Part shown: piece after piece, positions 1 through 64,000 of the stretch
Layout of the letters: every line of letters begins with the position of its first letter
How positions within the stretch are numbered: position 1 is the first letter of the stretch
Assembly: GCA_965153285.1 (NCBI GenBank)
Contig: OZ229111.1
DNA length: 64,000 nt
Reading direction: 5' to 3' (one strand)
Source: Podarcis tiliguerta
Taxonomy: Eukaryota
Notes under the pieces: model-generated
The model's database searches: none
What the model was told of the DNA's origin: nothing
The model's input: the letters and a program-made list of their open reading frames with translations, nothing else
Made by a program: the position numbers and the translations under genes

Positions 1-490
1 TAAAGCTTCTGCATGCTGAAAGTGCTAAAAACTGCCTTCTTTTGGATGCCATTCCACAGCCAGGATTATGTAGGTATAGAGTGAATTTCTTGGGGGAGTT
101 GCTTTGGTTTGTTACTTTTGTATGCATTTTGTTTCAGCTGCCCTGTGATCCTCGGATGAAGGGCCGTATGGAAATTTTAAAAAACAACAACAAGAATACG
201 CTATTACTTCCGCAAGCCCTCGGAAAGAGGCAGGTAAAATGAAATTGCACCGATACTAATGGGTCAGCCTGCCCATGAGATATATGGGTATTTATTTTAG
301 TTCAGAGTGCAAGATTTCTTTTTCAAGTCCTGTAATTTCACCCCCTATAAAACCTTTTAAATCCTTATAAAAGGGTTAGCCCTGCAGAATTGGGGAGTGG
401 GGAAAATACATCCGAGTCAAGCTATTTCTGCAAAGCAAGGCAAGCACTGCTGTGGCTCAGCTGAGTGTCTAAAACCATCCATTTACTTGC

Positions 491-604
491 CTGGTTTAGA
501 TAAAAGTAAGTCTCTGCCTCTTGCAGGTAAAGTTCCTCTTTTTGTCCTACTGGAAGACCACACAGCAGCTCATAAAACACATGAAAGCTCCTTTCACCTC
601 GGCC
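491..604 (-). CDS. MYO15B: MYO15B motor exon ([14 protein letters not shown]...YFYLNQ) with GC donor
   Basis: 114 nt, phase 0-0; acceptor ttttttag, donor CAG|gcaagt. Confidence 0.88.
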
Positions 605-3600
605 CTAAAAAACAAAGAGGAGGTAGCCCTTGCAGATCCACACCATGGGAGGAATTTAACATTCTGCTATTGCAATTGTTATGTCATCTCAGGCTTCTTC
701 GCTTGCCAAACAGAACAATCCTCCTCCTCCTCCTCCTCCCCCCTGCACTTTTTTTTGGAGGTTCTTCTGACTCCAATGAGTCAATATCAGGGGGTGTACA
801 AGGAGAGGGGCGGAAGCCCCATTGCCCTAGTTATTAGGACTTAAGTTGAATCCCACCCCATACATTTAAAGCACATCCAACACACATTTAAAGCATGTGG
901 CTCAGCCCTGAAGAGTCCTGGGAACAGCAGCTTTCCCTTCTTGGAGGACCAATCCCTAGACAGGGAACCAAGCAGAGGGCTTTATCAGTAGTGGCGCCCA
1001 CCCTGTGGAACGCCCTCCTATCAGATGCCAAGGAAATAAACAACTATCTGACTTTGAGAAGGCAACCCTGTTTAGGGAATTTTTTTAATGTTTGATGTTT
1101 TATCGTGTTTTTCTAACATTCTGTTGGGAGCCACCCAGAGTGTCTGGGGAAACCCAGTCAGATGGGCAGGGTATAAATAAATTATTATTATTATTAATTA
1201 TTATTATTATTATTATTATTATTACCGTCACCTTAACAAACTACAGTTCTCAGGATTCTTTAGGGCAGGCATAGGCAAACTCAGTCCTCCAGATGTTTTG
1301 TGACTACAATTCCCATCATCCCTGACCACTGGTCCTGTTAGCAAGGGATTATGGTAGTTGTAGTCCCAAAACATCTGGAGGGCATGTTTGCCTATGCCTG
1401 CTTTAGAGAGAGTCATGGCTGTGCTATCAGTGGATAGTGTGGATCAGCATCGTTCTCTATAACAGGAATATACTACTTGGGAGAAAAAAAGTTACTGACT
1501 GCCAGTTTTCTGAGATTTTAAAATGAACAGTACAGATGGTGGACACAGTGATTGTAGGATACTACTGACTGATGTCTAACTTCACTGATAATCCATGTTT
1601 ATAGACCTGCCCCCCCCCCCCAATTTGCCATGTTCAAGCTTCAGAATTTGCAAGGTGATTCTGTAGACTAGTTACCTTCCCACATGGAGGTGCAGCTTTT
1701 GCTCAAGAGGATGTGACTTCCCACATCATGTGTAGGTGGTATCATAATCATCACCATTAACACCCCAGAGTGGATCACAGGCATTTAAAATACAACAATT
1801 GCAGTCACAAGAATAGGGCGGGTCCTAAAAATTTACATCTCAAGGTATCAAAGGCCAGGGTAAAGGAGAAATATCAAAAGCATCTACAAACAACTAGCAC
1901 AAACTCAGATCTCCACAAATCCTGTCACCCATCCCATTCCCTTTTACCAAAAAAACTCTTCCCTATGTGGGTTTGCAGGTCACACATGGAAGCGGGATTA
2001 CTTAATATAGAATAGTGCGTCTCATGCACACAGGTAATTTATCGGCCATCTGACATGCGAGAACACTTTTGTCCTTACCTGAAAAACAACTCTGGACTTC
2101 TCCAAAAGGTACTGAGAGATGGACGTTCCCACCATAAATCCGCTATGAGGAAGAGATTTCTGTAAGACGAGTCGTTTTATTTTCTGCCCTGACTATAGAC
2201 TTTATGGAATGGGAGGTTTTGTTCAATAATGCAAGGCAATTTTTTGAACACTCGCCATTGAAGAAATAAGGCATTCAGAGGTTTAGTAGCATTCTTAAAA
2301 CACAGGCTCCTGCTCCCCAAACTAATGGTGATTTGTGGAAAACACTGAAATCTCATGGAAAAGTGTCTGAGGGAGGTCTTTTGATTCAAATAAATGCTGG
2401 GGAATACTGACAACTGGCGTCTGAATACTTGGAATTTCAAAGCTGTGGGAGTTTAGAACTCCCTATTCTACAGCAACCAAACCAGCTGACTCTCAAATCC
2501 CTCTAAGTGTTTGAAATGCACAGTGAGACCCGGTCAATGAAAGTATGACATACAAATTAAGGCACATGGTAGTTTTCATGTGAGAAAAACTAAAGATGAA
2601 TCTGTTGTTACTGCACCAGTCTCTTTTACATAATAAATTAAGAAGTACTGTCATCTCCCAAGAGGCACCAGCTTGTAGACCAGAGCTGATTTGCACACTA
2701 TTTCTTAACAGATTTATAATAAGTCAGAAATGGTGAACATCTGGCCCTCCTGTTGTTGTTGTTGTATTCCAACTCCCATCAACCCCAGCCAGAACATCCA
2801 AAGGTCAGGGATGATGGGAACCGGAGTCCAGCATCGTCTGGAGGGCCAATAGTTTTGCCATTCCTGAGGTAAGCCATTTCAGCTCCATTCCTCCTGCTGC
2901 TGGAAGGGAACCTGTCTCCTTGCCCTTGCTCTGGGTGGAGCCCAAGAGAACCAGTCTCTCATTGGAAACGATTCCGAGAACAGCCTCTCATGTGACAGAG
3001 GCAGGCTGTGCTCAAGACTCCTTGGTGCGTCCGTACGGTTCTTAAGAGCAGACAATCATTCCTCAAACAGCAAAGAGAAGCTGACTGGAATCCCTTGGAA
3101 TCGATCCCAAGCATGTGAACATGAGCCAACAGGAATCACTGATAAGGCTATATCCTCCATTAACACATCCACTAGCTTTACACGTTCAGTAAGTTTTTAA
3201 AAAATACATTGTTCCTAATAAAGTTATTACCTTACTGTTGATTTTGCATCCCCCACTATCTATGCTTTTTCTGTTTCAAACAGAAATATTAATTACTTTT
3301 TTTTAACTCACTGTCTTAGGTGGACATGCAAGAACTTTCCAAAGCGGCTGGAGTTGTCATTTAAGATGGTCTTTGCATTTCCAAAACTTTCCAAGATGGG
3401 TAACACATCAGATGGCTGTAAGGACAAGGACAATATTAATATTAAAGATGCTGCCTTATTTTTTTTAATCAATCAATAACATTACATTACTTTTAGTACA
3501 ATCTTATGGGTCCCATTGAGCTCAATGGTGGTTATTCCCAGGGTAAGCGGATATAAAATTCTAATTAATTCATTACCTTTTTTAATGTATTTGCATGGAA

Positions 3601-6600
3601 GATTTCATTAAGATTTATTTTCAGACCAAGCATTTAGTATTCGGGCTGCAACATGCACTAATTGTGCTCAATGACAACCTAACTTCTGAACATCTTATTG
3701 TCACTAAAGAAATGTTGAGTAATAGTACACATACTTGCTTTATCCCATGGCTTTCTTGCCTTTGGTATAGCCTGGACAAATAGAGGATGATCGCTTTGGC
3801 AGTTTCAGTTTTTCCTGAGCCACTGTGTCCACTGGAAAACATTAAAAAGGAGGGAGGTGTAATGCAAAGATCGTCACTGTTATTTAAGTTGCTGGATCAC
3901 ATTCTCCACCAGTGCAGTTTATCAACAGTTGAACTGGTGGGTTTTTTTCCTTTTCTTTCTTGAAAAAAAAAATCCAATTAAGATCTCATTGTCCATTGCT
4001 TATTATAAACAGCAACAAAGAAGATAATTTGTCAGCCAAAAAGGGGGGGAAAACAAAACACAACTTTTATGGCAATATAACCAGTCTGAAAAGACTGCTG
4101 GAAGCTCAAGAGAAACCTCAATGGTGTTAATGGCCACCCAAATCAATAAGTTTGATCATAAGGGGCAAGTAGTCCATAAAATAACGCCATGCTGAAAACC
4201 AACTATGGCAGATTCCCACCACCACGCACCAAGGTTCCCACATACTGTCCCAACATGAGATGCATATTTGGAAGATTGGTATGATGCTCCTAAACACACC
4301 AAATGCTGGCAAGTCTAATTCCTCCCCTCCTGTCCCAATGAAAGAATGTGCTAGATCAGGCTTCCTCAACCTCGGCCCTCCAGATGTTTTGAGACTACAA
4401 TCCCATCATCCCTGACCACTAGTCCTGCTAGCTAGGGATCATGGGAGTTGTAGACCAACAACATCTGGAGGGCTGAGGTTGAGGAAGCCTGTGCTAGTCA
4501 AGCAGGTGGCTTGTCTATTGGCCCTCTGTATTACATGGCGGCAGATTAGCTGCAGAAGCAGCAGAATCCTGAAGAGAAATCTCAACACCACAATATTTCT
4601 ACTCAGAAGTAAGTTCCACTGAATTCAATTGCTTACTTCCAGGAAAGCACCCAGCAAACATGGCCTGAATAGTGCCCCTAATGACACTTGGGCCCCTTTT
4701 GCATCAGTGCGGAAGAAGCAATAGGGAGATGGAGCATAAATCTCAGACAATCTTAGGAAAGTTGCCTTTATATCTCTCTTACCTGAGGACAATGCACTGC
4801 TCTTTCTCTGAGCTCTGAGAGAAGGCATATGCCATTTCTGTGATGGCAAATATATGTCTGCAAGGGGACCAAAAGAAATGGAGGGGGGGGGGGAGAGAGA
4901 GAAAGAAGAAAACCCATGTTATTACTCAGCCAGTTTTTAGTTATTACTAAATTCCAGTTGCATCAAAATTAGTTCAGGCTTATTTGTACAGAGATTGACA
5001 CAACACCTTATCAACAGCTACTTTTTGTACAAACACAATGAAATATTTAGGCAGCAGAGTTGGCAGAGCGGTAAGGTAAGGGAGGACAGGAAATTCCTGA
5101 GGCAGAAGTGGCCACATTGGGTTGCAGATGTTGAAATTGGACCATGTTTATTAACATTTCATACCTCACACTCCTTCGGGGGGGGGGGGGGAGGAGAGAA
5201 ACCAGAGCAGCTTATTCCAATAAATGCAAGATTTCTGTAGAACTTAATTGTGCTTAACTTTCTCTGGATTGTTGTATCCAAGAACTGTCAAAAATTATAC
5301 CAAGGGCCACAGCTTGCCCACCTGTAACCTAACAGAACCAAACTGTGCAGATGCTGTGGCTCAGAGCCATTAAGTCTAGGGTTGAGAGTGCTTGAGCCAT
5401 GGAAGGCTTTAGTTAAAGAATGAAATTGGGAGAGAGGTTGGGAGAAGAAGATGAAGAAGAAGAAGGAGGAGGAGGAGGAGTTTGGATTTGATATCCTGCT
5501 TTATCACTACCCTAAGGAGTCTCAAAGCGGCTAACATTCTCCTTTCCCTTCCTTCCCCACAACAAACACTCTGTGAGGTGAGTGGGGCTGAGAGACTTCA
5601 AAGAGTGACTAGCCCAAGGTCACCCAGCAGCTGCATGTGGAGGAGCGGAGACGTGAACCCGGTTCACCAGATTATGAGTCCACCGCTCCTAACCACTACA
5701 CCACACTGGCTTGAGTATCCTGGCGATAAACATTAGATTTAGTGGAATGCACACCAGGAGGCTTAAAAACTTCCCCACATTATACTTAGTCCTCCACAAG
5801 CTATTGTAATAAAGTACTTTGGTTGGCAGCAAACCCCAAAGCTGAGCACTTTGGCATAATACAGCCATGTGAGATAAGAAGGTATTTAAAAATGGAGTGA
5901 TCAGAATATTAATAGCAAAATGAGTCTCATACAGATTTTGTTGTTGTTGTTCTACAGGTTTAAGCCAGTCTCAGATCAAAGCATTATACTGGCATCTGAA
6001 CAGGTGGATTTTTCTAGTTCTTAGCTGCAACCCTTCACTAACACCAACCCTGCATGGCAGACCTTTAAGACTGTAATAGCCAGCCTCAGATTAAATCAGC
6101 AGCACACTTACATATTACTTTCCATAAGCAATAAGAAACCATGAATTTTTCTATTTTTGGTTTGAAACCAGAGATTACTTAAAAGTTGCCTACCATAGAG
6201 GGTTATTGTGAAGAACTGTTTCATTATTTTTTTAAAAAATCTCCCCAATGGGAAATATATAAGTCAGGCCCTGTTGATTTAATACGAGTCTGGCCATTAC
6301 AATTTTAAAACCGGTCTGCCTTACAGCAATGTTGTTGTGAAGGGATAAATAAGAGAGTTGCATCTAAAAGTTAATCAAGTTCTTAAAGACTCTTTTTACT
6401 GTTAATGGAAATTATTTCAATTCAAGGACTACAATCTTAAAGCTTGTCTACCACACAGGACTATTGAATAGAAGCTGCTTTTTGCTGTGGATCTCTGGAC
6501 ACCCTCTAGTTTATGATTTTACCAACACAAACAAACAACTGTATACTCTTTGAAAATGACGCTGACCATTACTATCTCAAAGTCAACCTAGTTTACAGTA

Positions 6601-9600
6601 ACCTACTAAATATATTGGGTGTTGGGAATCTTTTTGTCTTTTGTTTTATTTCTGTGTAAACTGCAACCCTGCAAGGCAAGCACACAGTGTTGTGAAAACA
6701 ATCAATTCCACTTTCTTTCCCCTGATTGAATTAAGGAATAGGAGAGACTACCCTTCATAGGATCATTAGGGCATAGGAGAAAAAGCCACAGCTGGCTAGA
6801 GAAGCTGCTCAGGTGCAAAGGTCAGCACCCAAACACCTCATTTCAGTAATTTCCGCTTTTGCAAAGTATTTACAAATTAGAGTATTTGTGGAGTGTCTAT
6901 GAAATATCTTTTAAAAACCAACAACATGCTGGTAATTAAAGTCAGCTTGGCAAGGATAACTTGTCCTAGTCCAACTTTTTGTAAGGCGTGTGTTAAATTG
7001 ATCACTCAGGCTTTCCATTATGGAGTCATGTGTTCAGAAAGTGCTTTAAAAAGGGGAGGAAAGGACATCAGCTTTATTTCAAAATAATACCAGTATTCTA
7101 TGATAAAAACCCTAGCATGAGCATTGCTAAAAATGATCAAAGGTTTGGGTGGGAATTTAAACCCACAATGGGTTAGCAGCACTTTGTAAAGTTCTTTGTT
7201 TCTAGAACACTCTTATTGTGTGTGACCTGCTTCCCTGGGACAAAAACTCCAACCCTATGACAAAAATCAGTAATTTGCTGCCCAAGCCCCAGAAATCCAA
7301 AACAAATACATAAACAAATTACATTGTAGATCTGAGTGAGATGATGAACGTTGTGTGTGTGTGTGTGCGCGCGCAAGCATATATAAAATCCAATAGCAAC
7401 ATTGTCACTGAAATGAGTGGAAGAATTGTGCCATATTCCTAAATTCCAAAGAGAGGCACAATCACTTTGGCCAAGTGAAATGAGCCCAAGATTGCAAATG
7501 AAAGCCAGGATTTTGTATGCAGCATGAATAATATTATCAGAATAAGGCAAGGAGAAAACACAATGCAGACATACGGTGCATTTCTGGAGAGCAGGCCATT
7601 CTGGTACTGGATCACCACGTCTTCTGAAAAAAGGCTGAGTGGCTTGAAAGGATTGATGCAGATCAAGATATGCCCAATGTACGTCTAGGAAGAAGCACAG
7701 CATTGCCTTGGCTTTACTTATCCTCAAAAGCAGGGCAGGAATTTCAAACCCAAGTCCCCTCTCTTAACTCTTGTAAAGACCAGGGGTGGAGAATCTCCAG
7801 CCTGCAGACCTAACATGGCCCTCTAGGCCTCCCCAACTGGCTCATGAGGCCATTTTCATCCACCTGCCACACACCCAACATCAAACAGCTCATAGTTCTT
7901 CCTTTATCAAGTGAGGCTCACTCCCACCTGCCTGCCAGCTCTTCTTGCAATTATGAAGGGTTGTTTGAAAGCCCCATGGTTTGGTTTGCAACCATTAGGG
8001 CTTCAACGGGAAGCATTCCCTGGTCTTACTACGATGTCAGGTGAGAGACAGGTAGCCAGCTCTGCCCACCTGCCTAGGTTGGCCCACCAGCAGAGGGAGA
8101 GATAATGACGTGGCTCTCTGGCTGAAAAATGTTCCCAACCCCTGTTCTACATTAAGAAAATGGCACTGTTATTCAGTCACAAGGGGTTCCATTGCGGATT
8201 CTTCCCCATGTGGGAAATCAGTGTCTCCCATTCTCAACATTCTTACACACATGCACTTACTCCTTATGACAATCAATTACAGAGATTAAGAAAGTAATAT
8301 CCATACATAAATAAAGTTGCGATGGAATCTCTTTTTCAGACACAGCAGCAGAGAGCTTTCGCTGACTTCCCTGGGTGGGGGGAAGAAATATTATATTTGA
8401 GGATTTTGATTTGATAGCATACCTATTTTTCTACCCCCCCAAAACAAAATCCAGCAGTTAATTTGAAGAAATGTTTACTACTGATGTCGGAAGTAAATCA
8501 ATACATAACTACACTCTGAATCCTGGATTGGACCCTGATGATCCTGGGTTTCCTCATACACTTCTATCAGAAAAACGCCTTGTACCATACTTACTCCAAC
8601 CTGGAAAGGTCCTCCACTTTTTCAAATTCCATGTAGCAATCCTCATCTCTGTACATCTGGAAGGTATATGACAATGGCATTTCAAAGAGATACGTAACAT
8701 CAATTCAGCCACATCCCACACAATGATCTCTAGCACAGAATGCACCAACCTGCTTTTGCATCATGTCCATCTCAAGAACATCTTCAGTGACATCTTCTGC
8801 CTCCCACCTTCCCTGCAATGCTTTTTTTGACCTAGGAGACTTGGCCAGATCCTGCTCTTTATATAAAGTCCACTTGCTTAAGTTCTCAATGGTGAACCGT
8901 GGGAGCAGCGTTTCAGAATTCAGCCAAGCGGTAGGGTCACATGTAAAAGGCTGGTGCTGAGTCCAGTGCACTTGCTCCACTGTTTCTGGCGTGCTCCTCT
9001 GGGTGAGGTCTGCCTTGTCATCTTCCCCCAAGCTGGAAGGTACAGAGTCTTGTAACACCCTTCCTTCAACTTAGAAGAAAAGAGAGCAGGTTACATGTTA
9101 CATCAACTGTTTCTAGTTGTATTTGAAGGTATCCAAGTTTGAAGTTTGCAAATGAACGCTTCGCTCTTATCCAAGGAACCCGATCTTGCTTTCCTCTTGG
9201 ATCAAAGGCACATCATTAGAGGAACATCACAGTAATAATAATAACTTTAATAACTTTATTATTTACACCCCGCCCATCCGGCTGGGTTTCCGCAGCCACT
9301 CTGGGCAGCTCCCAACAGAACACTAAAAACAGAATAAAACTTCAAATATTAAAAACTTCACTAATGTATACTAATGAAAACCAAAACACTGTTTTGACCC
9401 ACCATTCCCCCTCAATAATTTCAGCTCAACAGAAAAAGCCTACTGGATGGGATTTCAAAATGGCAGCATGGCAAAGAGCAATGTTTGGCTCCTGAGGTAG
9501 TGTGGTAACAGCTCTTACCTCAGCTAGAGTTAAAAGAAAAAACAGAAGAACATTCAAAATCATTATTACAAATGCCAAAAGGATTTCTCCCCCTTTTTTC

Positions 9601-12600
9601 ATTGTCTGGTTTTATGAAATGAGAGAAGGGGGGGGGGGAATATATAGCGTAAGGCTGAGTAAGGAAGAGCTAATGGCGCATTTCCTGGTTTACAAACTGA
9701 AGTTATAGAATAGACATGGCCATTGACTGGAAAGAGGCATTGCAGGAAAGCTGAGAGGAAGGTACATGGAGGACTATATTTGGGGGGAAACGGAGCATAA
9801 TTAAAGACCTGCCTTTTTCCTTTTCTTAAGAGTCTTTATTATTTGGCATAAGCAACTTAATAGCTTTTTTGGTGCTGTGGTCTAAACCACAGAGCCTAGG
9901 GCTTGCCAATCAGAAGGTCGGCAGTTTGAATCCCCATGATGGGGTGAGCTCCCGTTGCTCGGTCCCTGCTCTTGCCAACCTAGCAGTTCGAAAGCATATT
10001 AAAGTGCATGTAGATAAATAGGTACCACTCCGGTGGGAAGCTAAACGGTGTTTCCGTGCGCTGCTCTGGTTTGCCAGAAGCGGCTTAGTCATGCTGGCCA
10101 CAGGACCCGGAAGCTGTATGCCGGCTCCCTCGGCCAATAAAGCAAGATGAGCGCCGAAACCCCAGAGTCATCCTGACTGGACCCAACAGGATTAGCTTGA
10201 TTTTACATACCTGGTATAGATACATCAGCTTGAGGACTGCAAGGAAGCACTTGACTATTCCTTTGGCCATTTGGCTTAGAATATTCATGTTGCAATTTAG
10301 CATCTGGCTGGACAGATATTATTGTTTTCCTGCTTGGTTGATCACATGACTGCAGCTGTGGTCCACTACAGTCAATTTCAAGAGAAGCGTTTTTGGACTT
10401 CACCAACTGATGAACCCTGGGGAACACAATGGCAAACTTGGCATCCGTGATACTGCTTTTCTCTTCCTCGGTTTGTCCACTGAGATTCATCAGCAAAGGT
10501 TTTAAGTTGTCTTCATTACAGGGGAAATTCCTTGAAGACCTTGCCCCTTCTTCCAGTTCTTTGTTCACAACTGTATCTTCATCTCCGGTTTGATCACATT
10601 CTAACAAGGAACAGGAAGACCCTTTTTTACACAAGTGTTTCTTCATTTGCTCCCCTGCTGAGTCATGGAAAGGCCTGCCACATCTCTTGGCCAGCCCAAC
10701 AGTGCCAACAACCCGAATGGCCATTCTTCTCCTGAATCCAAATGATTTGTTGCTCCTCTTCTTCTTGCCAAACTTCTTGAAGAGCCATCCTGAGAGGCCA
10801 ACTGCACGTGCTATGCGTAAGAAGCGCTCTTTCAAGCTTGCTTTCTTGGGAGGCTTATGGCTAAGCCAATGGGTCACTTTCTTAAACGCTGAAAGGGTTT
10901 GTAGAGATTTGGATCTCGTTTGCTTAGAAGAGATTGTGCCTTTTCCGGCAGCATCTTCAACAGTTTGTTCCTCCACTAGCTCCTCTTCCTCTCTTGTCTC
11001 CAGGACCAGATTTGAAGCCATTTTGACATTTCCAGTTACTTTTCCGATTTTCTTTTTCTTTTCAACAGAAAGCTTTCTAGTGTTAACGTTTGAGCTTGAA
11101 GCAGTAGAGAGACTTGATTCTTTAATCTCCTTGGCTCTAGAAACCATTTTGTCATTTCTTTTGGTACTCTTTTTCGGATGAATGCTTCCAGCCTTCTTCA
11201 AATCAGAGCCAATTTCTGCTGCCTTAGGACAACTGCCACTTGTCAATAGTTTGGCTTTAGCATCCTTATGCCTGCTTTTTAGGCTTAGCAGAATTTGGGA
11301 TTGTGAAGTCAGATGGCTATATCTCTTTTCGAGCAAGGCCACTGCATCTACTCTTGAACTTGCATCTCGGCTTGTTTGCTCTTCTAAATGCATGCCTTGT
11401 TTGGATGGATCAGCCTTACCACAATATTCACTTTTGTGCTTTATTAGTTGTAGTGAGGAGGTGGTTGTTTTGTCACTGACACTCAAGTTCTCTTCCGTCT
11501 GGTGGTTCTCTTGAGGATTTTTGTTTGAGCCAAACTTGAGGAGCTTTGATCTTTTCTGGTTTCTACTTTTTCTTTTTGCAAAGCTGCTCGTCTCAGTTTC
11601 CTCCTCTTCACTTCCAGGTATACTCTGCTCATAGTCGGAGGCTTCTTTGCCACTCCCCTTTTCCGAAAGATTTTCATGCTCCCCATCATTGCTCTCTTCC
11701 TCTGTAGGGCTACTACTGCAATTGTCTGAGTTACCACTTTGCTCATCATTATCACTTGCTGTAACTTTTCTTGCCACATATCTTTTATCACTCCCTTTTA
11801 TTTTTTCATCTATCTCAGAGTGACTCTCTTCATTCTCAGCCTCTTGTCTTGCTGCTATGATCTCTGACTTTCCTTCACTTTCACTGGCTGTTTCCTGAAG
11901 TTCTTGACAGTCACTAGTTTTGCCTGCAGGCTGATCTTCCCCAATAGCGGGTAACACTTTCTTAGAACAGAGCTCTTCATCTTCATCTTCCAAAGAGTTC
12001 TGTCTACGCTCTCTGACTTTGAACTTGCCCTTTCCAGTCTCTTTATCTCCCATTCTTTGGTTCAAACTGTATTTATCTTGGGAGTTTGAAGATGATGATG
12101 ATGATGAACCTTCTGAATCCACAGGATTTGCTTTGGAAAGTATTCTAGCTGACTTCCTAGTATGTGTCTTCTTGTACCCTCCACTTTTTTCTCTGGTAGT
12201 CTTACCACTAGCCTTACAGTGAGGCTTCCTCTTATAATGTTCCTTGCTTTCAGTATGACTTCTCTGGTATGACTCTTGCTTCTTCCAAGGGGAACCTTGT
12301 TCATTTTCTATTGCGAGGGACTCAGTATCAGCGATATTCTTTCTCTTGCTTGGTTGCTTCTTACGTTTCCTTTTCAAGTTGTGTTTCTCATTGTCTTCAG
12401 TGTCCTTTGATTCAGCGCTTTTCGCGCTGGCATTGTGCCATTGTCCTGAAATCTGATCATCTTGCCTCACGACCCTTCTTCCGTTCTTCTCTCCCTTGCA
12501 CATTAACTGCTCCCCATGTCTTCTATCAGAATGGCATTCTCTGATCTTGGAACTTCTCTTCTCTTTTCCTTCTTTCTTGAAGCTACTCTTCCTTCCTTCT

Positions 12601-12860
12601 TTCAGCCTTCTCACCTCTCCCTTGCCCTTTGCTGGGCCCTGCACAGAGACAACAGGAACCCCATCCTCATCAGAGGATGAATCTTCAGAATTAGTTCTCT
12701 CATTGCTCTTTCTTTTCTTCAGCCTTCTGTCGTGGTTCTTTGATTCGTCAACATGCTTTTTCTTTTTTCGAGAAACATGTGCTGTTATTTCCTGGCTGCC
12801 ATACTCAGCTTTCTGTTCTCTGGATGTTTTGCGTTCTGCTTTAGACCGAGAAGGTGCCAT
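491..12860 (-). CDS. MYO15B: Unconventional myosin XVB, 5' part (10 coding exons, 1220 codons; gene continues beyond the left edge)
   Basis: Phase-consistent exons 12860-10211, 9069-8750, 8656-8595, 8370-8307, 7684-7575, 4857-4783, 3831-3735, 3415-3312, 2142-2079 and 604-491. Myosin motor motifs present: [23 protein letters not shown]-loop [48 protein letters not shown]. Giant N-terminal exon typical of class XV myosins; lies directly downstream of LLGL2 in the same orientation, as MYO15B does in human. Confidence 0.9.
960..1222 (+). mobile_element. L2-type LINE 3' fragment with (TTA)n tail
   Basis: Encodes [14 protein letters not shown] (L2 ORF2 C-terminus); 3' end shared with the copies at 9235, 33581, 43958 and 50217. 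Confidence 0.8.
1266..1400. mobile_element. hAT-type palindromic MITE (about 135 bp)
   Basis: TIR CAGGCATAGGCAAAC; 8-bp TSD ctttaggg/ctttagag. Confidence 0.85.
2079..2142 (-). CDS. MYO15B: MYO15B motor exon ([21 protein letters not shown])
   Basis: 64 nt, cctcatag / gtaagg, conserved YLLEKSRV. Confidence 0.92.
3312..3415 (-). CDS. MYO15B: MYO15B motor exon with switch I ([20 protein letters not shown])
   Basis: 104 nt, ttacag / gtgagt. Confidence 0.93.
3735..3831 (-). CDS. MYO15B: MYO15B motor exon with P-loop ([12 protein letters not shown])
   Basis: 97 nt, ttttccag / gtatgt. Confidence 0.93.
4357..4491. mobile_element. hAT-type palindromic MITE
   Basis: TIR CAGGCTTCCTCAACCTC; TSD tgctagat/tgctagtc. 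Confidence 0.82.
4783..4857 (-). CDS. MYO15B: MYO15B motor exon ([24 protein letters not shown])
   Basis: 75 nt, ttgcag / gtaaga. Confidence 0.92.
5441..5711 (-). mobile_element. tRNA-derived SINE (Squam3-like) with (TTC/CTC)n tail
   Basis: Minus strand begins ccagtgtggtgtagtggttaggagcggtggactc...ccgggttcac (A/B boxes) and ends in a CTT/CTC microsatellite. Confidence 0.75.
7575..7684 (-). CDS. MYO15B: MYO15B motor exon ([20 protein letters not shown]...)
   Basis: 110 nt, ttcctag / gtatgt. Confidence 0.92.
8307..8370 (-). CDS. MYO15B: MYO15B motor exon ([21 protein letters not shown])
   Basis: 64 nt, cacccag / gtatgg. Confidence 0.9.
8595..8656 (-). CDS. MYO15B: MYO15B exon at the start of the motor domain ([21 protein letters not shown])
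   Basis: 62 nt, cttccag|ATG ... ga|gtaagt; VEDLSRL matches the myosin VED(M/L)xxL motor start. Confidence 0.88.
8750..9069 (-). CDS. MYO15B: MYO15B N-terminal extension, second exon ([10 protein letters not shown]...MDMMQKQ)
   Basis: 320 nt, phase 1-0, cttctaag / gttggt; bridges the giant exon and the motor in frame. Confidence 0.8.
9235..9363 (-). mobile_element. L2-type LINE 3' end fragment
   Basis: Matches the 3' end of the 33581 element. Confidence 0.7.
9871..10186 (+). mobile_element. Sauria-type SINE
   Basis: ggtgctgtggtctaaaccacagagcctagg...cagaaggtcggcagtttgaatccc head; body shared with the other copies. Confidence 0.85.
10211..12860 (-). CDS. MYO15B: MYO15B giant first coding exon (about 883 aa, K/S/E/R-rich N-terminal extension, starts [11 protein letters not shown])
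   Basis: Part of the 901-aa ORF 10203..12908. Acceptor tatatag at 12866-67, ATG 5 nt into the exon, donor CAG|gtatgt after 10211. Confidence 0.85.
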
Positions 12861-13206
12861 TCTTCCTATATACGTAAGCACACAATCTATTAAGAGGAAA
12901 GATGTCATATTCTATGTGCAATGAATGTGCAAGTATTTTTTTTTTTAAATCCACAAATCACCTGAAGAAGGGATGGCCGATTTCTTATTATCTGGATTTT
13001 TTATTCTCTATTCTCCAATGGTCTAAGACCTGAAACTGTATTTTGTCACACCCCTTTGCTGATGTGGGCAGCTTGATAGCAAAACTGATGTCACATAGCA
13101 GTAAGGACACCACAATTATGGAACTGCTCAGTCATGCCTATGGCATCACAAACAAAACTGACATGGAAATGTTACACTGAAGTATGGAACTTCTCTTACA
13201 CATGCA

Positions 13207-13685
13207 CAGTGGTACCTTGGTTCTCAAACGCCTTGGTACTCAAACAACTTGGAACCCAAACACTGCAAACCCAGGAGTAAGTGTTCCGGTTTGCGAACTT
13301 TTTTCAGAAGCTGAATGCGCTCCGTTTTGAGTGTTATGCTTCTGATTTGAGTGCCATGCTTCCGTTTTGAGTGTTACGCTGAGGTCTGTTTGCTTTTGCT
13401 ATTTATTTTGTTTCTGCGGCTCTCTTTTTTTGTTTTTGTGACTGTGTGGAACCCAGTTCAGCTACTGATTGATTGTGAGAATGCAGTACATTGTTTACTG
13501 CTTTCATTTTATGGATCAATGGTCTCGTTAGATAACAAAATTCATGTTAAGTTGCTGTTTTAGGGGTTGTTTTTAAAAGTCTGGAACGGATTAATCCATT
13601 TTGCATTACTTTCTATGGGAAAGCGTGCCTTGGTTTTGGAACGGAATTCCAGAACAGATTAAGTTTGAGAGCCAAGGTACCACTA
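13207..13685. mobile_element. Tc1/mariner (pogo/Tigger-like) non-autonomous element
   Basis: TIR CAGTGGTACCTTGG...CCAAGGTACCACT. Confidence 0.75.
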
Positions 13686-16600
13686 TATTTCCCTTCCAGG
13701 TGAAGCTGCATACAAAACTTTTGCCACTCCTTGTTTGGGGGTGGGGGGCTTTCATCTCCATAAATACTTCAACTTACCTTGAACTCCATGGGGGATGGAC
13801 AATCAGGCTGCAAATGTGGTAAAATCAGAGATGGCTCTCCTGATGTTGTTGGACTCCACCTCAGATCAGCCCCAGCCAGAATGGCCAATGTTTTTGGATG
13901 GTGAGAGTTGTAGTCTGGAAGGCCATAGCTTAGCCAGCTCTGATTTTACCACATTTACAGCCGGATTATCCACCCCTGTAATAAGTAAATAAGAAAGACA
14001 AAACTTTGCACACCTCTGCTCAGACCACATTGAGAAAACTATGATGGCATCCAAAAATGCAGTTTCTGTTCTTGTTAAATAAAGCATACAATACAAATTG
14101 GGCACATAAACTCCACCATGTGCCTTAATTTATATACCATGCATTGTGGGATATATTTACATCACTGTGCAAATATATTTCAAACAATTAAGGGAATTTG
14201 AGACTCAGTTGGTTTGACTGATACAGAAAAATAGACCTCTATACTCCCATAGCTTTGAAATTAGTATTTAGACACAAATTTCCAGTAGACCATTGTCAAC
14301 TACTTCTCATGTGGTTTCAGTGTTTTCCACAAATCACTGTTAGTTTGGGAAGCAGAAAATGTCTATGAAGATAAGAGGAATACTGGAAAGTACTATTTGT
14401 GTTCCAAACTCATAGAAACACTATTGTGCACTCAGCATAACAAAATATCAGGTTCTGTTCCAGCATGCCAGATATGAGGAAGCCTATTAAGGATTGTTAG
14501 GAATAGAAGATTTTATATCAGAAAATGTTTAATGGATATAATTTATACTGATTTATTATTTATAGAGTAATTTGTTTCATTTCACCCTTTTTATGTGGAA
14601 AAGGCAGTGGCCTCAAGAATTATCTGTAGGAAAAATTAAATTAAGAAACAAAAAAAGAGAAAGAACGTGAGCTCCAAAGAAAACAGGACTGCAATACGTT
14701 GGCTTTTGAGTCCAATGAAAATTTTCGCTTGTTATATGAGTGAAATTCTGCAATATAACATGTTACCTAGACTGAATACTAAGGCTTTAATCTTGTCTGA
14801 ATGAGTGCAGTGCAAGTCTTCTAAGAACACTTGCCTATGTTAATCTTATGTTAATGTAACTTGATCCAATAAAATACATTATTTTGTTTTGCATCCTTTA
14901 CAGCAATTATGTGGGCTCTGAATATAAAGCAGCTTTCAATATTTTAGAGGTGCCACTTTAAGAATACTTTTTCAAGTTTCCATTTCGAAGTCTGCCAATT
15001 TGTTTACATTTTCAGTTTAGTCTAAATGTCCTTATCCAACTTACCAGTCTCCTCCCTCTCAATTCCAACAATGGGATTAGCAGTGATGTGATCAGAAGTC
15101 AGCGTTCTGTGCAGCCTAATGCTTTAATAAGCGTGTTCCTTTCTTCTTCAACAGCCTGTAGAAGCCCTTTTTGATATTTCCAGTACATCCACTTTCATAG
15201 CAAACTTAGGTTCAGCCAGGATACCTATGCTGTGAGGGAACAGGGAGTATGAAGGAAAGATGGCATCAATAATTCAAGATTCCCAATGGCATGGCCGAAC
15301 TTTTCAACCAATGATGGCAGCAGATGGTTAGCAGCGGCATTGGGAAAACTGAGACAACGGTCTTTGCCTGAGTAAAGACACAATAGCAAAACATGAAGCT
15401 CTGAAAGACACATGTATTACTTCCTGGGACTGAAGTGTAAATCAGTGTAACTACAATACAAGCTTGTAGATTGCAGATAAAGTGAAATCCTCAGAAAACA
15501 GGAGACAGAAGAAAGGAAGGCTAGAAAGCAAAAAATAAAAAATAAAAAAATCATGTGATCCATTACTATTGCAAACAAAGGCCATTCAAATGGATAAAAA
15601 GATCCAATCAGAGTGAATCCAGCTGGTAATTAATTAGCAAAAGAACCTGAAGCACTTGTGGAGGTACAAATTCAATCATTTTCTTTCTGTTCAGTCTGAT
15701 AGTGTCAAATCTACATATGAATTCCAAGCTAACAACATTAGTCTGGGGCATTGTTTGTTAAAGTTGTTAGTTGAAGTATAGGGACCTTAATGCATTTTTT
15801 TAAAATAGAGAAATGTTTTTGTTTCAGCTGTTACTGCTGTATTGGGCATTCCAGATTAGGGTGAGGGAAGCTTCAACAATTTTAACAGTAGGATAAAAAC
15901 AAATAATTTAGCAGCGCTATAAATACAACAAATTTATTATGGCATAAACTTTTATGGACACTAGACTATGGCATGGCAAACGTGCGAGTCCTTAAAGCTA
16001 CCATAAAGCTTTTTGCTGGTTTTGCTGCAAGAAATTAGCATGGCTTTCTCTCTGGAAATCAATAGGAAGATGTGAACACTGGTCCCCAAAATTAAAATAT
16101 TGTGTCCCTGCTAAATAGATGATAGTCTTACTCCCTAGGTAGGGGGGACTACAGGAGATATTACTCCCCTTGTTTATGCTTAAAGCAACAGTATAAAAAA
16201 ATGTTGTGCATTGTAGTCTTTCTGGCAGATTATACAATGGGAGCACTTGTATAATACAAATAGCTAACTGGCTGAGAAAATATTACAAAATAGATCAATT
16301 GCTTGCTGTGGAAGGAGGCCTTGCTGTTTCAGGCCCTACCAGGAAGCATGAGACTCCTCTCTCCTCATGCTTGCTTACTAAGGGGATCCTAAATCCTGCA
16401 CAGACTTTCAGAGTAACATTTTATTTATTCCGGTTTATGAACAGGACAGATAGCTAAATCCTGAGTGGAAAAGCAAATTCAAAACAAAACATTGCTCTTT
16501 CCCTCTTGGCCTTTCCATTTGAAGAACTGAAAACATTCAATAGAGTAGAAAGTTCTGTTCCTTGGGGCAAAGTTTTCTCCTCAAATAGGTATGTTTCTGT

Positions 16601-16989
16601 TTCTTTGTACTAGAATATTCCAGATGGTGGCACCTTTTTAGAGGTAACCATGCCATGCCTGTGTCCAGTAAGTAAAGTTCATAGGGCCAAGTTGTCAAGC
16701 CCATCAGCCTTTCTTAACATACATCCTACTTTGGTCTTTTTTTCAGGAGCTAGCTCCTTTCTCAAAGTAACTTGCCTACTTGCTAGGAGGAGGGAAAAGT
16801 GGTAAATAGGAAATAACCTTAGGCAGAGTTAACTTTTGTTTTTAAAAAAGGACAAACAGGATAGCCACCACCCCTCCCCAAAACCATCATTAGGGTCATT
16901 AAGATAAGGCTTCCATACGCAGGAACTACTTTACGCATGTTGGGTGGGGCCTCTATTTCTGCCCAACAAGGTTCCTTGGCCAACCCCCG

Positions 16990-18860
16990 CTTAGAGGGAA
17001 TCGTTAAAAGAGAAAGAAAAAAGCAAGATTGCCACTTGCATTTTACCTGCCGTCCCTTTCCAGTCAGGAGGTGGGATCACACAACGGGTAGCTGAGAAGA
17101 AACAGGTTAGTTCACCATCTCCTTTGTTTGTTTGTGTTTGTTTGTTTGTTTGTTTGCATGTCCCGCTATATTTAAAGCTAATTCGTCCGAAATAATAAGT
17201 CCCCCTTCCTTTTCCCGTAGGCCAAATTATTGATGTGGCCCGTCGGTATATATTTTTTCCAAATCCCATCCCTTTTCGATTTGAAGGGGTGTGTGGACTG
17301 TGACGGGACAGCTAGCACGTGAAAGTTGCAATTATGTACTCCATTACCTGGGAGTAGCAATCCCCATTGAACTCAGCTGGCCTTGGCTTCCTCTCCCCCA
17401 CCCGAGTCATCTTCATTTGGAACCGAATCAGGAAATACTACCTTGCACACCGTCTTACGCATTGGAAGTGGGGTTGGCGGCGGGTGTGCCTTAGTTAAAG
17501 ACATCGCCTTACAGCGATTTACAAGCACTAAAATTCGAAGTTGTGCAGGATCTGGCTGCGACAATCGCTGCTGTCCAGCAAGATTTGTCATCCGTGTTAA
17601 GACTGCTGGGCGCAGGAAGGGGCAGAAGAGGGAGACCCAAGGCGTCGCCTTTTAGCAAAGCGCCCCCTTGAAGAGGAGCTTCTCTATAGGGGAGACAGTG
17701 GGGAGTAGGCGAAGGGCTTTTTGTCCACTTCGTCCTACCAAGGAAAACACGCACAACACATAAAATCCTCCCCGGCATGTTGCGATTCTCCATCTTTTGA
17801 GGATCTCCTGAAAGAGCCATGCTTTATTATCGTTTTTATATGCGTTGGAAGCCGCTGGAAAAAACATAACCAGATGGGAGGGAGGGTAATAAAAATTAAA
17901 TAATAATAATAATTAATACAGCTAACAGAGCAGGAACTAGAACGGCTTTATGCCGCCGCCGTCATAGTAAGGGGTGGCTTTTAAGGTCACCGCTTTTCTA
18001 ACCCATTTGGAGGTGTGGGTTTCCCCATCTACGCTGGTTGTGGGGCTGTGTAGGAAAGCTGCTTAGCAAAATTTTGGGTTGTCCCCCCCCCCCTTATCGG
18101 GAGTTTCGCGCCTCGTACGCGCCGCCTTCAGATAAGATAAAAAGATTGGCTCCGCTTCGTTGCAAACCTTCCCTCTCGAGAGGCCTTCGGAGAGGCCTGG
18201 ACTCCACGTCCTATTTTATTCCTACCATTTTAAAATAAACAACCCAAAAAACCTAAACTAAAACACGAGTGCGGTTTGCGCATTAAAAAAAAACACCAGA
18301 CGATTTTAAACTGGGCCCAACCACGCACTGTTAAAAAAAAACTCCCCCCCCCACCATCCTAAAGCAAACGTGGCAGCATTGGCCACGGCGCCAGAATGGA
18401 GTCGGGCTTTTGCTTTCGTTTAGCGAGGCTCAATATCGGTAGATATGATGAACCCTCCACCGTTTTCTCACGGGGGGGGGGGGCGCAAGATTGCACACCT
18501 CGCTCCCAACCTCCATACAATTCAGTCGGAGGTCTGAAGGGGGAAGGGGGGTTTCCACAGCACCTTCTCGCTTTCTCCAGTCCAATGCCTGGGACCCACC
18601 TGTAAAAAGAGTGCGTGGACATAGGGGGGAAAAGAGGGGGGGGGGGTTGAGCAGCATCTCGCGCTTCCCTGCTAATAAGATCTGATAAGGGGTTTTCCAA
18701 AGAGGCCAACAGCTGTTGGAAGCTAGGTTTAACCTTGAAGCTCCTGGGATGACCCTGAGCCAGTCGCATCCCAGCAACCAAGGTTTCTCAGCTTCAGTGT
18801 TTGGACAGAAGTATGATAAAAGGAAATCCTGGAACCTTTGCAAAACCCGCGCAGCTCTAG
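16990..18860. promoter_or_regulatory. CpG-enriched region, probable MYO15B promoter/enhancer
   Basis: Visibly raised CpG density about 4-6 kb upstream of the first coding exon. Tandem AGATAAGATAA (18130-40), further WGATAA at 18683 and 18814, E2F-like TTTCGCGC (18104-11), inverted CCAAT (18145-49). Confidence 0.45.
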
Positions 18861-18961
18861 GACTTTTTCTAACAGGGACACACAGTAGGGTCCTGGGTGT
18901 GTAAGGGCAGGTTCAAGGCGCTGTGGTTTCTTTTTACAGATAAGGAAACTGAGGCTAGGAG

Positions 18962-19405
18962 CAGTGCTGGATTTACGTATAAGCTAAACAAGCTATAGCT
19001 TAGGGTCCCACTCTCTTGGGGGTACCCAAAAAATTTAAAGGGAAGAAAAACTGGAGGTACATTTCCAAAATATAAAATAAAACTTACATACAGCAACAGT
19101 GTTTTGTGTTGTGTAGGCTGCTATGATGTAAGTAATGGGCCCAGCCTGCTAGTCTGCTCCCTAAAATATCACTGGTTTGCTCATTTCTATATATATATAT
19201 AGGGTGCCTACATTCTGCATGGATTGGTTGCATGGCAACATGTGCAATTGGCTTTAGATACATATTAGGTCCATAAATTACCATATAGCATATATTCAAC
19301 ACAAAAAACAGCGACAATTTGTTGTTGGCAAAGGACAGCTGGACGTATAAAGGGCCCCATTACCTTCAGTAGCTTAGGACCTCATCAAACCTAAATCTGG
19401 CCCTG
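18962..19405. mobile_element. hAT-type non-autonomous DNA transposon inserted into a MIR-like core
   Basis: TIR CAGTGCTGGATTTA / TAAATCTGGCCCTG; TSD gctaggag/tctaggag; left flank tttacagataaggaaactgagg resembles the MIR core. Confidence 0.75.
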
Positions 19406-20115
19406 TCTAGGAGGAAAAGTTGACATTTCTAAAGCTACCCACCCTTGTTGGGGCAGAACCGACAGTGGTTAAGTATTTCTGTTGTTTTACTTGATCTGTT
19501 GTGGAGGCAGCTGCCCCCCCCCCCCTTGGCTAGGCCCATGCTACTCACTGAGTCTGTGATAATGCACTTTATTTATGCAGACACCCATATTGACAAAATC
19601 TGATAAAACATACCCAATGAATTTTCTAAAACTCCCCAGCCCTAGGCTAGATTTAAATGATGAGGGATACTTATCCAAATAAAACTTAACAGCTGTAAAA
19701 TCTGTTAAACATATAAAATGTTCTAAATTGACTTTTAAAAAATAACTTTTATTCAAAATTAAAACAAACATATTATCCAGAAACATATCATCCTTATTTC
19801 TCCCCCCCCCCCATTTTTCTCTGCCCCTCCTTCCTTACCTTAGGAGTGGGAAAGCGTTGTTTCTGTTACTTCTACCATCAAGATGCAGTGATAGAAAAGG
19901 AGGGGGGGAATCCACACCATTAGTTTAATGCACATCTAATGCACATTCAAAACACATGACTTCCCCCTTCTGTTGAATTTATGCTTGCTGTACAGTTAAA
20001 GGCACAGGGGCCTCATGGCTCAGAATGGATTTACTTCTCAGGTTCAGGCATCCATTAGGGGTGGCATCATCACCAGATTCCCAGCTTTCATTTAAAAGAA
20101 AAAAGAAAGCAGTAT

Positions 20116-20262
20116 CTTTGGTGGCTCAGTCAGTAGAGCATGAGACTCTTACGCTCAGGGTTGTGGGTTCGAGTCCCATGTTGGGCAAAAGATTCCTGCA
20201 TTGCAGTGGGTTGGACTAGATGACCCTTGTGGTCCCTTCCAACTCCACAATCCTATGATTCT
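20116..20262 (+). mobile_element. tRNA-Lys(CTT)-derived SINE with CR1-like 3' tail
   Basis: gctcagtcagtagagcatgagactctta...gggttcgagtcccatgttgggc followed by ggactagatgacc...ggtcccttccaactc...ctatgattct. Confidence 0.8.
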
Positions 20263-20318
20263 AGCATCCGTAGGACGTGAGACAACTGACAAAATGTTCA
20301 GGCACTATTCCTCCCATA

Positions 20319-20510
20319 CAGTGGTACTTCAGGTTAAGAACCTAATTCGTTCTGGAGGTCTGTTCTTAACCTGAGGTACCAGTTTAGCTAATGGGGCCCG
20401 CCGCCGCGCGATTTTTGTTCTCATCCTGAGTCAAAGTTCTTAACCTGAGGTACTATTTCTGGGTTAGCGGAGTCTGTAACCTGAAGCGTCTGTAACCCGA
20501 GATACCAATG
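20319..20510. mobile_element. Tc1/mariner-type MITE (family shared with 29224, 35770, 38613)
   Basis: TA + CAGTGGTAC TIR; shared internal sequence. Confidence 0.78.
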
Positions 20511-21999
20511 TTTTTGTGTGTGAGAAACCTGCCTGCTCCCCCACCTACCCCCACAAAAAATCCTGGAGCTATCCACAACTTTAGGGTAACAATACTACTA
20601 TTTAAAAAGAAAGTAGGTTCTAGTCACTTGTTCTTCAAAGGAAACCTGAGGTGGGATGATAAAATATTCATGTCCAGGGAAAGAAAACCAAACCAATTAA
20701 GCAACACAGGTTGGAAAAAGTCCTCCTTTAAATATTTCACTCGCTCTTTGTTGCCTAATTGTCAGCTGCTCTGTAAGGTTCAAGGGAGTAATCCTGTGGT
20801 AATGAGAGCCATGTCTCTCCTTCTCTCTGTCTCTCTCTCTCTCCCTCCCACCCACACAACATAGCCAAGGTCATGGGGCCGGCCATCTCAGCTGAAGTGT
20901 TGTTTTGCCTGCCGGTTAGGAGCTCATGTTGCACATTAAACTGCGATGCTCTGCTACTAGAGGAGTCATTTGCCTACAACACTTCTTCACTGATGTAATT
21001 AGAAGACAGCGCAGCGCAGCTGTTGGAGTGGCTCGGTTGGGCTCTCTTCCGCCTCAAGAACATCCGCGCAAATAGTGTGAAAGGGGGATGGCACAGTGTC
21101 ATAGGTAAATGCGCCCACTTCATAGGACAAGATTGCAGGAAATGGAAACGGGGATTGCGGTGGGTGGGGAGCGCACAGGAACTGCTTAAGTGCCTGAGAG
21201 CTTAGTCCTGAGAAGCAGAGCCAACTGAATTACTCCCAAACGGATAGGATTACGACTGCCATGGCCACATCTAACAAAAGCACAATGCAAAGGTATCAAA
21301 TCAGATCCTCTTCAGCCTGGGGCCTAATGTAACCTGGCACACAGACAAGGGGATGCGACAAGCAGCGGAGATATTTAATGCTTATTCTAGCACTAAACGC
21401 TGCAGCTTCCCATGGCTATGTGGGAGGACATCTTATCCAAAAGGAGTTTGGAAAACTTGCAATGGCCTCTTAATTGAGTTCTTTTTGGCGGGGGGGGGGG
21501 CCTTACCTAGTGACTGTAAACAGAAGTGGTGCATACCCGTTATTTTACGATGCTCTCTTCTGTTATGAAAGCTGTTGGCACCAGATAAAATTATGCATTC
21601 AGAAACAGTATTGCTACTGTAAACACACATTGGGCGGTGGAGGCTGGTCACTGTGGCGGAGCCTTCCCTCCTGAGAAGAATGTTAAAAAAAAAAAAAATC
21701 CCTCCCCAGCTTTCCTGTCTCAGACACATTTTGTACTTTCATTTTCACTCAGAGAAGCTCTTCAAACATTGTTAACTTTTTACGGATAATTTTATTCTTT
21801 CTCTTTTTGTAAACTGCTTTGATTTCTCTCTCCTCCCCCCCCCCCCTCATGGTGTATAAATTGAAAAATAAATAAATAAAGGTAATTAGTTCTCTGGCTA
21901 ATTAGGTCTCTGCAGCACTCAGCCACTGCTAATCCAAAAGTGTAGCTATGTTTTTAAAAAGTCCCCACGTACCACGTAACTGATATTGGAATTAAAGGT

Positions 22000-22499
22000 A
22001 AACTGATTTTATTTAAATCAAATTGATTTAAATGACTAGACAGTAAGGCTTGATTAAATCATTTTTTTATAGAAAGACTCATTCTTGCTGGTATAATATT
22101 AATATTAACAAGAGATGAAGGCTTCATTTTTTTTACAGTTATATGAACAATTACTTATTTGGTTATACTGTACTATTAGAAATACAAAGACAGGTAATTA
22201 TGAAATTGCTTATATTTTGACTCTTCAGCTATACTTTACTAAAACAATAACATAGCATATGTATCCATGTTTGTTAACTGATGTGGTTAAATGTTTTTTT
22301 TTAAAAAAAAACAACCAGACTGAGTTGAAGTTTAATATGAAAAACTTAAAACAAATCCTTATTTCCTGATGAATAGCCTTTGGACTATAATGTAACTTAA
22401 ATGGAAAACTATCTTTAGAAAGGTGTTTCCTCCAAAAGCATTTTTTTTAAAAAAAAATCTGATTTATTTATTTTAAATCATTAATTTCTATCCACCCTG
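22000..22499. mobile_element. Degraded AT-rich DNA transposon remnant (hAT-like)
   Basis: Ends in ...ttctatccaccctg with repeated gattt/aaatc subterminal motifs; left end not clear. Confidence 0.35.
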
Positions 22500-22912
22500 C
22501 TCAGAACGGTTTTCTTGAAAGCCACACCTCAAAACACATTCTTCATAGCTATCTAGGAAGAATGTGTGTGGTTACTAATTTGAGCATCTTGTTTTCAAAT
22601 TAATATTTGTTGAGAGCAATGGTGGACAGTGTGTGTCTTTGTAATATCTATTTTCCACTTATTTTTGTGAATGGGTAAGAGGATTGGAAGGAGAAATGGT
22701 GGGTGTCTTCTGTGTGTGTTTTGCAACTTTCAACACTTGTGTGTTACTGGAACTGTAGGATTTGTGATAAGTATGGAGGTTTTGCATTCCTGTAAGTCAA
22801 TTATTGGTTTAGTTAGGTCCTAAGTATTTGTACAACTACAATGCGTAAGTATCCACAGAATCTTTGCAAAGGCAAGATGGGGAGAAAACCAGAACAACTG
22901 GTCATGCCCCTG

Positions 22913-23257
22913 TGACCTCACTGGCCACACCTCCATGACTCCAGCCACCACTAACACTCAGTAGTCAAGACTTGCCAGCTGCAGCTTTGGCAAGTGGTCA
23001 GGTCACATAAATAGTACACCGTGGGTTTGTGAACAGTTGTGAGCAACTGTCCAAGTTACTGACATCAGAGTGCTTATGACATCGGGAAGCCTGATCCCTC
23101 TTGTCCCAACTGCTATTGCTGTGATGGCTTAGGCCAAGAAGCTTGTTTGAGACTGGTGAGATCTAGAATGCGTGTGGTTGCCTGGCAACGCTACAGCTAT
23201 TCCTTGCAGGTCAATTCGAGACTCCATTTTATCACCCCCTTATTAAATTGCACGTCA
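22913..23257 (+). promoter_or_regulatory. Candidate promoter, 5' UTR exon and first intron of the 285-aa ORF
   Basis: TGACCTCA 22913, CATAAATA 23006, TGACATCA 23060, TGACATCG 23077, donor CTG|gtgaga 23156, X-box GTTGCCTGGCAAC 23177-89, CACGTCA 23251. Confidence 0.45.
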
Positions 23258-23315
23258 GAAAGTTCTTTCACTTATTTTTCCCCCCGTCTCGCTCTTTGAA
23301 ATCACAGATCCTTGC

Positions 23316-24173
23316 ATGGAAACGAGAGCCATTCCAGGGAAGGAAGCCGTGTGCCCAAGTGATGTAGGAGGGCCCAAATCCAGCCGGGAGAAGTTTCTTC
23401 AAGCGTGGTATGAAAAACGGAAGCCCCAGACACACCCCACCGTGTCGTCTCAAGTGTCAGGGTGTGGGTCACCAGCTTGTGCTCCAAGCCAGGAGAATTG
23501 GACAAGGGACACATCCTTGTCACGTGCCTTTTTCTACCTGATGGTGGTGCCTCCCCCTCAGGCGCAATTGTACGCAAGTAGCCGGATGACGGCACAGTGC
23601 CCCCGCCAAAGAGACTTGCATCATGTGGCCCAAGAGCTGGAGCCGGAAGCAAATCCCAAAGAGGAATTCCTGCAGATCTGCGCTTCAGATTTGCTGCTCA
23701 AGTCTGCAGAGAGGAAGAGGCCACGGCTGCTGCCGCCAAACCGTAAGATGCACGTGGAGGTGTTGAAGAGGCAGGACTCGCCCCCACTGCAAGAGTGCCA
23801 AAGAAGTCCTGTCCCCCTGGAGTACAGCCATCTGATCGATGCCATAGAGATGACTAATCTGGCAGACCTTCCCGAGATAGAATCCTTCTATCGAAGTTTC
23901 ATTCTCGGGCAGAAACGGAAAGGATATTCCAGGAGGGATGGGCAGCTTCGCCTACAGGCAGAGTATCGGCTACCTCCCAGGGCCACAGAACCACCTTCCT
24001 GCCAACAGGGTGCCAGGAGAACCGCCAGGATGAGATGCACACAAAACCGGAAGCTGAGCCTGAAGAGGAGCGCTCCTCTGTCTGAGCTCACAGTGGCGAC
24101 CAAACGGTCTGTGGACTCTTCTCAAAACGGCCACCTTCCGCCAAAGAAAAGATATACCCAAGGCTTCTTCTAG
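23316..24173 (+). CDS. Uncharacterised 285-aa basic protein, single coding exon, C-terminal HLPPKKRY
   Basis: Longest ORF in the window not explained by MYO15B, LLGL2 or repeats. GC/CpG-rich against AT-rich flanks; polypyrimidine tract plus cag acceptor at 23305-07, 8 nt before the ATG (gcATGG); AATAAA at 24315. Confidence 0.7.
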   Translation: METRAIPGKEAVCPSDVGGPKSSREKFLQAWYEKRKPQTHPTVSSQVSGCGSPACAPSQENWTRDTSLSRAFFYLMVVPPPQAQLYASSRMTAQCPRQRDLHHVAQELEPEANPKEEFLQICASDLLLKSAERKRPRLLPPNRKMHVEVLKRQDSPPLQECQRSPVPLEYSHLIDAIEMTNLADLPEIESFYRSFILGQKRKGYSRRDGQLRLQAEYRLPPRATEPPSCQQGARRTARMRCTQNRKLSLKRSAPLSELTVATKRSVDSSQNGHLPPKKRYTQGFF

Positions 24174-24314
24174 GGACACATGCTGCAATATTGGCAGTGT
24201 ACTAGGAGCAGTCGGTACACAGGGTTTTTAAATTGGGGAGGATTTTCCTTCTCCTTTTATATATATATGTATATATATTTATATATTTTAGCATAGTCCC
24301 TAACTGAGGTATTT

Positions 24315-24320
24315 AATAAA
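24315..24320 (+). terminator. Polyadenylation signal of the 285-aa ORF gene
   Basis: AATAAA about 140 nt after the stop, followed by T/GT-rich sequence and a second AATAAA. Confidence 0.55.
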
Positions 24321-25139
24321 GTAAGTTAATTTTGTACTTTTCAAATAAACTCTTTTTAATGTTTGTATATTTACTTCCTGGTGCCTTTTCGTCATTTTCG
24401 CCTCTCTACACATACTTAAGAGCAAGTTCTTGGTGGTTCGCGCTGCGATTCCCATTTTTACAAAATGGGAACAGATAAATAATCTTCCCAAGATTTTCTT
24501 AGTCCCCTGCCTGCAGAATCTAAACCTAGCTCTAGTCTCCCTCGCAGTACTATACAGGCCCCTTCATCAGTTTATATTTCTTCATATATGGAGGAATAAT
24601 TTTTTAAAAATAAGATTCATTTGATTACAAGGCATTTTTTACCTTGCCCTGTAACAAAGCAGCTTGTTTGTAGGTTTAGTAAGGATAATTTTTATCATTA
24701 TCACACACTTCATTCTCTGGGTGTTATACTGTGTTTTTGATTGGTGCATAGAATCAAACCTAAATTAATATGATCTGTTACCTTTGGAAGGTTAGGATAC
24801 AGTTGGGATTCCACCTTTGGTCCAGTAAACTGGACTAGATTGAGAAAATTGGTAAAATCCCCTGGAAAGCAACCTAGAAAGGCATTAGGCAATTACACTG
24901 AAAGGCTGAGTGGTCTATAATAAACCCTTCCAGGTGAGATTTATCTGCCTTTCACAGAATGTGGGGAACTCATGGCTTATAGAACAAGTTTCATGTGACC
25001 ACGGAAAGCACTACAAGCATCTAAGTGAAGAGGCTCACTTCCCGCGCTGCAGTTGCAAGGCTGTTAAACATTTCAGAGGGCGTCAAAATGAGGCAACAGA
25101 GTTTCTTGGTCAAATTAAAAAGCATGTTAAAAGTACGGG

Positions 25140-25562
25140 TTTATTTCACAACAGTTCAATGTAGTGTCCACACACAAATCAAGTTAAATTTGATTAATTT
25201 TTCCAGCTCTGATCAGCTACAGAAATAAGAATCTACCTGAGTCTGCAAAACTACTTAACAGTAACATGACCAAAAAACCCCACACCCCTTGCAATTTCCT
25301 CATTTGAAGGAGAAAAAAAAAGTTACAGCAGCCACAGGAATCTAAAATGACATATATTATTTCATTCAAGATTTTTTTTTTTAAAAAAAGAACTCTTCTA
25401 AAATATATCTATTGAACAAACACCCAGTATGATTTTTTTTAAAAAAAATGTACAAAAAATAATCTTAGTCAGAGGTAACAGTATTTATTTTTTAAAAAAA
25501 TCTCTGCACCCAAGGCAGTAATATTTATAATTTAAAACCCATCCCAGTAGAAATCTTTTATT
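25140..25562 (-). terminator. LLGL2: Candidate LLGL2 polyadenylation signals
   Basis: Minus-strand AATAAA at 25557-62, 25484-89 and 25140-45, downstream of the stop at 25872. Confidence 0.45.
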
Positions 25563-25871
25563 TTAAAAGAAATTGTGCAAACGATTGAAGAATTGCAAAA
25601 ACATATCCAGAGGCATGAAGGGAAACAGGCCAAGGGAAGCATTCCAGCCTTAGTGCAAGGCTGGCATCTCAAAGAGAAAATGAGGGCTTCAGGTGAGGCA
25701 CAGTGAAGAGGATGATAAGCAGGTGAGTGGCCAGGCAAGACTCAGCCCTGCAACTGAATCCAAGGCCACGGTCAGTGGGTGTCTCTTCCAGTGGACGGTG
25801 GGCCTGTAGTCAGTAGTGTTATGGCACTCTTTCCAAACGTCAGACATCACGGAGACACTGCAGGAGCACAA

Positions 25872-25879
25872 TCATTCTG
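25872..25879 (-). CDS. LLGL2: LLGL2 terminal coding exon (AE*)
   Basis: ttctcttcccag|CAGAATGA. Confidence 0.85.
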
Positions 25880-28800
25880 CTGGGAAGAGAAAAGGGCAGA
25901 ATTATTTTACACAACCTGAAGAGGCTGTTGCTTTCTTGGGCATAGGTAAAGGTAAAGGGACCCCTGACCATTAGGTCCAGTCGTGACCGACTCTGGGGTT
26001 GCGGCACTCATCTCGCTTTATTGGCCGAGGGAGCCGGCGTACAGCATGTGGCCAGCATGACTAAGCTGCTTCTGGCAAACCAGAGCAGCGCACGGAAATG
26101 GCGTTTACCTTCCCGCCGGAGCAGTACCTATTTATCTACTTGCACTTTGATGTGCTTTCGAACTGCTGGTTGGCAGGAGCAGAGACCGAGCAACAGGAGC
26201 TCACCCCGTCACAGGGATTCGAACCGCAGACCTTCTGATCGGCAAGTCCTAGGCTCTGTGGTTTAACCCACAGCGCCACCTGCGTCCCTTTTGTTGTGCA
26301 CAGTCTAATGCATATTGCACTTTTGTGAAAACGCATGGGTATGTTTTTGGTGAAGAATGTGTGTGTGTGTGTGTGTGTGTCCCAGCCTGGTTGGACTCAA
26401 ATATATAATTGGACGCAAACTAATGTTTTGAAAATGCCAGTCTCACAATAGCAAGGCATTCAGCACCCTGAAGTAACACTTTTGACGGTTGCATATAATT
26501 TCTGCAATCTCCCTATCTCCTGTTATACATCATTGGTGGGAGCTGGCAGAGGAACAGTCTACATGCCGCCCAAGTTGGGGGCATCAAGTTATGCTTTTTA
26601 AGTATGGTTTATAGAGTGAACTCTGGTTTATAGAGTGAACTCTGGCCAGGTTCCCAGCTGCAGTCTACCTTTAAGGATGAAAATTGCAGAGAATGGGAGA
26701 AAAGTGAGAAGTTACTTCCTCATTTTTGTCAAGTACTTTTTTGCAGAGGTGAATTTGAATGGGAGAGACATAAAAATACTCTAGAAGGCATTGGCAGCCA
26801 TTATCTCAAGAACAAAACTGCATGAAGACAGCAGAGGAGGCCAAGCCTGGCATTGAGGTCAAATCTTTGTTAAACTATTATTTGTGGAAGCTACTGTTTC
26901 CCATATTCAGCCAAAATGAAAAACTGATCTGTTACAAACCATGAGCAGAAGCTTCAAGTTTTCTGTTCATGGTTTGTAAGACACCAGTTTTGGCATAAGG
27001 AAGCTACATAAAGATGTATTTTTATAACAAATCATACTGTTTTCTCTAAATACAGCTATAGCATATATACCCACATACCTCCTCCATTGCTTAGTCTGTG
27101 TCCTATTTGAATTCTCCTTGAGTTTTTGTCACTATAACTCCTGCAAAGACAAAATCGCCATATGGAAACTGTGACAGACAACTTGTACCATTCTGGTTCT
27201 CAACACCAAAATCTCCATATGCCTGTAGATAGAGGCGCCTTCTCTCCCACTTCCACCCCCCCCATCAAATCCTAAAAGTAAGTCATATGTGGCAACCTGT
27301 ATTCTACTGGTTCTCCTTTTGCAAAAGAAGAATTGCCTCCCTAGTGCCAGGGAGTAAATCCATGGGACCCAATTCACCCACCCCCCTCTTCGACACCAGC
27401 TGACTTAATGTTGTTTTTTAGATCTGTATCTCCTTCCTGGTCGACAAGTCCTAAAAATGAAAGACGTCTGCCCTGAGCTATTCACAAGATTGGGATAGTG
27501 GGTATCTTAACTCAAGTTGGGTGTAAAGATCTTAATTAGAAAGCAAAACAACAACAACTCTCATATCAGAATGTACAGAGAAATACAAAATCTGTTCAGT
27601 GTTGGCAGCAGACTTAATAGATGATTAAATATTTGAGAATGCGAAGGAAGCCATTGAGGAACACAGCACCAGGTTTCAGGGTTGCTAAATAGATGTTCTC
27701 CGATGTTCACTATGTCACTTCCCTTCTATCACAAGGACAGAACAGTTTAACTCCCCAAGTTCTAAGAGAAACCATGGACACTCACCCTTTTCCACCCTCC
27801 AGAGTGCTTTGGATCTCTTTTAGAACTTCTGAAAAGGGAGGGAAAAAACATTCATGCGAAAGAAGTGCATATATTCTTCAATCTCTAGTATTCAAGAAGC
27901 AGTTTTACTTCCACTGTTGGAACAGTTGTTTTTTTAAGCCCCATCTTCCAAAGATTCTGCTGACAGGACTTTTAAAAGATAAATGTTTTAATTATTGATT
28001 TCCTTCTCTCTTGCTGGAATTTTCATGCAGAATTCATTTTATTTTAGCTTATTGTGGTTTATATTTTAATGCTTTCATTGCTATTAAGCTGTCCAGATAA
28101 CTTTGCTACTGAGCAACAGATAAGTACCATTAATAAATAAACGAACTTTAACCATTCCTACAGAGCTGACATGAAATTCACATTTTATCCTTAAGGAAGG
28201 ATGACATCTAGATGATGTTGTGTTCAACTTACTGTCTAATATAACAGATCTATGTCCAGAATGTATTTGATTAAAAGTTGGGCAATAACTTTGTTTAGAT
28301 TCAGAGTAACTGAATACAATCCTGTTGTGCTAAACAATTGCCAGTGTCTTACAACCAATGTGCCAAGGAGGAGACCAAACATAGACATACAGATATTATT
28401 TTAGCTTGCTCAGTTGCACTTCAGAAAGAATACTATGCGGCATAAAAGCTTGCAGCTAGCATTCAACAGAGAAAAGGGTGTGCGTACTTTGTGTTTCTCA
28501 AGGTTGCTTAGGTCTCAAGTTTAGGTATTTTTTCCCTTTAAATCCATAATTTCGCCAAACAAAGTCTTTAAAGTTGGATGCCAGCATTTGTAGTGCCATG
28601 TCAAAAAGGAAACATGTGCATAGTGGCAGATGTGCACAAAATGGTCCACCCCAGCTGAAGCCAACATGCGTAGGATGTTTCTTTTGGCAACCATGTACAC
28701 AAATAATAGCATTTCTGGTATCTCTATTTGGGGCAATTTCTCCACAGACCCTACACTCATGGCTGAATTAAACACTGAAACACTGGCTGCTTCCACACCA

Positions 28801-31800
28801 GATATTTACTGTGGAACAACCACATTTTGTTCAGTCACTTTTTACAGGGCATTGGCATGATACTGTGATTGAAAGACCCCCTCTCACATTTTCCCCATTA
28901 GGCTTTTACTTTCCTTCCCCTCAAATTCAACCTACTTATAGTCAATATAGCTGCTATTAAGCTACTATTCTGGTCATTATCTCCCTCCCCCCACCCCAAA
29001 TTGCAGCAGAGGTGCAGTGAGGGGAGGGGGCTATTTAACTCGTCCCATACATACAAAGATCCCAATGAAAATTGCTTCTCTCCAACAATTGAGGAAAGAG
29101 GGACTGACCACTTGGCTACAGAGTGTGTTTAGAAATCTGCTATCCCACTTCCGCCTTAAAGCAGAACAGCAATGATTGGGAACTTCCAGCTCTGGAAGCA
29201 CCCAACAACAACATATGTCAGTACAGTGGTACCTCGGGTTACATATGCTTCAGGTTACAGACTCCGCTAACCCAGAAATATTACCTCAGGTTAAGAACTT
29301 TGCTTCAGGATGAGAACAGAAATCATGCTCCGGCGGCACGGCGGCAGCGGGAGGCCCCATTAGCTAAAGTAGTGCTTCAGGTTAAGAACTGTTTCAGGTT
29401 AAGAACGGACCTCCAGAACGAGTTAAGTACTTAACCCGAGGTACTACTGTATAGCAAGTTTACTCACTATTAAATGTACCAGTTTTAAAATGGCAAAATG
29501 CTTCTGAAGGCTTTGTGTTTACCCTCACGAAAATTCATGTGAGATAGGTCACAATTTATCCCCATTTTACAGATGTGGACATGATGTTGGGATATCCATT
29601 GCCCAATGTGTAGATCAGGTCCTCCTAGTGCAATAGCCACAGAACTCTGAATGTCTGCTGGATACTGATGTGCTAAGCACCAAAGAGCAATTATGAGATG
29701 CCATTGGGCAGCTGTACACAAATATAGACATGTTCAGGTATGTTACTGGTCAACTGACTGCCTAACAGAGGCAAACTCATGAAGACAACATCCCTAAGAG
29801 AAATCTACCTAATGTTGTATGGCTGCTGGTATTAAGGAGGGGAGCAGACTCAATAACCAGAAGCAAGTGAATAAAGTGGCTCAAGCCAATTCCCACAGAA
29901 TGCCCATCCCTCCACCCCTATAGCACGAAAGAAACCATGTCTTTCTCACTCTCATCATTGAGCAGGGCATGCTCCATCAATCTGCCATGCGTCCTCTCTG
30001 AAAGGCAAATCAGACAAATGTTAAGGCGGTCAATTCCCACGATACAAAGAAACTCACAAAGCGCCCCCAAATTAGATCTATTGGGTTGTATTCAATGTAA
30101 GTTCTACTCAGAGTAGAGCCATTATAATAAATACAGTGGTGCCCCGCAAGACGAATGCCTCGCAAGACGGAAAACCCGTTAGACGAAAGGGTTTTCCGTT
30201 TTGGAGGTGCTTCGCAAAACGAATTTGCTATGGGCTTTTTCCCACTCCTCACCCCCTTTTTCTAAGGCACTAAGCTGCTAATCCCTTATGCCTTTAATAG
30301 CCGCTAATAGCCGCTAAACCGCTAATAGCGCTAATTCGCTAATGGGCTTGCTTCGCAAGACGAAAAAACCGCTAGACGAAGAGACTCATGGAATGGATTC
30401 TTTTCGTCTTGCGAGGCACCACTGTAGACATGACTAACTGAGGGCCATTCATTTCAGTGGTTCTACTCTGGGTAAAACAGTTGAAGACAACCCATTATGC
30501 TTGGCATATCCACCCTTTGAAGTTCTTTAAAAGGGCAAGTTAACCCGATTATGACAGTCTATTACTCCTCTGAGTGATGAAGATGATGATCTGGTCTTTT
30601 CTTTAAGAGCCTATTTTAGAATTTGAAGCCAACATACAAGCAGCTGTACCAAATATACTTCCACCAACCTATGCTCCTGCGGCACAGAATGCCTTCTCCC
30701 ATTTTTTAAAGTTCCCTACCTTGAAAAGGAAACAAGCAGACTGGGCCTCCAGAAGACTGGGTCTCCAATTGAAGATCTTAACTTTGTAGGTTGACATGGG
30801 ACATAAGTACCCCAAGTCCTAGGCTGAGGGCTTTACAAGTCACAACCAGCACTTTGTATTGTGTCCAGAAACAAACTGGTACTCCATGAAGCTCTTAAGA
30901 CATTATCCCTCCTATTGAAACAAGCCAACAGCCTTTGAGCTAGATCCTAAGCCAATCTGAGTTTCTGACCTGCCTTCATGGGCCGTTTCCTGTACTGCAC
31001 TACTGGAGTAATCCAAACTGGATGTTATGTTACATTACTAAGCAGGCAGCACTGGACCAGCAATTTCTCTCCGTACATTCACATTTTTCTTACCATCTGC
31101 CCCCGGATCACTGGCACTCCATCCCGATTCCTTGCTACTGCAGAAGATAGAAAGAAGAGTCAATTAGACAAGATCATAAACCAATTCCAACCCCCTAGAC
31201 ATTGCACGTCAGATGCAATTATCACAGGCACACAGAAAGTGATGCACCCTTGGTTTACACTGCGCTACTTTGACAGGTACATGCTGCCTCTTAAAAAACC
31301 TTCAGCTTTTAAGTCAGTTCAAAATTTGTGTGGGAGTTCACATGACTACTCATCCTTATAAAATTCCCCAGCATATTGAAAACTAATGTATCAAGAAGAA
31401 GAGTAAGCAAAAGAACAAGAACCCTTCTCTATGTTTTGATTTTTTCTTTAAGACTACTTTTGTTATGTTTGTAAATTTTGTACATGTTGTATTCTGCCTT
31501 CAGCATGGCTTTAGCTTTGGAAACGTGTCATACAAATAAAACGACTGATTGATTTTCTACATCTAGGGATAGACCGATAGGGAGATATATATTCCCCCAT
31601 GTGAACCCCCATCAGCGGTCTAGGCAGAGGCGTATCCGCTTATGGCAACTAGGAGATGGTTAGGTGGTTAGCTAGAATTGACGTGTACCAGTTCTGACAT
31701 ATTTTGCTGCTACCCTTTAACCATCCCACCTAGTGCACACACAAAATGATTACACAGCCTGGGGACTGTATGTTGTACCCAGCTCAGAAGGCTTTGTTTT

Positions 31801-33530
31801 GTGGAGAGTCATTCCACAGGTGGTAGAATCTCAGCACCAGAACATATGGCAATATGCAACTTCAGCATTTTTAAAACCACTTCTTTTTTCAATAAGAACA
31901 ATGAATAGTAGGTGGCAGATAAGCAAAGCCTTGTCAGTACATTGGAATGGCATTAGGGCAGGCATAGGCAAACTCATTTAAAACAGGCACCCCGAAGCCC
32001 GGCCCTCCAGATGTTTTGGGACTACAATTCCCATCATTCCTGACCACTGGTCCTGTTAGCTAGGGATGATGGGAGTTGTAGTCCCAAAATATCTGGAGGG
32101 CTGAGTTTGCCTATGCCTGCATTGGGGATGAGCAGAGGCATTGTCAGACCATGTGGGTGCATATGGTGGCAGGACAGCAACCCTAACCCCTTTCCAGAGT
32201 GACCATGGGCCTCCTTTGTTGCAGTTCCCATGGCTACGCATGTCACACACAAAACCAGCAATACAAAGTAGAATGTTGCACCCTTTCTATCATCCACACA
32301 ATACAAATGCCACAATCATTCATACTTGGATATCCTTGATGCCTTCTCCACACCAGGTGTGCTGTGCACATGGCTGTTGCCTGTGTTTTCAGGTACTTTT
32401 ACTAAGCATCGTGGTTCAACCAGCCACTTTGGGGAAAGTGAAAACCTCTCAAACTCTGATGGGGAGATGAGATAGAACCCTGCAGAGGAGAAAGATGGAG
32501 AAATGGCAAGTTGTGCATGCAGAGATGCAGAAAGCGTCCCACAAGAGTTTCCCAAAATACATTTTTACAAATCTTACTCACTCAGAAGACTAAGCTTAAG
32601 GCTGCAAACCCACATACACTTATTTTGAAGCAAAGGCAATGGGGGGGGGGCAGACCTGGAATTAACTTCAGAGTAAACATACAAAGGCTCAGCTGCATGA
32701 GCACTTTCCAAAGTCATGCTTGGTGCTTGTGACAGATTTTTTTAAAGAGATCCCATGTTACTATTTAATATTTCTCAGCTAGATCTCTGGGACTCCTATG
32801 CATGGAAAGATCCAAATACTGTATGTTTGTCTGATTCTCATGCAATGTTCTCTCAAGCGCACTCTTTTCAGACCCCTGTGTAAACCATTTTTTAACTTAA
32901 TATGCTCTAGGTTAGATTACTGCAATGCATTATACATAGGGCTGCCTCTGAAGATGGTTCAGAAATTTCAGCTGGGGATCAGGTTGCTCACTGGGGCAAG
33001 ATGGTTTGAGCATATAACACTAATCTTGGCCTGACTGCAGTGGCTGCCAATTAGTTTCCAGGCCCAATTCAAAGTGCTGGATTTGACCTACAAAGCCTTA
33101 AACAGCTCAGGACTGCAGTACTTCAAGGACCGCCTCTTTGTATATGAACCGAACCAGACCCTGCGTTCATAATCTCAGGCCTTTCTGCATGTGCTTCCTC
33201 AATGTGAGGTCTAGAGGGTGGCAACATGGGAATGGGCCTTTTCTGCAATGGCTCCCTGTTTGTGGAATTCTCTCCCCTCGGGAGGCTCTCCTGGCATCTT
33301 CATTACATATCTTCAGGCACCAAGCAAAAATGTTTCTCTTCAACCAGACATTCAGCTGATTAACATTCTAAAATGTATTTGTGAGAGGGGGGGTTACTGG
33401 CTTGTTTAGGTTTTATTATGTATTTTGTATTTTTATGTTGTGAACGATCCTGGGATCTTCGGATGAAGGGTGGTATAAAATTTTAATGATTATTATTAAT
33501 AAAATAGTAGTAGTAGTACTAGTAGTAGTA

Positions 33531-33580
<50 letters not shown>

Positions 33581-36500
33581 TTATTTATACCCCGCCCATC
33601 TGGCTGGGCTTCCCCAGCCACTCTGGGTGGCTTCCAACAAAATATTAAAATACAGTAATCCATCAAACATTAAAGCTTCCCTAAACAGGGCTGCCTTCAG
33701 ATGTCTTCTAAAAGTCTGGTAGTTGTTGTTCTCTTTGACATCTGCTGGGAGGGCGTTCCACAGGGCGGGTGCCACTACCAAGAAGGCCCTCTGCCTGGTT
33801 CCCTCTAACTTGGCTTCTCGCAGGGAGGGAACCTCCAGAAGGCCCTCGGTGCTGGACCTCAGTGTCTGGGTAGAACGATGGGGGTGGAGACGCTCCTTCA
33901 GATATACTGGACCAAGGCCGTTTAGGGCTTTAAAGATCAGCACTAACACTTTGAATTGTGCTCGGAAACGTACTGGGAGCCAATGTAGGTCTTTCAAGAC
34001 CGGTGCTATGTGGTCTCGGCGGCTGCTCCCAGTCACCAGTTTAGCTGCCACATTCTGGAATAATTGTAGTTTCCGGGTCACCTTCAAAGCAGATACTACT
34101 ATCCCAACTAATATTTTTCTTTCTTGCTTTCACAGTATTGTGGATAGAGGGACAAAATAACTCCCCCTTCTCTCCCCCACCCCACATTTATCTATTTTGT
34201 ACAAGAGGCAGAAAGGCTTCCAAGACCTAACACAATGGAGCTTGGTAACCTGTGGATGACCATGTTGTTACCTTGCCCATATCTGGTGAAGACACAGGAG
34301 GCAATGCCACTCACATCCTCCTTGCGGATACAGGGGTAGCGCACTTGTATCTTGAGTGCAGGCAGGGAAATGATCTGGATGTCTCCCAGGTTCGTCAGAA
34401 CAGCCAGGTCATGCTCACTGTGCTCACTCTTACAGCTGGCAAAGTTGGTCACTGTCACCTTCCGAACCCGGCAGCCTTCCAGGGCCGTCAATTTAAGTTT
34501 CAGTTTGGAGCTGACTTTGGGCAACGTGAAAACCTGCCAACGTAAACAAGCTGCGTATTAAATCCTTCATTCATGCAAGAGCCATCCAATCTCCGGTCAA
34601 TGCGTAATGAGTTTCCTGCTGGTGTGTGGCAGCAAAGCAGCATGCTTTAAGTCTAGCTGCCAAAAAGGAGCTGTGTAGTCTCTCTATCCCGCTTTCAGCA
34701 GCAAAAAAGCCTGGATTTCTGACAGCGGCAAGGGAAGCTAAACTTTGCTGCCGCTCACTGCTGTACATAAGGGATTTGCAAGCATCTCTCACATGGCTAG
34801 GTCGTATCAAGTCTGATTATCAGGGCTGGCAAATATCAATCCTCAGATACATAAAAATAAGCAGAGCGCCGGTTTGCAGTCAAAATCCCTGATTCCTAAC
34901 CCAACTCTGCCACTTTCTAGAGAAGCATCTATGGGCAGAATATCAAATCCAGGAGTAGGGAAAGTGTATCATAACTCTATGATCTGCTCAGGTGGCAGGG
35001 AAGGTTGGAATCTTTGCAAACTTCCATGCATACAGTATGCTTTTCCACCTCCCGAAATCTGAACATGCCCTTCAGCAAAGGTGACAACCAAGTATCACCT
35101 CAAAACAAGCAAATTCCAGGAAGGATCTGCAAGAGGAAATGAATTCCCATACTATAATTTCTCTGGCTGCTCTATTCCAATAGGCAAAGAGCATGCATAT
35201 ACACAAGAATGCTATTGTGTTACCTTAAGCTGTTCTTCCGACACCACAAGAAGCTGGTGGCTCCCTTGCATGTTGGGACTCTTGGAAAGGTCATGGGCCA
35301 CTTCCAGCGGTTCTGGAAGGGGAGTGCTCTGGCCATCCAGAACAACGATCCCGATAACAGGAGCTCTGTGCATGAGCTGGATCTCTTTGGCTGGAGAGAC
35401 AGCAGAAAGCACACGCCAAATGAGGCAGGAGGTTTGGTTCAGAGAGAAGCAAACTGTTCTGACAAGGCACACTTTCTTCTCGCAGAACCCAGCTACCATG
35501 CTGGACATACAAAGGGCAGCAGAGAGGAAATATTGGACTGAACCCAGTGTTGCACGTCAGCACTGGACCCAATCCATTGTGGTTAGAGATTCGGATTAGG
35601 AGTGGGGAGACCCAGGTTTAAACTCCTACTCCGCCATGAAGCTCATCAGCTGACTTGAGGCCTGTCACTATCCCTCAGCTTAACCTACCACACAGGGTGG
35701 TTGTGGCAAAAAGGAACTACATATGGTACTCAAAGCTCCTTGGAAGAAGGGTTGGATACAAATACAATACAGTGGTACCTCGGGTTACAGACGCTTCAGG
35801 TTACAGACTCCACTAACCCAGAAATAGTACCTCAGGTTAAGAACTTTGCTTCAGGATGAGAAAAGAAATTGCGCAGTGGTGGCAGCGGGAGGCCCCATTA
35901 GCTAAAGTGGTGCTTCAGGTTAAGAACAGTTTCAGGTTAAGAATGGACCTCCAGAACGAATTAAATTCTTAACCAGCGGTACCACTGTACACACATAAGC
36001 ATTAAAAAGTGATTGAGTTTAGAGGAGAACTGAAGTATTTAAGCTGTGATGCCGCATAGAAACGGCATAATTATTTCTTTGGGTGCAGTCAAAAAGCCAC
36101 TTTTTACACTGTACAAAGGCAAGTATAGGTATTGAGGGGACGGGACAAAATGAAGGTCAGGGTCTAGTGGTAGATCTCTAGATGATTAGCGATGATAAAC
36201 AAGAGTTCCTGGCTCCCAGTTGCTTCACCACAAAGACAAAACAACTATTTCTGGCTAAATAAGACTGTGAAATGCAGAAAACCAAACCAGGAGACATTTT
36301 TTGTGACACCACTGAGCGCTCAGTTCAGTTCCAGCACTAAAAACAAGTTCCTAGGCTGAGAATGTGCTCAAAGATGCCCTATTATGTTTTGTGTTTTAAT
36401 CCTTCATATCTTTTACACTTTGCTCTGCTTGGTGGGTTTCTGTAAAAGACAAAGCAGCTCTGGACTTTGCCTACTTCTGTATTGGAGGTCGAACTGTGAT

Positions 36501-38027
36501 TAATGGCACATGAATCCAAAGGGGAAGCTGCCGAGCCACCTTCCTTAGATCCGTAAGGAAAATACACATAACCGTCCTATAGATATGGTTACGGAAATGA
36601 ATTCCATCTCTTATGTCTGGCTGGATGACCCTCCTGACTTTTAAACACAAAATATTTTCCAGATTTTTGTGACCAGAGAGAAACATTTACAAACAGCCCT
36701 TGGGCTTGTTTTATGGTGTGTTAAGGACTTTCCCAAAAAAGTACAGAGGCTAAAATGAAGTAAAAACTGTTGCCCAAGCTCTAGGTAGGTGTTTATGTAC
36801 AAGACCGTTTCCTTCAGAAAACCACATTATTTACCAAAAAATGCTGTTCCTAAAAGAATCATGCCTGGGGGCTGGTACAGTCCTGCAGTGAAATGTTTTG
36901 CTCTTGTTTTGCTCTTCCAGAATGCGCACACAGATTCTGACACCCTCCTCCACATTCAGCACTAAGGCTTCTCAAGAGTCAGGTGGTGGGAAGCGTGCAG
37001 CCTTCTGGATGTTGTTGGACTCCAACTCCCATCAGCCCCAGTCCAGCATGGCCAACAGGCAGAGGATGATGGGTGGGAGTCTCTGTGGTTTCATCACCAG
37101 GGCATTTTACAAAGGTACCTTCAATCCTAAATCTGGGGGGCAGCTATTTCATCTAAATCGAAAGTCATCTGATCTTTTCACTCACCCTGCTCTGCTCGGA
37201 CAGGCTCATCCATTCTTCTCTCGGCTGGAGGAACACGCAGACAGAAGGCATAGACTGTGCCCCCATTGGTGCCAGCCCATAAGGAGGGGCAGTGCCGGGA
37301 ACCTGGACCAGAGATAACAAAGCCCATAAGCCAAAGTTTCACATATTGCCAAGGGAAAGCAAGCAAGACCATTCCTTATGGTACATTCCAGGCCAGACTT
37401 TGCTGGTTTTATCTACCCATGTACATTACTTTGTGGGTGTAATATATTGTTCAAGCACATAGAAGCTGGTCTTACTCACTGTCTCGTAAGAAGGTGTCGG
37501 CAAAATACAAGGTGCGAACGAAGCCAGTGAAAGAGTCCTCTGCTGACCGCGCTTCAATCTTCCGCTGGACAGGAGCTAGCTCTATCTCCTGCAATGCATC
37601 ATGATCATGCCTGGAAATTCCCTCTTGTACCTGCCCGCAAAACAAAAATGAGAACTAAGCAACTAACCCCTTTTCATTTGTTTTATTAGATTTCTTACCT
37701 GCCCTTTACCATAAGGTCCCAGGGCAGTTTGCAACAGAAAAAAATATACATTTATAAGAGCAAATAAAACAGTTACAGCCATAAAACAGATAAAAACCAT
37801 TCCATACAGAAAATGGAAACAATTCCAACAATGCAAACAGCAGTTAAAATAGTTCCAATATAAGCACAGATTGAGATAAAGATCTGTGCTTTAAAGGCCA
37901 GAAGAAGGAGGTCTGCAGTAGGTGTCAAAAAGACAACAGACATTGCCTAATACGTAAGGGAGACCATTGCAAAGTGTAGAGACCACCACACTAAAGGCCC
38001 GATTAGAATGATAAAATGGCATCTTTC

Positions 38028-38095
<68 letters not shown>

Positions 38096-41000
38096 TACCA
38101 TACTTTTCCGTGTATAAGACTAGGGGTTTTTTAATTATTAAAAAATGATGTTCAAAATTGTGGGTCGTCTTATACACAGATAAAATCTCCCCCCATTTTC
38201 TCAATTTGGAGTCCCCCAAAATAGAGGACGTCTTATACATGGGGGTGTGTTATACGGTAATATGCATGTTAGCTGGTGTCAGGTGGTTTTAATAAAAAGA
38301 AGTCAAGCCAGTTCCAAAAAAAAGCCATTTCTTATAGGGATGCTTGCTTTGAAGAAGAGAAACTATTTTTGAAAAATAGAATGCTTTAAGGCCATGTAAT
38401 GAATCCTTTTGCATCTCTTTATGATGGCAGAAGACTAAGTTTGCCGTACTCCAGGAAACCGGCACAATTCTCCTCCAAAAGGATTAGCCTATAGCTGCCC
38501 GAATCTCCTCCTCATATGACATATCAATGCCATGAGTGGCAAGGCTGAGATCCAATACTGTACAAGGGGGATTTTTCTAATGTCATGAGTGGCACCAGAG
38601 CTTTGCTGAATACAGTGGAACCTCGGGTTAAGAACTTAATTCGTTCTGGAGGTCCGTTCTTAACCTGAAACTGTTCTTAACCTGAGGTACCACTTTAGCT
38701 AATGGGGCCTCCTGCTACCGCTGCGCAATTTCTATTCTCAACCTGAAGCAAAGTTCTTAACCCGAGGTACTATTTCTGGCTTAGCGGAGTCTGTAACCTC
38801 AAGCATCTGTAACCTCAAGCGTCTGTAACCCGAGGTACCACTCTACGTGAAGCCGAGACAGCGCAGCCCCTCACCTCTGCAGTTCGTCGCTTTCTGTTAG
38901 ACACCCTGCTCCTTCGCATTCGTCGGAAGGACTGGCGGAGGGACTTCTTTAAAGACTTCACTCTGGAAAGAGGGCCTTCCAAGGCCAGTTGGTCACTGGG
39001 ATGCAAGGTACACCTAGAAGGAAATTAACAGGGTTGGCTCAGGTTCCCTTTTTAAACCAAACTGTTTTTTGGTCAAGTTGCAGCCACACACTGGAAGCCC
39101 ATTAAGAGAGTTACCACATTTTAAAGCGCAGAGGTCTGAAATACCGTGCACAGGCATAGGCAAGGCCTTTAGTTGCTTTGCATCAGGGGTAAGAAACTGT
39201 AGCCCTGCAAATACTTGTTGGACTGCAGGTCTCATAATCCCTGCCCATAGGCTATGGCTGATGGGACTTGGGAGCCCAACATCATCTGAGGTGGCCATCC
39301 CAGATGTAAAGCAACATGGGACAATGCTGCTGCTTTTTGCCTGCAGTTCTCAAACCAGGCAAGAGAGCCTTCAGAAAACCAGAACTATTCTGAACTGCAC
39401 ACTTTATATTGTTCACAGTATTTGCTTTTGTGGAATGTTGGCAATTACTAAAGTTTTCCTAGAAGGCTCTAAAGGTATTCCATCAGTAAAATCCATTTCG
39501 GTGTTTCTCAACAGCCATGAGGATTCAAAGTAAATCTGATGGTGTGTTTTTGTTTTCCTTTTCAAAAACAGTGCTACACTGCCTTGCCCTTACATTCCAC
39601 AAGGATTATACTATTTAGGGTTTACGTAGCACTTTAAATGCATTACTTTGATGATTTTTATCACTCTGTAGGACACACCAGTATTAATTTCGCGGAAGTG
39701 TACTGTAACATTTGTGGGGGAAACCTTCTCCCCATAATGCTCAGGAGGAAGGGAGGGCTCAGCCTCCCTTTGTCCCCAAGGCAACAAAAGGGAGACGAGA
39801 AGACCTTTGGACTTCAAGAGAGCACGCCTGCCTGAGCCTAATAGTGTTGACTAAGCTGTGGTCAGGAAACAACTTCCTGCTTTGGAGTTATGGTAATCCT
39901 CGGCCGCCAGGGATGGATCTCAGCATTTTGTGGGGGCTAGGAGGAAGGCAGAGTTCTCTCCAACTCCCCAATTCCTGAATATGTTGGGGGTACCTGCTGC
40001 CTACCCACCCCCACGCAAGTGGGGCTTTGTAACTTGAGAGAAAAGTCGAGAAAGAGCCATTATGACAGAAGCATATAACGTGACGCATGGTGTCCGTATA
40101 GAAATAGGGGATGAGGAAGTTTTTCCTCCCTCTCGCCTATAACACTAGAACTCAAGGACATCCAGAGAAGCTGAACGCCGGAAGATCCAGGACAGACAAA
40201 ACAACTTCTTAACACAGTGCGTATTTAAAACTATGCAACTTGCTCTGGCAAGACGCCATGAGGGCCACCATGATGACTTTAAAAGAGGATTAGATAAATT
40301 CAAGGAGAGGGATAAGGCTGTCAGTGGCTACTAGCCATGACAGCTCTGCGCTGCCTCCACTGTCAGAGGCAGTGTGCTTTTGAATGCCACTTTTCAGGAA
40401 ACTGCAGGCGGGGAGAGCGTTGCTGTGTTCAGCCCTACTTGCAAGCTTCCTATGGCATCTGGAGGGCCACTGTGAGAACCCGCTTAAACAATCAGGAGAA
40501 GCTATTGCAGATCTAAGCCTAAGGCTGGGAGGAAAATGCTTTGCCTAAGTAATTTCCTGCCCGAACTTTTATCCAGGACTTCCAGTTCACTGGTTGAACC
40601 CTTAGCACTATGCCTCACCAGTCTGGCAGGAAAACCCTGTTTAAGCACGTGGCTTTTGAAAATGGCTGGATGTTCAATGCAAGACTTTCACCTAAACCCT
40701 ACACTGTGTCAGGAATACAATTTAAAAATTATCTCAATCAGGAAGTAACCCCCTTACTTGACAAAGACCAGCCGCTTCTGCTGATGATCAAAGAGCCCAA
40801 AACCATGGCTTGTACCAAAGGCTACGAGTTTCCATTCCGAGTGAAGGGCCAGCGAAGTGACCACAGCTGGCGGCTGACACTGGACCAAGACAAAGGGCTG
40901 GAAGCCTGGCTCAAACCGAACAGGCCCGTCTTTAGTTTTGAGCCGCTCGTGACCTTTCCACCTATAGCCTTCCTGATCCTGGAGGAGGTCCGCCTCTGAA

Positions 41001-44000
41001 TGGTCAACCACCTGCTCTGCTTCTTCGTCATTTAGCTCCATTACGAGTACCTGGACGGGGGGCAGGGTAGGGAAAAGGGAGAAGGTCATTTGGAAGTGTG
41101 TTTTGAAACCTTAGCATTGCAAAACCCACAGAGTTTGTGCAAGAACGAAGGCCAGGACAAATGCATTTCCTCCTCTGGGCCTTTACTCTCAAAAGCATTG
41201 AGGAATACTTTTGCATTTCACTTATATCCTTCCTCACTCGTTTTTCAACATCACGTCAGCAGCAGGGGAGTTTGAGCTAACCCAATTCACTTTTTGATTA
41301 AGTGTATTAACACCCTCCTGCAGCATAATGAACTTTGAAGCAAAACAAAAGAAAAGAGGTTGTAGGCTTATGTAATTATGCAACAGAGGCAGTCATTTAC
41401 CAAGTGGCTCTTGTAGCACACTGTGAATCTAAGCAGCATTAGCAGTCTTATTTCAATTTATTTCTACCCCACCTTTTCAGATACTTTCAAGGCAGCTTTT
41501 GAAAGTGATAGGCAGAACATATAATCAAAAGAAGCAGCAAAACCCAAATACAGTGGAATGTAAGGACAACACCATTTAAAAAAACAACAGCAACAACCAC
41601 CGTTCATGAATATCTTATCACTTTGGCAAAAATAATCTTTATGTTTCTGCCCTGCAGCAATGCTAAATCTATCCACTGCTTTCATTTATTTCTGACCTAA
41701 TGTGGACAAGATTCTCTGCCCATAGCTTTGGCAGGACATTTTGCTTGAGAGGCCTGGCAGTTACATGCACAATAGACTGAGTTACCCATTTGGTTCATGA
41801 TGATTTGCACTCACCCATTCGAAGTCTTTAAAGAGCAGTAGAAGAGTCATAATTCAGAAAACTACATGCTGCTCCTTTCTCATCACAGGTGGGCTGGGCA
41901 AGTTGCTAGCCCTGAGGCAAAGCAGCTCGTTTGGCAATCCAATGTGAACTGACATTTGCGGCCAATGCCCACATGACTCAAGCAGGCGTGTTGTTTTGGT
42001 TTTTTGAAAGAGCTGCATGACTCCTACAAGTGCAGTGGGAATCTACTCTGAAGAGTGTGTTTCGGATGCCAGGAGCCGGTGTATATTATTATTATTATTT
42101 ATTTTGATTTATTACCTGCCCTGACCTTAAGGTTCCTGAACAGGTCGCAGCAATTTAAAAATGCAACATTGAAGGTGATCTGATACAGTTCAAAGTTAAG
42201 AAAGCCAAAAAGAAGAGGATTGGGTGCGTCACAGCTGAGAGCCCAAGAGCAAGTTGTAACTATCTTCTAACCTGAATTAAGGCTCTTTGAAAAGCTTTGC
42301 ATTTCACAGGAGAAGACATGCAAATTTGTCCCCATACCCTGCCCCCCCCCCCCCCGTTGACATAGATGAACTTCTTTATCCAATTATATGGGGCAGAGCA
42401 TCTGTGAACCCTGTCTATGCCCTGGCCTTCCACAGTCTAAACAGCAACAAAGGCTTTCAATAGGCCAGTGGTGCTGAGGCAGGAATTGTCAAAATGTCTT
42501 CCATGGAAAGGGCCACTCTATCCCAAATCAGTAATTCAAAACTAAGGATTCTCCTTGGTGCTCTCTGACAGGGAATTAAAGAGCAGAGATAGAAAAAAAT
42601 TAAGTTGCAAGCTGGAAACTAGCCCAGAAAGTTTGCATTGTCAACACAGTCCACTGACTAGTGGAATGGTTCGCCTAGTATCAACTTAGCGACTTAATCT
42701 TTCCTATAGACATTGCCGCATATACAGACATATATACACACATTCCTACTAGATATACTACTACCAGCATCCAGCTGGCCAAGAAACACAATGACTTAGA
42801 GAGCGAACAAATTCAAATTGAAAACCCAAAGATGAACAAGCCAGAACAACAGCTTAACTAGTGATCGGCTGCACAGCTGGCAGTTACAAAGGTGAAGATG
42901 GTACAAAACACACGCGGAGAAATTTGCACATGACGGTATCTGAACATGTACAGAATGCTTCCTACACTCTGCAGATCACTAGGATTGGGAGAAAAGTTTA
43001 TGTAGAACACAGGGCATAACATGCAGGGAAGTTCAAACTCCTGCATTTCCCAATTGATGGGGGCAAAAGATAAAGTAAGGTCTGTGCTATTGGATGCAGT
43101 GTGCCCAAAAACCTATCCAAGTGCATTTCAGTACCTGCCCTGCTGTTCCTGCCACGGCCAAGTAGCTACTGTATTTGCACAAGAAGATCTTCTGGATCCC
43201 AAGTCTGGGGTCATCGCTGTAAGGGTCAAAGGAGCCAACCTAGCAGGGCAAACAGGCAAGAAAGAAAATACCATATCAACACAAAGCAAGGTTTTCTGCG
43301 GGGCAGCTTCTCTGCTGCTCAGTTCAGCAGGCCTTGGCTTCGGAAGGTTTAAGCTGGGCCACGGACTCCTCACCTTGCGCAGCGGAGGCCATTCGTCCTC
43401 CCCCATCTGGTTCAGATTGTCATTGGGATCAGCATCCGTGAGGAACACCCTCACCGTGCTCAGCTTATACAGGAGGTTCAGACAAACGCCGGACGCGTTC
43501 CAGAATCGTACTGTGCCATCCTCATGCCTGATTTGGGGGGGGGGGGAGAAATGAAGGGGGCAAGCAGATTACACCAGCAGCACGGCTTACTTTCCAGGTA
43601 AGTGAACACACTGAACATTTGCCACATGAGCCACTGAAATCCTTTTGGGCTAATTGTTTAAATACAGATAGCCCAGGCGGCTACAAAACTTTCCTCCTTC
43701 GTGATCCCCTTTCTGCGCTGACTTGACTGCTGGAGAACTGATGCACACCAAAGGGGATTCTGGTGGAGTGAAGAGCCAACTCACACATGCAGAACCTCAC
43801 TGCGGCCCAGTACAAAGGAAAAGTATAAACCCAGAACCACACCCCTGTGTCTGCACATTGCAAGGAAATGTCTGCAATGGTGGCAAAGGGTCTTTCGAGG
43901 AAGCTTGCCTGCCACTGCTTCCAAGCCCAGCGGGGAAGCCTAGACTTTTAGAAGATACCCAAAGGCAGCCCTGTTTAGAGAAGTTTTTAATTTATGATGT

Positions 44001-47000
44001 TTTATCGTGCTTTTAATATTCTGTTTGGGAGCCGCCCAGAGTGGCTGGGGAAACCCAGCCATATGAGTGGGGTAAGTATGTATGTATAAATAAATAAATA
44101 AATATTATTGTTATTCTTATTATTATTACTACTACGACAACTACTACTAACTACTGGACTTTCTTGAAGTTCCTGACTTTTTTGAAGACTACCACCCAAG
44201 GCAGTTAACTGCTCTCCATATATGTTTCCACACAAACGTAAGCTACAGTGGTGCCTCGCAAGACGAAAAGAATCCGTTCCGTGAGTCTCTTCGTCTAGCG
44301 GTTTTTTCGTCTTGCGAAGCAAGCCCATTAGCGGATTAGCGCTATCAGCGGTTTAGCGGCTATTAGCGGCTTAAGGGATTAGCGGATTAGCTGCTAAAAG
44401 GCTATTAGCAGCTTAGTGCCTTAGAAAAAGGGGGTGGGGAGCGGAAAAAACCCCCCAGGAATCGCAAGACATTTTCGTCTTGCGAAGCAAGCCCATAGCA
44501 AATTCGTCCTGCGAAGCACCTCCAAAACGGAAAACCCTTTCATCTAGCGGGTTTTCCGTCTTGCGAGGCATTCGTCTTGCGGGGTACCACTGTATTAATA
44601 TTTTTGTCAGGCTGAAAGAGATTTAGTTCCTTGTGGCTATAGCTCTAAAAAGGCTCTTATTAGGTCCTGCTTAGTGAAGGCAACTTAAGGAACATAAATT
44701 GTAGTGAGCATTTAAAATAAATCTTGACAGGAATAATCTGATGGGCGTACACAGAAATGCGTTCACAGCAGCCCAATTAGATCCATGTTGTCTCCCATTA
44801 GTGGCCAGTCGACAGCAAGGACCACTCCATCAGCTCAGCTGGGACCAGCTGCCATTTGGGCTCCTCCCCTCTCCTCAAGCAATCTCCTGTGGTGACCTTT
44901 CGGCCTGGTCATTCTTTAACAGTTTTAAACGGCTGGCACCTGACCTGGCTTTCCCCCCTCCTCCTACCATTTCCCTATCAGGTGCATCAACTGGGGTGGG
45001 GGGCGAAGACACCTCAGCTCCCTCAGTATTTGTTTTAAGGGGAACAGGCCCCCTCGATCTTGAGGCGGCCCTGCACACAATGTCCGACGACTTGTGTGTC
45101 AAAGTTCCAGTGGCTGGCTCCCCCAGAGCACTCTGTCTCCTCCATCCATTTGCGGGGCAACCTGGCACCTCTGTTCTCTATTGTATCATGCCTCTTACAT
45201 CCTCAGCCATTATTCCAAAACTGTAAAACCACGTTAACTTGCGGGGTGGTATAAAGGTAAAGGTACCCCTGCCCGTACGGGCCAGTCTTGACAGACTCTA
45301 GGGTTGTGCGCCCATCTCACTCAAAGAGGCCAAGGGCCAGCGCTGTCCGAAGACACTTCCGGGTCACGTGGCCAGCGTGACATTGCTGCTCTGGCAAGCC
45401 GTTTACCTTCCCGCTAGTAAGCGGTCCCTATTTATCTACTTGCACCCAGGGGTGCTTTCGAACTGCTAGTTTGGCAGGCGCTGAGACCGAACAGCGGGAG
45501 CGCACCCCCACCGCGGGGATTTGAACCGCCGACCTTTTGATCGGCAAGCCCTAGGCACTGAGGCTTTAACCCACAGTGCCACCCGTGGGGTGGTATACAA
45601 AGTGTTAAATAAGTAACACAGAATATTATGCTGCGGCACTTGAGGCACCAAGCTTGCTTGGGTGAATCAACGTGAATTCTCCTCCTGCATCACTGCTGCT
45701 TGAAATACACCAAGCGACATTCCAGAAATTAGCTTGTATCCCACTGGGTTTTACGAAGTCTGGTGACGGGCTCTTACGTTCAATCCTCTCTCCACAACAT
45801 CAGTACATTCGGTTCTCAGGGACACTGAGTATTCTAGCTCCTGTATGCTAATGTTATCCTTTTAGCATGGCTGGCAGGATGCCTGGACCATTAATTGGGA
45901 GAATCTTATCAGGGATCTTGACAGGAAACCTCTTTCGTCCTTGCAGGGGTATTAAGGATACATACATTTTAAATTCCAGATGAAAAGCAACAACGAAGCC
46001 CTATTTAGCGTACAGAGAAAGACATATGGAGGGGCAAAACGAAACGATTGTTCCATCCCATCCACTTGATGTGAGACTTTTTATGCACGTCTACGCACAC
46101 AAACAGGTAATTGTTTTGGAACTTTCTGCCTTCAGAAGAGTTCATTACCATTGAAGTGTTAAATACCCAAGTTCAAAATGGTAATCACTTTAACGGCTGT
46201 TGCACAAATGATGATCTTCACATGCTGTATTAGACTGACTAAGCAGAGGTGGAAACAAAACGTGAGGTCAGAAGCTCCAGAATGGTAACCAGAGGAAAAA
46301 CGTCTGTTTTCATACCTACCCAGTAAGCAGCAAGTCTCTCTGAGGAGGATCTGGAGCCTTGCTGGTGCCTCCATTAATTGGCCATTGCTAGGAAAACAGA
46401 AATTGGGACAGAATGGATGCAAAGTTGGAAGTACATAAGCAATGAAGACACAGAGGGAGCAGGAAAGCACTGAACACCAAATCTATGCAGATTAAGCTTT
46501 GTTTGGATTAAGGCATACATTCTTAAGGTTTTACTAGCCAATTTCCTTATGCTAAGGTTTAATATAAGATGGGGAGGAATCCATTAACCTACATTTTTTT
46601 TCTGCAAGCAGCTGCTGCTGCAGAAAGCTTGTAAATATTTGCAAACTGTAACTATTGGGGCTTTCTGAAACCGAACCCACAGCAACTACAACTTTGTCAG
46701 GGTGCAGAATATTGTCTTCAAGTGTTCTGATCTCTCAGCAGTGTACAAAACGTGTAAAATTTGCTTGTCTGCATCTAGATGTGAGCTCAGAGCCAGAGTC
46801 CTTTGCAACAGAGGGAACCAGAAATCTAGATTAGGGTGGGGTGCACAGAAGCTGCCTTAAAACAGAGGTCAGAAGATTGGTTCTTCTAGCTGCACTGTCT
46901 GGCAGTGGCTCTCAGGGTTTCGGAGAAGAGATGCCCAAGACTGAACCTAGGAACTTCTGCATGCAAAACAGATCCTCAGTCCCTGAGCCACAAACACCCC

Positions 47001-50000
47001 CAAATTAAAGTTATTAAATTTCTGAATTCTGTGACAAGTTGCGCAGGCAAACTAACAATATAATTCAGCATGTTTTCTTGTGCAGTACATTGTGCAGTTT
47101 GGAAGCACGTCAAAGTGCAAGTAGATAAATAGGTACCGCTCCGGCGGGAAGGTAAACGGCGTTTCCGTGCGCTGCTCTGGTTCGCCAGAAGCGGCTTAGT
47201 CATGCTGGCCACATGACCCGGAAGCTGTATGCCGGCTCCCTCGGCCAATAAAGCGAGATGAGCGCCGCAACCCCAGAGTCGGCCACAACTGGACCTAATG
47301 GTCAGGGGTCCCTTTACCTTTAACATTGCATCCTACACGTGTTTAACACTTCAGCAATTTCAACCATATGCTGTTGAAGGCCGCTGATTGCAATCCCGCA
47401 AATTAAAAGCAAGCAAAGCAGAGAGCTTTTTGTGGTGCGTTTTCCTAGCATGAAAAGAGAATTTAAGCTCTCTGTCTTGCTTGGGAAGCAAGGCCCTCTC
47501 CACGCACCAGGTCTGAGATGCCCCTGTGCAAGATGTCATGGGAACTTGGAAAGACCTGCAAGATCTCACTGGAGCACCCCAGGACCTCTAGAGTCAGTGA
47601 ACATAGAAGGCCTTGCTCCCCAAAGGAAGGCAGAGACCTTAAAAAATGCATTATTCCTAGAGTGCCCCAGGACAAGAGCGCCAGTGTGGTGTAATGGTTA
47701 GCGTGCTGAGCTGGGACCTGGGCCAGTCATGAAAGCTCACCGGGTGACCTTAGGCTAGTCTCTCACAGCCTAACTTATCTCACAGGGTTCATTACAAAGA
47801 TAATAGGGGAGAAGAGCCACATATGCCAATCTGATCTTCTTGGAAGGATAAGCAGGATATAAATGCAATAAATGAGATAAGCAAGCAGATTTGGGTCTGG
47901 GGGCCATAATTATCTTTGAGTACTCTTTGCAAGATTACATCGCTGAAACGGCCTCATCCTTTGCTTGTGCCTTCTATCTCTCAAGCGGGACTTCAGATGC
48001 AGTGTGAAATCCAGTATTAATATGAAAGGGACTCGTTCATTCCGTTCCAACGTTCATGCATGCAAGTCATACCATATTAGAGAACTGGGAGTTCTGTTTA
48101 CTCCCGGCACTGATGATCCTTTCCCATAACTTGAGAGGGATGTTGGAGACGTGGTGGGAACATGTGATGGCTGAACAGTGAAGAGATGCCAGGTACGGGG
48201 GTTGGACCGATGGCCAGCCTGGAGACATCAAGTCTATGACTACTAGCTCTTCCTCTGCTAGCACCACCATGGCAGATGGGTCATCAAATTCTGCAGGAAA
48301 AGGAATCAATAAATAGCCATCATTTCACTGGGGGGGAGGCAGCAGGGAGAAAATGATCGTGAAGTACTTTCATCAGTGGGCACAAATAAGCAGCATGGTT
48401 TATCTAGGCTGGTGGCTCAGCAATATTAGTTACATTATGGATCTTGAAATAATCACACAATTCCTCCCCTTCTCTACCCTTGTCTCTATTTTCATCCTTC
48501 CACCATTGCTTCCATGGGTCTAGTTTAGACCGCACATCCCCCGGAAAAGAAACCAGTCAGACCTGCCCCTGGCAAAAAAGAAAATATAAAGATGGTACTA
48601 TATACATTTTATTTATTGAATTTCTATCTTTTCCTTTCTCCCAATGGAGGCAAATAACAATACAATTTTAAAAAAAGAAAGAAGACACGTATGTAAAACA
48701 TTTAAAACGGATTAAGAACATATAAAATATTTTCAAAAGCACATTACGCCTGTGGTTTCGCCAATTGCACCGTCTCCCCCATTTGTTCCAGGGCTCAAGT
48801 GAAAGTGTTGATTTCGGCTTCAAAGCCCTTCACCAGAACAATTTGCTTTCATGTGCGGCCACATGAAGCGGGAAACAGACGGCTCTGCTCGGTGGTTCAC
48901 TCCAATTGCAGAATACTCTCTTCAAGGGAGCAAAGGTGGACTTTGGTCTTTCAAATTTCAGTAGTACACTGTGTGAGACCAAAATTCGGTGTCCCTACCT
49001 TTCGCCTTCCATTCTGCGCATGCACTGCATCATAGTTACAGCACCCCCCCTTGGCTTGGTGCCCAGTGCGAGGGAACCAACCGCACTGCCCTAAATCTGG
49101 CTCTGAAGGGAGGCCCGACTAGAGCTTAATCTGGTGTCTTTTTGGCAGTAGGCAAAAACATTTTTTCCCCCAGTCAAAAAAGTAGTTTCAAAAGCTTTAC
49201 GCAGAGTAGAGCCATTGAAATTCATGAACTTAGGCATGTTTATTAATTCCAGTGGGTTTTACTCTGTGTCAAACTTAGCTGATGGGCTCCCCACCCTGCG
49301 ATCATCTGTGCTTTGTTTTTAAGCTGCTTTGAATTTTTGTTTTTACTCCCGCTTCCTTTATGCTGCTCTTTTATATTACAGCGTTTTCATGTCTGCTTTC
49401 ATCTTCACTGTATTGAAATGTTCACTTTGAAAGTTGCCTGGAAACCTGCCGAAGGGCAGCGTATAAATTCTTCAAAAACAACAACAAAGTGCACGTCTCT
49501 GAAGAGCAAGTTTTATTTTTCTGCCCAATCCAAGTTCCTGTGGCGCAATCGCCGACACCCCTAATAGGCCATTTATGTGCTTTATCCAAGATTATCTATG
49601 GAGTAAAAAATGTCACGTGAAATGACCGAGAACTGGAAATCAAGGACCCGATGCAAGCAGGTGGGCTATGTGACTCTTTTCATCTGCCATCCTTTAACGG
49701 GTAAAAGACAGGCTGCATTGTGCATGCTCAGCAGTGACCCAGTTAGTGGTATGTTAGACCATTTCTAGGAACTTAGGCCAATCCCAGCAAAGTAAGCTGC
49801 TTAAAATGTAACAGCGTTGCTGGTTCTGAGAGCGGTTGATCCGTTTGAGAACAAGAAGAATTTCATTACAAACGGAAAGCCGCTTCTGAAGCCAGCTCCA
49901 GAAACTCATCACTGCTCTGCTTTTGGAAAGCAAAATGCACAATGTGTCACAGAATCACATGTCGTATTGTTTTCCGTTATAAATGAACTTGGCAAAAGGT

Positions 50001-53000
50001 GGCTCCTCCAACATGGAGATGCACAGCACCTTTGCAACAAAAAGAAGACGTCACGGTGCATTTTAAACTAATTGAAGTATTACAGTAATTTAAAATGGAT
50101 AGAGGCAATTCGGCAAGCGCTTGTCTGCACCGAGTTAATGCATACTGTTGGGTGTGTTGTGCTTCCAGAAGGCTGTTCCTTGAAACGAAACGAAAAGCCT
50201 CCTCCAAAATGTCCCTTTAATAATAATTTATTATTTATACCCCGCCCATCTGGCTGGGTTTCCCCCACCACTCTGGGCGGCTCCCAACAGAATACTAAAA
50301 ACATGATAAAACATCAAACATAAAAAACTTCCCTAAACAACTTCCCTTTATGTTTTATCATTTCAGTATTTGTCATTTTAAAACCGCATGTAGGTTTTAA
50401 GGGAGTAGGACTGCATGTTTTAAACTTAAAGCAACTAATATCTTCTGATAAGACTTTAAAAAAATGGTCCCAATTACCGTATTTTTCGCTCTATAACACA
50501 CACCCGACCATAACATGCACATAGTTTTTACAGGAGGAAAACAAGAAAAAAAATATTCTAAACAAAACAGTGGATGTATGATTTTTGTGGTTCATGTGAT
50601 CTGACAGTGAGTTTGGAGTAGCCCAATGCAAAAATCCTGAGGATCCATGTGGATCCGTGCTTTGTAACCACGTTTTAAAAGGGGAGGGAAGGAATAGCAC
50701 TCAAGGGACAAGGAGCACGCGTGGGGTGTGTGGAGAAGGATGCTGCTAATAATGCAGAAGAGGGCTCTTCTCCTCTCCCACTTTGCTCCTTTAAAGCAAG
50801 CAGGCTCTGCTTTTCTCCTTCCTCCCCGCTCATCCCCGGCTTAGCGAGCTGAAAAACTTTGCTGCTATGTAGCGAGCTGAGTGGGGAGAAGAGAGGGACA
50901 GAGAGCCTGCTTGCTTTAAAGGAACTAACCGGACAGGAGTCGCTTACACGAGTGTAAGCGGCTTCTCTCGTCTCCTGCTTTGCTCCTTTAAAGAAGCAGG
51001 CTCTCTGTCCCTCTCTCTTCCCCACTCAGCGGCTCTTCTCTGCTTTGCTGTTTCAAAGCGAGCCACGGAGGAGGGAAGGAAGGGGAACCATGGATCCTCT
51101 GCTCACAACTGCAGCAGATCCCTCCCCCCGCCACCCGTAGGCATTCCCTCCATAACACGCACAGACTTTACTTACTTTCCCCTTACTTTCTAGGAGGAAA
51201 AAAGTGAGTGTTATGGTGCAAAAAATACAGTACCTCACAGCAGATTATATACATTAACAGAGGTATGAACCACTATGTTAAGAAAAGCACATAGGACAGA
51301 ATGTCTCTTTTGATGTATGCACCTATATTGCAGAGCTGGCACAGTCCAACAGAAGGGTGCAATTTGCTTGAAATGTGTTGCTTATACTCATAAGCAAATT
51401 TTGCCAATCAATGAACAGGCACCACTCATACGGGTAACAGACTAAAACTGCAATCCTGCACACACTTATTTTGGAAGCAAGCACCATTGAAAACAGCGGG
51501 ACTTGCTTCTGAGTAAACATACAAATGACTCTCTAATCAGGAGAGAGCCTTTGTAAAGAGCTGAACACCCTGTTCCTTTTAAAGAAAGGTTCTTCAGCAT
51601 CTGTTGCCACTGACAATTTCTACACTGCCCATAGATACTGCGATCCATCATACAGGGCTGGAATGTGTGAATAATCAAATAAGATGGGGATGCCAGGTAT
51701 ACTAATCAAGTGTCTCTTTATTTATTATACATGCTAGCCTTTTGTTTTCTATGGAACATTAAGCTATGGGGGTTTGTGGGAGGGCAGAATCCAACTAATT
51801 TGATCTATCAGCAGAAGGAATTCCACTTGCACAAAGGAACTTCCCCCTCCCCCATGTGCATCTCACACCTGCTGCAAATCTGCTCTGGAGGGTTGGGGAA
51901 AACCCATAACAGATTTAGGGGGTCCATGGGGTGTTCCACTATGCAAGCAGAAACCCTTGTGCTGACAGAACGAATTAGTTGGATACTGCCCACAGTTTTC
52001 ACATTTCAGCATAAGGTAAAGGTACCCCTGACCATTAGGTCCAGTCGCGGAGAACTCTAGACAGCTTTATTGGCTGAGGGAGCCGGCGTACTGCTTCTGG
52101 GTCATGTAGCCAGCATGACTTAGCCGCTTCTGGCGAACCAGAGCAGCGCACGGAAATGCCGTTTAGCTTCCCGCCGGAGCGGTACCTATTTATCTACTTG
52201 CACTTTGACGTGCTTTCGAACTGCTAGGGAGGGATAAAAGCTTAAAACAACTTATTTGGAACCCCCTATTTGCAAAATTTTCAAGCACCAAGTGCTTTGA
52301 AAGTTAATGTTGCTAGCAAAGTCATCTTTGCTGAGCATAGTTGATCGTGTATCCTTTTCATTGGAAGTTGCCAAGTAGTAGCACAGAGCAATCTCAGAGA
52401 GTCGTTTCTAATGGTGCATTTAGTACCGAGGCAGAGACAGCAGGCATACATTGTACTCCAGCTATAGTAGCAAACCAATTGCAAAAAAAAGACTGCTTTC
52501 TGCCCTTCCAGCGCCACTTACTGGAAAAGATAGAAGCCCTGCTCGTGTTATGAAGAGGACAGGAAAAGCAGCCATTTACACACAACTGACACGATACAAA
52601 GCATTTCTGTACTCCACCTCTCCAGTTACATAACGCATTGTAAGAAGTCACCCCAAATGATCAGCTCTGAAAGCATCTTGCCCACAGCACGGACACTCGG
52701 TAAGTGAAATAATAGCTTCCCAACACCACCAGAGCCATTACATAAGCATTACACATTAACCTAAGTGGATTTGGTGCACAATGAGTGGCCCACTCTCTCA
52801 CACTGTTGAGCGAAGGAAGGAGCATGTGAGGTGAGCCAAGGCAGATTCCCATTAGGCTTAAGCGGTCAGTTACAGGGAAGCCTGCCAACCACAGGAACCT
52901 CAGATGACTGAACGACTTCCTGGGCTAAGCCTGCAGCAGTTGTAGCACTTCCTTCTTCAGTTCCTGTATGCCCTGTTGCACACGTGGCCTGTGTGAACAG

Positions 53001-56000
53001 CTGTGCAACAACAAGTTGGGAGACAATCACTCAAACCCAAAATGCTGAGGAACTTCACCTAACACCACTCCTCTTGCCCAGAAGCAATCTTAGGCTTGCC
53101 AATCAGAAGGTCGGCGGTTCGAATCCCCATGACCTAGCAGTTCGCTGGATTCTATTGTTTAATGGATTTTACAATAAACCACACTGAGTACTTTTCATAA
53201 CAGTGTATAAATACTTTCAAGAAATTGATACACGTCTCGGAGAGTAATTAAGGGCAGCACTGCAGATGCAAAATATGAAGAATCACTAGTGTAATAGTGG
53301 GTAATCTGTGGTCCTCTAGATGTTGCCGAACTTCCAACTTATAGGGAATATTATGGTGCTGGTTGGAGTTTAGACTTAGTGTTGCTGTGTTTATAATGGA
53401 TATATGGTTTTACACCTGTTTTATATTCCTGCTTAAATTATACTGTATGCTGTGTTGTTAGCCAAAAGGTATAAAAACTCTTAAACAAATAAGCTGCATT
53501 TAGCATGGCTTATGGTCAGTGATGATGCGGGTTGAAGTTCAGTAATATCTACTTGATTTAGCAATATGAAACAGCATCCTACCCCCATGAAAGATTTCCA
53601 ATGGTCATTCTCACAGCTGAAAGCTGTAATTGCTATCAAGGGTCTCTATATTTCTATTAAAATGCTTTACATTTTTAGCTCCCGAAAGATGGAGCCTATA
53701 AATACAAAACATCATTCCGTTTACTAGCTTACCAAAAAATAAAATACTGTAAAACAAAAAAATCCAACACACAACTAGTATTCCACAATGATCACCCAAA
53801 TCTGGGCGCTAATAATAACACATTGGGTATTTCAAATCCAAGCAACACCCAGAATCTGAACCCTCAAAGTAAAATGTAGTTCCAACTAAAGCTCCCCGAG
53901 AAATCAAAATCCGCCACATACCTGCAAGTGGATCTGCGTTGGCGATAACAAAGAAGTCTATCACTCGCGATGTAAAGTCAAAGGCAGTTTGCTGATTGCC
54001 ATAAACGACAGAAATGCTATGCCTGTCACCATAGCTGGCGCGTGGCATCCCTCCTTGAAATATAATGTAAGGAAGCCTTAGAGAAAAAGAAAATGTAACA
54101 GATATACAATTTAGGTACCTTCCTCCAACTTAAAAGCATTTCATGCTACAAGCTAACCAAACCACTGCAGAGACAGAATAATTCTCTCTTGTGGCAAAAT
54201 GCATTCCCCTGAATCTTTAGAATTTCTCTTAAGTCTCCAGCAATCAGAGAAGCACAAATTTGCTGCTTTAAAGTCCTAAGTGGCCTGGGCACAGGATCTC
54301 AAGGACAGCTTTCACTACCCATCAATTAGCATTGTCTAGCACCTTTCTCTGTGTGCCCCCTTCCCTCTTTCAAAAAGTCAGAACCGTGGTCAGCGGAGTG
54401 AGGGCCTTCTCCATTGTGGCACCCAAACTGTGGAAGAGTCTCCTTCAGCAGAATCACTTAGAACCAAAGACATCATTTTTTAGATGTTTCAAGAAGTCCA
54501 CCTGTTCTCTCAGAATATTTAATATTACTGTGTTTGCTTTTTAGCTGTTTTTATTTGCTGCTTTTATCTCCTTTTTAATTATATTGCTACAGATATAGAA
54601 TGTTATTGTTTTAGGATTATTTGTTTGTAAGCCACCTAGGAAGGAATTAATGGTAAAATGTAAGATATAAATCCTAATTTTTTTATATAAAAAAACTATG
54701 GCAATATTATTTCTGAGTGAATTGAAAAGAGCAGGCAATTTCTAATTGCCCTTCCATTATGTGGATCAGCTTTCAGTGTTCAGATTATAAAGAGAGGACT
54801 TTTGCTGACACCTCAGTCAGCTGCAGAATTTCTAGCAAGCAGCAGCTCAGCTCTTGTTACTAAAAGGTCACTCTAGAATCTTAGGAGAATGGGCAGCATT
54901 GTAATATCTGCCAAGGTACTTACCCATTCTTTGTTGTTTGCCAGTAAATCTTGGAGATGGCCTTGCAAGGAAAAGGACCTAGAAGGGCAGATTTTTAAAG
55001 AAGATGCCATGTTTTAAATAAATGCTTATTTTATTATATTGTTGTCAATTTATTATTTCTTTATGTATCGCTACCTGTGAAGCACCACAAAGCAATTTCA
55101 CAATGCAATAAACAAATATAAAAACAACTGCACATATAAAACCATTTCAAATCCAAGACAATTATTTTAGTCAAAAATCCACACGACTGAAAGTAGCTGG
55201 AGAATCTTTTAGTTTTATCATTTAAGCTGACACGGCATGGCAGCACACCCCTAATTTTCCCATATGAAAGAGAAAGTGTTCATTACATAACTTTGCCCTG
55301 ACAACCTCGTCTTGCTATCCACACAGACAGTTGCATCAGAAGCACCATGAATAATAAAGGTTGCTTATGAACCAAACAATAGAGAAACTACTGTATTTTT
55401 CGCTCTATAAGACGCACCAAACCACAAGACGCACCTAGTTTTTGGAGGAGGAAAACAAGAAAAGAATATTCTGAATCTCAGAAGCCAGAACAGCAAGAGG
55501 GATCACTGCACAGTGAAAGCAGCAGTCCCTCTTGCTGTTCTGGCTTCTGGGATAGCTGCACAGCCTGCATTCGCTGCATAAGACGCACACACATTTCCCC
55601 TTACTTTTTAGGAGGGAAAAAGTGAGTCTTATAGAGCAAAAAATACAGTACTTGTACTAAAAACAGACCCGTCACTCACTAAAGACACCCCTAACAGTAG
55701 AAAGCCAACCATTTCCCACTGGCTCCAGCATTCCAAAGTCTGGAAAGCCACCATCACTTTAGCAAGACTTTGGTCCTCAGATGCCACCACCCACCCAGGG
55801 CACTGCTCCAATTCAGTGCTCTAATTAAGGCCTACACAAAATATATTTTATGGCATATGGATTTCGGCAGGCTACAATATAACAATTCTCTTGTTTTTGC
55901 CACCCCAGGCAGGCACAATTCAGACGTTTGAGCCTCAAGCGGGCAGCATTCAGCTTGGTGGGTCCCATGTTGTAAAGACTTGCTGCTCTGAACACACGTC

Positions 56001-59000
56001 AAATCATGTACGGTTCCGAAGGCATGCACTGCCAGCCCCCGCCCATACTGACCGTAAGGCACTTTGCTTTCCAGGGGCTCTGGCTGCCTATCATCACTTG
56101 AGACAGGCCACTGGGCATAACTCCCGTCATAATGGCAGCTGATGATCTGGCGGCCGTTCCTCTGCCAGAAGAGGTTTTCCAGTTGCTAGGGAGAAACAGC
56201 AAACGAAAGTTCAAAATCACCACTGCGGTCCAATTCAGAAGAAACACCCCACCAAGAACCGTGTGTGTTCTGCTAGTCACAGAATTCGGCCACCTGACCA
56301 TCACGACGACGGGATTGCATGCAAGTCTCAGAGAATGGAAATAAGTTTCTTAGCCCTCGTTATGAGGGAACAAAGGAAAAACTTGCGCTTACAGTACTCT
56401 GGCTGAAGGGTCAGAAACTAAAAGGTGGCCTCTGGCAAGCCTGACTTAAAGCTTATTCCAAACATAGAACTGGATTTGGAGAGGGGCGGTATGTGCAGTT
56501 TATACAGAGTTATGGATGCAATCTTATTCTAAGGACTGAAGATCCGTAGCCCAGGGGCTAACTTCATGTGTGCCAGCTCAGGGTGACTTTGTGTAAATGA
56601 ACTACAGGGTTAAGCATCCACCTCCTGGGTTTGTCTCTTCCACATCTGCATTAAAAAATGGTTCCAGGACTCCATTACAACATGCTACATAGAATACATA
56701 ATTAATTGCTCAAGTAGGCTTTCCTGTTCTGTTTTCCTATACGGAATTCTCCCTGCACCTTGCTGTATATTCCAGGAATGAAAAGCTTTCCTGGCTGCAA
56801 CTCAAAGCCCCAGAAGGTATTAGTACCTGATTGCCAAGGAAATGGTGCGTCGCTTTGTTATTTATCAAGTCCCAGAGGACAATGAGGCCCTTGCTGTAGC
56901 CAATCAAGATCTGATTGGGGTTCTGGGGATGTTCCCGTAAGGCTTCCACCAATTCAAGGGACCTTCTGTTGAGGTACTCCTCTGGCACACTGTGAAGAAA
57001 TGCGGGGGGAAAGGTTATGAACTATTATGAATGCCAATGAAGCCACCAATATATGGAAGGATAGAAAGAAAACAGTTGGAAATTCTCCACCTTTGCACTA
57101 TCATGTCAGGGATCAATTTGGACATCATGGGAAATAGCCTGGCTAAAACCACCTGCTTGTAGCTTCATAGCCTCCATCCTAACTATGCTGCCCTAACCTC
57201 TATATCTGCCACTGCAGCCCAGTGGCATTCTGATAATTTGTTTTTTATTCCATTTATTAACTGCTTCCCATAAAAGATCTTGATGCCATTTCCCACCAAG
57301 TGCTCGCTCCTTGTGATTCTCCCAAAGAAGCACCGAAATCTCCAGTCAATGAAATTGTTTCCCATGTCCTGAGTCACTGTTGTTACAATTAAATAATTAT
57401 ATTCACTCTTCTTCTTTTTTTTCTTAAGCGATGGACTTGTCAATTTGACTTATACTGACAACATTGCTGTAGCTCAACCAGGTACTTTCCTGACAGTGTC
57501 AGACTCCAGACTCCCAACGGCCTTAGCCAGTATTGCCAATGGTCAGAGATTATGGGAGTTGCAGCCCGCAACATCTGGACAGCACTAGGTTGGGGAAGGG
57601 TACCACAGTTATTATGAAGTATTTAAAAGGTAGTCACAACTAATGTACAGTGGTACCTCGGTTTTCGAAAGTAATCTGTTCCGGAAGCCAGTCCGAGTTC
57701 TGAAACGTTTGAAAACCGAAAACTCAATATGGAAGCCTCAGTACGGAAAACTCAATACGGAAGCTGCGTGACATGTTCAACTTCCGAGGCCATGTTCGAA
57801 AACTGAAGCATTTACTTCTGGGTTTACAGCGTTCGAGTTCTGAAATGTTCGTCAACGGAGACATTCGAAAACCAAGGTACCACTGCATTTAAATTATTAA
57901 AGGGTGAAAGCTGAATCCTGAAAATACTGGGGGGGGGGGGAGAAACAAGCTTCTGAACCTTACTTGGACTTTTATACTCCCCTCCTACCACCACACCCAC
58001 ACCGGGAAATTGTAAAAAACGCCCCCAAACCACTGGGGGGCAGGGCTGAGTACAGCTCCTGGTTACCTGTGAAGCTCAGTCTGCCAGGACAGAGAGACCT
58101 GCTCATCCACACCAACAAACCAGCATATAACACTGGAATTAAGAAGCTGCCGTGTAACCAGAATGACATGCAAGTCCCAGGAACAAGAAAGAGTTCAAGT
58201 CAGACCATGTAGGCAGGGACTTGAATACATTTCCAGAGCAACCACGGAGGTGGCACCAATACTACTACTTCAGGTTAATATGTTAATATAACCAGTTTTC
58301 AAAGGTCTTGCAGGATTTTTACCCTCATCGTAACGCATGCGTAACACAACACCCCGAAATCATCCCTAGATAGTGCAACTCCAGCGTCTCATTTTACCGT
58401 TGCAGCACAACATCTGGACTGATGGTCCGGTCTTCTAGCACTCTGAAGGATGGGATCTCCACCACAAAGACATTACCACTCTCGGTGCCAAGATAAAGAA
58501 GTTCCTGCGAGGAGTGTGCGAGGATTGCTGTTACCTGGGTAGCACTTGGAGGAGAACTGTAAGTGGAGGGGGAAAGAGATACTGGTAAATTACAGCTGGG
58601 TGAAATTAGTTGCCCAGGCAGCTTATATATACTGTAATACAAAGCAGATACTTGATCCAACAGCTGTGTGTAAAGGATTCAGAAATTATTATTCATCACC
58701 AGATATTTAAGTATAAATTCTCAACCCACAATTCTCAGTTGCAGGGGCAGGGGGGAGGACATATGATACAAAAAGGGCTAATGCATACCATTAGTGTGGG
58801 AACAGAAACTTGCTAGTAAGCTGTCCTACAACTCTACAGGGACAAACAATTTAAGCCAGGCATGTCCAAAGTCCGTTTTTGGGGCCTAATCTGGCCCTCT
58901 TTGAAAAAAGTTTGGACACCACTGATTTAAGCAATCAATAGAATATGTTAAGCAGGGTTTAAAGACAAAACAAATGAAAAGGAAAATGTACTAAACATTT

Positions 59001-62000
59001 TATAAGTGCACACTCAAACTTTAAGCTAACCAGCGAATCGCTTGGCGCAACAAAATCTGCAGCAATCCCCCCCCCCAAAAAAAACAAATTCAATGGTGTT
59101 GAACTCTTTCACTAAGCCTGTAGCACACAAACCCCTGGCCAGTTTAGACAACAGCCGTCTCTTTGCTCTTTGCTCACTCAAGATTCTCTCCCTCCCTTAA
59201 CTGAACCAAACTATAGTTGCTTGGTTCAGATGTAACAGCAAACTGTGGCTTGCTCAAAGATGTATGGAAGAACTCAGCTCCATTAAGTCAGAGGAACGTA
59301 CAAGTCTACACTCCTAATTCCTGCACAACATGAAGGTTGGTGAATATTACTTCTGAATAAACCCTTAGTTTGTAGAAAGTCATGTAACACACATGCATGC
59401 AACCTTTCTTCCCAATTTAGAAACGAGAAACAGGCTTCCCAGAGCACACAGAACTAGTAAAAAAGCAGGCATTTGCTTAAACAATAAAAACAAAACAAAA
59501 GCCTATCAGAATGCATCTCCTGGCCCACTTCTGATGGAGAAAGAAGTATCCCAGTTACCCAGGAGGCCCTCGGAGTGTGAAATGTCTTTCTTCCTGCAGC
59601 TCAGACATATTGCTGTGGGTCTGTTTCAGGGTCCATAAATGCAGGCTGTTATCATCTAGCAATGTCAACAAGCGGCACTGAAAATTAGACACACAAAAGG
59701 AGGAATGAGCAAGCATTCAAGTAGTACAGAGTGCCGCAACATTTCAAGAGGCACGTTATTCAGCAGTTGTGTTTATTAAGCCACAGTACATGACCAATCA
59801 AGAATGAAGTTTTAGCCGTCAGAAGGGTTTGTACTACTGTAGTCCTATTAACGTGAAGATAAGCTGTTTGGTAGAAATAAACACATCTGACAAAGCGAGC
59901 ATGAGACCACAAAACTGATGCTACAGAGCTCCGGTGGTTTTTTGCTTCAAGAGACTAACATGGCTCTCCTGGGGGGGGGAATCAATAGAAACAGGTAGCC
60001 CATTTCAGCACAGGACCAGGAGATATTAAACTCCTATATAGGGTAAGGTCCTTATGGAGGGAAACTCTACGGTAAGACAGTACCTTGCAAGCAAATCAAA
60101 ATGTCAAAACAATCTTCAATATTTTTGCAGTTTGGATTCTAATGTCAAAATCAGATCCAGACATTTGACATACAGGTTTCAGGTTTTTATGTAACTTTGT
60201 AAATTATCTTATGCTGGTAAGTTATATTCTTAGATTGTTGTATGCTTAAATATTGTTTAAATAAAATTATTTAAAATATTACTTCAGAACCCTGTGTGAC
60301 ATCAAATTGCAACTGGTATCTACTTTCGTCCATTCAAGAGGATGTTTTTAACTGAATGTTGGATGCTACTGCAAAATCAATTTCAGATGCTGATATGGTG
60401 AATTCTGTCTGAGCATCCAGCACATATTTGATGTGAGAATTTGCAGAGGAGAACTGACGAGAAGGACAGGGGAGGTGGCTAATTTCAGCTCCAGTAAATA
60501 TCACAATCATACAAATCAAATGAACCTGAATATACCTAATTGCTTATTCTAGTTAAGAATGAGTCTCTTTGTAATGCACTACTTCACCAGCAATTGGCCT
60601 GTTCCACCTTCTCCAATCAGGATCTTTATGCCTTCATCTGTGCTGATTCTCTATACTTGGAAATACTACCTCCATCTCTTATATTTAAGTCACTCCTTTA
60701 GCACCTCTCCAACTCCACTTTAGTAAAGGCTTTCCTGAGCCAAAATACAATCAACCACTTTCCATGACTCACACACACCTTGACTGCTATTTAAATCAAC
60801 CTCCTGTTCCCCAGAGCAAACTCCAGGCAGTGGCAAGGCTGGGCATCTGCCAGAGCCCCAAGACCATCATCACTCCTTTGCACAGAGTAAAAAAGCAGAT
60901 CCGATGCAGTTTGGGAATTCTGTGTTTGCATGTCTTGCTTCTCTTAGGTCAGGGAGAGGGAGTACTGAGGATACTGTGCTTGAAGCAGCACCAAAATCTT
61001 TCACTTGGTCCTGCCCTTTCTTTCTGTTTTGTTCACTTAACACAGAGTCAAGTGCTCTATGTAGAGACCTGGTCATATCTGTGCTCTTTTGTCATGCTAG
61101 AATTCTGTACTTCACGTCCCAGAGAAGTACCTGCTCAGTTGTCAGCTTTGCTGGGCTAATAACTTGAACTCCTTGTAGCTCTGAGTGAAAAACACATCCC
61201 CACCCTGTTTAGGAGCGAGTGGCTCCTATTCTGTGACTCTCTTTCTCACCTTGCATTCTTTTCACCTGACTTCATCCTAAAGGAGTGGTGCCCCAGAATA
61301 TTTGTTACAAGCCCAACCCTGGCCAATATTTAAGTATTTAAAACCAAGCACTGTCTGCTGAAGCTACACCTAGTACAGCAGGTAACAGTTCCCATGAGTA
61401 TTCTGAGTTATTGCTCATTCCAAATGTTCTCTCTTTATGTGATTCCACTAAGGCATGAAGATCAGCCCAGGCTTGGCAAATGAGTAAGGCAGCTTGCTAA
61501 AATAAAAATGCTCACAACACAGAACTTTCCCTTCCCAATCTTAGAGGCAAAAGCCTTTTAAATAATTTGAAGGTTCTTCTAACATTGCAGGATAATTGGG
61601 AGTTTGTACTCATGAAAGTGTGCTTCTGAAACATTAGTTTCGGGGAGAGTCAACCTGCTGAGTTACAACTTTTATGAAAATACTCCTGCAGCATGTTTCT
61701 TAATAAAGTAGAAGGGGTCCCTTTATATTCACATCCATTTGTCCTACATGGAGAGCCATCTCTCTCTATAAAAGTGCATGCAGGACAAAGGCCAAAGCGG
61801 TAACAATTCTAAATCCTCTCCAACATAATTAAAAGCTGTCTGCCCGCAGCTGGATTTGGGGCTTATGTTTATGAGCAAGAGTGACACAGCAGCATTCTTG
61901 AAATATATTCAGACTACTCCCAGTGGTCTAGAACCAAAATCAGGTTTGAGACTGCTAAGTGCAGGGCTAGTTGATGGGCTCTCCTCCCTCAAGATGTTTG

Positions 62001-63003
62001 CTCCTTCAAGTATATCCAGTTTTTAAAATGAACACAAAAACGATCTTCAATCTACAAGCAGTGCCACATAGTAGAGGCAGAGTCTATTAAAGTATATTGT
62101 AGGGAAAACAACCGAGTCCTATAGTACTTTAAAGAACACATTTATTGCTGCATGAACCTACACTCTGGCCAACAAAAGCTTATGCTACAATAACTGAATT
62201 TATCAAAGGATGCTTGTTGAATTGTGCACAGCAGTTTTCTGGCTCCAACAATGATCAAACATCGTTTTTCTTTTCCCTTGTATTCTAGGACTGCTGCAGA
62301 ACGGAGATGGCAGCCTGAAGGGTGACTAAAATGACAAACGACTTCTCAAAGTTCGTTTGTCCAGGCTCCCCTCATCAGACTCAGGATTAGAACTTTCACT
62401 ATGGCAAGTTTATTTAAAGGCTTCCTTTAGTAATTCAATACAGCGCCCAAATAAGGGTCACGGGTGGCAAAGTCATAAGCACTGCTAAGACGTTGATCCA
62501 ACAAGCGACACACCACCTGCACACAGCTCGCGATGCCACTGGTCTAATTCAGCAGGCTCTTCTTATGTTAGGTTCTTATCAGTGCTGAAACAGGAGGCAT
62601 AACCAGCTTTTGCCCTTGGATATTGAGGAATTGGGTAAGGAACTGCAGGCTATTGGCGGAGGTGGGCATCTCTCCTCCTTTTGCAATTACATCTACACAC
62701 TCAAGAGTTTGCCAAGGTGCTCAAAAGTGGGAACAATAATTAAAACGTTCAGTGGTTTTGGATCACTTTGCCAAAAACATCATGGCATCTATCATGTTTT
62801 CACAATACAGGGGGCTAGTGGGTGAAGTCCATCTCAGTCCTTGAAACCCTAGAGCAGACCCTAGAAAGTTGAAAACATATCTGATGTATGAAGCACAGAA
62901 TTTAGATGGAATTCTACTCACCTGGCCAGGAATGAAATGTATTTGCATGACAGTGTTGGTCTCTTCGTGCAAGCCCATGAACTCAACCCCTGGAGCGCCA
63001 TAG
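25872..63003 (-). CDS. LLGL2: LLGL scribble cell polarity complex component 2 (Lgl2), last 23 coding exons; 5' exons lie beyond the right edge
   Basis: 23 phase-consistent GT-AG exons totalling 2899 nt. Lgl motifs present: [62 protein letters not shown], aPKC-target [16 protein letters not shown]. The C-terminus ([27 protein letters not shown]) is LLGL2-like rather than LLGL1-like. Confidence 0.96.
25944..26288 (-). mobile_element. Sauria-type SINE, near full length, in the last LLGL2 intron
   Basis: Head gggacgcaggtggcgctgtgggttaaacc, (ACCTTT)n tail. Confidence 0.9.
26358..26380. repeat. (TG)n microsatellite
   Basis: Seen directly. Confidence 0.9.
27079..27140 (-). CDS. LLGL2: LLGL2 exon ([20 protein letters not shown])
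   Basis: 62 nt, tttgcag / gtatgt. Confidence 0.85.
27786..27828 (-). CDS. LLGL2: LLGL2 exon ([15 protein letters not shown])
   Basis: 43 nt, cttttcag / gtgagt. Confidence 0.88.
29224..29449. mobile_element. Tc1/mariner-type MITE
   Basis: TA TSD, TIR CAGTGGTACCTCGGGTTA. Confidence 0.88.
29950..29997 (-). CDS. LLGL2: LLGL2 exon ([16 protein letters not shown])
   Basis: 48 nt, cctttcag / gtgaga. Confidence 0.88.
30134..30424. mobile_element. Tc1/mariner-type MITE (family shared with 44246)
   Basis: TA TSD, TIR CAGTGGTGCC(C/T)CGCAAGACGAA, internal GCTAA repeats. Confidence 0.88.
31094..31137 (-). CDS. LLGL2: LLGL2 small exon ([15 protein letters not shown])
   Basis: 44 nt, ttctgcag / gtaaga; needed to restore phase 2 to 1. 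Confidence 0.78.
31959..32119. mobile_element. hAT-type palindromic MITE with a small internal insertion
   Basis: TIR CAGGCATAGGCAAACTC; TSD cattaggg/cattgggg. Confidence 0.85.
32326..32479 (-). CDS. LLGL2: LLGL2 exon ([25 protein letters not shown]...)
   Basis: 154 nt, ctctgcag / gtatga. Confidence 0.92.
32901..33480 (+). mobile_element. Degenerate L2-type LINE 3' fragment
   Basis: [14 protein letters not shown] motif, then frameshifted LxWLP..FK and [14 protein letters not shown]; same family as the 63135 copy. Confidence 0.82.
33504..33580. repeat. Compound (TAG)n(TAA)n microsatellite between two tail-to-tail L2 fragments
   Basis: Seen directly. Confidence 0.9.
33581..34088 (-). mobile_element. 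Young L2-type LINE 3' fragment with the ORF2 C-terminus still open
   Basis: 168-aa [56 protein letters not shown]. Confidence 0.9.
34272..34533 (-). CDS. LLGL2: LLGL2 exon ([17 protein letters not shown]...[10 protein letters not shown])
   Basis: 262 nt, ggcag / gtaaca. Confidence 0.94.
35224..35390 (-). CDS. LLGL2: LLGL2 exon ([12 protein letters not shown]...SEEQLK)
   Basis: 167 nt, tctccag / gtaaca. Confidence 0.94.
35575..35765 (+). mobile_element. Old tRNA-derived SINE remnant
   Basis: gtggttagag...gacccaggtttaaa...tcagcttaacctaccacacagggtggttgtg. Confidence 0.55.
35770..35987. mobile_element. Tc1/mariner-type MITE
   Basis: TA TSD, TIR CAGTGGTACC; very similar to the 29224 copy. Confidence 0.88.
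37186..37302 (-). CDS. LLGL2: LLGL2 exon ([15 protein letters not shown]...AEQ)
   Basis: 117 nt, gtccag / gtgagt. Confidence 0.93.
37480..37630 (-). CDS. LLGL2: LLGL2 exon (VQEGIS...[32 protein letters not shown])
   Basis: 151 nt, gggcag / gtgagt. Confidence 0.93.
38032..38096. repeat. (TA)n(CA)n microsatellite
   Basis: Seen directly. Confidence 0.9.
38098..38257. mobile_element. Tc1/mariner (Tc2-like) MITE
   Basis: TA-CC(G/A)TA...TACGG-TA ends, tataagac/gtcttata subterminal motifs. Confidence 0.65.
38613..38843. mobile_element. Tc1/mariner-type MITE, inverted relative to the 35770 copy
   Basis: TA TSD, same family; internal tctgtaacctcaagc duplication. Confidence 0.85.
38875..39013 (-). 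CDS. LLGL2: LLGL2 exon with the polybasic aPKC phosphorylation domain
   Basis: 139 nt; [46 protein letters not shown]. Confidence 0.95.
40105..40480 (+). mobile_element. Degenerate CR1-type LINE 3' fragment
   Basis: acactagaactcaaggacatcc...ctttaaaagaggattagataaattc...gtggctactagccatga, typical of the CR1 ORF2 end and 3' UTR. Confidence 0.65.
40758..41050 (-). CDS. LLGL2: LLGL2 exon (VLVMELNDE...WKGHERL...[15 protein letters not shown])
   Basis: 293 nt, gtccag / gtaagg. Confidence 0.95.
43135..43239 (-). CDS. LLGL2: LLGL2 exon ([17 protein letters not shown]...AGTAGQ)
   Basis: 105 nt, tgctag / gtactg. Confidence 0.94.
43374..43527 (-). CDS. LLGL2: LLGL2 exon ([13 protein letters not shown]...WPPLRK)
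   Basis: 154 nt, aatcag / gtgagg. Confidence 0.94.
43958..44105 (+). mobile_element. L2-type LINE 3' end fragment
   Basis: Same 3' end as the 960 and 33581 copies. Confidence 0.72.
44246..44592. mobile_element. Tc1/mariner-type MITE, inverted relative to the 30134 copy
   Basis: TA TSD, TIR CAGTGGT(G/A)CC(T/C)CGCAAGACGAA. Confidence 0.88.
45254..45586 (-). mobile_element. Sauria-type SINE (divergent subfamily) with 11-bp TSD
   Basis: TSD GGGGTGGTATA at 45243-53 and 45587-97; (ACCTTT)n tail. Confidence 0.9.
46320..46387 (-). CDS. LLGL2: LLGL2 exon (QWPINGG...RDLLLTG)
   Basis: 68 nt, ttcctag / gtaggt. Confidence 0.93.
47095..47322 (+). mobile_element. Sauria-type SINE, 5' truncated
   Basis: Body and cctttaccttt tail. 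Confidence 0.87.
47672..47875 (+). mobile_element. Old tRNA-derived SINE remnant
   Basis: gccagtgtggtgtaatggttagcgtg...gggtgaccttaggctagtc...acctcacagggtt-like body. Confidence 0.6.
48073..48290 (-). CDS. LLGL2: LLGL2 exon ([17 protein letters not shown]...SNM)
   Basis: 218 nt, cctgcag / gtatga. Confidence 0.95.
50217..50338 (-). mobile_element. L2-type LINE 3' end fragment
   Basis: Same 3' end as the 33581 copy. Confidence 0.72.
50477..51230. mobile_element. Tc1/mariner (Tc2-like) non-autonomous element, 754 bp
   Basis: TA TSD; ends CCGTATTTTTCGCTCTATAA ... GCAAAAAATACAG. Confidence 0.82.
52013..52227 (-). mobile_element. Sauria-type SINE, 5' truncated
   Basis: aggtaaaggtacccctgaccattaggtcc... 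body. Confidence 0.85.
53090..53145 (+). mobile_element. Sauria-type SINE head fragment
   Basis: cttgccaatcagaaggtcggcggttcgaatcccc. Confidence 0.6.
53922..54076 (-). CDS. LLGL2: LLGL2 exon ([19 protein letters not shown]...DPLA)
   Basis: 155 nt, ctctaag / gtatgt. Confidence 0.94.
54924..54978 (-). CDS. LLGL2: LLGL2 exon ([18 protein letters not shown])
   Basis: 55 nt, cttctag / gtaagt. Confidence 0.93.
55391..55648. mobile_element. Tc1/mariner (Tc2-like) MITE, 258 bp, with internal hairpin
   Basis: TA TSD; same ends as the 50477 element. Confidence 0.85.
56053..56185 (-). CDS. LLGL2: LLGL2 exon ([11 protein letters not shown]...SKVPY)
   Basis: 133 nt, ccctag / gtcagt. Confidence 0.92.
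56827..56989 (-). CDS. LLGL2: LLGL2 exon (VPEEYLNRR...HHFLGNQ)
   Basis: 163 nt, ttcacag / gtacta. Confidence 0.93.
57648..57885. mobile_element. Tc1/mariner-type MITE
   Basis: TIR CAGTGGTACCT(C/T)GGTTTTCGAA. Confidence 0.82.
58398..58556 (-). CDS. LLGL2: LLGL2 exon (SPPSATQVT...LYLGTESGN...VVLQ)
   Basis: 159 nt, cttacag / gtaaaa. Confidence 0.93.
58857..58924. mobile_element. Minimal hAT-type MITE (68 bp)
   Basis: CAGGCATGTCCAAA...TTTGGACACCACTG with perfect 8-bp TSD atttaagc. Confidence 0.75.
59559..59677 (-). CDS. LLGL2: LLGL2 exon ([15 protein letters not shown]...RGPP)
   Basis: 119 nt, ttttcag / gtaact. Confidence 0.93.
62922..63003 (-). CDS. LLGL2: LLGL2 exon ([27 protein letters not shown])
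   Basis: 82 nt, cattcag / gtgagt. Confidence 0.94.
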
Positions 63004-63134
63004 CTGAATGACTGATTGAGGTCAATAGTATTTATGTGTACATTGATTTTTGCTGCCTTCGCTTTGTGGCAAATTAGTTCTATCCTAGAATAACTGTGAT
63101 GTCTCCCCATAAAGCACTAGTATTAGGCTCGTCA

Positions 63135-63765
63135 CCCCTGGTAATTTCCATTATCACTACTTAGAAGAAGCAGACACCGACCTTCTGTTGCCTATGCTCT
63201 AGTAATGTCTAGGTTAGATTATTGCAATGCATTATATCTGGGACTGCCTCCGCATAGAGTTTGGAGAATTCAGCTGGTGCAAAATTCAGTGGTCAGGATG
63301 CTTGGGCAAAATGGTTTGAGCATATTACAGTAACTGCACTGGTCCAACTGCACTGGCTGCCAACTATTTTCCAGGCCCGATTCAAGGTGCCTTAAATGGC
63401 TCAGGACTGCCTCACCAGATATGAACTGACCTGGACCCTGCAATCATCATCTGAGGCCCTTCTTCATGTGTCCCCTCCACAAGAGGTCTGGAGGGTGGCA
63501 ACATGAGAACAGGCCTATTCTGGGGTGGCTCCCCATTTGTGGAATGCTCTCCCCAGGGAGGCTCATCTGGTGCCTTTGCTTTAGGAGCAAGACCAAAAAA
63601 AACCCATTCCTCTTCTCCTAGGCCTTTGGCTAATTAAATGATCTATGGCCTTTTAAACCTTGAGGGCGATTGTTTCATTTGTTATTACGTTACGTTTTTT
63701 ATATTGCAAACCACCTTATGATCCTTGGATGAAGGGCAGAATAGAAATTTAATAAATAAATAATA
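63135..63765 (+). mobile_element. Degenerate L2-type LINE 3' fragment
   Basis: tctaggttagattattgcaatgc...ctgcactggctgcc...tgtggaatgctctcccc; homologous to the 32901 copy. Confidence 0.8.
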
Positions 63766-63806
63766 AGCAAAACAAGCGAGGACAACCATTTACTGTTGGC
63801 ATAGAC

Positions 63807-63942
63807 CAGGCTCCCTCAACCTCGGCCCTCCAGATGTTTTTGGCCTACAACTCCCATGATCCCTAGCTAGCAGGACCAGTGGTCAGGGATGATGGGAATT
63901 GTAGTCTCAAAACATCTGGAGGGCCGAGGTTGAGGAAGCCTG
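63807..63942. mobile_element. hAT-type palindromic MITE
   Basis: Perfect 8-bp TSD gcatagac; TIR CAGGCT(C/T)CCTCAACCTCGGCCCTCCAGATGTTTT. Confidence 0.9.
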
Positions 63943-64000
63943 GCATAGACTAAGAGGCAAGTGTACCATGCAGCAAAGGCTTGCTGAAACATTTGCTAGT

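Follow-up and report, generated by a model that had tools for sequence, protein, structure and literature searches.

A compact gene between LLGL2 and a myosin-XV-type gene in Podarcis tiliguerta belongs to an old, single-copy family of uncharacterized vertebrate proteins

The locus and its neighbours

The window analyzed here is a 64,000-nucleotide stretch of contig OZ229111.1 from the Podarcis tiliguerta assembly GCA_965153285.1. On its plus strand it carries a genuine compact protein-coding gene with an open reading frame (ORF) of 285 codons, which stands head-to-head with a myosin-XV-type gene and tail-to-tail with LLGL2. The exons of both neighbours lie on the minus strand, in agreement with the placement given by an earlier reading of the locus made from the letters only (the sequence-only reading).

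425..3394, minus strand: left neighbour, myosin-XV-type motor exons (motif scan and PDB sequence search)
23316..24173, plus strand: coding sequence, ATG start, 285 amino acids and a TAG stop, all in a single exon
35215..58678, minus strand: right neighbour, LLGL2 exons (PDB sequence search and motif reading)

On the right side, exons 43131-43568 and 48070-48324 match human LLGL2 (6n8p) with E values of 1e-25 and 4.5e-36, in both cases better than LLGL1, and additional LLGL-like exons were read by eye. On the left side, Switch-1 and LESFGNAKT motifs are found at 3335-3394, and the exon at 425-604 has myosin-XV as its best match (7r91, E 8e-10). Pfam scans of 40 long stop-free stretches for neighbour identity gave no match, and the ESM Atlas gave no usable match for a neighbouring 902-aa ORF. 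No paper combining LLGL2, MYO15B and synteny was found. AT-rich repeats lie on either side of the gene (21974-22509 and ~25360-25500), showing very high depth in all runs.

The ORF runs from its ATG to the stop at 24173, as previously proposed, within a stop-free stretch of 308 codons that is the longest of the neighbourhood. Mononucleotide shuffles of 23006-24350 (n=2000) never reached this length, the longest stretch having a mean of 108 codons and a maximum of 236. The enrichment in GC and CpG noted by the sequence-only reading was borne out, with a GC content of 0.55 vs 0.28-0.46 in the flanks and a CpG observed/expected ratio of 0.52 vs 0.07-0.38.

Transcript structure

The gene is transcribed in a related lizard, where transcript contigs reach across the ORF and the 3'UTR to the first AATAAA. 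At least two exons make up the gene, one 5' and non-coding and one harboring the entire coding sequence and a short 3'UTR.

~20926..21104, plus strand: alternative 5' exon far upstream, as in the P. muralis isoform X1 model; donor ATAG/GTAAAT
22896..23209, plus strand: 5' non-coding exon, minimum extent; run X1 contig colinear
23210..23307, plus strand: 5'UTR intron, 98 nt, GT...AG; spliced contig end, junction TTGCAG/GTCAAT
23308..24340, plus strand: main exon, with an 8-nt leader, the CDS and a 3'UTR of ~150-170 nt; 3' end approximate
24315..24349, plus strand: two AATAAA polyadenylation signals, copies at 24315 and 24344

Run X1 was labelled as RNA by guess, and its RNA nature is read from exon-only coverage and from one spliced contig end: the contig that ends at 23209 runs on for 27 letters, which map uniquely to 23308-23334. 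This sole spliced contig is colinear through 23156, where the sequence-only reading had placed a donor (23155/23156) and the start of a 152-nt intron, and it joins 23209 to 23308. The 5' gene model is thereby corrected to a donor at 23209/23210, an intron of 98 nt and a transcript start upstream of the proposed TATA box. The proposed acceptor was right. It lies at 23307/23308 (...tcacag/ATCC), preceded by a pyrimidine tract and 8 nt 5' of the ATG, and is common to the transcript contig and the P. muralis gene model; of the 23155/23308 junction put forward for checking by RNA, the acceptor side is supported and the donor side is not. The intron is also retained in an unspliced contig spanning 23180-23334 at depth 25.

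The TATA-like CATAAATA reported at 23006 is present, but it lies ~110 nt inside the contig that starts at or before 22896, and is therefore not the sole start and probably not the main one. Weak run X1 contig depth extends 5' as far as 22755. The 5' non-coding exon contains an in-frame TAG at 23164, and the 5' leader carries five short uORFs. The main exon is covered by a single 1018-nt contig over 23305-24320 at depth 49, and run X1 shows no contig depth past 24385. The polyadenylation signal that had been called at 24315 is present.

The far-upstream exon adds 64 N-terminal residues in the P. muralis isoform X1 model. In this genome it meets a stop at codon 50 and is non-coding, so the extension is not conserved; run X1 has no depth over this exon. 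For another relative, two bulk RNA-seq datasets sampled at 12% each contained no read from the gene, and expression is therefore low or tissue-restricted.

An orthologue group from coelacanth to lizards

The ORF represents, at this locus, a vertebrate gene family that is single-copy and vertically inherited. Podarcis muralis LOC114590618, an "uncharacterized protein", is 95% identical to it (E 6e-177) and Lacerta agilis LOC117039121 is a full-length orthologue with 83% identity. Both models agree with the gene described here in CDS start, in the splice acceptor just ahead of the ATG and in C-terminus, and both stand without gene name, domain or paper. Identity is 54% for the Rhineura orthologue and 37-46% for those of snakes, geckos, Hemicordylus, Pogona and turtles. 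Full-length orthologues are present in Lacerta, Rhineura, snakes, geckos, iguanians, scincoids and turtles, with E values for the orthologues from 6e-177 to 1e-26 and a coverage of 92-100% for most amniote members (60% for Pelodiscus). Pleurodeles waltl (E 5e-29) and Ambystoma mexicanum (E 1e-23) were found by a profile constructed without them, and Latimeria chalumnae LOC106705162 matches with an E value of 1e-6 over 33%, and only ~90 of its residues are alignable. A 517-aa repeat protein (P0027, E 2e-4) was rejected as a chance match, since it matches only ~24 profile positions, six times over.

Sequence similarity thus places the ORF in the group formed by LOC114590618, LOC117039121, LOC103277830, LOC112058983 and LOC106705162. 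Each named species has one locus, with no paralogue found in any species, and the gene tree tracks that of the species (lacertoids, snakes, iguanians, geckos, scincoids, turtles and salamanders), with support for the major squamate clades, for turtles and for salamanders. Considering the coelacanth and salamander members, the family originated at or before the base of sarcopterygians. The options of a lineage-restricted or newly arisen gene, both raised by the sequence-only reading, are thereby set aside: homologues occur in snakes, geckos, turtles and salamanders and reach the coelacanth, which is at odds with a de novo origin in lacertids. Nor is the gene unrecognised, as it had been called, given that public annotations already contain it, only as "uncharacterized protein LOC..." (RefSeq entries for Podarcis muralis, Lacerta agilis, Anolis, Rhineura, Hemicordylus, turtles, two salamanders and Latimeria). 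No paper mentioning any of six LOC identifiers of the group was found in the literature.

Conserved blocks and predicted structure

Four blocks stand out along the protein.

23370..23423, plus strand: block A, residues 19-36 (PKSxREKFLQAWxEK), predicted amphipathic helix, conserved in amniotes
23658..23768, plus strand: block B, residues 115-151, acidic/hydrophobic strand, then KRPRLLPP, then MHVEV strand
23805..23903, plus strand: block C, residues 164-196 (PVPLEYSHLIDAIEMTNLADLPEIESFYRSF), two predicted helices
24132..24158, plus strand: block D, residues 273-281 (HLPPKKRYT), from alignment conservation

The family has three conserved motifs, namely ICxSDLLL-x5-(R/K)KRPRLLPP-x3-MHVEV, PVPLEYSHLVD...ADLPEVESFY and the C-terminal LPPKKRY, and blocks B, C and D are all present here. 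Block B, with predicted paired strands, is the most conserved part of the family (mean conservation 0.74-0.83), and the two blocks picked out from the letters proved to be the conserved ones in the family alignments. Residues R135-P140, M145, E189 and L274-Y280 are invariant in alignment A1, and the PKK of block D (P276-K278) is invariant in 26 of the 26 sequences of alignment A2. The Latimeria, Pleurodeles and Ambystoma members share block B (ICxSDLLL...RKRPRLLPP...MHxEV), block C and the terminal LPPKKR(Y/F), whereas their N-terminal half and linkers are unalignable and block A is absent or weak.

Residues 134-137 (KRPR) fit the classical nuclear localization signal K-(K/R)-X-(K/R), with R135-P136-R137 invariant in A1; PPKKRY has no strict fit to this consensus. 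Several other motif candidates were discarded: a PIP box at LPEIESFY, whose aromatic pair salamanders and Latimeria do not keep; an RVxF site at HVEVW, with wrong spacing and the W missing in lacertids; a Ku-binding A-KBM at RKRPRLLPP, with no W after LP; a WW-binding PPxY at PPKKRY, with wrong spacing; and a Cy/RxL site at RLLPP, which fits a loose pattern only.

The protein has a pI of 9.75 and a net charge of +17, and AlphaFold predicts it to be mostly disordered (mean pLDDT 55), in line with its earlier description as basic and mostly low-structure. Within this disorder, the model contains a modestly confident module at residues 115-200, with two paired strands and two helices (mean pLDDT 70.7 for residues 109-200), and a helix at residues 23-34 of block A (pLDDT about 85). 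Given the low pTM values (0.21 and 0.31), the module may represent local secondary structure only. Foldseek against the PDB with the full model gave a best E value of 1.9, a wide VIA-align search with the model of residues 109-200 reached a best Z of 3.1 with generic helical hairpins only, and the ESM Atlas gave no usable match for the ORF protein. No Pfam family was matched, PTP_tm being a sub-threshold chance match (E 0.28), and the sole PDB sequence profile match, GINS PSF2 (E 1.2), was likewise taken as chance.

Apparent absence from other vertebrates, origin and constraint

The family has members in squamates, turtles, salamanders and the coelacanth, but none could be detected in mammals, birds, frogs or teleosts. 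A profile search of all 1.84 billion representatives returned 15 matches, none of them from these four groups, and two word searches also found no such protein, in agreement with the sequence-only reading, according to which no protein-coding gene is known between LLGL2 and MYO15B in human. An unlikely explanation, and yet the one that deserves most weight among the alternatives, is that the absence is a detection artefact, the orthologue having diverged beyond the reach of HMMER or having escaped annotation. The search scope was predicted proteins only, one match (P0028, E 6e-4) lay at the detection limit, and the family evolves fast, as seen in an identity of 83% for Podarcis vs Lacerta that falls to about 45% across squamates, and in the short alignable part of Latimeria. 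However, blocks B and D are almost invariant from coelacanth to lizards and should show if present, every representative was read, and the word search with the broader alignment A2 yielded no additional members.

Retroposition was also suggested by the sequence-only reading. A processed retrogene would derive from a multi-exon parent and have acquired its promoter later, and the compactness and single coding exon of the gene are what such a copy would show. We consider this origin very unlikely, given the spliced 5'UTR intron and the alternative upstream exon, the lack of a poly(A) tract or target-site duplication at its ends, and the lack of a paralogue or parent in any species. As the family dates back at least to the origin of sarcopterygians, a retroposition event would lie too far in the past to be traced.

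We assessed constraint by comparison with a second Podarcis-like species. The ORF remains open through the 28 substitutions of the related species' contig, none of which creates a stop; this contig also has two unlocated gaps, and openness was judged on substitutions only. The dN/dS ratio (omega) is ~0.5, with 17.5 of the 28 changes non-synonymous; on the short Podarcis branch, this value falls below 1 only by a small margin. These values, together with a nucleotide divergence of about 3% in the ORF vs about 1.3% in the 5' exon, would suit a decaying or functionless relic left open by chance in lacertids. Such a relic is nonetheless hardly credible, considering that four lacertid sequences (the window, organism A on substitutions only, P. 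muralis and L. agilis) keep the ORF open over all or nearly all of its length, that blocks B and D are free of amino-acid replacements, that the gene is transcribed and spliced, and that shuffling never produced its 308-codon open stretch. Of the disrupted ORF with dN/dS near 1 that had been named as evidence against the gene, the disruption is not seen in these four lacertid sequences, and omega, at ~0.5 from 28 substitutions only, does not stand clearly apart from 1.

A transposon-derived or repeat-family ORF can be dismissed despite the AT-rich repeats on either side, since their very high depth is absent on the ORF in four runs, no Pfam transposon domain was detected, no LTR, TIR or target-site-duplication repeats were found around the gene, as had been read from the letters, and one orthologue per named species follows the species phylogeny.

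Proposed role and significance

Taken together, the locus is very probably occupied by an old single-copy vertebrate orphan gene, with a putative nuclear, disordered adaptor as its product. We infer function and localization from the motifs only. At close to an even chance, the product would be a basic, largely disordered nuclear protein, with the KRPR of block B and the terminal PPKKR acting as import signals. The module of residues 115-200 and the N-terminal amphipathic helix would fold upon partner binding, and the protein would therefore be an adaptor or regulator rather than an enzyme, with linkers that evolve fast and motifs that stay fixed.

A more specific reading, which we put forward tentatively as somewhat less than an even prospect, is that of an ancient sarcopterygian orphan family with a new partner-binding module (by prediction a strand, a KRPRLLPP loop, a strand and two helices) and a fixed LPPKKRY, truly and independently lost in mammals, birds, frogs and possibly teleosts. 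If the losses are true, the family would have a dispensable, perhaps germline- or regeneration-linked nuclear function, unseen by mammalian biology.

The discovery of the gene is not new; what is new is the description of the family as old, single-copy and fast-evolving outside three fixed motifs, without a known domain or fold and apparently missing from mammals and birds. Conserved genes missing from the main model organisms are seldom studied. The axolotl and Anolis both carry this gene and are genetically manipulable, making its function directly testable.

A general class of small, basic nuclear regulators is intrinsically disordered and works by means of short linear motifs. This protein matches no named member of the class in sequence, profile or fold, and the resemblance would be one of kind only. 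What it appears to have in common with the class is a basic pI, little predicted structure, the K[KR]x[KR] motif and, set among fast-evolving linkers, short acidic/hydrophobic segments that are conserved.

The reading frame and its transcript

The 285-codon ORF that runs from ATG to TAG at 23316-24173 (+) in the window is a genuine gene that is both conserved and expressed; its family is uncharacterised and already present in public annotation. It lies within a stop-free stretch of 308 codons; when 23006-24350 was shuffled 2000 times, the longest such stretch had a mean of 108 codons and a maximum of 236. The sequence-only reading had described this frame, with its ATG 8 nt after a splice acceptor, its stop codon and an AATAAA at 24315, and all of these were found where it put them, together with a second AATAAA at 24344. 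Its description of a composition richer than the flanks also holds, with GC of 0.55 against 0.28-0.46 and CpG o/e of 0.52 against 0.07-0.38. There are no N bases in the whole window.

The transcript was examined by aligning Logan contigs of run X1, from a related lizard (organism A; the RNA label of this run is a guess), to 20500-24500. Coverage extended over 22755-24320, the repeat at 21974-22509 and, at weak depth, the bin 21706-21839, and within the interval examined depth was nil at 20500-21705, at 22510-22643 and beyond 24385. A single 1018-nt contig over 23305-24320 comprises the entire ORF and the 3'UTR to the first AATAAA. On the 5' side, one contig is colinear with 22896-23209, and a contig end at 23209 runs on for 27 letters whose only placement is 23308-23334; this placement has two mismatches, both of which give the residues of the Podarcis muralis protein. 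This join from 23209 to 23308 defines an intron of 98 nt (23210-23307), with TTGCAG/GTCAAT at the donor and CACAG/ATCC at the acceptor, the latter as predicted. The donor and length proposed from the sequence have to be replaced, since the contig reads through the site between 23155 and 23156 and the intron is not 152 nt long; likewise, the proposed TATA box at 23006 is located about 110 nt within the transcript contig. A contig over 23180-23334 is unspliced, thus the intron is sometimes retained. The depth of this contig (25) is comparable to that of the spliced 5' exon (16), which suggests either that retention is frequent or that transcripts start within or close to the intron. Retention leaves the CDS unaffected; upstream of the ATG the frame is closed by a TAG at 23164 in the spliced form and by a TAA at 23244 in the unspliced one.

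Alternative 5' exon
20926-21104 (+): used by the isoform X1 gene model of P. muralis LOC114590618; donor ATAG/GTAAAT

The frame of this exon is broken in the window by a stop at codon 50, so even inside the genus Podarcis the N-terminal extension of isoform X1 lacks conservation; the start codon of the family is therefore the ATG at 23316. The exon is contained in a GC-richer island at 20750-21500 (GC 0.48-0.51, CpG o/e 0.44), which may be a bidirectional promoter shared with the minus-strand myosin-XV-type gene. In a run of another relative, small contigs were found within the ORF, and two bulk RNA-seq runs of this second relative, each sampled at 12%, gave zero reads on the gene, implying low or tissue-restricted expression.

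Distribution and age of the family

A word-indexed protein search with the ORF gave 19 hits. The top match, P. muralis 'uncharacterized protein LOC114590618' (95% identity, E 6e-177), means that the gene is already annotated and cannot be called unrecognised; this identity also points to a Podarcis-like lacertid as the source of the window. The other hits were Lacerta agilis LOC117039121 (83%), Rhineura floridana (54%), the turtles Chrysemys and Pelodiscus (40-52%), pythons, elapids, geckos, Hemicordylus and Pogona, and Latimeria LOC106705162, which matches over the central third only (E 1e-6). Profile A1, built from these hits and run by HMMER against all 1.84 billion cluster representatives, recovered only 15 proteins at E ≤ 0.001, adding Anolis LOC103277830, Phrynocephalus, Chelydra, Pleurodeles waltl (E 5e-29), Ambystoma mexicanum (E 1e-23) and a few transcriptome-type sequences; one bacterial repeat protein was rejected as a chance match. 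Repeating the word search with the broader alignment A2 brought in no further members. Neither the word searches nor the profile search over those representatives returned a protein from a mammal, bird, frog or teleost; only predicted proteins were searched, and the result is compatible both with true absence from mammals and birds and with an unrecognisable or unannotated copy there.

The maximum-likelihood tree supports lacertoids, snakes, iguanians, geckos, scincoids, turtles and salamanders as groups, and each named species contributes one sequence; the family is therefore single-copy and vertically inherited. It is at least as old as the common ancestor of coelacanth and tetrapods, an age that rules out the earlier suggestion of a newly arisen gene. 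Four members (P0015, P0024, P0025 and P0028) come from Logan/ENA. P0015 falls in no named clade and could derive from tuatara or a crocodilian, and for this reason no absence is claimed for either group. P0028 is a very divergent short form of 146 aa carrying block B and the terminal PKKR.

Selection and alternative origins

When the 28 substitutions listed for organism A were applied to the window ORF, the frame stayed open with 17 amino-acid changes; the contig also has two gaps, whose positions are not given, and openness here refers to the substitutions only. The resulting dS of 0.055 and dN of 0.027 correspond to an omega of about 0.5, only marginally below 1 given the few changes. Conserved blocks B and D carry none of the amino-acid changes, and block C carries three, all of them conservative. 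A stronger argument for selection is that over 20 species, whose splits are usually dated across several hundred million years, have kept the frame at full length and its motifs fixed. This retention, together with the frame left open by the substitutions, makes a decaying relic in lacertids unlikely. Against a transposon ORF stand the species-like tree, a depth on the ORF that is not high, and a protein with no transposon domain. The retroposed option of the sequence-only reading, a retrogene, is contradicted on three counts: its 5'UTR intron is spliced, there is neither a poly(A) tract nor a TSD, and the protein searches gave no paralogue.

Protein structure and possible function

The protein is basic, as described earlier (pI 9.75, net charge +17), and contains many R, P, S and Q residues. 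Pfam gave no family for it, the PDB profile search no relative and the Atlas no neighbour. Its conservation is concentrated in four blocks.

Conserved blocks of the ORF protein, from the alignments
Block A, residues 19-36: PKSxREKFLQAWxEK
Block B, residues 115-151: EEFLQICASDLLLKSAERKRPRLLPPNRKMHVEV, the best conserved of the four
Block C, residues 164-196: PVPLEYSHLIDAIEMTNLADLPEIESFYRSF
Block D, residues 273-281: HLPPKKRYT, PKK invariant in 26/26 aligned sequences

AlphaFold2 with the family alignment gave a mean pLDDT of 55 and a pTM of 0.21, with about half of the residues below 50, in agreement with the mostly low-structure protein anticipated from the sequence. The locally confident elements (helix 23-34, strands 117-122 and 146-151, helices 168-175 and 182-200) coincide with the conserved blocks, and folding residues 109-200 alone raised the mean pLDDT to 70.7, but pTM remained at only 0.31. 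No related fold was found by Foldseek (best E 1.9) or by an exhaustive VIA-align scan (best Z 3.1).

This disordered protein has a putative NLS of the classical type (KRPR) and, at its very C-terminal end, another basic motif. It would be expected in the nucleus, where its central module and N-terminal helix might fold on binding and so let it act as an adaptor or regulator and not as an enzyme. We hold this reading tentatively, at somewhat short of an even chance, on the basis of motif patterns and the general behaviour of such proteins and not of homology. PIP box, RVxF, Ku-binding and PPxY readings failed on spacing or conservation.

Genomic neighbourhood

Human LLGL2 (PDB 6n8p) is matched by two minus-strand stretches free of stops, 43131-43568 (E 1e-25) and 48070-48324 (E 4.5e-36), both of them closer to LLGL2 than to LLGL1.

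Other exons of the flanking genes
425-604 (-): myosin-XV-type exon, best match unconventional myosin-XV (7r91, E 8e-10)
3335-3394 (-): myosin switch-1/LESFGNAKT exon, by motif
35215-58678 (-): further LLGL-like exons, readable in the sequence

Since the LLGL2 and myosin-XV exons are all on the minus strand, the ORF gene is flanked by LLGL2 on the right and a myosin-XV-type gene on the left, on the opposite strand to both, bearing out the proposed placement; the arrangement is tail-to-tail on the LLGL2 side and head-to-head on the myosin side. A stop-free stretch at 38818-39024 (-) resembles an exon of LLGL proteins, presumably the conserved one with the aPKC phosphorylation site. AT-rich dispersed repeats with T8A8 palindromes, at 21974-22509 and about 25360-25500, bracket the ORF gene and lie outside it; summed depth on the left repeat is very high in all four runs, RNA-seq reads included, with values up to about 390.

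The interval that separates the myosin motor exons (up to 3394) from the GC-rich region near 21 kb contains a K/S/E-rich, low-complexity stop-free stretch of 902 codons at 10206-12911 (-), with neither a Pfam family nor an Atlas neighbour. It may be a separate gene or, by analogy with MYO15A, which has a large N-terminal exon, the giant N-terminal exon of the myosin-XV-type gene.
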